From: Macrostomum lignano
Lineage: Eukaryota
Assembly (NCBI GenBank): GCA_002269645.1
Contig: NIVC01002942.1
Location: 1 to 64,000 of the forward strand
Length of the DNA stretch: 64,000 nt
Reading direction: 5' to 3'
Below, one piece after another: positions 1 through 64,000 of this stretch. The translations under genes were made by a program, and so were the position numbers. Numbering within the stretch: the first letter of the stretch is position 1; each line of letters starts with the position of its first letter. Below the pieces are notes generated by a model that saw only the letters and a program-made list of their open reading frames with translations, was not told the DNA's origin and did not search any database.

Positions 1-1820
1 CCACAGTTAGTAATTTTATTGATGCATTGTTCAAGACACCACTTACTTCTTGACTGATAACCAACCTCTTTTATTAATTTGTGCTAGGGCTGGTTGTGGC
101 CTGTCTATTCTTATTGGTAAATTCAAAACATCAGGACTCAGTGGTGCTGCATAATCAGACCCTAGAGTTCTAAGAAGTAGGTTGTCCTCAACTCCCTTGC
201 CATTTCCACCAGCGCCATCAAACATTATAAAGTTTTCAACATTCTTACCCATTAGAGCTGTGGCTATAACGGATTCCCAACTTTTTCTATTTTCTGGATC
301 GGGATGAATTTGGTTATGCAGATTAACAATGAAGCCATAGTCGTAATCACTCACTCCAAGTACATCCGAGTAATTATATCCCACCGATTTAGTAACGTAA
401 TCGTCATATCTATACTCGCGAAACTCACCTGTAAGGAGGTCGTATACTCCATCGTTAAACCCTAGCAAATTCCATTTCATGTCGAATTCAATTTCATTGT
501 TAGTAAACCTCTCTTTGAACAAAGTAGTTACCTGTTTGAGTTTGTTGGCTCCTTGTATTGAATTTATATTCTTTATTGTACTCTGTAGTTTCTTTTCAAG
601 TGCTTTTAACTTCTCTTTATCATCAGCCGCCTTCTTAATTGCAATTTCGAGTCTAGTCTTTCGGTGGTTTAACTCACTGCTGACAAGTGTGATATTTTAA
701 GAAATATGTCATTTATACTACTTAGTTCTCTCCACTTATCATCATCAAAATAGTAAATACCATCGCTATTGTAAATTATATTATTCTTCTTATATTCATA
801 AACAAAGTTGGTTATATTAACGTCAGTGAAATTATCATCAAGAACTCAATCCTACCATAATAATCATATTTGCTTTTCCATTCCTTATATTTTTATAGTT
901 TTCTTCACTTGCCCATTTCTTAGTACCGATAGTAAGTCTGTCCTGTGCATCAGCAGAGCTGGTACTGGTGCTATTCCACACCTTTTTACATGATTCGGAA
1001 TCGAACTTATCATAATTTACTTTTGACCAATCAGTGAATACTTTGTACATTTCATCACCACTGTCTATGTCGCGGAGTATAAGTGCTACCTTGTACCAAG
1101 AATCATAGTCTTGGTTTTTGTGTTGTATTATACTTAACAACTTTGAAGCTCCTTCACAAGTGGGTGTGGAACGGTGCTTTTTAGTGCCTGTTTATCGGGT
1201 TCTTGTTTTCTTTTTTATCCTGTGGCTTTATTAATCTATTTATCTCATCAAGAATTACATCTCGCATGTCTATTAAACATTTGGACTTTGTACGTTTGTA
1301 TTCCTAATTTCACCATCGACATAATAGAAACCTGGTGGAGCAAATACTAAGGCGGGAATATCAAAACCCACACTTTGTTGAATCGTTACTTTCAATCCAT
1401 CTACTTTGTTAAAGTAAAAGTGGTGTCCCTTGTTTGTCTGAACAACCCAATCACAATGAGTCATACACAGTTCATTCAACTCAGGGCATAGGTCAGCATT
1501 ATCAATATCGATTACGGTTATATTTGAGTTTCTAGTATCTATCCAAATCATGTTGTCTACATCTGGTCGAAATGGTGGTGAGGTTGAATTCCTATCTGCT
1601 TTGTTGGCATTCCTGATGGTATTTTTTTCTTTGTTTTACTATTCCATGTTACACTGCAACTTCCGAATCTAAAATTAAGTTCTTCATAGAGATTAATTAG
1701 TTTATCGTACGATTTTGTTTGTTTTAAATTTGTCAATCTTGGTGGTGGGACATCATGTTTTGAAGCGGATCCTGTACGATCACAGGAGAGAAACTTGAAT
1801 CGTTTTGATTTTTTCTTTCC
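1..1820 (-). pseudogene. Prim-pol + PriCT-2 + D5-like SF3 helicase, broken by several frameshifts; runs off the left edge
   Basis: 1273-1551: TVIDID...QTNKGHHFYF (AEP prim-pol motifs). 838-1140: YDSWYKVALIL...FTDWS...W (PriCT-2). 43-522: LLGFNDGVYDL...DYVTKSVGYNY (D5-N) and Walker A GAGGNGKG. Confidence 0.85.
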
Positions 1821-2654
1821 ATTTTATTTAAAATAAATTTAACAATATAATTCATCAGTTTCAATGTACTTCTCAAGGGTTATGGGGAGTTTGAAAATGT
1901 TCAACTTAAGCATGACGAAAAATTCATCATTCCTTATGTGCTGTCTCGAAATCAATGCCCATTTATCAACATGTGCAAGATATACTCTGAATGAATACAA
2001 ATATGGGGGCATTTACAATCGCTGTGTTTTAATATTTCTGCTTTATATTCATCGTAAGCTTTATCAATTTCTTCAATTAGTCGAGCCTTTCGAGTGGTGT
2101 TTTTATTTGAGAGAAATTTATAATAGAATCATAATACTTTTGTGGCAGTGCATTTCGTACATTTGGGTTAGCTTCCATTTTTCTATGAAAAATTTAACAT
2201 TTTTGCTTTCTTTTGGGCAAATTTCTATAGATAATCCAACTTTAGCATTTTCTGTGTATCATTATACTTTGTCTTCTTAAATTTTCGCTACTTTTGCGCC
2301 TACTTCATTGGCAGCTTTTTTATTATTGACTGCCTTTGCGATTCCGGCAGCACCTGCCTGTCTTATGAGAGGTAGATTGTCTTTTAGTAAGTTGGAATGG
2401 TGCTTCTAGTATCAAAATACCTTCTCCATTGTACTCTAGGGCTCACCTATTGTATACTCTCTTAGCTTGCGTGGATCTGTAACGGGGCACATTTTTGTCT
2501 ATTTTTAGAAACAGAAAAATAAACACAGGAACAGAAAGACTTTCAGACACCAAAGGCCAAACTCCATTGGGCTAAATGTGGCCTGCTCAAAGCGATGATA
2601 TATTTGTTTAAATTATTACCTTAATAAATGTTTGATATCAAGTCATGTTGATAA

Positions 2655-2924
2655 TTATGGCGCATTAGATGGTTCTATATCAGCGCGGCATGTTGGGCAC
2701 CTAACCATGTTGCCCTCTTGAATTCCGGTGCGATAACATATTTCACAAACCACAGCTCGACAACATGCCATGGTAACGTTTGGTGGCCGTGGTTCGTGTT
2801 GGCAGATTGGACAAAGCCCTTGATTATTCCCCGGCTGAGCTGGATGGTTCTGTACTTGAGTCGGGTTATCCTCTGGTTGAATATCAGCTAGTTGGTGCTC
2901 CATATCTTGGCGATAAGCAACCAA
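2655..2924 (-). CDS. RING-finger protein (putative E3 ligase); may join the 3040-3231 ORF through frameshifts
   Basis: CPIC-x9-CC-x4-CxxC-x11-CPTCR RING-like pattern. Confidence 0.7.
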   Translation of the reverse strand: MVAYRQDMEHQLADIQPEDNPTQVQNHPAQPGNNQGLCPICQHEPRPPNVTMACCRAVVCEICYRTGIQEGNMVRCPTCRADIEPSNAP

Positions 2925-3338
2925 GCGCCTCTCTGCTTCTTGAACGCGACGTTTTTGAAGATAGTAGTTCTAGGAAAGGGTTTGGTGCGCTCGTATATGA
3001 TTTTTGTAAACTTAAAACCTTATAATGTAAAAACACTTTTTAACTAACCTTTAGCTGATTAAAGAAGCGCTCTTCATTAGCCAAATTTTGTGGGTTATAC
3101 TCCAAAAAGATGTTGATGGCAATATCTCTAAACATTGAGTTCCTATGGTGTTGTCGCAAATTTCGCTCACGAATTCTAAGAGTTGCTCTAGCGGCAGTAA
3201 GCCTCTCGTGCAAATTCGAGAAAGAAGGCATTGTAGGAATGATATTTGTAAGAAGGTAAAGTTAGTAGAGAAAAATTACTAGACCTTGCCGCTCGTGGCC
3301 ATTCATTTATATATTTTTATGACAAAACGTCAGACCCC

Positions 3339-3439
3339 GCATTCCATTCAGACCAAAACACGAGACCAATTTTTATCTTTTTATTTTTCGAAATTTTCTT
3401 CTCGCGTTTTGGTCTCGCGTTTTGGTCTGAATGGAATGC
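3339..3439. repeat. 31-bp inverted repeat with a 39-nt AT-rich spacer
   Basis: GCATTCCATTCAGACCAAAACACGAGACCAA (3339-3369) pairs with TTGGTCTCGCGTTTTGGTCTGAATGGAATGC (3409-3439), 1 mismatch. Confidence 0.9.
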
Positions 3440-3444
3440 ATGAC

Positions 3445-3930
3445 TCAGTGTAGCAAGAGTATAAGATAAAAAATATAAAACCCCGAATTCCTGTGTTAGT
3501 CATCGAGTGAAGTTTGCCTACTTGCTTTGCTATCTTGGTCGGACAATAGCCGACCATATTGTTGCGGTGCGAGCTTGCTTCTGTGTAGCAAGAGTAGATG
3601 AAAAATATAAAACCCCGAATTCCTGTGTTAGTCATCGAGTGAAGTTTGCCTACTTGCTTTACTATCTTGGTCGGACAATAGCCGACCATATTGTTGCGGT
3701 GCGAGCTTGCTTCTGTGTAGCAAGAGTATAAGATAAAAAATATACAACCCCGAATTCCTGCGTTACTCATTGAGTAAAGTTTGCCTACTTGCTTTGCTAC
3801 GGTGGTTGGACAATAGCCGACCATATTATTGCTCTGCGAGATTGCTTCTGTGTGTAGCAAAAGTAGATGAAAAATATACAACCCCGAATTCCTGCGTTAG
3901 TCACTGAGTGAAGTTTGCCTACTTGCCAGC
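3445..3930. repeat. Tandem repeat of 132-135 bp, about 3.5 copies, inside the element
   Basis: CCCCGAATTCC recurs at 3481, 3613, 3748 and 3882; units carry the hairpin GGTCGG-N7-CCGACC. Confidence 0.9.
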
Positions 3931-4021
3931 TTCCTAAGATAGTAATTTTTTGTTTATTGACCCCGTTGGGAGTTTTTGTACTTATGTTGTGTTTTTATGG
4001 TGACTATGGTATTATGTCTAA

Positions 4022-5399
4022 TTATGTGACAATTATGTCTAAAATCGGATAAAGTTGAAAGCCTGAAACAATAAGAACAGTTGATCCTTCAGTGGCTGAA
4101 TTAATATGCACTCTATAACCGGAGAATTTTTCGGTGGAAGCTACTTCAAAATATTTCATCACTCCAGGAACTAAACCAGCATTTTCGGTAGAAAAAATAT
4201 TCCTAAAGTCTCTCTTGTTATTGCTCCCTTTCAGAATAAAACTTTTTGGTTGATTTTTTATAATTTCACTACCTACTGCTTTGGTTCCTTTCAATCCGAA
4301 TTTCCAAATTTGAATAGATTCAGGAAGTTGTACTTCAATGTAAGAATTGGGTTCATTCCTCGATGCCCATTCTGAATTAGATACTATATAACCCCAATTA
4401 TCTGACGTTTCAAATGCTCCTGATGACGCTACATTGAAACCCCTTTCTCTATAGTTTTGACGTGTTGCTAGTGAGGGAATATATCCTGTATAAGATTTGA
4501 AACCTAGTCCCCGCCTTAGTCGCAGCTCCACTGATTCAAGTGCATTGTCTACGTATAGCTTTGGTACAGCTTGAAGTCTATCTATAGGCCACACTAAATC
4601 ATTAACCACTGTTTGTCTCTCAAGTAATTCAACTTTTGTAAGCTTTACGGAACCAGAAAAATTAAGAGAATAATGGAAATAATATGAGGGTTTGGGTATT
4701 TTTTTCCTAAGATGTGCATTGCCCCTTCGTAGTTCAATGGGTGCACTTTGTTCAACAGGTGTCCAGTTTGTTCCATTTAGGCTCACACTAACAGACCAAC
4801 CAGGCCACACCTCTCCTTCCAACTTTATCTCTACAACTTTCCTAGCTCTTTTCAAAATTGAAATCGTATCCACTTGTCTGAGTCATCTGCACTGCTCCAT
4901 TCTGAAGCGGGTTTGAATCTGCAACATGATATGCTGCTGAAGAGTTATGAGAAGCGGTCACTTTCATGTCAGGATGGGAAGCGTTTGAAGTCAGTAATGA
5001 AAGAATATTGACTAATTTCGAACTCTCTGTACCTCCCGCAGTACCTTGCCTTTCTGCTAACAAAGTGTCAATCTCAGTTTTAGAATACATCTTAGTGTCA
5101 ATTTCGGTTTTAGAATACATCTTAGTGTCAGTTTCGGTTTTTGTGTAGACATTGTTTACGCGCCCATGAGCATCGTCAATTAATTGTAGCATGGTGATAT
5201 TCATTGCGTCACTATCTTCCTTTGAATAAGAGTCTGAAACATTTCTCTTTGCTAACAATAAATTATCTATTTCCTCTCTCTTATATCCTTCATTTTCATT
5301 GATGTATCGATCATCAGCTAACGCTATTGTTATTCCAGGTGCTATATCATTTGAATTTGACGAGTAACCAAATTGATTAGCAGTATTCTTGTAACTCAT
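4022..5399 (-). CDS. Fibre-like / receptor-binding protein with YSKTEID repeats and F5/8C (discoidin)-like domains; frameshifted near 4860-4920
   Basis: YTKTETDTKM/YSKTEIDTKM/YSKTEIDTLL stalk repeats. C-terminal SEWAS...YIEVQLP...IWKFGLKG...PKSFILKGSNN...YRVHI. A second discoidin start (SEWSSADDSDKWIRFQF) is present in another frame. Confidence 0.6.
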
Positions 5400-5827
5400 T
5401 TTAATTGCTGCAAAATTTCATTATAGCTATCTCCTTTATCGATTCGATGTAAAAAGTACAGCGACATTTGACCACAAAATTTCTTATCTAAAGTTTGAAT
5501 TTGTTCTTCCATGTCTCCACATATTCTATTCTTTGTGTGATTAAACTTTTCCATAATTTCCAGTGTGGGCGGTAGTGCATAGGAATCAAAAAAATAAACC
5601 TTATCATGAGCTGAAAAGATAGCTGAATGATGTATACCCCGTTCTTTCGAAGTGTGAATATTTGTCATAAAGTAACCATACTGTGGTAAATCAACAATTT
5701 CATCTCTCATGGCATAGCGAAATGGTTTTAACTTGAGATATTTTGCCCAATTTATCAGATCAATATTAGTCGTAGTGTCAGTCCCAAACTTTTGTTTAAA
5801 TGCATTCCATGTCTCAGCTTCGCTCAT
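5396..5827 (-). CDS. Adenain-like (Ulp1-fold) cysteine maturation protease
   Basis: GIHHSAI...YFFDSYALPP...QIQ...FCGQMSLYFL (His, Asp, Gln, Cys); ATG at 5827 in TAAAAATG context. Confidence 0.88.
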   Translation of the reverse strand: MSEAETWNAFKQKFGTDTTTNIDLINWAKYLKLKPFRYAMRDEIVDLPQYGYFMTNIHTSKERGIHHSAIFSAHDKVYFFDSYALPPTLEIMEKFNHTKNRICGDMEEQIQTLDKKFCGQMSLYFLHRIDKGDSYNEILQQLK

Positions 5828-5836
5828 TTTTAACAC

Positions 5837-6627
5837 TCATATTTGTCGTACGTGTAGATTTATAAATATTTCCTCGCCATCAAAGTCGTATAGAACACCA
5901 GACTCATCTTCGATGACAAAGTCGAATGTGCTCAACATGTTTGTAGTTAGTGGTAGGTACACAGGATTTGCAGGCTCTTGAATAATTTTACTTCCCATTG
6001 GGACAGAGAACGATGGAATTGAAAGAAGTATTTGCTTATCAATTAAATGATTTCCATTGGCTGGATCAGTGATAAAACCCCCTTTGATATTGAGACAACG
6101 AACCATGATCGCACTTCTAGCTCCGTCTATCCGAGCTGGATTTGGAGCTCTCTCAAATGGTTTCAAATACACTTCCGAATTGAATCCCAACAGTCTTCTA
6201 AAGTTATTGGAATGTGCATCCCTGAAATCAACTTGATACTCTGTGGCTAACCGTAACTCAACCCTACGCGTGTCTAGGCTTGCACTGAAAACAATAGCCC
6301 CTCTTTCCAATCATTTGCAGCTGTTAGCAATCTTTGAATCTCGCTTGACAGACTTTTAACTTCCCAAGATCCTGCTTGAATCTTTATTTTCTTCCATGTT
6401 CTACCACTATCCCTCGAGTATCGCAACTCATTATTGCCTCCTTCAATATTGTTAATAGCATCAAAGACTGCAAACTTTTTTATACCAGCTTCGTATTCTC
6501 GATCTTCATACAAATTTATCGGAGTGCCTAGAGTTTGTCGAAATGGGTTTTTAATTGAAAAGAAGTCAAATGTGCGTTGAAACTTTTTACTCAAGAGGAT
6601 GTTGACTTTTTCTATTTCTTTTTCCAT
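5837..6627 (-). CDS. Minor capsid protein (penton), one frameshift near 6290-6300
   Basis: Joining the 6274-6627 and 5837-6310 ORFs gives INNI..GNNELRY...IKIQAGSWEV...YQVDF...RLLGF...EPANPVYLP...FDGE, typical of Polinton pentons; lies next to the protease and ATPase. Confidence 0.8.
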
Positions 6628-6629
6628 TT

Positions 6630-7359
6630 TTAAGCAAGTAATTCTACTAGCTCTTTATCAACATTGTTATGTCCCTCTGCTTTTGCGGCTAGTAATGTCA
6701 ACACTCTTTCACTGAGTCCAGATCCCGGTTTTACTCGATATCCTGGTGGATTATCTTTCAATATCCTTACTGCTTGCTTATAATTCCCACTTGATTTGGC
6801 CGCTGGATTTTTACAGTGTTCAATGAGGTTAACATAATCCTGCAATGTTTGCATCTTGAATTGCTTCAGCTCTTCACCATTTTCAGTTACTTTAGGCATT
6901 TTGAACAACTCTTCAAGATCTTCAGAAAATGGCATTCGGAATTCGTTGACAATGATGTCCGACCTTGTTCATGGAATTCAACCTCTATTACAGATGATCC
7001 AAATATATATCCAGCATCAGTTTTTTGAATCCGTATACTAGGCGCTGGTCTTTGAGTTATTGGAATCTTTCCAATTTCTTCAATTATTTTGTCAAATACT
7101 TCCAGAGGTTCAAATCGTCCTTTTGGTGTACTTAATTGCGGAACTGGAACTTTTTGATTCTGAAGTTTATCAACAAGGTTGGCATTGAATCAATAAATTC
7201 ATCAAGCTTTTCTGTGACAGGTTTTTGAGCTAATGGAGCCACTCTTGCATATAAACTCTCTTCTCCAATTTTCAAATAGCGTTGAGCATCATTTCTGGAT
7301 TTGTACGTTTCTCGCTGCTTTGCTAAATTAATGAGTTCTCTTATATATTCATTAGTCAT
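6630..7359 (-). CDS. Conserved Polinton hypothetical protein, probably one ORF split by frameshifts
   Basis: Contiguous coding segments in shifting frames between ATPase and penton; FSEDLEELF...YVNLI...KPGSGL segment. Confidence 0.45.
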
Positions 7360-7361
7360 TT

Positions 7362-8135
7362 TTACAATGGGATTTTAGTTAGAACATCCTTATACAAATC
7401 TTGCTCATCCTCATCAGCTCTTGTATTTATATAGATATAGCCATACTTCTTTTTCCAAGCCTCTCTACATTTAGCCTTGAATATAGCGGGTTCATAATTC
7501 GTTTCTATATTTCTAGCAATGTGATTTAAGTTTGTATCTTTTTGTTTAAAGATTATGTAACATGTCGTATTCTCCCTGACAGTATTGCGATCTAGTTTGG
7601 TAAAATTTTGAGCTAGATAAAAACCACAACAGTTTCCATGCCTGCCTCTCTGAAACAGACTTTCCTGAAATGTTTGATTAGCCTCTCCCAAAACATCGTC
7701 CAATATCACACATGTCTTTAGTCCATTATGAAAAATTTCTTCATTTGGAGTATGGGAAAGAGTGACAGGAATTTTCTCTATTACTTCTGAATTTTCTGAT
7801 GTGCTTTGCACTCGACCAGGGTTGGCTGCCTCTCGACAAATATGTCTAATATCTTCAGGAGATGCATCCTCACTCACCTGGTAGACATGATAGAGTGAGT
7901 TGATAAGAGAAGGTGGGAGACCATTTTCAAAGCCATATTTTAGAAACTGATACTCTGGATCCATTTGAGATGCTCTGGGAACATATAAAACTAACTCATT
8001 AAAGTCAACTAGTTTTTCAGGACTTGTAAGAATATGGAATAGTAAATATGTTTTACCCGTATTTGTAGCGCCGATAATACAACATAAAAGAGGATTAGGG
8101 AAAATAGGATCATGCTGAAATTTTACTTTGGGCAT
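7362..8135 (-). CDS. A32/FtsK-like DNA packaging ATPase
   Basis: Walker A GATNTGKT, Walker B CVILDD, arginine finger RGRH, YLAQ motif; intact 257 aa. Confidence 0.93.
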   Translation of the reverse strand: MPKVKFQHDPIFPNPLLCCIIGATNTGKTYLLFHILTSPEKLVDFNELVLYVPRASQMDPEYQFLKYGFENGLPPSLINSLYHVYQVSEDASPEDIRHICREAANPGRVQSTSENSEVIEKIPVTLSHTPNEEIFHNGLKTCVILDDVLGEANQTFQESLFQRGRHGNCCGFYLAQNFTKLDRNTVRENTTCYIIFKQKDTNLNHIARNIETNYEPAIFKAKCREAWKKKYGYIYINTRADEDEQDLYKDVLTKIPL

Positions 8136-8156
8136 TTAAAAAAAGAAAAAATGACC

Positions 8157-9521
8157 TTATTCGACGCGGGTCATTTGATATTCACTGGTAACTTTTATTA
8201 CATTCTTTGTTTGTTCAAGAATTAGTGCAAAAGCAGTCAGCTCAACATTTGTTGACTTCTTGATAAATAATTGAATATTCACTCCACTCTTGACCAGAAA
8301 CTCATCTTGAGCTGTTAGATCAAAGCAAAAGATTGGATAGATGGTTAGAAAGTCTTGTTTATTGAATGGAGGAGTTACACCGAAACGGCTGCAGATGTCT
8401 TCGTACATTTCATACGCTCTGTGAATGTCTTGAGCTACTGGATCAATTTCAACATAATCATTCGGATACATCACCTGATTTAATCTGACTTGAAGCTGGG
8501 TTATTTTCACTGCATTTGCTCCAGTTTTGTAAGACACATACTTGTGATCATTAACTATATATGATGGGTTGTTTACGTCATATTTGAAAGCTACAAAGAT
8601 TGCAAGTGGCATATTGGAGATGTTGGCTATGTTCCATGTATATGGACTTCCTTGAATGAGTTGTGGTGGAACCGTTACCCTCTCTGGAAATGATACTGTA
8701 ATGTCCTTGTTGAGTGATTTTAGAAAAGCTGCTTCAGCACTGGGTGACAAAGTAATAGCAGGGATCCAAATCTCAAAGCTATTAATAGTTAACTTAGCTT
8801 CCGTCCCGGCAGCTCCAAAGAAAATTTCAGCATCGTTAGTCTTTCTTGTCCATGTGAATTTATATTTAATTCCTTTGCTAATCTTCTGCCAATCAAGGAA
8901 CCCAATGAGAGGTGTTAATGATAGTTTGATTGTTCCACCTCTGTTTGGAGCATTAGTGACATTGTTATAATTTTCAAGCCTCCTAATGTATCCAGTATTC
9001 GAATCCTTCTTATTGAGTCTATTTTTCATAGCGATTGCTGCAGTTCTCACAGCTTCAGCATCTGCGTTGTTTGCTAGAGGTATATCAGAAACAGTCCCAG
9101 CATCTCCAGTGTCTGGAATCCATCCGTATGCTTCTCCAACTTCATTCATTAATTTTGAGTACATTACGGACTTTAAGATTGTGTCATACTCTCCAGGATC
9201 ATTATAGACTTTCTTTGTTCCTCCAATGTCAACTATGAGTTGAGAGAAAAGTCTCATAGGCCAATTATGTTCTAGAGTAATGTTCGTATTCAAGTCGGTG
9301 TTATCTCGTTGTGTTATTGAGTATTTTATACAACCGAATGCCTCTGACATGAGAATGTATGACTCTGTTGAATTGACTTCATGAACTATTTGACCTCCTG
9401 CAACATTGAGATTATTAGTGCTACCTGGAGTTGGAGAAATCTTAATATAGTCTTCTTTCTTTTTGAAAAAGCTAAAAGTTTTGTCCTCATATATGCTCAG
9501 TATATCCTTTTTGTTCTCCAT
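8157..9521 (-). CDS. Major capsid protein (Polinton/adintovirus hexon-like)
   Basis: Intact 454 aa; TNNLNVAGGQI...ITLEHNWPMRLFSQL...PGEYDTIL and C-terminal YPIFCFDLT; position in the morphogenesis block. Confidence 0.85.
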   Translation of the reverse strand: MENKKDILSIYEDKTFSFFKKKEDYIKISPTPGSTNNLNVAGGQIVHEVNSTESYILMSEAFGCIKYSITQRDNTDLNTNITLEHNWPMRLFSQLIVDIGGTKKVYNDPGEYDTILKSVMYSKLMNEVGEAYGWIPDTGDAGTVSDIPLANNADAEAVRTAAIAMKNRLNKKDSNTGYIRRLENYNNVTNAPNRGGTIKLSLTPLIGFLDWQKISKGIKYKFTWTRKTNDAEIFFGAAGTEAKLTINSFEIWIPAITLSPSAEAAFLKSLNKDITVSFPERVTVPPQLIQGSPYTWNIANISNMPLAIFVAFKYDVNNPSYIVNDHKYVSYKTGANAVKITQLQVRLNQVMYPNDYVEIDPVAQDIHRAYEMYEDICSRFGVTPPFNKQDFLTIYPIFCFDLTAQDEFLVKSGVNIQLFIKKSTNVELTAFALILEQTKNVIKVTSEYQMTRVE

Positions 9522-9541
9522 TTTTATAAGAGAAATTTCAA

Positions 9542-9994
9542 CTAAGCTTCATGAGGTCTAAGAATTATCCCATTACCCTGTTTCTCCTTTTCAACTTTAA
9601 ACGTCTTTAGCAGCCACTTGACTGCTTCGCTGGGTACTTGTTCGACTCTTTTAGCCGCATCAACTAATACTCCACTCCCTTGAGCCTTTTTCAACTCTTC
9701 TAGTTTTTGCCGTTCAATGCTTTCTATTGTCTTATTATGTTTAGCATTGTTGGCTGTATTAACACTTTTTGCAATCATTGTACCAACTCCTGAGGCTGCT
9801 CCGATACCACCCAAAATTGCTGGTAGTAAGCCTAATAGAGGAATTATTCCACCTTCATGTTCTTTCTGTTTCTCTTGCAATTCTCGAATCTTCTCTTTAG
9901 AAAGATATTGCTTTTGCTTATTTACAGTAACATATCTTGGTTTTCCCTCTCGAACATATCGATTGAGTCTTGCTTCAGTGTTTTTCTCGCTCAT
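9542..9994 (-). CDS. Small basic virion core/membrane-active protein
   Basis: EGGIIPLLGLLPAILGGIGAASGVGTMIAKSV amphipathic segment followed by a coiled coil and QGSG/QGNG motifs, as in Polinton small structural ORFs. Confidence 0.6.
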   Translation of the reverse strand: MSEKNTEARLNRYVREGKPRYVTVNKQKQYLSKEKIRELQEKQKEHEGGIIPLLGLLPAILGGIGAASGVGTMIAKSVNTANNAKHNKTIESIERQKLEELKKAQGSGVLVDAAKRVEQVPSEAVKWLLKTFKVEKEKQGNGIILRPHEA

Positions 9995-10002
9995 TTTTAA
10001 GG

Positions 10003-10425
10003 TCAGAATTTCTTCAAACCATTGCCTTGTCTCAAAGACACTTGAGACTGTTCTGCTGTTCCTAGAGCCTTTTTAACAATATCTTGAATAGCCTTATTTG
10101 ATTGAGAAGCTATCTGTTGCTCTTCTTCCATTCTTTTCTTTGCTTCTTTATCTCTACGTTTCTTTTTAATATATTCCAGTTCCTCACCTGCTTTAGACAT
10201 GTCACTGTATGATTTCTTCGCATCGAATATGTTCTTCGCTGTGGTAGCTGTTTTACCTATTGCATCAGCTCCACTCACAATTTTACTTCCATGATTTGAT
10301 AAAAAGTTTGTGACACCACTGATCATATCACCAATTCCTTCACCCTCTTTATCAGCTAGTAGTTGTGAATCAGACGTTTCAATCTGACCTTTCGCCCGTT
10401 TGCAGTTTGTTCGATAGGCGCTCAT
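10003..10425 (-). CDS. Small virion core protein
   Basis: EGEGIGDMISG..., lysine-rich C-half, terminal QGNGLKKF; ATG at 10425 in TAAAAATG context. Confidence 0.55.
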   Translation of the reverse strand: MSAYRTNCKRAKGQIETSDSQLLADKEGEGIGDMISGVTNFLSNHGSKIVSGADAIGKTATTAKNIFDAKKSYSDMSKAGEELEYIKKKRRDKEAKKRMEEEQQIASQSNKAIQDIVKKALGTAEQSQVSLRQGNGLKKF

Positions 10426-12616
10426 TTTTAGTTGAAAAATTTGCTGGTAGAAGCTGGGATTTGTAAAATGATCCAATGATTTCTTCTCCATTCTCATCCT
10501 CAATAATGTAGGTTATGGGATTGGAGTAAACTATTTTCTTTATCCTAAACACTTCTGAAATTTTCCAATATCCTCTTCGACCCTTTTCAAAGTGCTCCTT
10601 ATATCTATAGATATGAACTTTGTCACCTACTTTGAAGTTTGGTTTCTCATTTGAATACTCGAAAGTTGGCTTTGGTACTCGCTCAGGATGTTTAGATGCT
10701 TCTGAAGGAGTTATCAGAATCTCAGAATGGATTGTGTTGTTGTATTTTTCAACAATAGCTGGCAATGTGTGGAGCCACTTCTGATTACCCTGTAGATCAA
10801 ATTCAAACCAGAGTTTATTTGTGAGAGTACGATTGAACCTCTCAATCATTGCATTCTTGGACTCGCCATAAATTGAAAACATCTTGTTAATATATTCACC
10901 CTTTCATCCTTCTTTCTAATGTTGTCTTTTGAAAACGAGTATAGCTTGTACATATGCTGATTATAAAACTCCTTGCCTTCATCTACACAAAGTCTCTCTG
11001 ATCGTCTTCCTGATTCCTTAAATACTTTTTGGAAAGCTTCTGCAACTTCCGCTCCCGTCTTTGTTTTCAAAGGAACTGCCCAGGCGTAACGTGTAAAACC
11101 ATCTATGATAGTTAGAGCATATTTGTAACCTCTTTCGGGCGGTAGGATAATGATATCTGCATGCCAAATTGTGTCTTTTGCATAGTGAATCATTTTTCTA
11201 AATACTCTTGGCTTTCGATATTCTTTATGCAATTTTACTGCATCTTCATAGCTAAGACCCTTACCATAAATTGTTAGACAGTCAATACAATTGTTGGGGT
11301 TGTGAGTATGAATGCCTAATCCAAACCGAACTTTAGCCTTGATAATACGCTTTACTAGATTTCGAATGAGTCTCTCTTTCACAGACAAGTCACTGGTTGG
11401 AATAGCATCTAAATCAGCTATCATTTTTTCATCAGCTATATGCTTCTTTGCTAGAGCTTCCTCTGGATTTGAAGAAGTGTTTTCAGCATCTCTATAGTTT
11501 TTGTCATGATAGTAAGCAGTCCAATCGATTGGGTTAATTGGTAGACTGTCATACCGAGGCCGGTCTGTAATTGGATTGAGTCTCTTGTCTAAATTTGTAC
11601 CCGGCAGTTGTTCCTCAATCTTTCGAAAGAGGCTGGACTTTATCTTAAGGCTTCATCAGGATTGACCAGATCCTTCAGCCCCACCCCCATTAAGTCTCTG
11701 AACCTTCTCCATATCCTTGTCAACTTCGTTCGGACTTAGGAGCTTGGCTGCGGATTTCCACCATGTCCTCAAGCTTGTTACCATCGAACCATAGGTTCGC
11801 GGACGAAGTCCGATTGGGAACAGGAATTACCTGTGTTCCTTCAGAAGATTTCTCAACTGAAGTGGTACTTGAGGCTGTTATTGACGTACTAGAATCGGAC
11901 GGAGTTCCCGCAATTTGAAGGTGTCGCCAATCACTAAGCACTTGTTTAATGTTGGTTATAATGTTTTTGTATTGATCACCATAAAGAAATTTCAATGCAA
12001 ATTCTCCTGTTATAAGGGTGATTCCATTGTCTAGTAAAATATTCTTAGGTTCCTTTGTAGTTCTATTGATGCATACATAATACAACTGATAGGTGGGATA
12101 AGAATTTTTATAGTCTAATAGTTTCTGATAATTCCTTTCACGACTTGATGAATTGTCCGTGTTATCAGAAGATTTAAGCTCTAATGCAATCTTTCGCTCA
12201 ACGTGAACCAGGTCTATCTTTTTTACCTTCTCGAATCCAAAATAATTTTCTGCTAATATTTCATATAGTCTGCCTAGTCTCATTTGAATAACTTTAATCT
12301 TGTGTGAAATTATTAACTCTTCTTGGAAAAGATCATGAAGAATTTGATCATGCCCAACCTTATCATCAATTGGTTTCAGAAGAATTTCTCGAATTGTTTG
12401 CTCCATTTTTACTATAGAAACTTTAACAAGTGCTTATTTGATGACTAGCAAGGACATTGACTTCCTCACTCAGGCCACTACGTAACCTGCAAAAGAATAC
12501 CCTGGAATATGAAGTTCTCCTGGGTATTTTCCAGTGGCGAAGATGGGTGGTAGTTTTGTTATAGCTGACTGAATATCTAAAGCATTTCCTAGAAATAATG
12601 GTTTACTGAAGGCCAT
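10379..12616 (-). CDS. Parvovirus-type PLA2 domain fused to a retroviral-like (rve) integrase; exon 1 12616-12485, exon 2 from 11604; one frameshift near 10860-10880
   Basis: Exon 1 is 44 codons ending ELHIPGYSFAG. Exon 2 continues PGTNLDKRL...NPIDWTAYYHDKNY (PLA2 motifs) in frame with the 10846-11424 ORF. The DDE triad is WHAD / LCVDEGKEF / IERFNRTL, and the C-terminus is YIIED..GEEIIGSFY. Confidence 0.9.
11605..12484 (-). ncRNA. Group I self-splicing intron (IC1-like core), 880 nt
   Basis: 5' exon ends in U, which pairs with G of the IGS (CAGGU/GCCUG, 12471-12475); the intron ends in omega-G. P AAAUUGCGGGAA (11905-11916), Q AAUCCGCAGC (11747-11756), R GUUCAGAGACUU (11692-11703), S AAGAUAAAGUCC (11635-11646). 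P3 CACCUUC/GGGGGUG, P7 GACUU/AAGUC, P5a A-rich bulge GGUAACAAGCU, and a P9 hairpin. Removal restores the conserved FAGPGT. Confidence 0.95.
11720..12406 (-). CDS. Intron-encoded PD-(D/E)xK endonuclease, Eco47II-restriction-enzyme-like (putative homing endonuclease)
   Basis: Intact 228-aa ORF starting between P1 and P3. QMRLGRLYE...KIDLV...IALELKSSDNTDNSSSR..YQKL resembles the Eco47II-family Q..IG...D...E.K...NT.NS.S pattern (recognised from memory, no search run). The last ~70 codons overlap the ribozyme core. Confidence 0.72.
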   Translation of the reverse strand: MEQTIREILLKPIDDKVGHDQILHDLFQEELIISHKIKVIQMRLGRLYEILAENYFGFEKVKKIDLVHVERKIALELKSSDNTDNSSSRERNYQKLLDYKNSYPTYQLYYVCINRTTKEPKNILLDNGITLITGEFALKFLYGDQYKNIITNIKQVLSDWRHLQIAGTPSDSSTSITASSTTSVEKSSEGTQVIPVPNRTSSANLWFDGNKLEDMVEIRSQAPKSERS

Positions 12617-13030
12617 TTTATATATATAAAATTTACTATCGTTGAATTGGATGACACTTTCATATTGTATATACCTGAAATTGCATTAAATTGACCCGTG
12701 AATCCAACTTTTCTCATGGTTTTAGAGCTGGAATCGTGAAAATTGCACTTTTTAAAAAAATTAGAAAATCACAAAAAATCGCTGTTTTCAGACCATTTTC
12801 ACCTGTTTTTAGTCATTTTTCACTTATTTTTAGTGATTTTCAAAATGAGTGAGGGCATGAGGGCGAGGGCACCCCCCCTTTTTAAAAGTATAAAAATTCC
12901 GGAAAATCTGTGTTCGGTGAAATATTCCACAGGCCAATGCCCCCCACATGCCCTCACCCTCAACACCCTCACTCACAGATATATGTATATTTACATATCA
13001 CACACCCACTTGAATCCATGACCTCCTGGT

Positions 13031-13130
13031 AGTAGTAGTATGTTATAAGGGGCTGAGTCATCCAGCGAGCTGGCGCGCAATGCGCCCGAGCAATTAAGTG
13101 TGGCGCAGCCCCTTATAACATACTACTACT
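13031..13130. repeat. 100-bp unit bounded by perfect 25-bp inverted repeats; probable element terminus
   Basis: AGTAGTAGTATGTTATAAGGGGCTG (13031-13055) and its exact reverse complement (13106-13130); flanks CCTGGT and CCCATT are not a TSD. Confidence 0.8.
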
Positions 13131-13322
13131 CCCATTCCCAATACCCCATCGCTAATACCCCTTGTCTCAGCCCGCAGCCGGCTCCGGTTTGTGCCCCTTT
13201 TCAGTTCTCTCTCTTTCCTTTCTCCTTCTCTCCCATCTCTCCCATATCTCCCATATCTCCCATCATACATTGCCCAAGTCAATCTCGACCGCTATCCAAT
13301 TCAACCCGAACTCCCTTTCCAG

Positions 13323-16300
13323 CCTCTCTGTCTACGTGGTGGATCTGATGCAGTTCATCCTGCTGACCTTCGAGAACCACCTCACGATCGTGTTCGGCTG
13401 CATCCTGACGGTGTGGAGCCTGCTCACCACCGAGGCCTGGAAGCGGTATGAGAGCAGCCTGAGCTACCGCTGGGACGTGAATCACCACTACATCGCAGAG
13501 AACCGCCGGCCCGCCTACGTGCTGAGGAAGAGCCGCTGCCAGCCCGTGAGTGGATCTGCGGCAGTGCTCAGCTAATCCCCACAGCAGCTTGTAATCTCAT
13601 TTTCATCCGGCTTTGCAGATATGGTGCACCCAGCAGACCACCAGGCGGAAGTGCATCGGGTTCTACTCCTGCGTGCTGTCCTGCGTGAGCGGCTTGGGCT
13701 GGCTGCTGACTGGCTGCATCACATCGCATCACATCACATCACATCACATCACATCACATCACATCACATCACATCACATCACATCACATCACATCACATC
13801 ACATCACATCGCATCACATCACATCACATCACATCACATCACATCACATCACATCACATCACATCACATCACATCACATCACATCGCATCACATCACATC
13901 ACATTATGTCAAATGACACTAGAACACATCACATCACATCACATCAAATTACATTAGAATACATCACATCAAACCACATTATATAAAGGAAATTAGAATA
14001 CATCGCATCATATCACATCACATCACATTACGTCACAACACATATCACATCAAATGACATTAGAACACATCACTAAACTTCATGTCACATAACATCACAC
14101 CAAATCACATTAAACGATATCAGAACACATCCCACCACACCATAGCACATCACATCAAACCCTATATCGCCAGAGCACAACCGCTTTCTCAACCCACCGC
14201 CAGGTGATTCTGGTGTTTGCCATCACGGTGGGTTTCCAGGTGGCCCGGCTGGTCGGTGACAGGTCCTACTGCACAGCCGAAACCTCCGCCTTCTCCTGCT
14301 TCATTGTCAGCACCGTGCTGCCCATCACCGGCCAGGTCATCGTGATCTCCATTCTGGACTCGGTCAGTCCGGGCTGGGGATGGCGGGACAGAAAAGACCG
14401 AATGAAATTCTCATCTCACAGCAGGCGGATCACTTTGTGCACGCGCCTGACTCTCGCGCCACGAGCCCCGGTTCCATTTGGGGCTGGTGCGCACTAAAAT
14501 TGGCCCAGGGGAATGCCGCACGATTTACACCCGAGCCTCCCAAATCACAGAGAGTGTACATGCCTGACGATTAGAAAGCCAGGGCCACTGTACACCCTGT
14601 TGTGAGCGTGCGCATGAGTGCTTGTCTGCGCACGCCCTAACCAGTATCCACAGAGCAGTACATTACAATACATAAAAGTACATTACAGTGCATTAAAAAA
14701 ATATTACAGTACACTACAGTGCATTACAGTACATTAGACTACATTACAGTACATTATCAGTACATTATATTACACTGCAGTACATTACAGTACATTATCA
14801 GTACATTACAGTACAATACGCTCGTACAGTACATTAAAAACATTACAGTACACTACAGTGCATTACAGTACATTATCACTACATTACAGTACATTATCAC
14901 TACATTACAGTACATTATCACTACATTACAGTACATTATCACTACATTACAGTACACTACAGTGCATTACAGTACATTATCACTACATTACAGTACATTA
15001 TCACTACATTACAGTACATTATCACTACATTACAGTACACTACAGTACATTACAGTACATTACAGTGCATTACAGTACATTACAGTACATTAGAGTGCAT
15101 TGCAGTACATTAGAATACATTACAGTACACTAGAGTACATTATAGTACATTAGATGCAGTGCAGTACATTACAGTACATTATCAGTACATTACAGTACAT
15201 TACAGTACATTAGAGTGCATTGCAGTACATTAGAATACATTACAGTACACTAGAGTACATTACAGTACATTAGAATACATTACAGTACACTAGAGTACAT
15301 TACAGTACATTAGAGTACATTACAGTACATTAGAGTACATTACAGTACATTAGAGTACATTACAGTACATTAGAGTACATTACAGTACATTAGGGTACAT
15401 TACAGTACATTACAGTACAGCACCCGCGCGCTTGTATGTGCTCAGAAGTCAGCAGAATGAGCAGTTACTCCCTCAGCACTGGTTGTGCGGGACAATGTCG
15501 CCGATGCGTTGCGCCAGGGAGCCCGCAGCCCTCATAAGCGAGCATTTGTGTTTATTTTGATCAAAGAGTGAATCGCCTTTTACCTTGCAGCTGTACAGCG
15601 TGCTGGCCAAAGCGGTGACCAACTGGGGTGAGCAGTTTGTCAATTTTTTATCAGGGACGAGTTCGGTTCCAAGGAGGGAATAATACGCTAAGGAGACAGG
15701 AACTTTCCGTTTCTTCGGCGCAAAAGTATCCTGCCGTTAAATATGAATTTCTTCCATATATTATGAATATGAGTTTAGTTTTAAAAAGCAAAAGCGAATA
15801 AACAATCTTTGAACTTTTGCAGAGTGTCACGAGTATCCGACAGACTACGACAACTCATTCGCCATCAAGGCCTTCGCCTTCCGCTTTGCCAACAACTATG
15901 CTCCACTGTTCTATATCGCCTTCGTGCGGCAGGTGAGGCCGGCTGCCGTAATGCCCTCCAGTGCCCACCTTCCAGTGCCCTCCCTCCAGTGCCCTCCCTC
16001 CAGTGCCCTCCCTCCAGTGCCCTCCCTCCAGTGCCCACCTTCCAGTGCCCTCCCTCCAGTGCCCTCCCTCCAGTGCCCTCCCTCCAGTGCCCTCCCTCCA
16101 GTGCCCTCCCTCCAGTGCCCTCCCTCCAGTGCCCTCCCTCCAGTGCCCACCCTCCAGTGCCCTCCTTCCAGTGCCCTCCCTCCAGTGCCCTCCCTCCAGT
16201 GCTCACCCTCCAGTGCCCACCTTCCAGTGCCCTCCCTCCAGTGCCCTCCCTCCAGTGCCCTCCCTCCAGTGCCCACCTTCTAGTGCCCTCCCTCCAGTGC

Positions 16301-19300
16301 CCTCCCTCCAGTGCCCTCCCTCCAGTGCCCTCCCTCCAGTGCCCACCCTCCAGTGCCCTCCTTCCAGTGCCCTCCCTCCAGTGCCCTCCCTCCAGTGCTC
16401 ACCCTCCAGTGCCCTCCCTCCAGTGCCCTCCCTTCAGTGCCCACCCTCCAGTGCCCCCAAACCACTCCACTCAACCTCAAACCACTCCACTCAGCCCCAA
16501 GCCACTCCACTCAACCCAAACCACTCCACTCAACCCAAACTACTCCACTCAGCCCCAAGCCACTCCACTCAGCCCCAAGCCACTCCACTCAACCCAAACC
16601 ACTCCACTCAACCCAAACCCAACATCCAGGGCCGCATCAAAATCGGGAGCTTCAGCGATTCGTGCACCCTCGCCAACGCAACGATCGACTGCTTCAACCT
16701 GCTGAACATCACCACCGCCGGCTACATGGTGGGCAAGTCGCTGCTCAAAAGCGGTGCCGACATCATGTGGCCGTGAGTAGAGAATTGCGCTTTTGTTTAG
16801 CTTGGGTTTTTAGGTAGCAGCAGTCAAAGTTTTGTAGTGTTCATTGCTCTTGCGGTGCCTCTTTTATGGGTAGGAATTGATCGGGTTCTTGTAGACCCGC
16901 GACATATGGACTGGTCTGTGGTTCATGGACTGGTCTGAGGTTCATGGACTGTTCTGTGGCTAATGGACTGGTCTGTGGCTCATGGACTGGTCTGTGGCTC
17001 ATGGACTGGTCTGTGGCTCATGGGCTGGTCTCTGAGGTTCATTGACTGGTCTGAGGTTCATGGACTGTTCTGTGGCTAATGGACTGGTCTGTGGTTCATG
17101 GACTGGTCTCTGGCTCATGGACTGGTCTCTGAGGTTCATGGACTGGTCTCTTAGGTTCATGGACTGGTCTGTGGCTCATGGACTGGTTTGTGGTTCATGG
17201 ACTGGTCTGTGGCTCATGGACTGGTCTGTGGCTCATGGGCTGGTCTCTGAGGTTCATTGACTGGTCTGAGGTTCATGGACTGTTCTGTGGCTAATGGACT
17301 GGTCTGTGGTTCATGGACTGGTCTCTGGCTCATGGACTGGTCTCTGAGGTTCATGGACTGGTCTCTTAGGTTCATGGACTGGTCTGTGGCTCATGGACTG
17401 GTCAAGGACCACTAGTAGATACTTAAGTAGTCCGTGGGACTGGTTTGTGGTTCATGGACTGGTCTGTGGCTCATGGACTGGTCTGTGGCTCATGGACTGG
17501 TCTGAGGTTCATGGACTGTGTCGCTTATGGTTTATCAACTACTTTTAATGTCGCTTATGCTCATAAACGGTGTGGCAGATTTCAGGCATTTGCCCTGATC
17601 CCCTCAGCTACCTGAAGCGGTCAATGCTCACGGGCTGCACTCTCCGGGGGCTGCGAGGCTTCCTCAGAGCCTGCTGCCCCTGCATCAGGATGCTGGGCTA
17701 CTCGGTGGAGCTGGAGATCCTGGCCGAGCTGGAGCGCAGCCACATGGCCAAGCTCGGCGAGACCAGGCCGAGCGGCAAGCTGGCGTTCGCTGAGCAGCGG
17801 CACCTCGTCAAGTCCAAGGAGCAGGAGATGCTGCTGGACGAGTACCTGGAGAAGGTCATCCTGTACGGATTCATGACCGTGAGTTCGCGCTGAGCTTGGC
17901 AAGCAGTCAGGCCCGTTCTGCTGACCCGCAGGGACTCACAGGGTGCACAGCGGCCTTTGCAATTGACAGACATTCGTGCACTTTGTGTCTTGGAGTCTGG
18001 CCCTCATGGTTTATGCCCGGGTCTCCAGACCTGGAGTCTCCAAACCCGGACTCTCCAAACCCGGACTTTCCAAACCCGGACTCTCCAAACCCGGAGTCTC
18101 CAAACCCGGACTCTCCAAACCCGGACCCTCCAAACCCGGAGTCTCCAAACCCGGACTCTCCAAACCCGGAGTCTCCAAACCCGGAATCTCCAAACCCGGA
18201 CCTTCCAAACCCGGAGTCTCCAAACCCGGAATCTCCAAACCCGGACTCTCCAAATCCGGACCCTCCAAACCCGGAGTCTCCAAACCCGGACCCTCCAAAC
18301 CCGGACTCTCCAAACCCGGACTCTCGAACCGATATGCTAAAAGGTGGGAGTCGGACGCGTTAGCCATTGAAACAATTCATCGATTCACTGCACTCTACCA
18401 AGGCCACCAGTCCGCAACCAACACTAAAGGCACATCCTCTCTCTCAGCTCCATCTCGGTGTTTGGATCCCAAATTTGGTTCCCAAGTCCCTAACCGAAAT
18501 GCCTGGGAAATTCTCGAATCCTCGCAGATGTTCGGCTCCGCCTTCTACTTGGCGCCCGCGGTGGCCCTCATCGCCATGGCCATCGACCTGCGGCTGGACT
18601 CGAAGCGGCTGCTGTTCCTGTACCGCAGGCCCGTGCCGCTGCCGGCTCCGGGCATCGGCGTCTGGAACTGGCTGCTCGACTTCCTCAGCTTCGCCGGCAT
18701 CTTCACCACCGGGGCGATCCTGGCCTTCACGTCGCAAAGTCTCAGCATTTACGGCGTGGCCACAACGGACTCCAACAGGCTGATCTTCTTCATCGTCTTT
18801 GAGGTGATCGGAGCATCTTTGAGCCTTATCGATTGGTCCTAGAGTCCCTGAGTCCTAGACTCGCTGAGTCCTAGAGTCCCTGAGTCCTAGAGTCCCTGAG
18901 TCCTAGAGTCCCTGACTCCTAGAGTCCCTGAGTCCTAGAGTCTCTGCGTGGTCTTACAGCTAATTGCATTCCGCTATCAATATCTAATTGACTTTCAGAA
19001 CGCCATGCTGGCCATCAAGTTTTTGCTGGTAATTTCCATCGGGGACATGCCTCGGAAGCTGAAGCTCTGTTTGAAATGGGTGAGTCTCATGGTTTCTATT
19101 GAGTCAGTTTCAAGACTTTACTTAATGATGCGTCATTCTCCACACACAGGAGTACTTCTATGTGAAGAAGATTCTCACGGATGACAAAGTCGAACCTGGA
19201 GTTCTCGCCAGCCTGCAGAAGTACGTTGTTGGGAAGTACAGAGATCAGAGCGGGACTGGCTTGGGATCAGAGCGGGACTGGCTTGGGATCAGAGCGGGAC

Positions 19301-19492
19301 TGGCTTGGGATCAGAGCGAGACGGGCTTGGGATTAGAGCGGGACTGGCTTGGGATCAGAGAGACATCCCGAGCACCCTCCCGTCCTCCCGGCCCACAGGA
19401 TGCAGGACAAGAACCGGTGGTACCACGCGCTGTGCCCCTGCTGCGCCACGATCACGACCCCGAATCCGGAGGCCGGACCGCAGTTGGTGTAG
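13323..19492 (+). CDS. Anoctamin/TMEM16 paralog 1 (spliced; N-terminal exons not present to the right of the Polinton)
   Basis: Exons at about 13323-13547 (FENHLTIVFG..EAWKRYESSLSYRWD), 13620, 14204, 15592, 15823 (FANNYAPLFYIAFVR), 16628, 17581 (LLDEYLEKVILYGF), 18528 (LAPAVALIAMAIDLRLDSKR..GIGVW), 18999, 19149 and 19398; GT-AG sites. Confidence 0.85.
13717..14160. repeat. (CACAT)n microsatellite, intronic
   Basis: Direct reading. Confidence 0.95.
14655..15420. repeat. Degenerate TACAT/TACAG-based 10-21-bp tandem array, intronic
   Basis: Direct reading (TACATTACAG units). Confidence 0.9.
15953..16620. repeat. CCCTCCAGTG-type array followed by an ACTCCACTC array, intronic
   Basis: Direct reading; the ORFs here are repeat artefacts. 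Confidence 0.9.
16905..17520. repeat. About 19-bp CATGGACTGGTCTGTGGCT minisatellite, intronic
   Basis: Direct reading. Confidence 0.9.
18022..18325. repeat. 15-bp CCAAACCCGGA(C/G)TCT minisatellite, intronic
   Basis: Direct reading. Confidence 0.9.
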
Positions 19493-19912
19493 GCCGGGAG
19501 CCGGAAAAGCCGCGGAAATTCCATGGAAATACCGTCATCATGTACTGAAAAGACGGTCTGATATGAAATTAGAACCAGTGCCTTTGTTGAACAGAAACGG
19601 CAACAAATCGCATGCACTATTGGCTATTTTACGCGACAAACTTTCAGTTAAAAACGCCTTGCTCAATCCAGTTATTAGTAGACTATACTAGGGTACTTTG
19701 AAACCGCTTCCTGCAAGTGTAATACCAGTTCTCTTCCTGCGTTTTGCACCCTGCTCAAAAATTATAAATACTTTGCGATGCTGACTACAGATTATTTTTT
19801 TATTTCTGACAATAAAGCGGCTCTTTTACACAGCTTTGCTAAACATCAATTCGCTTGGGATTAGAGCTGACTCGTGTTTTACCGGGAATAGGGACACGGT
19901 CTGTGAGGTCTG

Positions 19913-20812
19913 GATCACAGTCTGACACACAGTCTGACTCACAGTCTGACTCACAGTCCGACTCACAGTATGGCTCACAGTCTGACTCACAGTCTGACTC
20001 ACAGTCTGACTTACAGTCTGACTCACAGTCTGGCTCACAGTCTGACTCACAGTCTGGCTCACAGTCTGACTCACAGTCTGACTCACTGACTCACAGTCTG
20101 ACTCACAGTCTGACTCACAGTCTGACTCACAGTCTGGCTCACAGTCTGACTCACAGTCTGACTCACAGTCTGACTCACAGTCTGGCTCACAGTATGACTC
20201 ACAGTCTGACTCACTGACTCACAGTCTGACTCACAGTCTGACTCACAGTCTGACTCACAGTCTGGCTCACAGTCTGACTCACAGTCTGGCTCACAGTCTG
20301 ACTCACAGTCTGACTCACTGACTCACAGTCTGACTCACAGTCTGACTCACTGACTCACAGTCTGACTCACAGTCTGACTCACAGTCTGACTCACAGTCTG
20401 ACTCACAGTCTGACTCACAGTCTGACTCACAGTCTGGCTCACAGTCTGACTCACAGTATGGCTTACAGTCTGACTCACAGTCTGACTCACAGTCTGACTT
20501 ACTGACTCACAGTATGACTCACAGTCTGACTCACAGTCTTGGCTCACAGTCTGGCTCACAGTCTGGCTCACAGTCTGGCTCACAGTCTGGCTCACAGTCT
20601 GGCTCACAGTCTGACTCACAGTCTGACTCACAGTCTGACTCACAGTCTGACTCACAGTCTGACTCACAGTCTGACTCACAGTCTGACTCACAGTCTGACT
20701 CACAGTCTGACTCACAGTCTGGCTCACAGTCTGACTCACAGTCTGGCTCACAGTCTGACTCACAGTATGGCTTACAGTCTGACTCACAGTCTGATTCACA
20801 GTCTGACTCACG
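19913..20812. repeat. 12-bp CAGTCTGACTCA tandem array
   Basis: Direct reading. Confidence 0.95.
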
Positions 20813-23017
20813 ATGATTAGAAAGTCAGGGGCCGCCGTACACCCTGTCTGAGCAGTTTGTTACATTCCGCATGTCGAGTATCTGATGCCGCAACACCCGT
20901 AGAAAGCCAGCCGTGCATCCCAGCAGCACACAGGCCTCAAATGTTCTACTAGCACCCCCGGCTGAGAGCTCATATCGCACAGTGATCAGCGTCTTCTTGG
21001 AAGAAGTATCCAGATCGATGAAGCAGTCTGGCAGACTCGAGAGCAAGCTGTTTTGTGTTTGTCCACACATGCTTGTATGCGTCCACACGAAATTTCTGAC
21101 AATGAGTGGCGCTTGCATGGGAGGCTAAGCTGGGGGCAGGCACACAGGGGTGAGAGAGAGAGTGAACGAGAGCCTCCACACCGCGGCCAATCAGCGCGCT
21201 AGGGGGAGAGAAAATCAAAGAAAAATGGGGGCAAAGTTAGCAGGGGTGACGCAAATGGTCACTCAGACGGAGAAGACTGCATAAGCGCGCACTGGCACAT
21301 GCTATGGACTACTGGACTATATTTCAGCGTTCCAGTGCACCTGCGTATCTTTGACACACTATGGCGAAAACGCGCAGCAAAAAATTACAAACGTTGGCAC
21401 CCGTCAATGTTTGGCTTGACTGTCATTTGCCTGCGTGGCTCGTGCCAAAGTCAACAGTGCTCGTTGGCGTGCTTGACGGCATTAAGTCGCAACGGTGGTT
21501 CAGTTTAACTGCCACCACGGTGCAGCCGCCGCCCCAACTGACGCGTGTTCAACTGCCGTTCGGATGGATCGACAAGAAGAGAGTCAGCCCCGGCGTCACT
21601 GTCTCGGCGACCGGCATGCAGATCAATTTTCCTGCCCTGAGAGGCGATGCGTCTCAAAAGCGGAGCAGTGTTTCGGCCCAAAGGCCAAGAGTCGCCTCCC
21701 CACAGCAAGAAGACTGCGAGGGAAGTCTGCGGTGCATCCGGCAGGAAGACCGGAGCACGATCTGTGCATGCCATAGACATGCCAGTGAAGCTACTTAAGA
21801 TAGCTCACGAGGACTGCATGCCCGTTTCCGAGGTGGCGGACTTCAAGGCTGACCCCCTTAGAGCAGCGCGAACTGAGGAATGGTAGCGACCCGGCTGGAG
21901 GAGACCAACATTACTAGCTATACTCATGACTGGTGTTTTCCAGCACGGTTCAACTTTAAACTATGCTTCGAGGTGTCGAAGTTTTTTAAACCACGGAGGG
22001 ATATGAGCTGCATAAAATGCAGTCATATTTGCAAAGGACGGCTGCACCTAAAACTTGCTGCGAAATTTGCATTTTGTTCTGTGTAGCCTATAAGAGTTTA
22101 CGTTCCCACGCGCCTGTTCTGCAGTGTTTTAAATAAAAGGAGAGACAGTGGAGGCGCTCGCTTCACTTTGCTCTCGCCCGCATCTGCGGGCCTAAAGGCA
22201 TGGCCATTGCCTCGGCTGGGCTGTAGGCCGCAGCAGCCTGGGCCCAGAAAACCGTGCTTCGAGTTCAATTCTTTGTTATCCAACGTGAGCAGAAGGTGCA
22301 GGATGGACACAAAATCCTACCTGTTACAATCACAAAGTATTCCATTGTTCGATCCTTGAAGCACTTTCACACCGATGACGCAGCAGGAGTCTTCTTTCAC
22401 GATACATTGGAGTCTTCATTTCAAACCCAATAAGGGAGCCAACAGAGCTGGTCTGCATCCAGCTCACGGTCGGACAAATCGCAATCAAACCAGAGCAGTT
22501 TTTTTGCGACACCTTTTATTTAAACTTTCGTCACTTTGTACATCTGGCTCCCTGGTTTCCGCCTCTGCTGGTACGGGCTTCAAAGGGCTGGAATACAGAC
22601 AGTACAAGGGCACGTAAGAGAGGGACAGTCACAACAGCAGGCCTTGAAAATCTGAAATAGAAACAGTTTGTTCGCGAGAGTCAGGTTTCAGTAATCAGTG
22701 CTCGCTGGCTTTTAGTTGCCTTCAGTTCAGCCACGGACGAAGAAGTCGCCGCTGCTGGCGCTTCTGAGGGCGGCCGGGACTGCAGCATGCAAACTCCAGC
22801 AGGTGGCACAGGCGCTGCAGCTGGCTGAAGATCACCGACTGACAGTCGGTGCCGCACTGGTCGACGCACTCGGCGAGTCCACGAGCGCTGACGATCGAGA
22901 AAGCGACGAGAGTCGGGGCTGCTCATGGCCACCAGGTCGCGGTCACCGAGGACGATGAAAGGCTCTCGTCTGCAGTGATTTTTGTTAGGCGTTATGCCTT
23001 AATCTGATGCTGGGCTA

Positions 23018-24117
23018 TCAGGTACAGAGTAGCCCAGCGGTAACCCTTAGGTACAGAGTAGCCCAGCGGTAACCCTTAGGTACAGAGTAGCCCAGCGGTA
23101 ACCCTTAGGTACAGAGTAGCCCAGCGGTAACCCTTAGGTACAGAGTAGCCCAGCGGTAACCCTTAGGTACAGAGTAGCCCAGCGGTAACCCTTAGGTACA
23201 GAGTAGCCCAGCGGTAACCCTTAGGTACAGAGTAGCCCAGCGGTAACCCTTAGGTACAGAGTAGCCCAGCGGTAACCCTTAGGTACAGAGTAGCCCAGCG
23301 GTAACCCTTAGGTACAGAGTAGCCCAGCGGTAACCCTTAGGTACAGAGTAGCCCAGCGGTAACCCTTAGGTACAGAGTAGCCCAGCGGTAACCCTTAGGT
23401 ACAGAGTAGCCCAGCGGTAACCCTTAGGTACAGAGTAGCCCAGCGGTAACCCTTAGGTACAGAGTAGCCCAGCGGTAACCCTTAGGTACAGAGTAGCCCA
23501 GCGGTAACCCTTAGGTACAGAGTAGCCCAGCGGTAACCCTTAGGTACAGAGTAGCCCAGCGGTAACCCTTAGGTACAGAGTAGCCCAGCGGTAACCCTTA
23601 GGTACAGAGTAGCCCAGCGGTAACCCTTAGGTACAGAGTAGCCCAGCGGTAACCCTTAGGTACAGAGTAGCCCAGCGGTAACCCTTAGGTACAGAGTAGC
23701 CCAGCGGTAACCCTTAGGTACAGAGTAGCCCAGCGGTAACCCTTAGGTACAGAGTAGCCCAGCGGTAACCCTTAGGTACAGAGTAGCCCAGCGGTAACCC
23801 TTAGGTACAGAGTAGCCCAGCGGTAACCCTTAGGTACAGAGTAGCCCAGCGGTAACCCTTAGGTACAGAGTAGCCCAGCGGTAACCCTTAGGTACAGAGT
23901 AGCCCAGCGGTAACCCTTAGGTACAGAGTAGCCCAGCGGTAACCCTTAGGTACAGAGTAGCCCAGCGGTAACCCTTAGGTACAGAGTAGCCCAGCGGTAA
24001 CCCTTAGGTACAGAGTAGCCCAGCGGTAACCCTTAGGTACAGAGTAGCCCAGCGGTAACCCTTAGGTACAGAGTAGCCCAGCGGTAACCCTTAGGTACAG
24101 AGTAGCCCAGCGGTAAC
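23018..24117. repeat. Perfect 29-bp tandem array TAACCCTTAGGTACAGAGTAGCCCAGCGG, about 38 copies
   Basis: Period 29 (23041, 23070...); no spacers. Confidence 0.97.
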
Positions 24118-24324
24118 TAACCCACGTGTCTTAGGTGTCGTGTCAAAGTACCCGGGGTTCGTCATCATATTCGTGTACGAAAACTGGCCTTAGGGTCAAT
24201 TCCTCAAGGCGCAGGGTGATTGCATGTCCGATGATGAGAAACTCAGGGCAAGCATACTCGGGCATTGCATCTTGCCTCTCTCTGGACTCCTAGTCTGCAC
24301 TATTGTTTTACCACTGAGTGAAGG

Positions 24325-24708
24325 TCAGTCGGTACACTTGATTCCGGTATGGACCGCAGTACCCGCGCAGGCATGCCAGCAGTCGCCGCTAGGGGCCGCG
24401 CCATGCGACCCGTAGGAGTTGTCGCAGCCGCACCAAGTCGCGGCCTGCAGTGCCATGTAGCGGAAGCCGCACAGCTCGTGAGTCATCTGGGTGGAGTGGA
24501 CCAAGCCGTAGGCACTGGAAATATTTGTCTGCTCCATGCCGTGGCCACCGACTCGCGTGAGGCCGAGGTACTTTAGGCCTCTGACGTCTCTCTCTGTCGC
24601 TGAGTCAACGAAGCAGCCGAGGTCCGAGGCCCGGAACTGGTGGCAGAGAGCGGAGCAGATGAAGCAGCTCAGGATCAGAGCGCAGAGGTTCCTGCAGACG
24701 GCTGGCAT
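24325..24708 (-). CDS. Secreted WSC-domain protein (partial or degenerate)
   Basis: Signal peptide MPAVCRNLCALILSCFICSALC; LGCFVD...MTHELC.GFRYMALQ..WCGCDNSYG...CWHACAG. Confidence 0.65.
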   Translation of the reverse strand: MPAVCRNLCALILSCFICSALCHQFRASDLGCFVDSATERDVRGLKYLGLTRVGGHGMEQTNISSAYGLVHSTQMTHELCGFRYMALQAATWCGCDNSYGSHGAAPSGDCWHACAGTAVHTGIKCTD

Positions 24709-25623
24709 GGCTAAGCGGTTCTTCTGGAAGCGATCAATTTTAGTGATAGAAAATTTGCTGACTTTAGACTCCTGAGTCACACAAAGGACTGCTTTTAACC
24801 ACTTCAGCTGTTGCCGAAGGCTAATTGATGAGGTAAACCGTTTACCGGTTCGATGAGCTCCCATTAAAATCTACGACTTTCAGTTGCTGGTTTTAGGTGA
24901 TTTTTGCGGCTTTTATCAGCATATTTTTAGCAGCGCTTCCAGGTCACTGCCTGATCCGCTTTAGTGGACGGGCGATGCCATCAGGCCTGAGTGCCGCAGG
25001 ACAAACCCTGGCATTGAAAGTCGGGATCGGTGCTGACTGTGCGAGAGGAAGCCACTCTATTACGGATTCACCACCGGCACTGCAAAGTTAAGCATAATTT
25101 GCCACGGATGGTACATCGTGAGCGAGCTACGGTAGAAATACAGCGTGGGAGAGTCAGATCTGTACAGAGCTGTCCACCGCCATCGGATGCGTGGACTTTG
25201 AAGGCCGAAGGGTCCTTCTAAGCCCCAAAGCGAGAAAAATAACAAAATATGCAATTGCATTCAGTGAAGCTAATTGGATGCGAGGTGAGAGAAGCAGCCA
25301 AAGTGTAATGGCAAGCACAACCCACAGTGCAGCAGGCTTTGTGTTCGCGCAAAATATCTCAAACTTTCTTTTCGTCTCCAGTGCGCGAGCTCGGTTGCTA
25401 ACCAGCTGAGCAGGGGGTGCAGAGGCCGGCGCAGATAGAAAGCGAAGGCCAGCAGATAAGTTTTGTCGCAGCCTCTCGGCCTGTCTTTATTCATCTTGCT
25501 ACCGCTTTTTCGGCTGCTTATCTGGCTGTCTGGCTGCACAGGCTACTCGGGTTGGAAGAGCAGAAAGCCGCTCGGTGCAGGTGATTTAGCAGCAAGTGAT
25601 TTTAGTTGCTCGGCAACTCCGGT

Positions 25624-32797
<7,174 letters not shown>

Positions 32798-33390
32798 GGA
32801 GGAGGACATTGCTGAGATGCAACTGTCTCCAGCAGTTCTGACAATGGACTCGAGACGAGATTAAATCGTGGACTAAATCAATTTTTACTTAGCCGTGTTG
32901 CTCGATCAAAATCTGCAACTCCTGAAGGGTTACCTGAATGCGAGCGCTTCATCCTGATAGACTGCAGCTGCCTGGAAACTCGGAAATCGAAAATGACTTG
33001 TTCAATCAACCGTGACCTTTTCTGTAACCACAAATAACATCAACTCAGTTGCGTGACCAGCCTGATCTGCCAGCCTTATTTTATTGGTTTGCTATTCAGA
33101 TATTCAGCTGCTATTCTCAACATGCGCTGGTAATGAAATACAAAACCGCACCAACCCTCCGATAGATACAGAAATCTGCCACTCGATCATTAGTTTAAGG
33201 GCTGTTTAATCGAAACCTTTCTTGGTTTCAAGCGGAATGCTCGTATATTTTACGAACTTTCTTAGACTTTTATTGCACAAATTGCTCCGCAAAAGGTAAT
33301 AAAGAAACTACGAGAATTCAAATTTCGTCACTAGAGAAGTGACTTTTTCAACTGCTCAGCGCTTAGGTTCCAGACGATCTCATGCCGACC

Positions 33391-34167
33391 TCAGATGAAC
33401 GGGTTGAGGCACTCGCACAGAGCTCGGATCAGGCGGGAGGGCAGCGACTCCTCCTCGTCGTCCAATCCGTAGTCGTGATCGAACCAAATGTCGACCCGAT
33501 TGTGTTCGGCGCCCTCGTTCGGCTGGCCGCTGCCCCACGCCTCGGGCTTGATGGCGATGTTGCAGTCGCGCCAGTACCAGGTGCCGGAGCTGAGCGGGGA
33601 AGGCCGGTAACCGCCCAGGTAGAAGCTGCGCTTTGAGGAGCTTAAGTCCTTATTGAGAATCGGCATCAGAGTTCGGATGTGCTCCACCTCCGGCCTGTCG
33701 ATTCCGTCGGCGAACTTGGCGAGTCCGGGCTCCGAGTTGCACTTGTTGAGGCCGTCCGTCCAGCTCGACACGCCCACCATCTTGTAGACGGAGCTGCGAT
33801 AGCCGTTGGCGAAGTCGGCAGGGCACAGCCGGCCGTTCGGCAGGCCCTCCAGGCTCCTCACGAAGGCCCAGCCGGAGCGGTCGCAGCCGGCCTCGTTCGG
33901 CATGTGGCTGCACCTGTCGAACTCCATCGTCTGGCAGACGGAGCCGTCGTCGCCAGTCAGTCGGAAGCCGCGGCATCGGACGCCGCGGTTGATGCAGATT
34001 ACGCTGCACTTCACATTGCTGGGTCTTGCCAGCGGGGTGTTGTGGAGAAACTCGGGCCTCAGGCACAGCCGAATAAAGTGCTTTGTGAACTGCTGGGTGC
34101 TGAGCTCAGCTGCGGCAGAGCAGCTGGATCCCAGCAGGTACAGCAGAAGTAGCTTCCAGTGATTCAT
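33391..34167 (-). CDS. Secreted PAN/Apple + C-type lectin protein, copy 1 (intronless)
   Basis: Signal peptide; CSVICINRGVRCRGF..CQ (PAN-like); SWTDGLNKC..FYLGG..WYWRDC..WGSGQPN..GLDD..ALCE (CTLD). Confidence 0.85.
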   Translation of the reverse strand: MNHWKLLLLYLLGSSCSAAAELSTQQFTKHFIRLCLRPEFLHNTPLARPSNVKCSVICINRGVRCRGFRLTGDDGSVCQTMEFDRCSHMPNEAGCDRSGWAFVRSLEGLPNGRLCPADFANGYRSSVYKMVGVSSWTDGLNKCNSEPGLAKFADGIDRPEVEHIRTLMPILNKDLSSSKRSFYLGGYRPSPLSSGTWYWRDCNIAIKPEAWGSGQPNEGAEHNRVDIWFDHDYGLDDEEESLPSRLIRALCECLNPFI

Positions 34168-35931
34168 GTCTTTAGATCCTGGTGGGGCCCTGGGCGGAAC
34201 TCTTTATACTACACAAGAAAGCCAATGCGCTCTGCCCTGGGCTATTTTCACAGCAAATGAAGCCAGCGCCTGACTGCATGCATCCCTGTTGCTTGAACAA
34301 TCAGGGACACTGGCGGGGGATTTGCTATTTGCTTCTGCGCTGGTGGTTTGAAATTGAAACAAGAAAATTGCAGAAAAGTTTCAGCAATGCTATAATGTCT
34401 TCTGTGTGGAACAGAAACTCCAGCTCGCTGGCTTTGTTTGCTCTGAAATCAGGCAGGTAAAAGTGGCTTGGGAAATTTTCACCGCATACTCAACAAGCTG
34501 TCAGGTCAGCCTTGCATCAATCAATCTAAAGTCGCCTGATTTCTCAGAAAGTCTAAGCCTGTTCTCTGACACTTGTACTTTTATTCTTGGACTGTTTACG
34601 TCAACAGAGCGCGCTTCTTGCAGGAATTACAATATAATGTCTCTCCGCACTTTTTGAGTCGTATTAGTTGCTATGAGGGGGGATTGTGCTGAGACTCAGA
34701 CTTTGTCTCAGAAACTACTCCAGCAGCATTGAAAAGTCGCCACTCTGTGCGCCAGTGAGCTCCCCCCACTTCATTCCTCAACTCAACTCAAGTCTGCTGC
34801 GGCATAGCTAAGTTGCGTCACTCGCTAAGATTGAGAAACTTTACCTGCACTCTTAAAAGTGTCGAACCCCAGACGGAATCTTCTGTGATGGCGATATTGC
34901 GAGATAATCTTTTACTAGTTAACTTAACTTTTTAAAGATGAAGTCAAAACTGCTGATCGTTTGAATATTCTTCCCTTCTTAGGCTGTCTTTGCGCCGTAA
35001 AAAATCAACTTGAAAAATGTTTTGGAGAGAGAGCGTTCGGCATTTGCTTCAGGGTTTTTCCGCACTGAAAAGCTGGTCTGTGTGCTCGTGTCGTCTATAA
35101 ATTTTACTGCTCATATTTAGATACGAGCAGTGGCTTTAAGCACCCTGGAGCACTCTAATAAGTGAAAGTTGTCGCACAACCGGCGAGAGGCAACTCACTG
35201 CCCATTCCTGAGCAGGTGTACAAGAGCAGAATCTGAGGTAGATGCGGAATGCAATTTGGTGTCCTTTACAGTCGTGCGAACAACCAAAAAATGATAAATT
35301 GGTTTTAATTTCTTTCGTTTCTGCTTCTATAAAAATATTTTCTTGGCCTGCTGTAAGTAGTACAATTACGAGCTATATTCTTAAAACTTCTGTGACTTCA
35401 CCTCCAGCAGGTGACTGGAGACCAGCAGTTGATCAAAAATTTTTTTCAAGTCAATTGAAAACTTGATCTAAACTAAAGCCACGTTTAACCCACATCAAGG
35501 AGGCAATTCGTTAACACAGTGATCGTCAGCCCCCGTTGTTAAATATGGTTAGCCTATTACAACTCTCTTAACAAGCGCCCTTGCGGAGTCCACAGTCCAC
35601 CTCTTAGAAGCCGCCAGTGTCACTGCTGAGTTTCAGGACATGGTTGGTGAGCGAATTGCTAAAGAAGGAATTTTAATTATGACTTTCCTACCGGCGGCTA
35701 AATCTTGTGTCACTTCTTTAACATACAGTTTCAAGCTCAGGAGCTCACCAGAAATGCTCGAAGTAATGGCTGATAGGGATGAATAGGAGAAGATGTCAGA
35801 AAACTCCATTTCGGTCATAATTGATTTTCTATTCTGAAAACTATTTGGAAAGAGACGGTTCATTGATTTTTATCTAAGAACTCCGTGTGCCAACGAAGAG
35901 GATGTACAGGAAAGTGGAGACCAACATTGTT

Positions 35932-36143
35932 GGGGGGAGGCATCACAAACCCGAAAAATCACACCTTCGAAAAGCATTTACATCATAAACCTGAAATATC
36001 ACAAAGCCGAAATATCATAACTCTGAAAACCAAAATAGCATTAAACATTGCTAGCATTTTCGGAGTTATGATTCTTCTGGTTTGTGATATTTCGAGTTTG
36101 TGATGTTTCGGATTTGTGATTTTTCGGGTTTGTGATGCCCCCC
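35932..36143. mobile_element. Foldback/MITE-like element with subterminal TCACAAAC.CGAAA repeats
   Basis: GGGG..GGCATCACAAACCCGAAAAATCACA is mirrored by TGTGATTTTTCGGGTTTGTGATGCCCCCC; no TSD identified. Confidence 0.65.
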
Positions 36144-36482
36144 TGAAAATACAAGGCCAAGACAAAGATATGTGACGGTTGCGTCCTCACGCTTGAAGGC
36201 ACGAACATTGCCAGGCACCAACGTGTGTGCCCGGGATGCTGACGTTTTGGGGTCCCCCTGCTTCCGGGTGATAACGGGAAAGAAGAAGACCTCCATCTGC
36301 CAATGAAAGGGCAGCATCCCACAGCTCCTGAAATGACGCGAAGCCAATTAGGAAGTGCAATAATTTGAAAGGCAAAGGCTGGCTTGTAGCACAAAATAGC
36401 TTGCTCTGCTAAACTGAGATTGCAGAGAGATACCGGAATAGAGGTGCCCTTCCTAAGCGGAGTGGGAAGGCACATTTATAGA

Positions 36483-36859
36483 GTTGGGTTTCACAAACAC
36501 GAAATTTCACAACCGCTAAAAGCACTTGCTTTCATAAGCACGAAACTTCACAAACGCGAAACTTCACAACCGCTAAATTTTTTGCAGTCACTTTCACAAA
36601 CGCGAAACTTCACAACCGCTAAAATTTTTGCACTTATTTTCATATACGACAGTCTTTTGAGCGGTTGTGAAGTTTCGCGTTTGTGAAGTTTAGCGCTTAT
36701 GAAAGTAGGTGATTTAGCGGTTGTGAAATGTGACGTTTTGCGGTTGTGAAGTTTCGCGTTTATGAAAGTGACTGCAATTTTTTAGCGGTTGTGAAGTTTC
36801 GCGGTTATGAAAGTAGGTGATTTAGCGGTTGTGAAATTTCGAACGTTTGTGAAAGCAAC
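36483..36859. mobile_element. Related foldback/MITE-like element
   Basis: TTCACAAACGCGAAACTTCACAACCGCTAAA repeats in the left half are inverted in the right half. Confidence 0.65.
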
Positions 36860-36972
36860 CTGGTCCCGGGTCCCCACCTCATGGGGTGGGTACGCCCCGA
36901 GCTTCGTAGAGGGAAGGCAGTGGAACGAACATAGACAGTGGAGAGATACAGACAATGGGGTGAGTCACACGC

Positions 36973-37015
<43 letters not shown>

Positions 37016-37249
37016 GAGATATAGATAAGAAACCAGACAGACACGCAGGGATTCAAACAAAGGGGAGAGGGTACATACAGAAAGCAGGAAAAGTTCATAA
37101 TGTCCGTGGCACAAATGCCACAGGAAGTGCACAAAAGGGGTCGTGAATCACAGTCAGCCCCGGCTAAGTTGGCCATCTGACATAATAGTGCATCAATCAC
37201 CTACTTAGGTTGGGGTGAGTTCAAGTGCAGATGCACACATTAATCCGCA

Positions 37250-38465
37250 ACCCCACCAGCCACACTAACCAACAACCCCACCAACCACACTAACCAACAA
37301 CCCCACCAACCACACTAACCAACAACCCCACCAGCCACATTAACCAACAACCCCACCAGCCACATTAACCAACAACCCCACCAGCCACATCAACCAACAA
37401 CCCCACCAGCCACATCAACCAACAACCCCACCAACCACACTAACCAACAACCCCACCAGCCACATTAACCAACAACCCCACCAGCCACATCAACCAACAA
37501 CCCCACCAGCCACACTAACCAACAACCCCACCAGCCACATCAACCAACAACCCCACCAGCCACACTAACCAACAACCCCACCAGCCACATCAACCAACAA
37601 CCCCACCAGCCACATCAACCAACAACCCCACCAGCCACATCAACCCGCAACCCCACCAGCCACATTAACCCGCAACCCCACCAGCCACATCAACCCGCAA
37701 CCCCACCAGCCACATCAACCCGCAACCCCACCAGCCACATCAACCCGCAACCCCACCAGCCACATCAACCAACAACCCCACCAGCCACATCAACCAACAA
37801 CCCCACCAGCCACATCAACCAACAACCCCACCAGCCACATTAACCAACAACCCCACCAGCCACATCAACCAACAACCCCACCAGCCACATCAACCAACAA
37901 CCCCACCAGCCACATTAACCAACAACCCCACCAGCCACATTAACCAACAACCCCACCAGCCACATCAACCCGCAACCCCACCAGCCACATTAACCAACAA
38001 CCCCACCAGCCACATCAACCCGCAACCCCACCAGCCACATTAACCAACAACCCCACCAGCCACATCAACCCGCAACCCCACCAGCCACATTAACCAACAA
38101 CCCCACCAGCCACATCAACCCGCAACCCCACCAGCCACATCAACCCGCAACCCCACCAGCCACATCAACCCGCAACCCCACCAGCCACATTAACCAACAA
38201 CCCCACCAGCCACATCAACCAACAACCCCACCAGCCACATCAACCAACAACCCCACCAGCCACACTAACCAACAACCCCACCAGCCACATCAACCCGCAA
38301 CCCCACCAGCCACATTAACCAACAACCCCACCAGCCACATCAACCCGCAACCCCACCAGCCACATCAACCAACAACCCCACCAGCCACATCAACCCGCAA
38401 CCCCACCAGCCACATCAACCCGCAACCCCACCAGCCACATCAACCCGCAACCCCACAACCCCACC
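37250..38465. repeat. 25-bp AACCAACAACCCCACCAGCCACATC minisatellite
   Basis: Period 25. Confidence 0.95.
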
Positions 38466-38724
38466 AGCAGAGACAGAAAAGTAACGCGAAAGCAACGCGA
38501 AACGCTCCGAATCGATTCCGGATCCGAAATCGCGTATATGAAAGGCTCAGTGCTGCTGCGCTGATCTGCTGCAATTTTATCTTTATTCAGACAAGCGGTC
38601 GCCGGAGAAATCTCTGCTCCCGATTCGTTTCCAAGCGTCATTCGCATCTTTGCTTTGCTTGAAGCGTTTTCGATTACAGGTTGGCAACCCAAGCTCACTG
38701 AACGTACAGGTTCTTTTGTACAGG

Positions 38725-39046
38725 TACTAAAGCCTCACAGCTAAAGCCTCACAGCTAAAGCCTCACAGCTAAAGCCTCACAGCTAAAGCCTCACAGCTAA
38801 AGCCTCACAGCTAAAGCCTCACAGCTAAAGCCTCACAGCTAAAGCCTCACAGCTAAAGCCTCACAGCTAAAGCCTCACAGCTAAAGCCTCACAGCTAAAG
38901 CCTCACAGCTAAAGCCTCACAGCTAAAGCCTCACAGCTAAAGCCTCACAGCTAAAGCCTCACAGCTAAAGCCTCACAGCTAAAGCCTCACAGCTAAAGCC
39001 TCACAGCTAAAGCCTCACAGCTAAAGCCTCACAGCTAAAGCCTCAC
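38725..39046. repeat. 14-bp CTAAAGCCTCACAG perfect array
   Basis: Period 14. Confidence 0.95.
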
Positions 39047-40144
39047 TTGCTTTTTAACCACTTTGAGGCTTTTTAAACACTCATGGAGGCATCTGCACTT
39101 GGGGCCGAGTCCAGCAAGGATTTCACTTGCTGGCGATTATATCCCTAAGGATAAACTTAAGTATTCGCAGGAGGGCACCTTGGCGCAGCAACCAGCGCTG
39201 AAGCAATTTTGCCCCCATTATGCATACATGCAAGCGTACATACATACAGGGTGTACAGCGGCCCTAGCTTTCTAACCATCAGGCATGTACACTCTCTGTG
39301 ACTTGGGGGTTGGCCCTCATGGGACTTGAATTGCACAGCAATCCCAAGCCTGAATGAAAGGGATCGCGGCACGAGAGTCTGCACATCCATCGCCGAGCTG
39401 CTCTGTCTGCACTGCACTGCAACCGCTACTGAAATCTGCTTTTACGCTGACATTCATACCGTTTGATGCATATAAAATTATTTCATCACTACTAGCAACC
39501 AGTCAGTACGGCCTCAGTAGTAGGACTATGACGGACACGCTATTTTGCCTTATTAACCCGAGTTACTTTGGTTGGTCTAGGAGCATAAGCGGTTCAATCA
39601 CATCTGTCAATATTAAACACCAAAGTTTGAAAAGGCCACGAGAAATTAGCAACCAGTTCCTAGAGGCCATCACAAAAGCTCTGGCTCCCGAGAGAAAAAT
39701 TAGCCTCTCTTTCTGTTTTAATGGATTTTTAGAGTATTGTGAAGTTGGCTAGCAGCTGCTGTCAGCCACAGACCCCGTTCTGCCGGGAGGTTTAATCGAT
39801 AGAAACAATAAAAACACTCAGAAGCCATTCCAATTGTTTATTAGCAATCAATTCACGATGTGATTGAACCAGTTTGACCAAATGAAGGAAGTTGACACGA
39901 AAGACGCAGGTTCGAACCTGGTCCCTACGAGGGTAAGTTGACGCTTTATCGATTGATAACACGTAAATGATTCATTGAGGCACGTCGACTTCAGGCAGTT
40001 TAAAATAAAAAAGCTACAGTGGTCGACTTTAATTCATTGCATTTAAATTCGATATTGAATTGACTTTGGTACGATTTAAAATTTTCTGATTCAAATAGAA
40101 GTGATTCAATATTGTGATTGAATAGTTGTTAAAGCAGACATATT

Positions 40145-40921
40145 CTAGTAGAATGGGTCGACGCACTCGCACAGAGCTATGACCCAAGAGGCTCCGGACT
40201 CCACTTCGTCGTCCAGGCCGAAGCTGCTGGAGTAATTGTACCAAATGTTTGTCCGGTTGTGCAGACCGTTCTCATTCGGCTCGCCGCTGCCCCACGCCTC
40301 GGGCTGGATGGTGGCGTTGCAGTCGCGCCAGTACCAGGTGCCGGAGCTGAGCGGGGAAGGCCGGTAACCGCCCAGGTAGAAGCTGCGCATCGACGAGCTC
40401 AGGTCTCCATTGAGGGTGGACTTGAAAGTACCGATGTGCTCAACTTCCGGCCTGTCGCCTGCGTCAGCGAACTTGACGAGTCCGGGCTCCGAGTTGCACT
40501 TGTTGAGGCCGTCCGTCCAGCTCGACACGCCCACCATCTTGTAGACGGAGCCGCGATAGCCGTTGGCGAAGTCGGCAGGGCACAGCCGGCCGTTCGGCAG
40601 GCCCTCCAGGCTCCTCACGAAGGCCCAGCCGGAGCGGTCGCAGCCGGCCTCGTTCGGCATGTGGCTGCACCTGTCGAACTCCATCGTCTGGCAGACGGAG
40701 CCGTCGTCGCCAGTCAGTCGGAAGCCGCGGCATCGGACGCCGCGGTTGAGGCAGACCGCGCTGCACTTCACATTGCTGGGTCGGGCCAGCGGGGTGTTAT
40801 GGAGAAACTCAGGCCTCAGGCACAGCCGAACGAAGTGCTTTGTGAACTTCTGGGTGCTCTGCTCAGCTGCAGCAGCGCTCCAGGACGCAAGCAAGCAGAG
40901 AAGTACCGTCCAGTAAGACAT
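40145..40921 (-). CDS. PAN + C-type lectin, copy 2 (EPN motif)
   Basis: Same architecture as copy 1; WGSGEPN. Confidence 0.85.
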   Translation of the reverse strand: MSYWTVLLCLLASWSAAAAEQSTQKFTKHFVRLCLRPEFLHNTPLARPSNVKCSAVCLNRGVRCRGFRLTGDDGSVCQTMEFDRCSHMPNEAGCDRSGWAFVRSLEGLPNGRLCPADFANGYRGSVYKMVGVSSWTDGLNKCNSEPGLVKFADAGDRPEVEHIGTFKSTLNGDLSSSMRSFYLGGYRPSPLSSGTWYWRDCNATIQPEAWGSGEPNENGLHNRTNIWYNYSSSFGLDDEVESGASWVIALCECVDPFY

Positions 40922-41854
40922 GCCTTGCAGTTGAAGTGGGGCTCTGCATCAGCTGGGGTTGCCTTTGTGATGCAGGGCTGCGTTTTGTGAAAGCCAATAA
41001 ACGACTTGCTCCGTGCTAGGTGACGTCGCTCAAAAATTTGCGAGCAATGACAGTGCCTGTCCGTCAGTTTTCAGAATAGTTTTTGCTTACCAGTTTTGAG
41101 CCGTTGTATTTGCAATTTGTACAGCTGTCTGCCATGGCTTTGCCTCAGCTGCGGCAGGCGACATGAGCCTGACGCCGGATTACTCGTACACCAAGTCGTA
41201 TAACAAAAGTTTACGCACAATTCAAACTGGAAAGAATTTTACCAGAAGTATTTTCCTGACCAACAATTTTTCACTCGCGATACAAAAAATAGATAGGACA
41301 AAAATGCTAACAGTCAGATGTCGCCAATTGCCGTTCATGCCATTTAGTCAGTGTAGTGTTCCAGTCTCCATTTAATCGTCCTTAATCCCGAAATCCACCA
41401 GCAGAAATGGAGAAATTAGCAGCGACAAGGAGGGGAAGTTGATCTGGGATGCTGCGTCTAATCAGCGGCAATCAGTGCCGAAAAGCAGTACGAAAAATTA
41501 GCTCTAAGTCATGTTAGGTTTAGGTTTAAGCTCTCAAAACCGAATTTTGAGGGTATTGTGGTGAAATTCGTTGCGCATTTAATGACACTGGCCAATTAGC
41601 GATAGCAGCAGCAACAGACACAACACAAAAATGCGTTGTGCAGTCGAGGTCTTAAGAAAAACAGAAGCCGTCTCTTGGCTACATGTAGTGCCCGAGCATA
41701 GACTTGGGCGGACACGGGTCGCCGGTGTCGGGTTGTAGGCAGTAGACGAAGCGCCAAGTGCGCGATTGTCTCCGCCGGTAGGTTGCCTGCAGCGTCAGCA
41801 GCAGCGCCCCCTGCACCGAATGATACTGCCGGAGGGAGTCGGGAGGATATTGAG

Positions 41855-43335
41855 GATGGTTTGAGTAGCGAGATGGTTTGAGTAGCGAGATGGTTTGAGT
41901 AGCGAGATGGTTTGAGTAGCGAGATGGTTTGAGTAGCGAGATGGTTTGAGTAGCGAGATGGTTTGAGTAGCGAGATGGTTTGAGTAGCGAGATGGTTTGA
42001 GTAGCGAGATGGTTTGAGTAGCGAGATGGTTTGAGTAGCGAGATGGTTTGAGTAGCGAGATGGTTTGAGTAGCGAGATGGTTTGAGTAGCGAGATGGTTT
42101 GAGTAGCGAGATGGTTTGAGTAGCGAGATGGTTTGAGTAGCGAGATGGTTTGAGTAGCGAGATGGTTTGAGTAGCGAGATGGTTTGAGTAGCGAGATGGT
42201 TTGAGTAGCGAGATGGTTTGAGTAGCGAGATGGTTTGAGTAGCGAGATGGTTTGAGTAGCGAGATGGTTTGAGTAGCGAGATGGTTTGAGTAGCGAGATG
42301 GTTTGAGTAGCGAGATGGTTTGAGTAGCGAAATGGTTTGAGTAGCGAGATGGTTTGAGTAGCGAGATGGTTTGAGTAGCGAGATGGTTTGAGTAGCGAGA
42401 TGGTTTGAGTAGCGAGATGGTTTGAGTAGCGAGATGGTTTGAGTAGCGAGATGGTTTGAGTAGCGAGATGGTTTGAGTAGCGAGATGGTTTGAGTAGCGA
42501 GATGGTTTGAGTAGCGAGATGGTTTGAGTAGCGAGATGGTTTGAGTAGCGAGATGGTTTGAGTAGCGAGATGGTTTGAGTAGCGAGATGGTTTGAGTAGC
42601 GAGATGGTTTGAGTAGCGAGATGGTTTGAGTAGCGAGATGGTTTGAGTAGCGAGATGGTTTGAGTAGCGAGATGGTTTGAGTAGCGAGATGGTTTGAGTA
42701 GCGAGATGGTTTGAGTAGCGAGATGGTTTGAGTAGCGAGATGGTTTGAGTAGCGAGATGGTTTGAGTAGCGAGATGGTTTGAGTAGCGAGATGGTTTGAG
42801 TAGCGAGATGGTTTGAGTAGCGAGATGGTTTGAGTAGCGAGATGGTTTGAGTAGCGAGATGGTTTGAGTAGCGAGATGGTTTGAGTAGCGAGATGGTTTG
42901 AGTAGCGAAATGGTTTGAGTAGCGAGATGGTTTGAGTAGCGAGATGGTTTGAGTAGCGAGATGGTTTGAGTAGCGAGATGGTTTGAGTAGCGAGATGGTT
43001 TGAGTAGCGAGATGGTTTGAGTAGCGAGATGGTTTGAGTAGCGAGATGGTTTGAGTAGCGAGATGGTTTGAGTAGCGAGATGGTTTGAGTAGCGAGATGG
43101 TTTGAGTAGCGAGATGGTTTGAGTAGCGAGATGGTTTGAGTAGCGAGATGGTTTGAGTAGCGAGATGGTTTGAGTAGCGAGATGGTTTGAGTAGCGAGAT
43201 GGTTTGAGTAGCGAGATGGTTTGAGTAGCGAGATGGTTTGAGTAGCGAGATGGTTTGAGTAGCGAGATGGTTTGAGTAGCGAGATGGTTTGAGTAGCGAG
43301 ATGGTTTGAGTAGCGAGATGGTTTGAGTAGCGAGA
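41855..43335. repeat. 17-bp GATGGTTTGAGTAGCGA near-perfect array, about 87 copies
   Basis: Period 17; the 580-aa ORF is an artefact. Confidence 0.97.
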
Positions 43336-43337
43336 CA

Positions 43338-43532
43338 CTAAAACCCCTAAGCTAAAACCCCTAAGCTAAAACCCCTAAGCTAAAACCCCTAAGCTAAAAC
43401 CCCTAAGCTAAAACCCCTAAGCTAAAACCCCTAAGCTAAAACCCCTAAGCTAAAACCCCTAAGCTAAAACCCCTAAGCTAAAACCCCTAAGCTAAAACCC
43501 CTAAGCTAAAACCCCTAAGCTAAAACCCCTAA
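43338..43532. repeat. 14-bp CTAAAACCCCTAAG array
   Basis: Period 14, about 14 copies. Confidence 0.95.
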
Positions 43533-45233
43533 GATATATAATGCTCGCAGCTGGCTTCAGGCATGGTAGCGCTTGAAACTGAAAATTCTGCTTCTTGTCA
43601 TTTTGTGTTCTTCTTGCCGCTCCGTTGCACCAGCCGTTCCTGTCCACGCTCCGGGACTGAGCACTAATGCTATAGGCTGACTCTGACAACCGCTGGACCA
43701 AGTCCCCTCGGATTGTCTTGACATGGTTGATGGCCCCGGCTTTACTAACGTTTTTAGCATTGCCGCATTCACTAATGATGGGGATGAGTTAGAAATCTGA
43801 ATAGAAAAGGCAGGCTCGCAGAACAATTTGTCAGGCCAGTCCAAAACCTTGAAAAAACTCGCAACCGTCGCAAAGCAGAAATGAATGAAGGGTTTGAAAC
43901 AATACTGTCTTTCGAGATCGTTGGTGGGCGCTCTGCTTGGAGGGTAGCTCGCGTCTTCGGCTGAGCTGCCCGTGTTGCAGGAATTTTACCGCTCCCTTAG
44001 CAGCTTGAGCTGCCAATGCGTCAGTTGATCTGACCTAAGCAGAGAGCTGGTGAATGGACCGCCTGTAAGGCTCGTTGATATTCTGCCAGTGTAGCCCACC
44101 AGGAATTCGGGATTCTATGCATTAGAGATGTGTTCGGCGCTGCTAGAGCTTCCCGGAGCGGGGCCACGTGGTCGCTGTGAATCTGATCTCTCTGCGGCTT
44201 TGTGTGCCCGCTCACCCTGTCTGATGGGTAGTTTTCACAGGTGCGCTAGGACAAACAACCCTGCAGGGTTTCCAAAGCCTTCAACGCCTCCCAATCGCCA
44301 CAGAAGGGACTCAATATTGAGGTCGCCCGAGCATTCGCTCCTGAAGCACTCAACCCCTCATCCAGCGGCGGAGTTCCATTTTGGTCGAAGCGAGAAATTC
44401 ACTTTCCGGACTTTGTTAGCGAGGATATTGTTAGTTTGCTCTTTAATTAGTCAACGGCAGAAATTATCTATGATACGAACTGGATATTGATATACATGTA
44501 AACTGTTCAAACACTTTGTGACACATTTGGCTTTCCTCCTTGTATAAAGAGTTTTGAAATATAAAACGTTTCTCTTGTGGGACGCTCAGCCAAATTTTAC
44601 CTCAGAGTTTTCAGATCGTGGTTCTCCTTTTGGCCCTTGGATGCACTTTTTCTAAACGCGGGACGGATGCCTCTGAGGTGAATGGATCCATAGAATTCAC
44701 ATTTTGCTGTTTCTAGTGCCTTTGAAGGTGGTGCATTCCTGTGTTTTCAGGTGAAGGCAATGTCTGCGATTGTGGGAGCGTTGTAGTCTTTGATCTGCTC
44801 CAGTGCTGAAGGCCCTGTAGAATGACGTCGAGCAGCAGATCACCTTCGTGTCGAGTAGTAGCTGGACCGCCCCAAACTGAATTCATGCAAAAGACTATGC
44901 GATCGATAAACATGGGCTGCAAATGCAAAGGGCACTCTCCTTACACTTTGTTTAGATTAGAAATCAGAGAATATTGCACGCATAAGTTGATTTTAACTTT
45001 AAGCTGCCGGATGGTCAGCAGCGCTAACCATACACCAACAGCCTTTACTGTCGGTAATTTTGCTGATAAAGCTGACCATGCGGGCAGGAACGGAGCTGGT
45101 AATTTTGCTGATAAAGCTGACCATGCCGGCAGGAACGGAGCTTTTGTATTTGTAGCTCCGGCGCAAAAGCTCTGATGAGTCACTCTACTCATAGTAGAAA
45201 TGATGGGCACATGACAAAACAGGTATTCTATCT

Positions 45234-48200
45234 TTAAGGCTCTAAGTGAACTGATAAAGACCATTAAGGCTCCGAGTGAACTGATGAAGACCATTAAGGC
45301 TCCGAGTGAACTGATAAAGACCATTAAGGCTCCGAGTGAACTGATGAATAGCATTAAGGCTCCGAGTGAACTGATGAATAGCATTAAGGCTCCGAGTGAA
45401 CTGATGAATAGCATTAAGGCTCCGAGTGAACTGATAAAGACCATTAAGGCTCCGAGAGAACTGATGAAGATCATTAAGGCTCCGAGTGAGCTGATGAAGA
45501 TCATTAAGGCTCCGAGTGAGCTGATGAAGATCATTAAGGCTCCGAGTGAGCTGATGAAGATCATTAAGGCTCCGAGTGAGCTGCTGAATAGCATTAAGGC
45601 TCCGAGTGAACTGATGAATAGCATTAAGGCTCCGAGTGAACTGATAAAGACCATTAAGGCTCCGAGAGAACTGATGAAGATCATTAAGGCTCCGAGTGAG
45701 CTGATAAAGACCATTAAGGCTCCGAGAGAACTGATGAAGATCATTAAGGCTCCGAGTGAGCTGATGAAGATCATTAAGGCTCCGAGTGAGCTGATGAAGA
45801 TCATTAAGGCTCCGAGTGAGCTGATGAAGATCATTAAGGCTCCGAGTGAGCTGCTGAATAGCATTAAGGCTCCGAGTGAACTGATGAATAGCATTAAGGC
45901 TCCGAGTGAACTGATAAAGACCATTAAGGCTCCGAGAGAACTGATGAAGATCATTAAGGCTCCGAGTGAGCTGATAAAGACCATTAAGGCTCCGAGAGAA
46001 CTGATGAAGATCATTAAGGCTCCGAGTGAGCTGATGAAGATCATTAAGGCTCCGAGTGAGCTGATGAAGATCATTAAGGCTCCGAGTGAGCTGATGAAGA
46101 TCATTAAGGCTCCGAGTGAGCTGATGAATAGCATTAAGGCTCCGAGCAAGGACAACTAAAACCCTCGGGACGCGAAACGAGCCAATTCATGGCGAAAAAT
46201 CTGAGGGGCTCGCTTAAAAGTATTGTTCTATGGCTTTTTCAAGTCTTCTCTGCTATCAGGCATTAACGGTTAGATTAAATAGTAAAGCGAAGCAATGTCG
46301 AGTATTTAATTTAAAGAATAGGAACCAGTGATATAATTACAATGTATTTACAATAAAGTAACCGCCATATCAACAAAAAAACTCCAACGGCAAGAAGATA
46401 AAGGATGAAAGCGAAGATGAAACTCCAACGGCAAGAAGATAAAGGATGAAAGCGAATATGAAACTCCAACGGCAAGAAGATAAAGGATGAAAGCGAAGAT
46501 GAAACTCCAACGGCAAGAAGATAAAGGATGAAAGCGAATATGAAACTCCAACGGCAAGAAGATAAAGGATGAAAGCGAAGATGAAACTCCAACGGCAAGA
46601 AGATAGAAGCAAATACGGAACTCCAAGGACAAGACGACACAAACAGTCAGTAGCTCGTACATAAAGGAAACGCTGGAACTTCACCTACTGAGCATCTAAC
46701 TTCCGAAGCTTTCTATCATGGGATGTCGTCGGTATTGGTGGGAGTTTTGACGAGCGTCTTACTAGTCCTTTGAAAAAAACGTTGGCTAGCCGACGGGACA
46801 CACTGTCCATGCTGAACTGTGTCTTAGTTGGAAAGTAAAAGTCCTTAATAACATAAAACAGCTTCTGCACGCGAGTTGCGCACGTAGGAGAGTGCAGAAT
46901 AAAACTGTTGGAGCAGAGACAGGATAAGTCGAACAGCCATTGTGGAGGATGACAAAGCTTTCCGCGAGATAACTCTTCAGTGAATTCGCTGGCTGGAATG
47001 CTCGTCTCTGATATCAAATCTGTTCCTTTGATGCCTTCTTTAGTCGCTGTATAACCTGTCAATTTCCAATAAAGCACGGTTTGAATTGTTTTTATGAGAT
47101 TGTGTAAAACCTCGTTGTGAATTAAATTTTAATTAATATCCAGCTTACCTGCGATATAGTAGAGCGAAGCCATCTCCGAAATGGAAAGCTCCTCTGATTT
47201 AGCAGCACAATTATCAATGGTCGCCAGTTCAATTTCATTCAGCTATTCATTGCAACATTTGCTCCGATCGTGCTTGTTGTCTGCTAATTCAAGGGATGCG
47301 AATAATTTCATTCGTCGGAGTCGAGCACTGAGCAGCACTTGCTCCACAGATACATAGTAGTTGCCGCCGCTCATTTGGCGATACACGCCAAACTCAGCCT
47401 CAAGTGGATCACTGTGAAAGTCAGCCAGCAGAACGTAGCTGATTCGTGGGTCGGACAAAAGAACCTCACACATCTCACAGGCTCCGCGCAGTGAGTTTAC
47501 TAGCGCTGACTTGGTCTCGGGCGTCAATGAATGATGGCGAGCTCGGCCTTTTCCACAATGTGTCGAATCAAACGAATCCGCGAGCGCGCTAAGAAATTGT
47601 ATGCTTTCATCTTGAACGGAATAGACTGGTCGCCTGTCCGGATCCCGTAGTCGTGCGTGTAGATCAGGATTTTTACAATTGACAATTTTCCAGAATCTCA
47701 CTATGGTTTTGATGAATTCCGCAGTGTCTGAGTATCCATCACACTTCAATGCAGCGGCAACCCTTTCATCGAGAACTAGGAGAGCGAGACTGACTTTAGT
47801 TTTCTGAATGCTTGTGGGATAACAGGCCTCATGAGTTAGACATGTGCACTTGACTACGTGGTCTTTCTCCATTTGGTACAGGCGTACCACGCCTGACCAT
47901 TTAGCGGATATCTGTCTGTCAGCGCCAGGAGGTTAAATGCTTAGAATTCCATTCGCTTCCATTTGCCAATTGTTGCGAATGCATTTGATAATGTGAACGA
48001 AATCGAACAGCATGAAGAATTCCGACTCCTGTGCAGCATCCGTTCCAATCCATGGCTTCTCTCTTCCAGCGCTAAATAAAGCAAAACACTTGCGGTTGTT
48101 AGGGTGATTGTCGCTGACGAGAGCAACGACACGGCCACCGTTGTTGTTAATTGCTTTAATACATTGGCTGACGCATTTTCGCAGAAACTCCGCAGACAAA

Positions 48201-50232
48201 ATGTATGTCGGCAATAGTCGGACTACAAACGGTTTTCCACCAAGTAATGGCTTTACCATTATGGCCAAAATTGTCCTAGCAACCTGGTCCGGATCGTCGA
48301 CGGCTCGACCCAGAAGGTGACAGCATCGACATCGAACGGACGGTTGTATGTACATTTCGTCAAACATATTACGCAGTTTCGCTGAGCTCCTGATAGACTA
48401 GCAAAAACTGACTGGATCACATCGGCTGCGTCGGTTTCTGTGCCAACTTCTCCTGTACCTGCTAGTTGCAGCTGCAGCGTTCGGGATGAGGCAATGGCAA
48501 TAGCTTCCGTAGGTAAGAGTAAGCCGAACTACTGATCAAGTAGAGCAATGCTGACTGTCGCACTAGTGAAATGTCATAGCGGCGATTGTTCCGATTTACT
48601 AATGTAAGGCTAAGTTGTCGAATCAAAAACTGAAGCGACGGATCCAAATCAGAGTCAGAATCTATATCATCACTGATTCTACTAACAAACGCTTCGACTT
48701 CACGTTGGGGATTGGCGTCGGAATTTTTGCACCGCACGACAACAGCATCCAGTTGCGACCAGCGCTTGAGTGTCGGTTGAAATCCCAACAAGTCTCGGAC
48801 CGAAATCGGTGTATGCAGTTTGAATGCACGAATCAGAAAGTTGAGTGAGACAAAAATTCGAACAGACAGGTCTCCATCTTTATCTAACGTAAACAAGTAA
48901 ACGTCTTCGTTCAGAATAGCTGTGTTCAGTGCATGTCGAGATACGACATCCGAATTTTTCACCTCAGCTCGAAAACTTTCCCATGCCGGCAAAAAATCAA
49001 GCAGCTGAAAAGCGTCCATCTCATCGATGTCGCCGCACCTCGCGTCAGAAAGAACACCGCGCTTTTCGGCCTGTCGGTCCTGGTCTAAAATAAGAGTAAA
49101 AATAAAAGTAAGATAATTGTGAGCGGCAAAATCGATATACTTGAAGTAGACGCTAAGTGTTGAGCAATCTTTAAGTTACGTACCTTGGTTCTGAACAAAA
49201 CACGAGCTAGGAACTCCATTAAAAACAGAAGGAGGATTAATTGGCCTTTCGGTAGAGTTTTTCTTGACCATTGGAGCATCGCTTGGCCAATGCTTTACGC
49301 ACACGCCCATATTGTCAGTCACTCTCTAAAATAATAAATTTTGGGTTTCAAGTTGTTTGGACGAGACTGGCATGCAGAATTGAAGCGGAATTATGCAGCA
49401 GTAATGACAGCAAATGATCTGGTTTCTTACCTGGAGAATATTTGGCAGCGCCTTTCTCCATCGCTCTCGCTCCTGTGGATCTCTGGGAAACGCAAATGTC
49501 CGTGTTCGAACGGCTTCAGAGTTGTAATTTGACGAGCACGGAAATACGCTGCACTTTCTTGGCATTTCATCAAGTGAATAAAAAATGCTTCTCTTGATAT
49601 AGTTCAGCTTAGCTTCACTGCTGGCCGCAGCTAAAGCAATTTTAATTTGCCTGATAGCAGAGAAGACTTGAAAAAGCCATAGAACAATACTTTTAAGCGA
49701 GCCCCTCAGATTTTTTGCCATGAATTGGCTCGTTTCGCGTCCCGAGGGTTTTAGTTGTCCCTGGCTCCGAGTGAACTGATGAATAGCATTAAGGCTCCGA
49801 GTGAACTGATAAAGACCATTAAGGCTCCGAGAGAGCTGATGAAGATCATTAAGGCTCCGAGTGAGCTGATGAAGATCATTAAGGCTCCGAGTGAGCTGAT
49901 GAAGATCATTAAGGCTCCGAGTGAGCTGATGAAGATCATTAAGGCTCCGAGTGAGCTGATGAAGACCATTAAGGCTTCGAGAGAACTGATAAAGACCATT
50001 AAGGCTCCGAGTGAGCTGATGAAGACCATTAAGGCTCCGAGTGAGCTGATGAAGACCATTAAGGCTCCGAGTGAGCTGATAAAGACCATTAAGGCTCCGA
50101 GAGAACTGATAAAGGTCGTTAAGGCTCCGAGTGAACTGATAAAGGTCGTTAAGGCTCCGAGTGAACTGATAAAGGTCGTTAAGGCTCCGAGTGAACTGAT
50201 AAAGGTCATTAAGGCTCTGAGTGAGCTGAAAA
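45234..50232. repeat. 30-bp minisatellite (AAGGCTCCGAGTGAGCTGATGAAGATCATT) split by a P-element
   Basis: Same-orientation arrays at 45234-46146 and 49764-50232. Confidence 0.93.
46147..49763 (-). mobile_element. P-element/THAP9-like DNA transposon, 3617 bp, transposase frameshifted
   Basis: CA...TG ends, TIRs of about 115 bp (46147-46262 / 49649-49763) and an 8-bp TSD GCTCCGAG. THAP MPRKCSVFPC..FAFPRDPQERERW; transposase segments FDEMYIQP, FDFVHIIKCIRNNW, SDPLEAEFGVYRQMSG. Internal 41-bp repeat at 46381-46625. Confidence 0.93.
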
Positions 50233-51879
50233 CGATCAATAACTCACAATAAGTCTTCGAGTGAGCTTTGAGGAAGCTCAAGCTCTAGTGAATTTGCAGC
50301 AGATTCACAATGTAATTTAGTGATCCTCACAGCCGTTCGACGAACCAATAAAACTGATAAATGTGTTTCCATTTTTCGTTGCTAACTCTTGTAATAACAA
50401 TAGACACGAAGGGAACAGAAACAGATCATATCATCGATCTTATATGAATTACAATAGATAGGCCACTCTCCATTCAGCCAATGCATTGAAAACGACATCC
50501 AAAAATGACTCGGAGAGGAAAAAATGTCCGCTTGCACTACTGAAAACTAATCGCCAGTAGTCCATGGGCATAGACTAAAAAAAATCATTAAATCGCAATA
50601 AAATGACGCAGGTTTTTGGTGTGAACACATCGACAGATTGAACTGCCCAAAATCATGAGCTCAATGCGCTTTCTGGGTGCAAAACTGTGATACTGACGTG
50701 TACTCACCAGTACTGAAGGACGGAAGTACAAGAACACTGGGAGAAAGACTGAAGAGACATAGATGCCTTGCCCATGTCTTTAGCAGGAAGTCAAGCAGGT
50801 TTCTTTAAATTTGAGCACAGCATCCAAATTCTTCAAGTTCAGTTTGCCTTATATCGTTAACGTAATCGTTTAAGCCAACTTCTTTTAGTTTTCTTTAAAA
50901 ATATACTGCTGTCCAACAGCCTTCTGACCCAGAAAAAATGCATACAAATGAAAAAAGACGACTTCTTTCTCTCAAAACGCACTCTGCTGATTATAATCTT
51001 ACACTGGTCATGCAAAGGCATCCCAAGTCCTACGCTGACACAGCTGAATAAAAAGGTAATTTAATACCCGCTTCAGCTACTGACAAATATGCGTATTAAC
51101 TACTGAGAACTACCTGAAATGACCGCTTTTGGAATGGTTCCCTCTGAGTGGCCTATCTAGTGTATATAAGATTTATGGGTCACACTTAATCTGCAAATAT
51201 TGCGACGCGATGGGTGCGCCGAGAGCAGGGAGCAGAGCAGAGGTTGCAAAGCGAATGAAATGCTCAAGTATTCATATTTCAACATGGAAGGAGTAAATAT
51301 CAACTTTGACATGGATTTCAACTTTGACTCATGATCAATTTCAAGTTCAAGTTCAGTATCTATTTAAAGATACACTTACTCACTTCTGCCTTAGTTCTCA
51401 GGCATAGTTTTGAATTCTCAAGCTTCATTTTTAGTGAGTTTTGGCCATAGACGGCGGCCATTGCACTGCTGCTGAGGAAAGAGGCATGAGCAGTCACATC
51501 TGTGGGTTAAGTTTCTGGGGCTCAATACAAGTATTCTTCGTTCGAGCATGTTACGAAGATCTGTAAAGGACGCGTGAATCACAAAGTCCGTTTGAGTTGT
51601 CTGCGGATAGCTAGAGCAGCCCTGTATATTTTATAAGGTTTCAAGAAGTTTCTCGAAAACATTCATACATATGCTCTTTGAAGCACTGAAAATTGTCTTT
51701 TCATCGCATTTATGCTGTGGCAACATTCGAACATCAACGCCAGCGCCTGTTTGCTCGTATTTCAAACTAATAGCAAACTGGTGCACACTCAATAAACAGC
51801 TGTTCTACTGATGACTACACTGCGATCTGTAGTCCTGACTCAAAGTCTGAACATTTCCTCCTCCGGCTTCCGAGCAGCT

Positions 51880-52653
51880 TCAGGCAAACGGATCGATGCA
51901 CTCGCACAGAGCTCGGATCAGGTAGCTCGCCGACTCCACCTCGTCGTCCACGCCGTATGGATGGCCGTGCCAGACGTTAATCCTGTCGTGCGAGTCGCCT
52001 TGGTTCGGCTGACCTATGCTCCAAACCTCGGGCTCCAGCGTGGCGTTGCAGTCGCGCCAGTACCAGGTGCCGGAGCTGAGCGGGGAAGGCCGGTAACCGC
52101 CCAGGTAAAAACTGCGCTTCCAATAAACAAGGTCTACATTGGAGATATTTTTCAGAGTGTGCATGTGATCGACCTCCGGCCTGTCGATTCCGTCGGCGAA
52201 CTTGGCGAGTCCGGGCTCCGAGTTGCACTTGTTGAGGCCGTCCGTCCAGCTCGACACGCCCACCATCTTGTAGACGGAGCCGCGATAGCCGTTGGCGAAG
52301 CCGGCAGGGCACAGCTGGCCGTTCGGCAGGCCCTCCAGGCTCCTCACGAAGGCCCAGCCGGAGCGGTCGCAGCCGGCCTCGTTCGGCATGTGGCTGCACC
52401 TGTCGAACTCCATCGTCTGGCAGACGGAGCCGTCATCGCCAGTCAGTCGGAAGCCGCGGCATCGGACGCCGCGGTTGAGGCAGACCATGCCGCACTCTAT
52501 ATTGCTGGGGTCGGCCAGCGGGGTGTTGCGGAGAAACTCGGGTCTCAGGCACAGCCGAATAAAGTGCTTTGTGAACTGCTGGAAGCTGAGCTCAGCTACG
52601 GCAGCGCTCAAGGACGCAAGCAGGCAGAAGAGAAGTACCGTCCAGTAAGACAT
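51880..52653 (-). CDS. PAN + C-type lectin, copy 3
   Basis: Same architecture; WSIGQPN. Confidence 0.85.
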   Translation of the reverse strand: MSYWTVLLFCLLASLSAAVAELSFQQFTKHFIRLCLRPEFLRNTPLADPSNIECGMVCLNRGVRCRGFRLTGDDGSVCQTMEFDRCSHMPNEAGCDRSGWAFVRSLEGLPNGQLCPAGFANGYRGSVYKMVGVSSWTDGLNKCNSEPGLAKFADGIDRPEVDHMHTLKNISNVDLVYWKRSFYLGGYRPSPLSSGTWYWRDCNATLEPEVWSIGQPNQGDSHDRINVWHGHPYGVDDEVESASYLIRALCECIDPFA

Positions 52654-55230
52654 GCTTTCGGGTTGAAGTGGGGCTCTGCAGCAGCTGGGCGGTTGTCTTT
52701 ATAATGCAGGGCTGCGTTTTGTAAAAGCCAATAAACGACTTGCTCCGTGCTAGGTGACTTGGCCCAAACATTCGCAAAACAATGACTGTTTGTCGGTTTT
52801 TCAGTATTTTCGGCGTTCTTGTTTTGAGCTATTGCATTTGCAATTTGACAGCTGCTGCAGCGGATATCAGCATGACGCTCGATGAGCCAAAGTCTGGCGT
52901 CAATCTGAAAGCATTTGTGTGATATTATTCACCCTCGACCTAATAGTAGAATAAAATAGATAGGTGCGCACGTAAATAATTCTGCAGTCAGTTTTCGCGA
53001 AACACCGTTCAGGCTATTTAGTCAGTCCAGTGCTCTTGTGCTAAGCATCTCAATACACATGCTGAGTGATGGGAATTTGTGTTACTCCACAACGGCTAGG
53101 ACAGTTGTGTTTGGGTTCAAGCACTCAAAACCCCGACTACGCTCGTATTGAAGGCATTGTGGTGACACCCATTGTGCATTTAATCAGTGAATGCAACGAC
53201 AACAGAAACAGCGCAACAAACTACGCTGTTTAGTCGAGGTCTTTAGAAAAACGGAAGCCGTCTCTGGGCTAGGGCCCGAGCATAGGCTGGGGCGGATCGA
53301 ATGCGGATGTCGGGTAGCAGTCAGTCGACGAAGCGCCAAGTGCGCTTGTTCCCGTCGGTGGGTGCCTGCAGCGTCAGCAGCAGCGCCTCCTGCACAGAAT
53401 GGTTTTGCCAGAGGGAGTCGCCGACCGCGCAACAGGTCGTTTGAACGGATCGGATTAAACAGTCCATCAGTGTTCAGGTTTTGACTTTGTAAAGCAGGCT
53501 GGTCTCGACAACCACCTGGAACTCAACGCCGGTCAGGTAAAACCTCAGACGGCCGAACAGGCCTAACAAAACGAAAGGCTACCCGAGCGAGCACCCATGC
53601 TGGGATTGCAAGTTACTTGAGAACTCCTTTTAGCGTTTGAAGCAGATTTATTCGCGCCACTAAGCTGCTGTTCCCACTGCGTTTGAAATCTGAACTTTAG
53701 GGCCCATTAAAAAGAAAAAATGTCTCAGACAAACCGGCATTCCTGAATCTAGCCAAAAGAAAACGCTGTCTGCATCTGCACTGCTGTTAGCACAATTATC
53801 AGGCAATCTTTTTGCAAGCCTCTGCCAGGCTTCCTCGGTCCGGATGTCACAGGTAATTCGATCGTGCTTCCGCTAAAATTCTTCTGCAGCGGTTGCTATT
53901 AGCACCCCTTGCCCCCGCGTCACTGACTCGAGCACTGAAACGTCAATAACGCTTAGCATCGCAAAGTCTGTGCGAACTGCTCAAACTACAGGCAATCCAG
54001 AGGTGCCGTTTCCAGCCCTCTCGTCAGCTGTCGAACATTCGGGCTGCCACCTTAGGAGACAAAATGCTCATAGTCTGAGTAGCGAAATGGTCTGAGCAGC
54101 AAGATGGTCTGAGTAGCCAGAGGGTTTGAGTAGCCAGAGGGTTTGAGTAGGCAGAGGGTTTGAGTAGCCAGAGGGTTTGAGTAGGCAGAGGGTTTGAGTA
54201 GCCAGAGGGTTTGAGTAGCCAGAGGGTTTGAGTAGCCAGAGGGTTTGAGTAGCCAGAGGGTTTGAGTAGGCAGAGGGTTTGAGTAGGGAGATGGTTCGAG
54301 TAGCCAGAGGGTTTGAGTAGCCAGAGGGTTTGAGTAGCCAGAGGGTTTGAGTAGCCAGAGGGTTTGAGTAGGGAGATGGTTCGAGTAGCCAGAGGATTTG
54401 AGTAGCCAGAGGGTTTGAGTAGCCAGAGGGTTTGAGTAGGGAGATGGTTCGAGTAGGCAGAGGGTTTGAGTAGCCAGAGGATTTGAGTAGCCAGAGGGTT
54501 TGAGTAGCCAGAGGGTTTGAGTAGGGAGATGGTTCGAGTAGCCAAAGGATTTGAGTAGCCAGATGGTTTGAGTAGCCAGATGGTTTGAGTAGCCAGAGGG
54601 TTTGAGTAGCCAGAGGGTTTGAGTAGCCAGAGGGTTTGAGTAGGGAGATGGTTCGAGTAGCCAGAGGATTTGAGTAGCCAGAGGGTTTGAGGCCTTGGTT
54701 GAGTTGAGTGTTTTTACCAACGCAAAACAACACAATTGCTTGCATTGTTTTCAGCAGCTCCCCTGAGCTGAAGCAAGGAAGCCATCGACAGCGCAGGTCG
54801 GTCTGCGGATGCTCGCAGCTGGCGTCAGGCATGGTAGCGCTTGAAACAGAAAATTCTGCTTCTTTTTCTTTTGTGCTCCTCTTGCCGCTCCGTTGCACCA
54901 GCCGTTCCTGTCCACTCTCCAGGACTGAGCACTAATGCTATAGGCTGACTCTGACAACCACTGGACCAAGTCCTCTCGGATTGTCTTGACAACATGGTTG
55001 ATGGCCCCGGCTTTACTAACGTTTTTAGCATTACCGAATTCACTAATGATGGGGATGAGTTAGAAATCTGAATAGAAAAGGCAGACTCGCAGAACAATTT
55101 GTCAGGCCAGCCTAAAACCCTTAAAAAACTCGCAACTCGGGTTTGAAACAATACGAGAGACGGTCTTTCGAGATCGATGGTGCGCGCTTTGCTCGGAGGG
55201 TAGCCCGCGTCTTCGGCTGAGCTGCCCGTG
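52630..55230. repeat. Segmental duplicate of about 40900-44000 (lectin 5' flank block)
   Basis: Collinear shared blocks, e.g. AGCCAATAAACGACTTGCTCCGTGCTAGG, CAGCGTCAGCAGCAGCGCC, the 17-bp array and GCTCGCAGCTGGC...CCCGTGTTGCAGGAAT. Confidence 0.85.
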
Positions 55231-56109
55231 TTGCAGGAATATTACTCGGGGGCCGGTCATTCGAACCAACCCAAAACCACAAGATCAGTGACAAGCACCA
55301 AGGGCAGAAGTGCACCGTATGTGACTGTGTCCCTGCGTACTCAACGTTCGAACAAGCTTCAGCAAAGCGGGAACACTTCTTCATCGCCGGCTGGCAGACA
55401 GGCAACCCAAAAGACACTGCAGTACGCTAAACGAAACAAAAGCGCACCTTTCGAGATGGAAGTCGGCCGGACACAAGGCGCCCGGTCGCAAGCCCGGCTG
55501 TCGCCTCACGTACAGCTTGGCGACGCGATTGCAGCTGCACTTGTTGAACAAAAACAGTCTGCAGTGTCCACCCGTCGTTGTGAAGACAACTCAATAAGTT
55601 GCAGTCCGCGGCGCATCTCTTGCGCGATTTTATGAAAACGAATCTTGAAACGTACTTGGCCTCGATGCAGTCCCGGCCAAAAATTGGATGCCAGTTCAGA
55701 TAAGCTGGCTTTACTGGCTATGCGCACTTGGGACCTCGGCCATTAAATTTAATTCTCGCTTGATATTAACCTTCCATTATGCTAATAAGTAATGTTTGAA
55801 AATTTATTGAAGAAAAATTAAATCACATATTTAATTATCAAGATACACACTCTCAGGTAAATTCCAATCTGTCAATCATTCTGTTAGGCCGCACGAACGC
55901 ATATTGTATAGCACAGCTGATCTCGTACTACAGACGAAGCCAACCAAGCAAGACGATTCGGTTGACAGGTCGTTGAGGCAGGGCACGTGCCGAGATTGGC
56001 GAGACACGGCGGGCGCACCCGTACCAACCACCAACCCAAGAAGCTTGACAACCGAGGGGTCCGGCCAACAGGCAGAGATGCACATCTGTCGTAGGGCAGA
56101 GCGAGAGGG

Positions 56110-56614
<505 letters not shown>

Positions 56615-57377
56615 TCGCTTTTGACGCTCTAGATAAGACTTTAGACATTCAAAATAAGACTGCATAGGATCGCAAGCAAGGCCAGGCTAGCCACGGCCAG
56701 AGCAAGCCCAGTCTTGGCTGCAGGGATGGCTTGGCCATAGACTAAAAAATGGAATATCAAAATGAGAATAGGACGCTCAATATGAGACCGGGAGTGAACG
56801 TAATTTATTTGCTTTTTGGCAGTCACCATACAAACAGCTAAGGAGAAATTAGGCAATAAACAAGAAGCAGAATAGCATATTGAAATGTTTAGTCCACCAC
56901 TGATGTCAGCCTTGCAATTTTCTTCTCTCCGACCGCCACGAGGTAGGGATTCAACTCTGCCATGGAGGCGGAACTCCGCAGCGATCCTAAAGGCGGACGC
57001 TCTCTTGATCTTGAGAATTTGAGCGGCAGCTAGGATGGTTGATCCATTGTTTACTGCGTCGATCAGACGCTGACGGTCTGCTGCAGGAATCGATGGTGCC
57101 ATCACAGTGAAATCCAAGGGGTCAGATGCAACCCAAGGGGTGAAGAAGGAGAGCTGCCTGAGGGTCAGAGGGTTAGAGCGATATCTGAAGGCTTTCACAC
57201 TCAGTCTCATATTGAGCGTCTTATTCTCATTTTGATATTCCATTTTTTAGTCTATGGCCAAGCCATTCCTGCAGCCAAGACTGGGCTTGCTCTGGCCGTG
57301 GCTAGCCTGGCCTTGCTTGCGATCCTATGCAGTCTTATTTTGAATGTCTAAAGTCTTATCTAGAGCGTCAAAAGCGA
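56615..57377 (-). mobile_element. Internally deleted IS630/Tc1/mariner-like element with long TIRs
   Basis: TIRs of about 175 bp starting TCGCTTTTGACGCTCTAG; TA on both sides. Internal HTH fragment RQRLIDAVNNGSTILAAAQILKIKRASAFRI...LPRGG. Confidence 0.85.
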
Positions 57378-57722
57378 TAGTAGTAGTAGTAGTAGTAAAC
57401 TCTTATGATCAGCATTGACCAGTAATAGCAAGCCGCTAATGAACTACTTCAAGTGCAGGTGTTCACAGAAAAGCTCCATCAAATCGCAGCAAGTGCATTC
57501 GTTTGTCGGACAACAGACACATAGCAGTGCCAGAGTCTGCCAGGGACTGTATATATTTTAAAATAGTTTTGCTAACAGACCACAGTTTAATCTTTACCGA
57601 TTTATCGATGTCGAAGCGGTTTGCCTGGCAATTAGTTTTGCGGAAACCAAAAGGAGCACTCGGACACATAACATTCAACCACCGACTGTTTATGCACTTG
57701 ATCGTCGTCCACGTATTTCCGG

Positions 57723-58015
57723 TTAAAGTCCCAATTTTTTCAAATCCGAAGTCAACCTCACGGTGAAGACATTCCTGTCGTGTGAGTCGCCTTCTGGCTG
57801 ACCGATGCTCCAAACCTCGGGCGACAGCGTGGCGTTGCAGTCGTGCCAGTACCAGGTGCCGGTGCTGAATGGAGAAAGCCGGTAACCGCCAATGTAGAAG
57901 TTGCGCATCGTAAAACTCAGGTTTCCATTGGAGAAATTTCTCAGAGTGTGCATGTGATCGACCTCCGGCCTGTCGATTTCGTCGGCGAACTTGGCGAGTC
58001 CGGTCTCTGAGTTGC
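57723..58015 (-). pseudogene. C-type lectin fragment, copy 4
   Basis: KFADEIDRPEVDHMHTL..FYIGGYR..WYWHDC..WSIGQPEG; no PAN domain or signal peptide, degenerate 3' end. Confidence 0.75.
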
Positions 58016-58869
58016 AAGATCGGAAGACTGGAAGGCCAGAATATCATAAAAAAACCAAGACCGAAATATTCACTCATCACTACTAGCACAAGTCAATGCG
58101 GCTTCAGTTAGTAGTAAAACTGGGACGAACACGCTATTTTGCCTAACTAATCTGAGCTACTGTGGTTGGTCTAGTAACTAAACTAAACTAAACTAAACTA
58201 AACCAAACTAAACTAAAACAAACTAAACTAAACTAGACAAAATTAAACTAAACTAAACTAAACTTAACTAAATTAAACTAAAACAAACTAAACTTAACTA
58301 AATTAAACTAAACTAAAACTAACTAAACTAAACTAGGCCACGTGAAATTAGCAACAATTCGGAGAAGCCATCACCAAAGCTCTGGCCAGAGAGAGAGAAA
58401 TTCCCTTTTATTCAAATTCCCAGAACACTGTGAGGTCGGCTGGCACACTGACGCAGCCCGGCTCTGCTAGGAGGTTCATTCCAAGATTTACGGTTACCTA
58501 TACGCAAAAATTTACGGAAGAGATCGAACCAGCGAGACAAAGTCAAGTTAATTGGCACGAGAGGCGCAGGTTCGAACCTGGTCCTGTCACGACAGTAAAT
58601 TGGCACTGTATTCATTGAGTACAGTATTTATTGAGGCAAGCAGATCTAAACAGGCACTGTGAAAACAATCACAAATTTGATATTGAATTGACTTTGGCAC
58701 GATGTTGGATGCAATCTTCAGAAACCGATTTTGAGTCAGAATATCTGTTTATCTGTTTAATTGTTGGGTGTAAAGGGCATTTTGTTTTTTAAAAACTCAT
58801 TTGACACAAATCTGCGTATTTGATAGCCAGGGCACCGGAGATCCGCAGAGCTCCCAAGGCGGTCATATC

Positions 58870-59643
58870 CTAGTCGAATGGGTTGACGCACTCGCACAGA
58901 GCTCTGACCCAAGAGGCTCCGGACTCCACTTCGTCGTCCAGGCCGAAGCTGCTGGAGTAACCGTACCAAATGTTTGTCCGGTTGTGCAGACCGTTCTCAT
59001 TCGGCTCGCCGCTGCCCCACGCCTCGGGCTGGATGGTGGCGTTGCAGTCGCGCCAGTACCAGGTGCCGGAGCTGAGCGGGGAAGGTCGGTAACCGCCCAG
59101 GTAGAAGCTGCGCATCCACGAGCTCAGGTCTCCATTGAGGGTGGACTTGAAAGTACCGATGTGCTCAACTTCCGGCCTGTCGCCTGCGTCAGCGAACTTG
59201 ACGAGTCCGGGCTCCGAGTTGCACTTGTTGAGGCCGTCCGTCCAGCTCGACACGCCGACCATCTTGTAGACGGAGCCGTAGAAACCGTTGGCGAAGCCGG
59301 CAGGGCAGAGCTGGCCCTCAGGCAGGCCCGGCTGCTGCCTCACGAAGGCCCACTCGGAGCGGGTGCAGGGCGAGTTCTGGTTGACTCTGTGGCTGCACCT
59401 GTCGAACTCGAAGGTCTGGCAGCCGGAGGCGCTCTCAGTTGTCAGCCGGAAGCCGCGGCACCGGTCGCCTCTCTCCACGCAGAATAGCGCGCAGAGCTTC
59501 TCGCTGCGGGCCGGGTAACTCGGCTCGAACAGGAACTGCGGTTTCAGGCAAAACCGGATGAGCCTGTGAGTGAAGACCGTGCGGTTCGGGCACAGGCTGT
59601 CGCCCGCTATGAACAGGGTGAGCAGGAGCAGCTCCGTGAGCAT
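58870..59643 (-). CDS. PAN + C-type lectin, copy 5 (divergent N-half, EPN motif)
   Basis: Start MLTELLLLTLFIAG at 59643; CALFCVERGDRCRGF; the CTLD is almost identical to copy 2. Confidence 0.85.
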   Translation of the reverse strand: MLTELLLLTLFIAGDSLCPNRTVFTHRLIRFCLKPQFLFEPSYPARSEKLCALFCVERGDRCRGFRLTTESASGCQTFEFDRCSHRVNQNSPCTRSEWAFVRQQPGLPEGQLCPAGFANGFYGSVYKMVGVSSWTDGLNKCNSEPGLVKFADAGDRPEVEHIGTFKSTLNGDLSSWMRSFYLGGYRPSPLSSGTWYWRDCNATIQPEAWGSGEPNENGLHNRTNIWYGYSSSFGLDDEVESGASWVRALCECVNPFD

Positions 59644-61545
59644 TCTGACGGTACCGTGTCTGTGTGGAATGCCTCTCGTCCTGCTGGGATTCTTAATTAC
59701 TTTTTGAGCAGTAGACTTGCATTGGGATGACAAGTTTAACGCGTAGGCGGCGTCGTCCAATCGGCGTTGAGGCTTGCGGTGTTGCCTTGTCACTGAAAAA
59801 GAAGAGCTTTTTCCTGTTGCACCGGAGACGGCTGAAAAGCGAGTGTGTTAAGAAAAAGTGCAAAATTTTTGCTATGGTGACGAGGTTTTAGCTTGCAAGA
59901 ACGGCATTGTTTTTGAAAACTAGTCACAGTTTATTCAAGCACCCTTAACTTTAGTGGAAGTGGCAGTCATGCCTTCCATTTGCACTAGCAGAAAGGAGAG
60001 TCGCTAGAACTCTAATCAATAGAGTCTCGTCAGCAGTCGCAGACAAAGAAAAGTTTTGGACAGCCTCTCGACAGACAATATAACTAGCAGGGTCCGTTGG
60101 AAACCTACACGGCGGCTAGGGAAGACGAGCATTGTTTCTCCATGAGGGCCCCGAGTGCTGCCTGCATGAAGGACGGCTCTCTGATGGAAGGACGTCTCTC
60201 TGGCTTTCTGAGAAAGTAAAAAGCGCCAAGCGCGTGTTCCGGCGCAAGTCAATGTCAGGAAAAGTGCATCTGAAGTTCTGCCACGCCAGCGCATTACAAC
60301 ACACCTGAGAGTTTTGTTGTGTCCCGAGACGGACCAGCCAGCTACGTCTTGCACTCTGTACGAGCAGGAAAACGCAGTCCCAGTCCTGCTGCTTGCCAAC
60401 CCACTGTCGCACAAACGCGCAGGCAGTAGGCCAGCAACCAGGGTCGCAGCGAACGCACAGGCCCCGGTGACAAAGTCCTAGAGGCACTTGACCCCGAAAT
60501 AACAGGAACAGAACGATACTTACTGTGGCGCGGATACTTGGCGCGCTGGGCGTCTATGTTGAACACGATTGTTGGCACGCTTGTTTTTGGTTTATTGTCA
60601 TATAATATACTATTTGCGGCGAAGGAGTCAGAGGAGACGCGGTCGCATGGGGGGGAGAGGACAGGAGCGCACGCCAATAAATATCTGCCAGCACAACATG
60701 GGGTGGGGCAAAAGCTGCAGGGTAAGAGAAAAGGCGGGGTGTGTAGAGAGAACGAGCGGGGGATTGGCTGCAGCCACACAAAACGCGACTGGGGGGGTAG
60801 AAAACCAGAATTACAGAAAACAGCGACAGCCAATGAGAGAGCACGGAGGGGGAGGGATAATAATAATCAGGGGTGAGAAAGTTGCAGACATAGGCTGGAC
60901 AAATAAACAACTACAATAATAGTTCATCAATTGATTGGGTCTAGTGCAGTGGCACCAAAAATAAATAAAGTACTCGAAGAAAATAGCTCACAACAAGTTG
61001 CAAGCATGGAAGGGGTGGGGAGGGTTGGCAGAGGGAGAGAGAGAGAGAGAGAGACTACAGTAAGGGCAAATACATTGAGTTACGAATTCACAACAGTTTT
61101 TTCTCGTGGCTCCCATTCCTGTTTTTTCAGCATGATTTCGGCCGCTGTGGCAGCTGCGAGGAGGCAGGGTGAGTCTGTTTTGTGCTTTGCACACTTGCTG
61201 AGCGAGCAGCGAGGACTGCCATCTTAGCGTAATAAAAGGCCAAAAGGCGACTCCAATATTACACTTGTCTCAGCTGAACACAAAAACTGGGGTTGGCAAG
61301 TTGTCTTCGTTGTGCTTTGGCCTGAGTACTGAGGCACTCGCAGTCATTGTTCAGCTTGGGCATCACGCCACCTCTTGCCCGACTCCCTCACCTCATCAGT
61401 TGGCACAATTCGCGAGCACTTTTGGCTTCACTTCAAATGCAAAACAACTAAAAAGGCGAGCCCAGCAGCAGAGCGTTTAGCCAAAACAAATTCTGCAAAT
61501 TCGAAACCAAAGACGGCAGGGCAACGGCACCCGAGCAGAGCAGCC

Positions 61546-63810
<2,265 letters not shown>

Positions 63811-64000
63811 GTGAGTGCGCGGCTGCCCAGGGTGGCTCGCTGTCATGGGGTTTCTGTCACGAGCTCGAAATTTGACACCATTGAAACGCTAATTATTTCA
63901 CAAGCTAGAAACTTCACAACGTTGAAAACTCCATAGCAAGTGACTTTTATGACTGATTTGCGCTGTAGCGCCATCTAGCGTTTGTCCATCCCCCCTCGCG

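Follow-up and report, generated by a model that had tools for sequence, protein, structure and literature searches.

Results

A Polinton-like element integrated in the flatworm genome

The window analysed here, a stretch of 64,000 nucleotides from the flatworm Macrostomum lignano, opens inside an integrated viral element related to the Mavericks, whose features are collected in table 1. An ORF by ORF Pfam scan of this element and of L057, a further insertion of it, revealed the Polinton/Maverick gene set of a double jelly-roll capsid protein, an A32-like ATPase and an rve integrase. No protein-primed polymerase was found in the visible element, and the replication gene seen there is a primase-helicase with Prim-Pol, PriCT_2 and D5_N domains; for these two reasons we prefer the label "Polinton-like". 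The capsid protein is 100% identical to a hypothetical protein of M. lignano (NCBI PAA48909.1), and IMG/VR yielded no relatives of it, either to a single-sequence query or to a 12-sequence profile. A 160-aa ORF in the related element L065 has a weak match to Peptidase_C5 that falls below the cut-off (E = 0.005); its equivalence to the 146-aa ORF of table 1 is not assumed.

The element ends at position 13130, where homology to the second insertion (L057/L058, 99.5-99.9% identity) stops exactly. L057 confirms this edge and also lengthens the DNA devoid of GGNCC sites, described below, to 14,973 bp of element. A single element end is in view, with a palindrome of 100 nt, and a distal repeat matching it is absent within L057. 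The GC content is 37.1% in the element (1-13130) and about 50% in the flank. Copies of the element occupy two or more loci of the flatworm genome, and they differ mostly by 1-nt indels of a type that is common in long-read assembly error. The primase-helicase gene, broken in the window, is an intact 574-aa ORF in L057; the nine frameshifting indels and the one in-frame indel that distinguish the window copy may be assembly errors of this sort. The phospholipase-integrase gene carries one frameshift, which is common to all three flatworm copies.

Table 1. Positions of the features of the element and its flank in the window
Feature	Position	Strand	Remarks
Polinton-like (Maverick-related) viral element, visible part	1..13130	-	integrated in Macrostomum lignano DNA
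Primase-helicase gene (Prim-Pol, PriCT_2, D5_N)	1..1870	-	broken in window copy; continues past window edge
146-aa ORF	5396..5836	-	no Pfam match; candidate cysteine protease, by position in Polinton-type elements only
A32-like packaging ATPase, intact	7362..8135	-	PF04665, 26.1 bits (cut-off 22.8)
Double jelly-roll major capsid protein, intact	8157..9521	-	PF21738, E = 2e-13
Exon 2, remaining PLA2-like domain (PGTNLDKRL...HDxxY) and rve integrase	10379..11604	-	Pfam rve (PF00665)
CC, 3' half of split recognition site	11603..11604	-	first two bases of exon 2
Group I intron, 880 nt	11605..12484	-	between GGT and CC; RF00028 on 11614-11997
Eco47II-family type II restriction endonuclease, 228 aa	11720..12406	-	inside intron 11605-12484
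GGT, 5' half of split recognition site	12485..12487	-	last codon of exon 1
Exon 1 of phospholipase-A2-like/integrase gene, 44 codons	12485..12616	-	ends ...YSFAG, Gly codon GGT
Terminal palindrome, element end	13031..13130	.	30-nt arms, 40-nt spacer; inverted repeat I2, L057 6393-6492
First GGNCC (GGCCC)	13508..13512	+	378 bp outside element

A group I intron that splits a GGNCC site

Within the phospholipase-integrase gene lies a group I intron, which the Rfam model RF00028 recognises with 88.9 bits (gathering score 50, E = 6e-22). The insertion separates the Gly and Pro codons (GGT|CC) of a conserved YxGPG motif. Its position is set by the intron-less homolog P0066, whose residues 1-44 correspond to exon 1 and whose residue 45 onward corresponds to exon 2: exon 1 is identical to P0066 at 39 of the 44 positions, the joined exons agree with it residue for residue at the junction, the reading frame is restored, and PF08398 in P0066 extends across the exon junction. 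The 3' end suggested by Rfam (11614) was dropped in favour of 11605, because P0066 and all the relatives have Pro-Gly-Thr straight after the Gly codon. The exon end CAGGU pairs with the intron's GCCUG, placing a U.G pair at the 5' splice site, and in relatives UUAGGU pairs with GCCUAA, a compensatory change; a terminal G stands at the 3' end of all six introns (here G 11605). The identity of the intron in L002-L004 and L063 rests on identical core strings in these four and on covariation (14 of the 65 predicted pairs have compensatory changes across five sequences), not on Rfam, whose scan found no intron in L001-L004 at the gathering threshold and none in L002-L004 at E <= 1. The intron is predicted to be self-splicing.

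Gly-Pro is always encoded by GGNCC, and the intron-less alleles must therefore carry the motif; because the dipeptide is GGN-CCN whatever codons are employed, they cannot shed it by synonymous change. Moreover, the N of GGNCC coincides with the third, wobble position of the codon for Gly, so that such a target tolerates every synonymous variant.

The endonuclease encoded by the intron

The earlier note on this DNA had supposed that the intron bears a restriction enzyme, and the profile searches uphold this. The ORF inside the intron matches PF09553 (RE_Eco47II) with 29.5 bits (E = 7e-7), a margin of only 3.6 bits over the cut-off of 25.9; its homologs score 37.7 in L065, 38.7-47 at a set of giant-virus loci and 20.0, below the cut-off, in L063. 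The D..ExK motif is intact, and among 16 aligned sequences D65 is near-invariant while E76 and K78 are invariant. Residues 1-166 form the folded domain and the tail arises where the frame reads on into the ribozyme core; in the AlphaFold model pLDDT exceeds 90 for most of the former (block means 79-98) and the chain is disordered beyond. The top PDB fold match is EcoO109I (Foldseek E = 8e-5, probability 1.0, TM 0.54, 13% sequence identity), and the other leading matches, BbvCI and BamHI, are restriction enzymes as well. PDB sequence searches with the enzyme and with its profile returned nothing meaningful, the fold search alone being informative. NCBIfam has no model for the enzyme, the gene is unannotated, and its exact sequence was not found in a collection of 15 billion proteins. 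The ORF is intact in both the window and L057, with no frameshift and no stop.

Eco47II homologs have been assigned the specificity GGNCC (PMC10305163) and EcoO109I cuts RG^GNCCY (PMC3089450). The predicted recognition site of the intron-encoded enzyme is most likely GGNCC. Within restriction-enzyme families specificity can shift, an observation that bears on this prediction. The layout is that of a homing endonuclease, with an ORF inside the intron and a predicted GGNCC target that spans the insertion site.

GGNCC is missing from the element

The earlier note had held that the element is free of GGNCC, that about a dozen sites would be expected at an estimated 35-38% GC, and that host sites appear at once, at about 13508, 14240 and 14262. 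Computation sustains all of this except one coordinate. No GGNCC occurs in the visible element, nor anywhere in positions 1-13507; after the first site (table 1) the next follow at 14242 (the one placed at 14240) and 14262. The whole window has 108, with a flank density of roughly one site per 470 bp. Markov models of order 0, 1, 2 and 3 predict 15.4, 15.7, 14.5 and 11.3 sites respectively for the element. The Poisson probability of finding none is 1.5e-7 at order 1 and 1.3e-5 at order 3, and zero was reached in none of 300 simulations at either order (minimum 6 and 2, respectively).

The deficit is highly specific, as the controls proposed at the outset demonstrate. The 4-mers GGAC, GGTC, GGGC, GACC, GTCC and GCCC each occur 14-25 times and GGCC 13 times, and their presence rules out a lower-order bias, which the earlier note had named as a possible explanation. 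Among 136 strand-merged patterns of the form XYNZW only GGNCC has a zero count, and it is by far the most depleted (the runner-up has P = 3e-3). The spacer variants GGN(x)CC with x = 0, 2, 3 and 4 number 13, 13, 12 and 16, where 13-16 are expected; CCNGG is found 18 times against 16 expected, and AGNCT 48 times against 47.8, so GGNCC alone is avoided. Counted separately, GGWCC and GGSCC are both zero. Every GGNCC is avoided, whatever its flanks, and the counts of GGCC, GGN2-4CC and AGNCT are ordinary, which indicates a strict 5-bp site; a long (14-40 bp), loosely read target of the homing-endonuclease type does not fit this avoidance.

The avoidance extends to the proteins. Gly-Pro does not occur once in 3161 codons (7.2 expected) and is the most depleted of the 400 dipeptides, whereas Pro-Gly occurs 13 times in the same codons. 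Out of frame, GGNCC is likewise absent, against 4.7 expected by synonymous-codon shuffling (3 of 500 shuffles gave zero); shuffling of codon order predicts 12.9 sites overall, and none of 500 such shuffles gave zero. Gly-Pro is also missing from all 12 capsid homologs, an observation that we set aside as evidence because these sequences are not independent.

No methylase in view beside the enzyme

The claim that no DNA methyltransferase lies in the visible part of the element has also held, and over a wider territory. Pfam detected no methyltransferase domain in any ORF of at least 70 aa in the visible element and L057, and tblastn with C5-methylases gave no match. The 15 kb of L057 contained no methylase family, and the gene tables for L002, L004, L061-L063 and L065 listed none; the cognate methylase of a type II restriction-modification system, which the earlier note had named as a possible refutation, was thus not found in the visible part of the window element, in L057 or in six related elements. 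On the giant-virus contigs (L006-L015) the homologous enzyme adjoins a C5-methylase in all ten cases, and GGNCC sites are kept.

Avoidance among the relatives

Homologs of the phospholipase-integrase number more than 1000 at E < 1e-20. The arrangement GGT|...G|CC recurs in each of the six intron-plus alleles, and the junction reads GGN CC in every one of the 12 alleles examined that lack the intron. This agrees with the earlier expectation that the junction would be a unique 5-bp target in intron-less viruses: it is the sole GGNCC in the intron-less L064 and L065 (14.7 kb), and L061 and L062, likewise intron-less, have the junction site and one further, non-coding site that L063 does not possess. 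L063, an intron-plus element from the same sample as L061 and L062, has no GGNCC in 13.2 kb; it is 97.5-98.4% identical to them, and the homology begins exactly at exon 2. Genomes with and without the intron therefore coexist at 98% identity. So close a relationship to an intron-plus element means that the site poverty of L061 and L062 is inherited, and that they are not independent intron-less controls. In L061-L063, AGNCT and AGNCC are also mildly underrepresented, by a factor of two.

The enzyme-carrying L002 and L004 have no GGNCC in 13.2 kb and 8.5 kb, respectively. Such AT-rich relatives are expected to have only 2-5 sites each and so are weak evidence singly; pooled, L002, L004 and L065 have one site, where 36 (order 1) or 19 (order 3) are expected. 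The enzyme of L065 is divergent (31% identity) and free-standing, and this element avoids the whole RGNCY set (5 observed; 67 expected at order 1, 19 at order 3). More distant Polinton-type elements that have no intact enzyme do not show the depletion: L005 has 18 GGNCC (13.9 expected) and L059 has 10 (10.0 expected), L025 and L026 have about as many as expected, and coral-metagenome elements are likewise not depleted. L060 has 2 sites, for expectations of 6.2 (order 1) and 2.6 (order 3), and shows no significant depletion. L059 was rejected as an enzyme-free control, since it carries a broken gene for an L065-type enzyme; it serves instead as a case of a broken enzyme without avoidance. Taken together, avoidance accompanies the enzyme gene in five lineages, and the avoided pattern shifts with the enzyme variant.

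Discussion

Proposed reading: an intron-borne enzyme in a purged genome

We consider that the locus encodes a methylase-free, intron-borne enzyme of the Eco47II family in a genome that has been purged of its predicted site, an overall reading to which we assign a probability of about 0.78. The element, which has no methylase in view, would have purged every other GGNCC from its own DNA, by dropping Gly-Pro from each of its proteins and by removing out-of-frame sites through codon choice. With all the other sites purged and the junction site split by the intron, it would be immune to its own predicted enzyme. During mixed infection with an intron-less relative, cleavage of that relative by the enzyme would fall at the point of intron insertion, and repair templated on the intron-plus copy would spread the intron, that is, homing; DNA of ordinary site density, whether of the host or of unrelated viruses, would be cut many times. 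Three parts of this scenario are inferences: cleavage of GGNCC by an active enzyme, homing of the intron, and the destruction of foreign DNA. A role as a weapon against host or rival DNA is plausible.

One observation does not fit this simple model of self-immunity: L065 keeps the junction site together with an apparently intact free-standing enzyme, which the model leaves unexplained. It is conceivable, though on balance doubtful, that a whole clade of Polinton-like viruses uses Eco47II-family enzymes as methylase-free weapons, with site purging throughout the genome as the sole self-protection. The enzyme would at first have been free-standing, as in L065, with RGNCY as the avoided set, and the Gly-Pro within YxGPG, an essential loop of the phospholipase, would have been the one site beyond recoding. 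Its neutralisation would have followed when a group I intron placed precisely in that Gly-Pro site took up the enzyme gene, a step that would both complete self-immunity and make a homing endonuclease of a 5-bp restriction enzyme.

Alternative explanations

The most durable alternative, which we nevertheless regard as rather unlikely, is that avoidance and intron took shape in an exogenous ancestor, the endogenous copies having ceased to express active enzyme. In its favour are the presence of copies at two or more loci, the integrase frameshift in three of three, the frameshifting indels that distinguish the copies in several other genes, and the exposure, on nuclear expression, of host DNA that has a site roughly every 470 bp. 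Against this, the enzyme ORF has remained intact in both copies in which it was read, and the copies are 99.5-99.9% identical, most of the differences being 1-nt indels typical of long-read error. Given endogenous copies whose integrase is frameshifted in all three cases, the system may be inoperative in this host. Such a fossil state bears only on whether the system is active today and leaves the origin of the pattern untouched; it is compatible with the explanation that we favour.

It is improbable that the avoidance is a defence against the GGNCC enzyme of another party, such as co-infecting giant viruses or other residents of the cell, and that the element's own enzyme is incidental. Enzymes of this family do occur, paired with a methylase, on giant-virus contigs, Polinton-like viruses are believed to encounter the restriction systems of giant viruses (PMC12220804; bioRxiv 10.64898/2026.06.19.733378), and the intron-less L061 and L062 are nearly site-free too. 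The avoidance, however, tracks the enzyme gene in five lineages and follows its variants, GGNCC here and RGNCY in L065; L059, in which the enzyme gene is broken, is not depleted; and the site poverty of L061 and L062 is inherited, given their 98% identity to an intron-plus element. Flatworms are not known to have giant viruses, which also counts against a foreign enzyme.

Much less probable still is protection by a cognate methylase, encoded on the unseen arm or supplied by the host, with the absence of sites unrelated to self-protection. The left end of the element does lie beyond the sequence covered, but with a methylase there would be no selection to purge sites, and the giant-virus loci that have one keep theirs; none was found in L057 or in the tables of the related elements, and the element has no sites left to methylate. 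Chance or base composition is already refuted by the counts: although an AT-rich element has a lower expectation, the probabilities at orders 1-3, the first rank among 136 patterns, the normal spacer controls, the recurrence of depletion in independent lineages and its stop at the element boundary all speak against it.

Comparison with known systems

The preferred reading, a methylase-free enzyme in a purged genome, has partial parallels in several known systems. Phages avoid the restriction sites of host enzymes, and PacI is a rare cutter without a methylase whose host genome has no sites; here too, protection would come through the absence of sites and not through modification. Phages, however, dodge the enzymes of their hosts, whereas the motif avoided here is the predicted site of the element's own enzyme, a frequent 5-bp sequence whose removal has cost one dipeptide proteome-wide.

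I-Ssp6803I is a PD-(D/E)XK homing endonuclease of a cyanobacterial group I intron, and like it the present enzyme has a restriction-enzyme fold, is encoded by a group I intron and has a predicted target spanning the insertion site (PMC3384342). I-Ssp6803I, though, reads a 23-bp pseudo-palindrome as a tetramer and with loose fidelity, whereas the motif avoided here is a strict 5-bp palindrome; further differences are that the enzyme belongs to a true type II restriction family, that it resides in a eukaryotic virus-like element and that the carrier genome is purged of the site. With EcoO109I (PDB 1WTD/1WTE), the best fold match, the shared GGNCC core of the site (PMC3089450) extends the similarity, but EcoO109I reads 7 bp, and the avoidance here ignores the flanks, which points to 5 bp.

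The Eco47II/Sau96I-type GGNCC systems, including those of the giant viruses L006-L015, have the same PF09553 domain and the same D..ExK motif; in these systems, however, enzyme and C5-methylase are neighbours (at 10 of 10 giant-virus loci) and the sites are kept, whereas here the gene is intron-borne, no methylase is in view and there are no sites. Marseilleviruses and chloroviruses possess restriction-modification systems that have been proposed to degrade competitor DNA and to exclude co-infecting viruses (PMC7253447). The resemblance lies in a bacterial-type restriction enzyme in a eukaryotic virus-like genome; in those viruses, by contrast, the methylase is always encoded beside the enzyme and the link to an intron is absent. 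Group I introns have been described in genes of protist Polinton-like viruses, with lengths of 309-376 bp and no identified endonuclease (PMC12220804), as opposed to the 880 nt and the restriction-family enzyme of the intron described here.

Significance

The locus joins three subjects that are usually kept separate, namely restriction enzymes, homing endonucleases and restriction-site avoidance. It suggests that a type II enzyme with a short site can act as the homing enzyme of an intron, provided that the carrier genome has been cleared of that site. It would also be a clear case of protection by sequence and not by methylation, strong enough to ban Gly-Pro from the whole proteome of a virus. 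The combination of one missing palindrome and a nuclease gene is a suggested signature for the specificity of uncharacterised viral nucleases, and GGNCC in the window element versus RGNCY in L065 illustrates it. If our reading is correct, restriction warfare of the bacterial type would extend to Polinton-like elements that reach the genomes of animals.

The Element and Its Genes

The capsid protein of the Polinton-like element is identical to an NCBI entry for the flatworm, [quoted passage not shown]. Two more contigs of the M. lignano assembly, the allelic pair L057 and L058, hold a second insertion of the element that is 99.5-99.9% identical. The window is homologous to both up to 13130 and no further, confirming that the element stops there, and the L057 copy adds 1.8 kb of element past the start of the window. 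Pfam and ORF scans place all of the genes on the minus strand; they include a double jelly-roll capsid protein, an A32-like ATPase, an rve integrase, a Prim-Pol/PriCT_2/D5_N primase-helicase, a discoidin-domain protein and a RING-finger ORF. No protein-primed polymerase was found in the visible part, which includes one end of the element, and "Polinton-like" is hence the safer name. No repeat matching the terminal palindrome occurs within the 15 kb of element available.

Measured against L057, the restriction enzyme, capsid, ATPase and protease-like ORFs of the window copy are free of breaks. Frameshifting indels occur in its 142-aa (one), 243-aa (two), 263-aa (one), 123-aa (one) and discoidin (two) genes, and its primase has nine, plus one in frame. 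Relative to metagenomic homologs, the integrase carries one frameshift in all three flatworm copies. The window differs from the L057 and L058 copies by 5 mismatches versus 5-20 gaps per block, nearly all of the differences being 1-nt indels. Errors in long-read assembly typically produce such differences, and several seemingly broken genes may therefore be artefacts. Separately, a tandem repeat and an adjoining hairpin (3339-3926) may constitute a regulatory or origin region. Two related copies are interrupted by transposable elements, which shows that these copies reside in eukaryotic genomes and decay there.

Locations of the features discussed in the text
Feature	Location	Strand	Remarks
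Hairpin	window ~3339-3439		31-nt arms; miRNA-like Rfam matches, below threshold
Tandem repeat	window 3448-3926		132-bp unit, 3.6 copies
Group I intron	window 11605-12484		Rfam RF00028, 88.9 bits
Restriction enzyme ORF	window 11720-12406	minus	Pfam RE_Eco47II, score 29.5 vs gathering score 25.9
Terminal palindrome	window 13031-13130 = L057 6393-6492		100 nt; 30-nt arms, 93% complementary; 40-nt spacer
First GGNCC sites	window 13508, 14242, 14262		
(CATCA)n microsatellite	window 13717-14157		~88 copies, just beyond element
(TACAT)n microsatellite	window 14659-15419		~150 copies, just beyond element
Extra GGTCC	L061 9213; L062 2012		non-coding terminal region
Second nuclease gene	L061 19733-20116; L062 12535-12954		PDDEXK_3 family (77 bits); adjoins AAA ATPase
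Free-standing Eco47II-family gene	L065 8138-8722	minus	31% identity to element's enzyme
LTR retrotransposon polyprotein	L003 6343-9975		interrupts related copy
MULE transposase	L059 5099-5842		interrupts related copy

Absence of GGNCC from the Element

The earlier note had claimed, from reading the sequence by eye, that 1-13130 is free of GGNCC and that host DNA contains the site at once. Both claims are borne out: the count is zero across 1-13507, the first sites lie in the host flank, and the whole 64-kb window has 108. For the element part (37.1% GC), Markov models of order 0, 1, 2 and 3, the comparison that the note had proposed, predict 15.4, 15.7, 14.5 and 11.3 sites; the Poisson probability of finding none is 1.5e-7 (order 1) or 1.3e-5 (order 3), and not one of 600 simulated sequences was without a site. 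With the L057 extension, the sequence devoid of GGNCC grows to 14,973 bp (17.1 expected, order 1). GGWCC and GGSCC, counted separately, are both absent. Of the 136 strand-merged XYNZW patterns, every one but GGNCC occurs at least once, and the depletion of GGNCC is the strongest by four orders of magnitude. The spacing controls that the note had suggested are normal (GGN(x)CC with x = 0, 2, 3 and 4: 13, 13, 12 and 16), and CCNGG occurs 18 times. A lower-order bias, which the note had regarded as potentially fatal to its claim, is ruled out by the counts of the component tetramers (GGAC, GGTC, GGGC, GACC, GTCC and GCCC, 14-25 each) and of GGCC (13).

The depletion works on two levels, that of the protein and that of the codon. 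Gly-Pro is missing from 3161 codons (7.2 expected) and ranks first in depletion among the 400 dipeptides of the element's proteins, in which Pro-Gly occurs 13 times; out-of-frame GGNCC is likewise absent, 4.7 being expected under synonymous-codon shuffling. Gly-Pro is also lacking in all 12 capsid homologs P0016-P0027 (33-100% identity; about one expected in each), each of which has one or two Pro-Gly; this could reflect a lineage-wide constraint or merely a shared structure.

A Restriction Enzyme within a Group I Intron

The enzyme ORF overlaps a group I intron. Its D-x10-E-x-K motif is conserved in fifteen metagenomic homologs (45-63% identity), and its exact sequence had no match in the protein collection searched. 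In the AlphaFold model residues 1-166 are predicted with confidence, and 167-228 form a disordered tail, which is the continuation of translation into the ribozyme core. Among PDB structures, the type II enzyme EcoO109I, which cleaves RG^GNCCY (PMC3089450), matches the model best (E 8e-5, probability 1.0); GGNCC is the specificity assigned to Eco47II homologs (PMC10305163).

Upstream of the intron, exon 1 (44 codons) ends in ...YSFAG with the Gly codon GGT, and downstream the frame of exon 2 restarts at PGTNLDKRL...HDxxY and runs into the integrase. The intron-less metagenomic homolog P0066 aligns with exon 1 over residues 1-44 (39/44 identical) and with exon 2 from residue 45 onward, which sets the limits of the intron, its end being nine bases past that of the Rfam match; in P0066 the phospholipase-A2-like domain (PF08398) spans the junction. 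An internal guide base-pairs with the end of exon 1 (CAGGU/GCCUG), which places a U.G pair at the splice site; relatives have UUAGGU/GCCUAA instead, and the change is compensatory. Although cmscan with Rfam did not detect the relatives' introns, the core strings are identical in four others, and the core has 14 covarying pairs.

Every one of the six intron-plus alleles has the form GGT|intron...G|CC, and at the corresponding point all 12 intron-less alleles have GGG, GGT or GGA followed by CC. With Gly encoded by GGN and Pro by CCN, GGNCC arises wherever Pro directly follows Gly, the N being the wobble base of the Gly codon, and the site in the conserved YxGPG loop consequently cannot be removed by synonymous change. 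At the DNA level, the intron splits it.

Avoidance among Relatives

Enzyme-bearing relatives also lack the site: none occurs in 13.2 kb of element in L002 (whose 11 sites all lie within the first 1.3 kb, taken as host flank), in 8.5 kb of L004 or in 13.2 kb of L063. The most direct comparison is a trio from one sample, in which the AT-rich L061 and L062, both without the intron, share 97.5-98.4% identity with the intron-plus L063, and their homology to it begins exactly at exon 2. Both retain the junction GGNCC and have one extra GGTCC, where L063 differs (near 8040); each also carries a second nuclease gene. In the short, intron-less contig L064 the junction is the single GGNCC. L065 (1-14722) combines an intron-less integrase with a divergent, free-standing enzyme gene and no methylase in view, and its one GGNCC in 14.7 kb is the Gly-Pro junction, kept beside its own enzyme gene. 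Its palindromic set RGNCY is reduced to 5 sites versus 67, 36 or 19 expected (orders 1, 2 and 3), with AGNCT at 2 versus 35.6, AGNCC/GGNCT at 2 versus 26.8 and GGNCC at 1 versus 5.0. The element in the window has no deficit of AGNCT or AGNCC, so that the avoided pattern tracks the enzyme variant. Pooled over five enzyme-bearing lineages, one GGNCC is observed versus 36 (order 1) or 19 (order 3) expected, and it is the unremovable junction site.

As negative controls we used the distant integrase relative L005 (18 observed vs 13.9 expected), L059, with a capsid 43% identical and a broken enzyme gene (10 vs 10.0), the polymerase-B Polinton L060 (2 vs 2.6-6.2) and the short intron-less contigs L025 and L026 (4 and 5 vs 3.7 and 3.2). 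A further twenty or so elements from coral and other metagenomes are near expectation as well. The positive control was a set of ten giant-virus contigs (L006-L015, IMG/VR) with homologs of the enzyme at 30-36% identity. In all ten a C5 cytosine methylase adjoins the enzyme gene and GGNCC sites are retained; the GC-rich L015 has 36 versus 130 expected despite its methylase. The earlier note had seen no methyltransferase in the visible part, and this holds: tblastn with three C5-methylase queries gave no hit to the window or to any of the Polinton-like loci, nor did Pfam scans and gene tables reveal any methylase family there.

The main rival explanation attributes the avoidance to a GGNCC system outside the element, for example one that giant viruses encode. 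Its weakness is that avoidance varies together with the element's own enzyme gene, and the avoided pattern with the variant of that enzyme.

Discussion

Of the known systems, the closest is I-Ssp6803I, a homing endonuclease of restriction-enzyme fold within a group I intron, but its target is 23 bp and is read with loose fidelity (PMC3384342), whereas the enzyme described here has a short predicted site. The GGNCC systems of giant viruses and bacteria use the same enzyme family and always pair it with a methylase. For Polinton-like viruses, group I introns that carry no endonuclease are on record (PMC12220804), and recent surveys describe methylases and possible complete restriction-modification pairs, with no mention of a methylase-free enzyme combined with site purging. 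In the literature we found no account of a eukaryotic virus-like element in which a short-site restriction enzyme acts from an intron and its site is avoided throughout the genome.

The best-supported reading of these sequence comparisons is that the intron-encoded enzyme would cleave GGNCC and that the element would be immune through having no such site rather than through methylation. By splitting the last, unavoidable GGNCC the intron would abolish it, and that same site would be its homing target. A second reading, compatible with this one, is that the flatworm copies may be the fossils of a system that once operated in an exogenous ancestor.

Follow-up and report, generated by a model that had tools for sequence, protein, structure and literature searches.

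An integrated polinton-like virus (PLV) in the window, by which we mean the whole 64,000-nt stretch that was analysed, carries a group I intron inside its phospholipase A2 (PLA2)-integrase gene. On balance, we favor the reading that this intron is mobile and encodes a homing endonuclease drawn from the Eco47II family of type II restriction enzymes, although cleavage is inferred and no biochemistry supports it. The earlier note on this DNA had proposed that a restriction-type enzyme with a 5-bp site was recruited as the homing nuclease of the intron. This proposal was supported, with both cleavage and recognition of only 5 bp remaining inferences, and every part of the earlier interpretation that could be checked computationally held, apart from corrections to the motif spacing, the intron end and the list of homing endonuclease families. 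Restriction enzymes and homing endonucleases have long been thought to be related and separated by the length of their sites: homing sites are 14–40 bp long, tolerant and selfish, whereas restriction sites are 4–8 bp long, strict and paired with a methylase. The locus looks like a direct bridge between the two, since a member of a named type II family has a 5-bp site that is identical to the insertion point of the intron.

The integrated element and its integrase gene

The PLV was assigned to positions 1–12,900 on the minus strand on the basis of GC content, Pfam matches and the absence of GGNCC. It was truncated by the start of the window, and its right border was located at ~12.7–13.0 kb. 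The GC content of the element was 36%, vs. about 50% in the flanking DNA. Its genes, as identified by Pfam, comprised Prim-Pol/D5 helicase fragments, a discoidin-like fibre protein, a protease-like ORF, an A32 ATPase, a double-jelly-roll capsid protein and a PLA2-rve integrase. The integrase gene was frameshifted and the primase gene was in fragments, and the element is a decaying endogenous copy. It is thus possible that the nuclease of this particular copy is never expressed.

Exon 1 of the PLA2-integrase gene (12,485–12,616, minus strand) comprised 44 codons, MAFSKPLF...HIPGYSFAG, the last of them GGT, and was collinear with the intron-less homologue P0017. Exon 2 (10,379–11,604, minus strand) read PGTNLDKRL...PINPIDWTAYYHD..Y, which contains the PLA2 motif, followed by the rve integrase. 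Compared with P0016 and P0017, exon 2 of the window copy contained a -1 frameshift in the A3 run at 10,902–10,904. The spliced protein matched PF08398 (37.8 bits) and PF00665 in Pfam.

Boundaries and structure of the group I intron

The intron occupied positions 11,605–12,484 on the minus strand (880 nt, with the 5′ end UACGUAGUGGCCUG...), as defined by Rfam RF00028 and by the intron-less alleles of loci L006 and L007. The match to Intron_gpI (RF00028) scored 88.9 bits (E = 1e-22) against a gathering threshold of 50 bits. Exon 1 ended with ...TTT GCA GGT at 12,485, exon 2 began with CCG GGT ACA at 11,604, and the 3′ end of the intron was the terminal (omega) G at 11,605. The earlier note had placed the intron at 11,720–12,490; the intron is real, but its 3′ part extends beyond 11,720. 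The frame of exon 1 met a stop five codons into the intron, and exact excision restored both the reading frame and the PLA2 domain (PF08398).

The P1 helix with the internal guide sequence was read from the sequence at 12,471–12,484 (minus strand), where the exon CAGGU and the intron UAC paired with GUGGCCUG, and a U.G wobble was formed at the splice site between the terminal U of the 5′ exon and a G of the guide. The pairing CAGGU/GCCUG was shared by the window and L004, and the compensatory form UUAGGU/GCCUAA was found in L001, L003, L005, and L008. Every intron compared (the window, L001, L003, L004, L005, L008, and L021) ended with ...G and was followed by CCN GGT. The ribozyme core from P3 to P9 (11,605–11,928, minus strand) was defined by a consensus fold of six introns, in which P4, P6, P7, and P8 were recovered and compensatory changes were observed in 30 of the 63 consensus pairs. 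The ribozyme is complete and its structure is kept by covariation; self-splicing with guanosine is inferred from sequence alone. No convincing P10 pairing was found in the window intron.

The layout of the Rfam alignment, which ended at 11,614 and placed P1–P2 within the ORF, was rejected in favor of the end at 11,605, with P1 located at the actual 5′ splice site, as given by the intron-less alleles. The "gathering" mode of Rfam missed the introns of L001–L003, and the "evalue" mode scored the L001 intron at 77.3 bits. The intron of L021, which has no ORF, was missed by Rfam; visual inspection of P1, P4/P6, P7 and the exon junction identified it.

The intron ORF and the Eco47II family

The intron ORF (11,720–12,406, minus strand) started 78 nt into the intron and was intact, with 228 aa. 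Its residues 1–160 (12,406–11,927, minus strand) were assigned to an Eco47II-family PD-(D/E)xK nuclease by Pfam PF09553, AF2 and Foldseek. Residues ~160–228 represented read-through into the ribozyme core, and the relatives read the same RNA in another frame. RE_Eco47II (PF09553) scored 29.5 bits with the 228-aa ORF and 30.5 bits with the 159-aa core, above the curated gathering cut-off of 25.9 bits, so that the assignment to this family, previously made by eye, held. The score was modest, and the match spanned positions 53–186 of the 202 in the profile, the first ~50 positions being missing from the window protein. The same model was matched by 28 of the 31 sampled homologues. Apart from PF09553, no Pfam match was obtained for the intron ORF even at E ≤ 10, and PF11645 was not matched.

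The catalytic motif was located at 12,173–12,214 (minus strand) and comprised D65 (12,212–12,214), E76 (12,179–12,181), and K78 (12,173–12,175), each at least 90% conserved among 31 family members, including the restriction enzymes of giant viruses. Just past the catalytic strand, residues 83–88 (12,143–12,160, minus strand) formed the TDNSSS motif, a family signature that was invariant within the intron clade, and its D84 and N85 were at least 90% conserved across the family. The claim of an intact ORF with a PD-(D/E)xK signature was therefore upheld, with both spacings off by one: the motif had been given as ID-x9-ELK-x2-NTDNSSS and is I64-D65-x10-E76-L-K78-x3-N82-T-D-N-S-S-S88.

The AF2 model of the nuclease had a pLDDT of 92 and a pTM of 0.84. 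In Foldseek, its best solved match was EcoO109I (TM 0.65, probability 1.0), a restriction-like enzyme with a GGNCC core, and BbvCI, BamHI, McrC, and Hef came next. By its predicted fold, the intron ORF is a compact (~160 aa) PD-(D/E)xK nuclease; that it cleaves DNA is an inference. Between nuclease copies that were not saturated, dN/dS was 0.17–0.22, which indicated purifying selection. The copy in L003 was truncated. Specificity can drift within restriction-enzyme families.

Searches of PDB sequences with the single nuclease protein and with a profile gave nothing meaningful, a fold search of BFVD gave only weak generic PD-(D/E)xK matches, tblastn of plasmids found no nuclease match, and NCBIfam contained no model for the nuclease. 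No match was returned when IMG/VR was scanned with the nuclease protein alone. A scan with the nearest homologues from outside the clade was also empty and thus pointed to no immediate donor for the nuclease gene.

The insertion junction and the avoidance of GGNCC

The ligated exons, GCAGGT|CCGGGT, contained GGTCC, which was destroyed by insertion of the intron; this had been claimed before and was confirmed by the intron-less alleles. The intron separates the Gly codon from the Pro codon in the conserved YxGPG loop of the PLA2-integrase. The intron-less homologue P0017 from L006 (72% identical protein) read YSFAG-PGTNLDKRL without a break, with GGGCC at the junction, and the likewise intron-less P0022 from L007 confirmed the exact junction. 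In all alleles examined the junction was GGTCC or GGGCC. The chance that a random insertion point in the window PLV falls at GGN|CC was about 0.001. A Gly-Pro codon pair is GGN CCN and always contains GGNCC, thus no synonymous change can remove the site at the junction. Only the intron or an amino-acid change, such as the GAQ and GTG variants, is inferred to remove it.

No GGNCC was present in the window PLV (12.7 kb), vs. 10–15 expected, and the minimum in 900 simulations was three. Eight related elements (87.5 kb) contained a single GGNCC, vs. 37.5 expected, and this lone site was the putative homing site. Among the 96 palindromes tested in these eight elements, GGNCC was the most depleted by a wide margin, and the counts of CCNGG and GGCC were normal. 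The outgroup PLVs (L022, L023, L025, L010, and L029) had normal GGNCC counts. Correspondingly, the proteins of the clade contained no Gly-Pro dipeptides, vs. about 32 expected. GGNCC was also avoided by L007, which has neither intron nor nuclease, and by L021 with its ORF-less intron. The 51-kb flank of the window PLV contained 108 GGNCC; a 5-bp cutter would thus have many targets in the host, and its expression would need to be confined in place or time.

The purge of GGNCC is newly reported here and gives independent support to the most daring point of the earlier interpretation, the retention of a 5-bp site, in that the purge spared the insertion site. Recognition and cleavage of GGNCC by the nuclease are nevertheless inferred, with only indirect support from the insertion site and the clade-wide depletion. 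Recognition limited to 5 bp was not shown: the purge of a 5-bp word argues for a short site, and extra flanking specificity is not excluded.

Signs of intron mobility and related loci

Loci L007 and L008, from one sample, differed in the absence and presence of the intron, respectively. Downstream of the insertion site the two shared 98.4% identity, and the 27 nt upstream of it contained a cluster of about 10 substitutions. This cluster is probably a co-conversion tract. The comparison between the window and L006 showed an equally precise presence and absence of the intron. The ORF-less intron of L021 had the identical insertion site, and the same intron was found in elements whose capsid proteins were just 25% identical.

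Free-standing homologues of the nuclease were detected in two related PLVs. The one in L028 (9441–9974) adjoined an integrase that no longer has the site, and this copy had lost the TDNSSS motif. The other was found in L030 (8135–8722), where the integrase gene still keeps a single GGNCC, an observation that runs against the homing reading. Scanning IMG/VR with the nuclease alignment returned only homologues from giant viruses. In these contigs (L011–L020) the homologues were 30–33% identical, each adjoined a C5 methyltransferase (PF00145), and no avoidance of GGNCC was observed, as expected if methylation protects. No methyltransferase was found by Pfam or in the gene tables beside the intron ORF or in the sampled PLV elements; these elements are incomplete, and the search may have overlooked one. 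When IMG/VR was scanned with the integrase alignment, L021 was the only useful locus obtained, and the single metagenome scan, made with a capsid alignment, returned just two distant loci.

Proposed mechanism and alternative explanations

In the reading that we favor, a dimer of the nuclease would act on the palindrome GGNCC and would cut intron-less alleles at GGN|CC, the one GGNCC remaining in these genomes. Sau96I and EcoO109I suggest by analogy a G^GNCC cut, whose 3-nt stagger would bracket the insertion point. Repair of the break from an intron-bearing copy would then copy the intron together with a short upstream stretch of the exon. A 5-bp cutter would be tolerated because the clade has purged all other GGNCC, leaving its proteins without the Gly-Pro dipeptide, and the site purge suggests more generally how a short-site cutter without a methylase can be tolerated. 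Since every Gly-Pro codon pair includes GGNCC, synonymous change would not abolish the target, which therefore cannot escape.

Several other explanations were considered. The purge might have been driven by Eco47II-type restriction-modification (R-M) systems of giant viruses that attack the PLV in co-infection; the intron would then matter mainly by splitting a site that cannot be removed, and the nuclease might recognise a longer site or be dispensable. In favor of this are the giant-virus homologues beside C5 DNA methyltransferases, the lack of GGNCC avoidance in those contigs, which fits protection by methylation, the avoidance of GGNCC in L007 and L021, and an earlier proposal of R-M as an anti-virophage weapon (PMC7253447). 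Against it, the avoidance tracks the PLV clade that carries Eco47II-like genes, intronic or free-standing, and is absent from the outgroup PLVs; the intron nuclease is under purifying selection with its catalytic residues kept; and giant viruses of the same host are not available for comparison. We consider this explanation unlikely, and it does not exclude homing. Also unlikely, though slightly less so, is that the nuclease is chiefly a weapon, a methylase-free restriction enzyme directed against the DNA of giant viruses, rival PLVs or the host, with total site avoidance as self-protection and homing as a by-product of the last site in the integrase gene. The free-standing versions in L030 and L028, the latter beside an integrase without the site, the failure to find a methyltransferase in the sampled PLV elements, and the proteome-wide absence of Gly-Pro, which implies a strong and long-standing pressure, are consistent with this. 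However, with the window element and the majority of loci incomplete, a methyltransferase may have escaped detection; the L028 copy lacks the TDNSSS motif; and the intron location, the alleles with and without the intron and the likely co-conversion tract are classic signs of homing.

That the ORF is an inactive remnant drifting in a fixed intron appears very improbable. The host element is degenerating, the ORF of L003 is truncated, and an ORF-less intron exists, as the life cycle of homing endonucleases predicts; but the window ORF is intact with all family-conserved residues, and the dN/dS values between the non-saturated copies oppose drift. The view that there is no group I intron at all, the stretch being instead either a spliceosomal intron or a separate gene flanked by a small ORF and the integrase gene, can be practically ruled out. 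Gene callers do split the locus in this way, but it is refuted by the Rfam match, by the YxGPG loop and PLA2 domain restored on exact excision and by the intron-less alleles. A spliceosomal intron was rejected in addition because no choice of GT-AG ends restored the frame. A bolder form of the homing reading may also be entertained, in which the enzyme of the PLV clade has no methylase, its only self-protection is the deletion of GGNCC, which bans Gly-Pro, and the one unremovable site is split by the intron in which the enzyme is encoded. A homing drive and a weapon against unmethylated DNA of giant or rival viruses would then be combined in one enzyme, in an arms race with giant viruses that have the same family paired with a methylase. 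At the level of sequence, the locus gives the first hint that the genomes of virophage-like elements are shaped by restriction, whether carried out by giant viruses or directed against them.

Comparison with known systems

The earlier note had listed homing endonucleases as normally LAGLIDADG, HNH, GIY-YIG, or His-Cys proteins. This list is outdated, as I-Ssp6803I, from a cyanobacterial tRNA-fMet group I intron, is already known as a PD-(D/E)xK homing endonuclease (PMC3424549). I-Ssp6803I resembles the window nuclease in being encoded by a group I intron, in its restriction-enzyme fold and in having no methylase partner. It differs in that it is bacterial, belongs to PF11645 and not to a named short-site restriction family, and has a target of ~17–23 bp.

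GGNCC is the site of Eco47II and of the MhoV system (PMC12376442). The window nuclease is related to these type II R-M enzymes (PF09553) by HMM membership, the D...ExK motif and the cognate GGNCC exactly at the insertion point. Unlike them, it has no adjacent methyltransferase, is shorter (~160 aa), lacks the first ~50 profile positions, and is encoded by an intron in a eukaryotic virus. Sau96I, a GGNCC isoschizomer, may belong to PF09553. EcoO109I cuts RG^GNCCY; of the PD-(D/E)xK enzymes characterised earlier, it and BbvCI were the two that leave a 3-nt 5′ stagger (PMC7337904). The structures of EcoO109I (1wte/1wtd) gave the best solved match and share the GGNCC core, whereas the sequence identity was only 13%, and EcoO109I is additionally specific for flanking bases and is larger in its C-terminal part, which serves dimerisation. 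The R-M pairs of the giant-virus contigs, like the R-M systems of chloroviruses and marseilleviruses, also occur with eukaryotic hosts (PMC7253447), and the contig nucleases belong to the same family; these pairs differ in being free-standing, in their C5 methyltransferase partner and in genomes that do not avoid the site.

A published study described group I introns, with Rfam matches of about 310–380 nt, in the cluster C3 PLVs of Rhodomonas lacustris and in PLVs of Paulinella micropora; these PLVs encode a cysteine protease as well as an rve integrase and show a GC gap of ~14% to the host (PMC12220804). The introns are likely the same as those described here, and this resemblance alone hints at a cryptophyte such as Rhodomonas lacustris as the host. 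In that study, the associated protein was unannotated, and there was no mention of Eco47II, a PLA2-integrase host gene, the GGNCC junction or site avoidance.

Zeng, Bonocora and Shub (2009) reportedly described "collaborative homing," in which free-standing homing endonucleases target an intron insertion site in cyanophage psbA. The PLV clade shows all three corresponding stages, namely the ORF-less intron (L021), the free-standing nuclease by its target gene (L028) and the intronic nuclease (window). The nuclease family and the site length are different, and the virus here is one of eukaryotes. Finally, staphylococcal phages lack the target sites of host type I and type II R-M systems (PMC6346686), and the PLV clade likewise has small viral genomes that are almost or entirely free of a short restriction site. 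In the phages the enzyme is owned by the host, whereas in the PLVs the enzyme family is carried by the viruses themselves, and the clade has kept one GGNCC, because the function of the protein requires Gly-Pro at that site.

The Intron and the Interrupted Gene

Rfam detected a group I intron at 11997..11614 on the minus strand (88.9 bits, E=1e-22), the sole such match in the window. The earlier note had placed an intron at an exon junction here, which the Rfam match and the intron-less alleles upheld; the intron extends to 11605. The homologue P0017, from the intron-less metagenomic locus L006, was uninterrupted (YSFAGPGTNLDKRL) and 72% identical to the spliced protein, and BLAST against L006 showed that the window carries exactly 880 nt of extra sequence; the intron was thus delimited at 12484..11605 (minus strand). 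Exon 1 (12616..12485, minus strand) was a 44-codon ORF ending in ...HIPGYSFAG, with GCA GGT as its last codons. Exon 2, on the same strand, started on the 11604 side of the junction with CCG GGT and continued in frame into the integrase (PGTNLDKRL...PINPIDWTAYYHD..Y). The joined exons encoded a parvovirus-type phospholipase-A2 (PLA2) domain (PF08398, 37.8 bits) fused to rve (PF00665).

The terminal U of the 5′ exon formed a pair with a guide-sequence G (CAGGU plus intron UAC against GUGGCCUG), and P1 of the relatives showed a compensatory change (UUAGGU against GCCUAA). All intron copies terminated in G, followed by CCN GGT. The consensus fold of six cores recovered P4, P6, P7, and P8, with compensatory changes in 30 of 63 pairs. 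These results establish the group I intron, with its ends set by the intron-less alleles.

The Intron-Encoded Nuclease

The intron contained an intact ORF of 228 codons (11720..12406, minus strand), as the earlier note had claimed from sequence alone. The PD-(D/E)xK motif that it reported was present, and both spacings were off by one; the motif was I64-D65-x10-E76-L-K78-x3-NTDNSSS. Its assignment of the ORF by eye to the Eco47II family held: RE_Eco47II was the only Pfam match, at 29.5–30.5 bits against a curated cut-off of 25.9. A profile of the clade, that is, the polinton-like viruses (PLVs) related to the window element, found 329 relatives in 1.84 billion representative proteins. Among 31 sampled family members, 28 matched PF09553, and D65, E76, K78, D84, and N85 were at least 90% conserved.

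The Pfam and fold comparisons that the earlier note had proposed gave a restriction-like outcome. The solved structure closest to the AlphaFold2 model of residues 1–161 (pLDDT 92, pTM 0.84) was EcoO109I (TM 0.65, probability 1.0); the further matches (the DdmD nuclease domain, McrC, BbvCI, BamHI, and Hef) were all PD-(D/E)xK. EcoO109I recognizes RG^GNCCY, and EcoO109I and BbvCI are the only previously characterized PD-(D/E)xK enzymes with a 3-nt 5′ stagger (PMC7337904). The dN/dS of the ORF was 0.17–0.22 (unsaturated copy pairs only). Residues ~160–228 were read-through into the ribozyme; in the relatives this stretch of RNA is translated in a different frame (HLQIAGT vs. SKLRET), so the conservation of the tail is at the RNA level, not the protein level. 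The ORF thus encodes an Eco47II-family nuclease under selection; its modelled fold is confidently PD-(D/E)xK, and cleavage is inferred, without biochemical evidence.

The Probable Target Site and the Loss of GGNCC

The ligated exons contained GGTCC, in agreement with the earlier note, and the intron-less alleles had GGGCC at the same point. GGNCC is the site of Eco47II and of the Mycoplasma homologue system MhoV (PMC12376442). At the junction it encoded the Gly-Pro pair of a YxGPG loop, and no synonymous change can remove it because GGN CCN gives GGNCC with any wobble bases. A random insertion point in the window element would fall at GGN|CC with a probability of ~0.001. In some integrase homologues the Gly-Pro-Gly of the PLA2 loop was replaced by GAQ (P0021, P0027, and P0032), GTG (P0023), or GPN (P0028). 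The GAQ and GTG variants lost GGNCC and might represent cleavage-resistant alleles.

No GGNCC occurred in the 12.7–12.9 kb window element, against 15.2, 13.6, and 10.3 expected (Markov-1, -2, and -3), and the lowest count in 900 simulations was 3. Comparable depletion was found in this element neither for GGCC (12 vs. 13 expected) and CCNGG (17 vs. 15) nor for any of the 15 other XYNY′X′ palindromes. GGNCC was also absent from other intron-bearing elements (L003, L004, L005, L008, and L021, the last with 13 GGCC). Intron-less L006 and L030 each had one, at the homing site; intron-less L007 had that one and another at its left end; and L028, where GAQ replaces GPG, had none. Eight pooled elements (87.5 kb) contained 1 GGNCC against 37.5 expected, the most extreme depletion of 96 palindromic patterns. 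Counts were normal in more distant PLVs and Polintons (observed/expected: L022, 5/3.6; L023, 9/13; L025, 7/9; L010, 3/3.3), including L029 with 33 sites. As a result of the purge, the clade ORFs had no Gly-Pro dipeptides (~32 expected), with Pro-Gly normal, whereas dipeptide counts in the outgroups were normal. The purge of GGNCC is clade-wide and independently supports GGNCC as the nuclease target.

GCNGC, which has the same base composition as GGNCC, was over-represented 2–4 times in each clade element (window 1–12700, L003, L004, L005, L008, L021, L028, and L030; pooled, 127 vs. 58 expected).

Signs of Intron Mobility and Free-Standing Relatives

Present and absent intron alleles exist at one site. 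L007 (intron-less) and L008 (with intron) came from the same sample, and downstream of the site they shared 98.4% identity across 9.6 kb. About 10 mostly synonymous differences, such as TCA→AGC and CTT→TTA, were clustered in the 27 nt upstream; they fit the exon to the intron guide sequence, and the cluster is probably a co-conversion tract. The same-site intron was also found in elements with capsid proteins merely 25% identical, and L021 carried a ~300-nt version without an ORF at GGT|CCT.

Two related PLVs had free-standing nuclease homologues. The RE_Eco47II gene of L030 (8135–8722, minus strand) lay away from the integrase gene, and this element kept its sole GGNCC at the integrase Gly-Pro, an apparent self-targeting paradox. 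In L028, the Eco47II-like gene (9441–9974) was directly upstream of the intron-less integrase gene that lost the site; this copy had YRINSMVK in place of the TDNSSS motif.

A Proposed Homing Mechanism and Alternative Explanations

Here, a homing mechanism was proposed: the ~160-aa nuclease would dimerize on GGNCC and cut the single site in intron-less genomes. If it acts as Sau96I and EcoO109I do, the break would be G^GNCC, with ends that flank the insertion point. An intron-bearing copy used as the repair template would pass on the intron and adjacent exon, and the ribozyme would then restore the PLA2-integrase mRNA. We lean toward this mechanism as a whole, by a modest margin; it is inferred, without biochemistry. 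With 108 GGNCC in the host flank, nuclease expression would need to be restricted.

The leading alternative, which could also act alongside homing, is that giant-virus restriction-modification (R-M) systems drove the purge; we consider this possible but less likely. The intron would then be favored mostly for splitting the unremovable site. Nuclease homologues at 30–33% identity were found in giant-virus contigs from IMG/VR (L011–L020), and every one adjoined a C5 cytosine methyltransferase (PF00145), forming classical R-M pairs. No GGNCC avoidance was found in the giant-virus contigs with these genes. It is also conceivable that the nuclease, lacking a methylase, serves mainly as a weapon against the DNA of giant viruses or rivals, a view compatible with the other readings. 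Some of the giant-virus methyltransferases bore an N-terminal SAP/Rho_N-like extension.

Six or seven homing families are recognized, and the PD-(D/E)xK fold is not new among them, since I-Ssp6803I has it. In 2025, group I introns were reported as Rfam hits in PLVs of Rhodomonas lacustris and Paulinella micropora, and their associated protein was left "unannotated" (PMC12220804). The literature searched held no link of Eco47II to homing in this sense. Several points are new here: the intron ORF belongs to a named family of type II enzymes; the cognate 5-bp palindrome lies where the intron inserts; the gene that hosts the intron is identified; GGNCC and Gly-Pro are purged across the clade; and giant viruses carry R-M homologues.

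The Host Element and Its Flank

Up to ~12.9 kb, the window is AT-rich (36% GC); the other 51 kb is eukaryotic, repeat-rich, and ~50% GC. The AT-rich part, with every ORF on the minus strand, codes for Prim-Pol/PriCT/D5-helicase fragments, a discoidin-domain protein, an A32-type packaging ATPase, a double-jelly-roll capsid protein, and the rve integrase. It is an integrated PLV, and this copy is decaying. The Prim-Pol/PriCT_2/D5_N helicase gene (43–1551, minus strand) was split into three ORFs, which we attribute to decay of the endogenous copy because Rfam showed no second group I intron in the window. Integrase exon 2 had two overlapping ORFs at 10846–10905, with a −1 frameshift in an A3 run (10902–10904) where relatives show KKDEKGEY; this may be a genuine inactivating mutation or a homopolymer error of the assembly.

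A similar TTTCT.T..TAAAAATG element, possibly a common promoter, preceded the start codons of the intron nuclease and capsid genes (12407–12430 and 9522–9545, minus strand); it was not conserved upstream of the L004 nuclease gene. TAAAA|ATG was common to several other PLV genes. A 132–135-nt repeat in four tandem copies (3438–3926) overlapped a 166-codon ORF. The element/host border had a GC-rich inverted repeat and a 34-nt hairpin (12849–12972 and 13027–13134). The host part was rich in micro- and minisatellites (13657–13994, 31.2–31.9 kb, 41.6–43.3 kb, 44.9–46.2 kb, and 55.9–56.6 kb). It also contained four paralogous ORFs of ~258 aa (33391–34167, 40145–40921, 51880–52653, and 58870–59793, minus strand), which, judged by eye, may resemble secreted, cysteine-rich, C-type-lectin-like proteins.

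Follow-up and report, generated by a model that had tools for sequence, protein, structure and literature searches.

A group I intron with a candidate Eco47II-like nuclease gene in a virus-like element integrated in the flatworm Macrostomum lignano

The integrated element and its phospholipase A2-integrase gene

The analysed stretch of DNA, referred to as the window, comprises positions 1 to 64,000 of contig NIVC01002942.1 from the Macrostomum lignano assembly GCA_002269645.1. Its left part is occupied by an integrated virus-like element that encodes a capsid protein, a packaging ATPase, an integrase, and a D5-type primase-helicase. In this element, a phospholipase A2 (PLA2)-integrase gene is interrupted by an insert of exactly 880 nt. 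The following features were identified, all of them on the minus strand except for the last one, for which no strand is assigned:

1..13130 (-), the part of the virus-like element that lies in the window, with a GC content of 36-39%; similarity to the other copies ends on the right at 13130
1..1876 (-), D5-type primase-helicase, running off the left end of the window and broken by several frameshifts and stop codons in this copy
7362..8135 (-), A32-like packaging ATPase, intact
8157..9521 (-), double-jelly-roll major capsid protein, intact
10379..12616 (-), PLA2-integrase gene as a whole (exon 1, intron, exon 2), broken by one frameshift in the integrase part in this copy
12485..12616 (-), exon 1 of this gene, 44 codons ending in HIPGYSFAG, last base U
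11605..12484 (-), group I intron, 880 nt
12471..12489 (-), P1, formed by exon CAGGU (12489..12485) and the internal guide GCCUG (12475..12471), with U.G at the 5' splice site
12447..12470 (-), P2 hairpin, 8 bp
11720..12406 (-), intron ORF of 228 aa, a PD-(D/E)XK nuclease of the Eco47II family according to profile and predicted fold, and a candidate homing endonuclease; residues 167-228 read through the ribozyme core
11613..11923 (-), ribozyme core P3-P9, with P3 at 11923-11916 / 11689-11682, P4 at 11912-11907 / 11754-11749, P5 at 11902-11898 / 11762-11758, P5a/b/c at 11874-11767, P6/6a/6b at 11748-11702, P7 at 11696-11692 / 11640-11636, P8 at 11680-11649, and P9 at 11632-11613
11785..11812 (-), two perfect small hairpins inserted in the P5 extension and present only in the flatworm copies
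11605..11605 (-), terminal G of the intron (omega-G)
1..13507, zone without GGNCC; all 108 GGNCC sites of the window lie at or beyond 13508

The element genes were assigned by Pfam profile searches, which identified the capsid protein (DJR-like_dom, 1.9e-13), the ATPase (Pox_A32, 6.9e-6), the integrase (rve, 2.7e-10), and the primase-helicase (D5_N and Prim-Pol). In a further copy of the element, L001, the primase-helicase is represented by ORFs of 574 and 248 aa with PriCT_2 and D5_N. The PLA2 domain (PF08398, Phospholip_A2_4) is supported by the calcium loop YSFAG|PGT, which is followed by the catalytic motif YYHDKNY. Exon 2 alone scores below the cutoff for this family (5e-4), but uninterrupted homologues carry the Pfam annotation.

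The original prediction had assigned the element to the Polintons/Mavericks. Double-jelly-roll capsid, A32-type ATPase and rve integrase are in agreement with this class, and a PLA2 domain has also been noted for adintoviruses (PMC8502044). However, the replication gene in the window is the D5-type primase-helicase, and no protein-primed family B DNA polymerase, which defines Polintons/Mavericks, lies in the window. An ORF next to the element in L001 has a motif reminiscent of family B polymerases but gave no match in Pfam or PDB. Thus, polinton-like virus is the safer name. The PLA2 domain is fused to the integrase rather than to a pX-like virion protein. Orthopolintovirales-like insertions have been mentioned for rhabditophoran flatworms (bioRxiv 10.1101/2025.04.19.649669).

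The identical capsid protein is encoded on two contigs of the M. lignano assembly. A homology search with a flanking anoctamin exon in a word-indexed protein database found nothing, whereas an exhaustive search showed that the exon is 97-98% identical to M. lignano UniProt entries, which probably derive from a different, earlier assembly. The exon has M. lignano paralogues on contigs of 129-272 kb, and most other named hits are animal. The element occurs with two different flanks, one of which is present as a pair 99.6% identical over 21 kb, as expected for this neopolyploid genome. Contamination of the assembly, for example with DNA from a protist or from the diatom food, is therefore very unlikely, although all close relatives of the element are environmental and one oomycete anoctamin appears among the distant hits.

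A group I intron between the Gly and Pro codons

The presence of a group I intron at this position, as proposed in the original prediction, is confirmed. A gathering-threshold scan of the whole window with Rfam gave a single hit, RF00028 (Intron_gpI), at 11997..11614 on the minus strand with 88.9 bits against a gathering score of 50 (E 2.2e-21), covering the full model 1-253. The insert separates the codons FAG|PGT, and exon 2 starts at 11604 with CCG GGT ACA (PGTNLDKRL). Removal of the 880 nt joins TTTGCAGGT to CCGGGTACA and exactly restores a conserved reading frame that exists uninterrupted in relatives. An environmental homologue, P0003 on contig L005, is 70% identical, matches the N-terminus encoded by exon 1 and has HIPGYSFAGPGTNLDKRL without interruption. 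The P/Q/R/S blocks are present (AAUUGCGGGAA, AAUCCGCAGCC, GUUCAGAGACUUAA, AAGAUAAAGUCC), and P7 is GACUU/AAGUC where relatives have GACUA/UAGUC.

Six environmental polinton-like contigs (L003, L004, L018, L098, L099, and L100) carry a related intron at the same GGT|CC position, with Rfam scores of 65 bits for L003 and 59 bits for L004. In all seven introns, exon 1 ends in U, P1 and P2 are predicted to form, and the terminal G immediately precedes the CCN Pro codon. The arms of P2 differ but remain complementary, and the guide changes to GCCUAA where the exon reads UUAGGU (L004, L098, L099). In the core, 91.3% of pair cells are paired, compared to 36-46% when partners are slid, and 25 pairs have changes on both sides, compared to at most 7 in the slid controls; none of 500 shuffles reached the observed values. 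These double changes include P7, which is GACUA/UAGUC, GACUU/AAGUC or GAGCA/UGCUC. RNAalifold independently recovered P5abc, P6, P7, and P8 with 21 covarying pairs. In contrast, the thermodynamic stability of the core alone is only modestly better than that of shuffled sequences (z = -2.0) and was not used as an argument. P10 is weak in the window copy, with 3 bp at best, and three relatives (L098, L099, L100) lack P9. An ordinary insertion, such as a transposon fragment or a spliceosomal intron with a chance resemblance to a ribozyme, is refuted by the Rfam score and the covariation; moreover, there are no GT...AG ends and the position is conserved in genes only 42% identical.

The assignment to subgroup IC1 in the original prediction is not established. 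The conserved P4/P6/P7 core blocks of the Rfam consensus and a three-helix P5 extension, with P5a, P5b, and P5c supported by covariation, are present. P2.1 and P9.1/9.2 were not found without subgroup-specific models; the ORF occupies the region between P2 and P3, and the intron ends 8 nt after P9.

Group I introns of family RF00028 have already been reported in 2025 for polinton-like viruses of protists, namely in Rhodomonas lacustris cluster C3, Paulinella micropora, and Desmodesmus armatus (PMC12220804). In R. lacustris, the intron also lies in a gene whose first part encodes about 50 aa, close to the capsid gene. However, those introns are 309-376 bp long and no endonuclease was recognised in them, whereas the intron described here carries a nuclease gene, lies in a PLA2-integrase gene, and belongs to an element in an animal genome. 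The ribozyme core is also found in giant viruses. At least 120 viral contigs share an exact 23-nt core match, and 20 of those loci gave 18 RF00028 hits. The interrupted genes include RPB1 and the NCLDV capsid gene, with insertions at highly conserved protein motifs, and these introns are 70-77% identical to the core in the window. None of the 122 matches carries the Eco47II-like ORF or a PLA2 exon. These relationships bear out the link to protist-associated viruses made in the original prediction, and the intron probably entered this virus group in the aquatic protist virosphere.

The transcript presumably splices itself by the usual two guanosine-dependent transesterifications. Whether this also applies to worm cells is unknown, and it is possible that the intron is an inert passenger of a recently endogenised, decaying element. 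In the window copy, the PLA2-integrase gene has one frameshift, so that its match to the intact homologue P0001 falls into 2 segments in 2 frames and splicing would not yield a full-length integrase. The penton-like gene has a probable frameshift and the primase-helicase has several breaks. Each of the three copies has its own set of breaks, and the nuclease ORF is truncated in the copy L002. On the other hand, the copies are 99.5-99.9% identical, the nuclease ORF is intact in two of three copies, and the ribozyme scores higher in Rfam than its environmental relatives. The breaks differ between copies, and some of them could be errors of the PacBio assembly.

The intron-encoded nuclease and its inferred target GGNCC

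The original prediction did not include the intron-encoded Eco47II-like nuclease and the GGNCC logic, which is the more interesting part. The product of the intron ORF scores above the curated cutoff of the Eco47II restriction endonuclease family (PF09553; 29.5 bits against 25.9, E 7e-7), and five of 15 homologues carry the same precomputed annotation. The residues D65, E76, and K78 are conserved in 16 homologues. An AlphaFold model has a pLDDT above 90 for residues 1-166, and the top hit of this model in a Foldseek comparison is EcoO109I with a probability of 1.0. A profile search of the ORF family against PDB sequences gave only noise (E 0.2 or worse), and the link to restriction enzymes therefore rests on Pfam and on fold comparison. 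Eco47II homologues are assigned to GGNCC (PMC10305163). Bacterial Eco47II, Sau96I, and EcoO109I (GGNCC, RGGNCCY) are paired with a cytosine methyltransferase, whereas no methyltransferase domain was found among the 15 element ORFs scanned. Relatives of the ORF with about 30% identity occur in giant-virus bins. No group I hit was found in these 10 loci, suggesting that these relatives are free-standing, and a motif scan revealed no C5-methyltransferase motifs there.

Interestingly, GGNCC is the pentamer that any Gly-Pro codon pair (GGN CCN) must spell, and all seven introns are inserted exactly in the centre of such a site. The part of the element in the window has 0 GGNCC in 13,130 nt against 15.9 +/- 3.6 expected, which is the strongest depletion among 32 palindromic patterns, while CCNGG occurs 18 times against 16.3 expected. 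Six intron-bearing loci together have 0 against about 28 expected, and L004 has 0 in its 12.7-kb gene block. Intron-less L005 has exactly one GGNCC, located at the Gly-Pro codons. The intron-less contig L102 comes from the same sample as L004, is 97.6% identical to it over about 9 kb, and has GGNCC within its gene block only at those codons. In contig L101, the nuclease gene is free-standing next to a PLA2 gene that reads GVGNP, which has no site.

Based on these data, a mobile group I intron in the calcium-loop motif (YxGPG) of a PLA2-integrase gene is the favoured explanation, with a probability of roughly 0.75. The encoded nuclease most likely recognises GGNCC and would cut intron-less alleles there, so that repair copies the intron in. 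The intron splits the site and would thereby protect its own allele, while the carrier genomes seem to escape by having lost every other GGNCC. Splicing, cleavage, GGNCC specificity, and homing are all inferred from sequence. In particular, a 5-bp site is far shorter than the 14-40 bp targets typical of homing endonucleases, and the enzyme may read a longer site. Alternatively, GGNCC is not the target, or not the whole target, and its absence reflects pressure from some other GGNCC-cutting enzyme met by this virus lineage, for instance one encoded by co-infecting giant viruses, so that the fit with the Gly-Pro codons would be coincidence. This is suggested by intron-less L102, which also avoids the site, and by the giant-virus bins with relatives of the ORF, which are themselves GGNCC-poor (16 against 62 expected). 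It is nevertheless unlikely given the insertion point, the GGNCC remaining in L005 and in the gene block of L102, and the fact that both the enzyme family and the best fold match cut GGNCC-type sites.

An intron-encoded nuclease with PD-(D/E)XK fold is known from a cyanobacterial tRNA group I intron, I-Ssp6803I (PMC3384342). This bacterial enzyme belongs to a different sequence family and has a long target, whereas the ORF described here passes the threshold of a named type II restriction enzyme family and appears to keep a 5-bp palindromic specificity.

Implications for mobile introns and restriction enzymes

Group I introns have apparently not been described in animal nuclear genomes, and none is reported in the papers searched; here, one is located in nuclear DNA of a flatworm. 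A far-reaching but doubtful possibility is that the element is, or very recently was, a replicating virus associated with a flatworm, whose ribozyme would still splice in animal cells. Its nuclease would act as a methylase-free restriction enzyme that drives homing into the one site a PLA2 gene cannot easily lose and also cuts competing DNA, with the carrier being immune because it has purged every GGNCC. This would represent a direct evolutionary bridge between type II restriction enzymes and homing endonucleases, found in a eukaryotic virus inside an animal genome.

The insertion point, the remaining sites in empty alleles, and the total site avoidance in carriers point to a 5-bp target that coincides with a dipeptide codon pair. 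This gives a concrete case for the long-discussed kinship of restriction and homing enzymes and shows how a selfish intron can anchor itself in an invariant protein motif. Finally, it links the mobile-intron pool of giant viruses, polinton-like viruses, and an animal genome.

A group I intron at a Gly-Pro junction

The interrupted gene and its insert lie on the minus strand and consist of the following parts:
12616, minus strand: start of the ORF reading MAFSKPLFLGNALDIQSAITKLPPIFATGKYPGELHIPGYSFAG, which then runs four more codons into a stop
12484..11605, minus strand: 880-nt insert flanked by ...GCAGGT and CCGGGT..., in agreement with the original prediction
12406..11720, minus strand: ORF of 228 aa within the insert
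11604, minus strand: start of a second reading frame with PGTNLDKRLNPITDRPRYDSLPINPIDWTAYYHDKNY..., which continues into an rve integrase domain (Pfam rve 2.7e-10; Phospholip_A2_4 5e-4)

A gathering-threshold Rfam scan of all 64 kb returned a single hit, Intron_gpI, at 11997..11614 on the minus strand with 88.9 bits (gathering score 50; E 2.2e-21), which matches model positions 1-253. The exon boundaries are fixed independently, as a protein database search with the N-terminal part of exon 2 as it stands returned P0003, a protein from an ENA metagenome with 70% identity that reads ...GKYPGELHIPGYSFAGPGTNLDKRLNP... without interruption. Removal of exactly 880 nt therefore restores a conserved frame consisting of 44 codons followed by Pro.

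Other hits start artificially at '...PGT' because the gene caller began inside an intron. In the respective environmental contigs L003, L004, L018, L098, L099, and L100, a related intron of 799-852 nt was found at the same Gly|Pro junction, which is always GGT|CC. The longer contigs (L003, L004, L098, and L099) have the same gene neighbourhood with integrase, small ORFs and, where the contig reaches that far, a double-jelly-roll capsid or ATPase gene. Rfam scores are 65.3 bits for L003 and 59.4 bits for L004. The host genes are as little as 42% identical in protein, so that the position is conserved across deep divergence. Interestingly, contig L102 from the same sample as L004 is an intron-less counterpart of the latter, with 97.6% identity over about 9.1 kb downstream of the insertion point.

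The seven cores were aligned and the helices were derived from the Rfam alignment of the window copy. In this alignment, 91.3% of pair cells form standard pairs, in contrast to 36-46% when the 3' partners are slid by 1-3 columns, and 25 of 65 pairs show a change on both sides, in contrast to at most 7 in the slid controls. None of 500 column shuffles reaches any observed measure. P7 is GACUA/UAGUC in five introns, GACUU/AAGUC in the window, and GAGCA/UGCUC in L003. P5a has a different complementary arm pair in almost every intron, for example CCUCAAG/CUUGAGG in the window and CUUCUUC/GAAGAAG in L003, and P6a, P6b, P5c, and P8 covary as well, while the invariant P4 is not informative. RNAalifold, which was run without prior knowledge of these helices, recovered P5a/b/c, P6, P7, and P8 with 21 covarying pairs. 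In contrast, the folding energy of the core is only 2 sd better than that of shuffles, and P10 has at best 3 bp in the window copy. The introns of L098, L099, and L100 end 9-11 nt after the 3' strand of P7 and have no P9 hairpin. At the 5' end, all seven introns fold into P1 followed directly by P2, and the guide reads GCCUG where the exon ends with CAGGU, and GCCUAA where it ends with UUAGGU. All exons end in U and all introns end in G. The flatworm copies have an extra 28 nt forming two perfect hairpins in the P5 extension. The original prediction had noted a close resemblance to the Tetrahymena IC1 core; a P5abc-like domain is indeed present but P2.1 and P9.1/9.2 were not found, and the subgroup is left unassigned.

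The intron-encoded nuclease and its presumed target site

The intron ORF lies between P2 and P3 and is placed by Pfam in the family RE_Eco47II (PF09553) with 29.5 bits against a cutoff of 25.9. Fifteen homologs with 47-61% identity were found by BLASTP, which share the conserved residues D65, E76, and K78 and a TDNSSS block. The AlphaFold model is confident for residues 1-166 and disordered for residues 167-228, the stretch that reads through P3-P6 of the ribozyme and is conserved only as RNA. The best fold matches of this model in the PDB are the type II restriction endonuclease EcoO109I, free and on DNA (probability 1.0, E 8e-5), followed by other PD-(D/E)XK nucleases. Eco47II has been classed as PD-(D/E)XK (PMC3424549) and Eco47II homologs are assigned the site GGNCC (PMC10305163), while the site of EcoO109I is presumably RGGNCCY. 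The sequence just upstream of the intron ORF (12407-12430, minus strand; tttctatagtaaaaATGGAG) resembles that upstream of the capsid gene (9522-9545, minus strand; tttctcttataaaaATGGAG), and several other genes share taaaaATG. The intron ORF may use the expression signals of the element.

A Gly codon followed by a Pro codon (GGN CCN) always spells GGNCC. In all seven cases the intron sits in the center of this site, so that insertion destroys it. The element (window 1-13130, GC 37%) has no GGNCC, whereas 15.9 +/- 3.6 are expected from dinucleotide-preserving shuffles. GGNCC is the most depleted of 32 palindromic 4- and 5-mers, while its mirror CCNGG is found 18 times against 16.3 expected and GGCC 13 times against 16.6. 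All 108 GGNCC sites of the window lie at or beyond 13508. The other two flatworm copies have 0 in 15 kb each, while their flanks have 14 and 15. L003, L098, L099, L100, and L018 also have 0; together with the window about 28 are expected. L004 has 0 in its 12.7-kb gene block and 7 in the 8.5 kb upstream of it.

Intron-less contigs were compared accordingly. L005, which encodes P0003, has exactly one GGNCC, which is GGGCC at the Gly-Pro codons of FAGPGT, and L102 has GGGCCC at those codons and no other GGNCC in the 11 kb that follow. More distant intron-less relatives are less depleted or not depleted, with 2 sites against 3.1 expected in L006 and 18 against 27 in L007. In contig L101, an Eco47II-like ORF (393-920) is free-standing and lies directly upstream of an uninterrupted PLA2-integrase gene (910-1698) whose motif reads GVGNP, which has no GGNCC. 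Several other homologs also replace the Pro, with the motifs GTG, GAQ, and GIG.

These distributions suggest that the enzyme keeps a GGNCC-type specificity and that the Gly-Pro codons of the PLA2 calcium loop are the one site these genomes find hard to lose, which the intron occupies and splits. Carriers would then protect the rest of their DNA by site loss rather than by methylation, as no methyltransferase domain was found among the element ORFs scanned. However, it cannot be excluded that avoidance is imposed by a similar enzyme from elsewhere, because the intron-less relative also avoids the site. Loci in giant-virus bins (L008-L017) that encode relatives of the nuclease with about 30% identity are GGNCC-poor as well (16 against 62 expected; CCNGG 68 against 62), and a motif scan found no C5-methyltransferase motifs within 3 kb.

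The carrier element and its host

The following features are found in the element and its flank:
1-13130: part of the window shared with the other copies
2655-2924, minus strand: small RING-finger ORF (Pfam zf-C3HC4_3, 5e-5), identical in all three copies
3381-3926: tandem copies of a unit of about 135 nt (about 90% identical) that give a repetitive ORF
8157-9521, minus strand: double-jelly-roll capsid protein
10379-12616, minus strand: PLA2-integrase gene
13031-13057 and 13104-13130: 27-nt perfect inverted repeat pair about 46 nt apart
13350-18842 and 27900-29200, plus strand: exons of two tandem anoctamin paralogs
13700-13950, 14720-15130, 15800-16800, 17980-18340, 19860-20820, and 26760-27400: long micro- and minisatellite arrays in the host flank that give spurious repetitive ORFs

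The capsid protein is encoded identically on two contigs of the Macrostomum lignano assembly GCA_002269645.1. These contigs match window 1-13130 with 99.5-99.9% identity and then diverge. The inverted repeat pair forms a palindrome of roughly 100 nt exactly at this right end and could be a terminal hairpin of the element or a small foldback element. The two contigs are 99.6% identical to each other over 21 kb including the flanks and look like homeologues or alleles of one insertion, while the window is a second insertion. The flank of the window contains anoctamin exons (Pfam 6e-20), and the element lies immediately upstream of the first visible exon, possibly inside an intron of that gene. 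One exon is 97-98% identical to M. lignano anoctamins in UniProt, 51% identical to M. lignano paralogs on contigs of 129-272 kb, and 41-43% identical to the named animal anoctamins looked up. The host is therefore an animal.

All visible genes of the element are on the minus strand. These encode a D5-type primase-helicase, which runs off the left end, a protein with a discoidin-like domain, a small protein matching a conserved ORF of L102, a penton-like protein, an A32-type ATPase, the double-jelly-roll capsid protein, two small ORFs, and the PLA2-integrase. In the latter, as in the homologs P0003, P0008, P0018, and P0030, the PLA2 domain is fused to the N-terminus of the rve integrase, whereas in adintoviruses it is described as fused to a pX-like virion protein (PMC8502044). 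No protein-primed polymerase is seen, so that the designation polinton-like virus fits better than Polinton/Maverick (the name used in the original prediction) in the strict sense. In L001, one of the other flatworm copies, ORFs containing KLLNNSFYGK, which is reminiscent of family B polymerase motif B, lie just beyond the helicase gene on the opposite strand to the element's genes (20379-21338). This region is also GGNCC-free and low in GC, but the ORFs had no Pfam or PDB match, so that it is unclear whether the element also carries a polymerase.

In the window copy, the PLA2-integrase gene has one frameshift, the penton-like gene has one probable frameshift, and the primase-helicase gene has several frameshifts and stop codons, while capsid, ATPase, the two small ORFs, and the intron ORF are intact. 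The other copies have different breaks; for example, the penton-like gene matches in a single frame without stops in both of them, and the intron ORF is truncated in L002, the remaining copy. Some of these breaks may be errors of the long-read assembly.

Relatives of ribozyme and nuclease among viruses

Group I introns in polinton-like viruses were reported in 2025 from Rfam hits in protist genomes; these were 309-376 bp with no recognized endonuclease (PMC12220804). Group I introns in giant-virus RNA polymerase genes (PMC10675990) and PLA2 domains in polintons and adintoviruses (PMC8502044) are known, and polinton-related insertions in rhabditophoran flatworms are mentioned in a 2025-26 preprint. 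In contrast, no report of a group I intron in an animal nuclear genome, of an Eco47II-family enzyme in an intron, or of the Gly-Pro/GGNCC relationship was found among the open-access papers and preprints searched.

A 23-nt core motif extending from the P4 3' strand to P6a has exact matches in at least 120 IMG/VR contigs, and 117 of 122 matches have the R block downstream. Twenty of these loci gave 18 RF00028 hits of 51-107 bits. The interrupted genes include those for RNA polymerase Rpb1 and the NCLDV major capsid protein, and the giant-virus contigs L122, L125, and L109 have two group I introns of this core type in one gene region (Rpb1 or capsid). These introns are 70-77% identical to the core of the window, while the PLA2-site introns are 77-82% identical. 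None has the Eco47II-like ORF, and the relatives of that ORF with about 30% identity occur in giant-virus bins without a detectable intron.

The original prediction of a group I intron in an animal-integrated viral gene is thus confirmed, and its interpretation as pointing to passage through, or exchange with, protist-associated viruses is supported, apart from the two corrections of name concerning the element and the intron subgroup. Although its splicing and homing are only inferred and its role in the worm is unknown, this is a group I intron of the giant-virus lineage, probably mobile, that carries a restriction-enzyme-family nuclease, in a virus-like element that has entered an animal genome. 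Ribozyme and nuclease both have kin in the giant-virus gene pool but are combined only in the PLA2-site intron. L101, with its free-standing nuclease gene beside its presumed target gene, may represent a stage before that combination.
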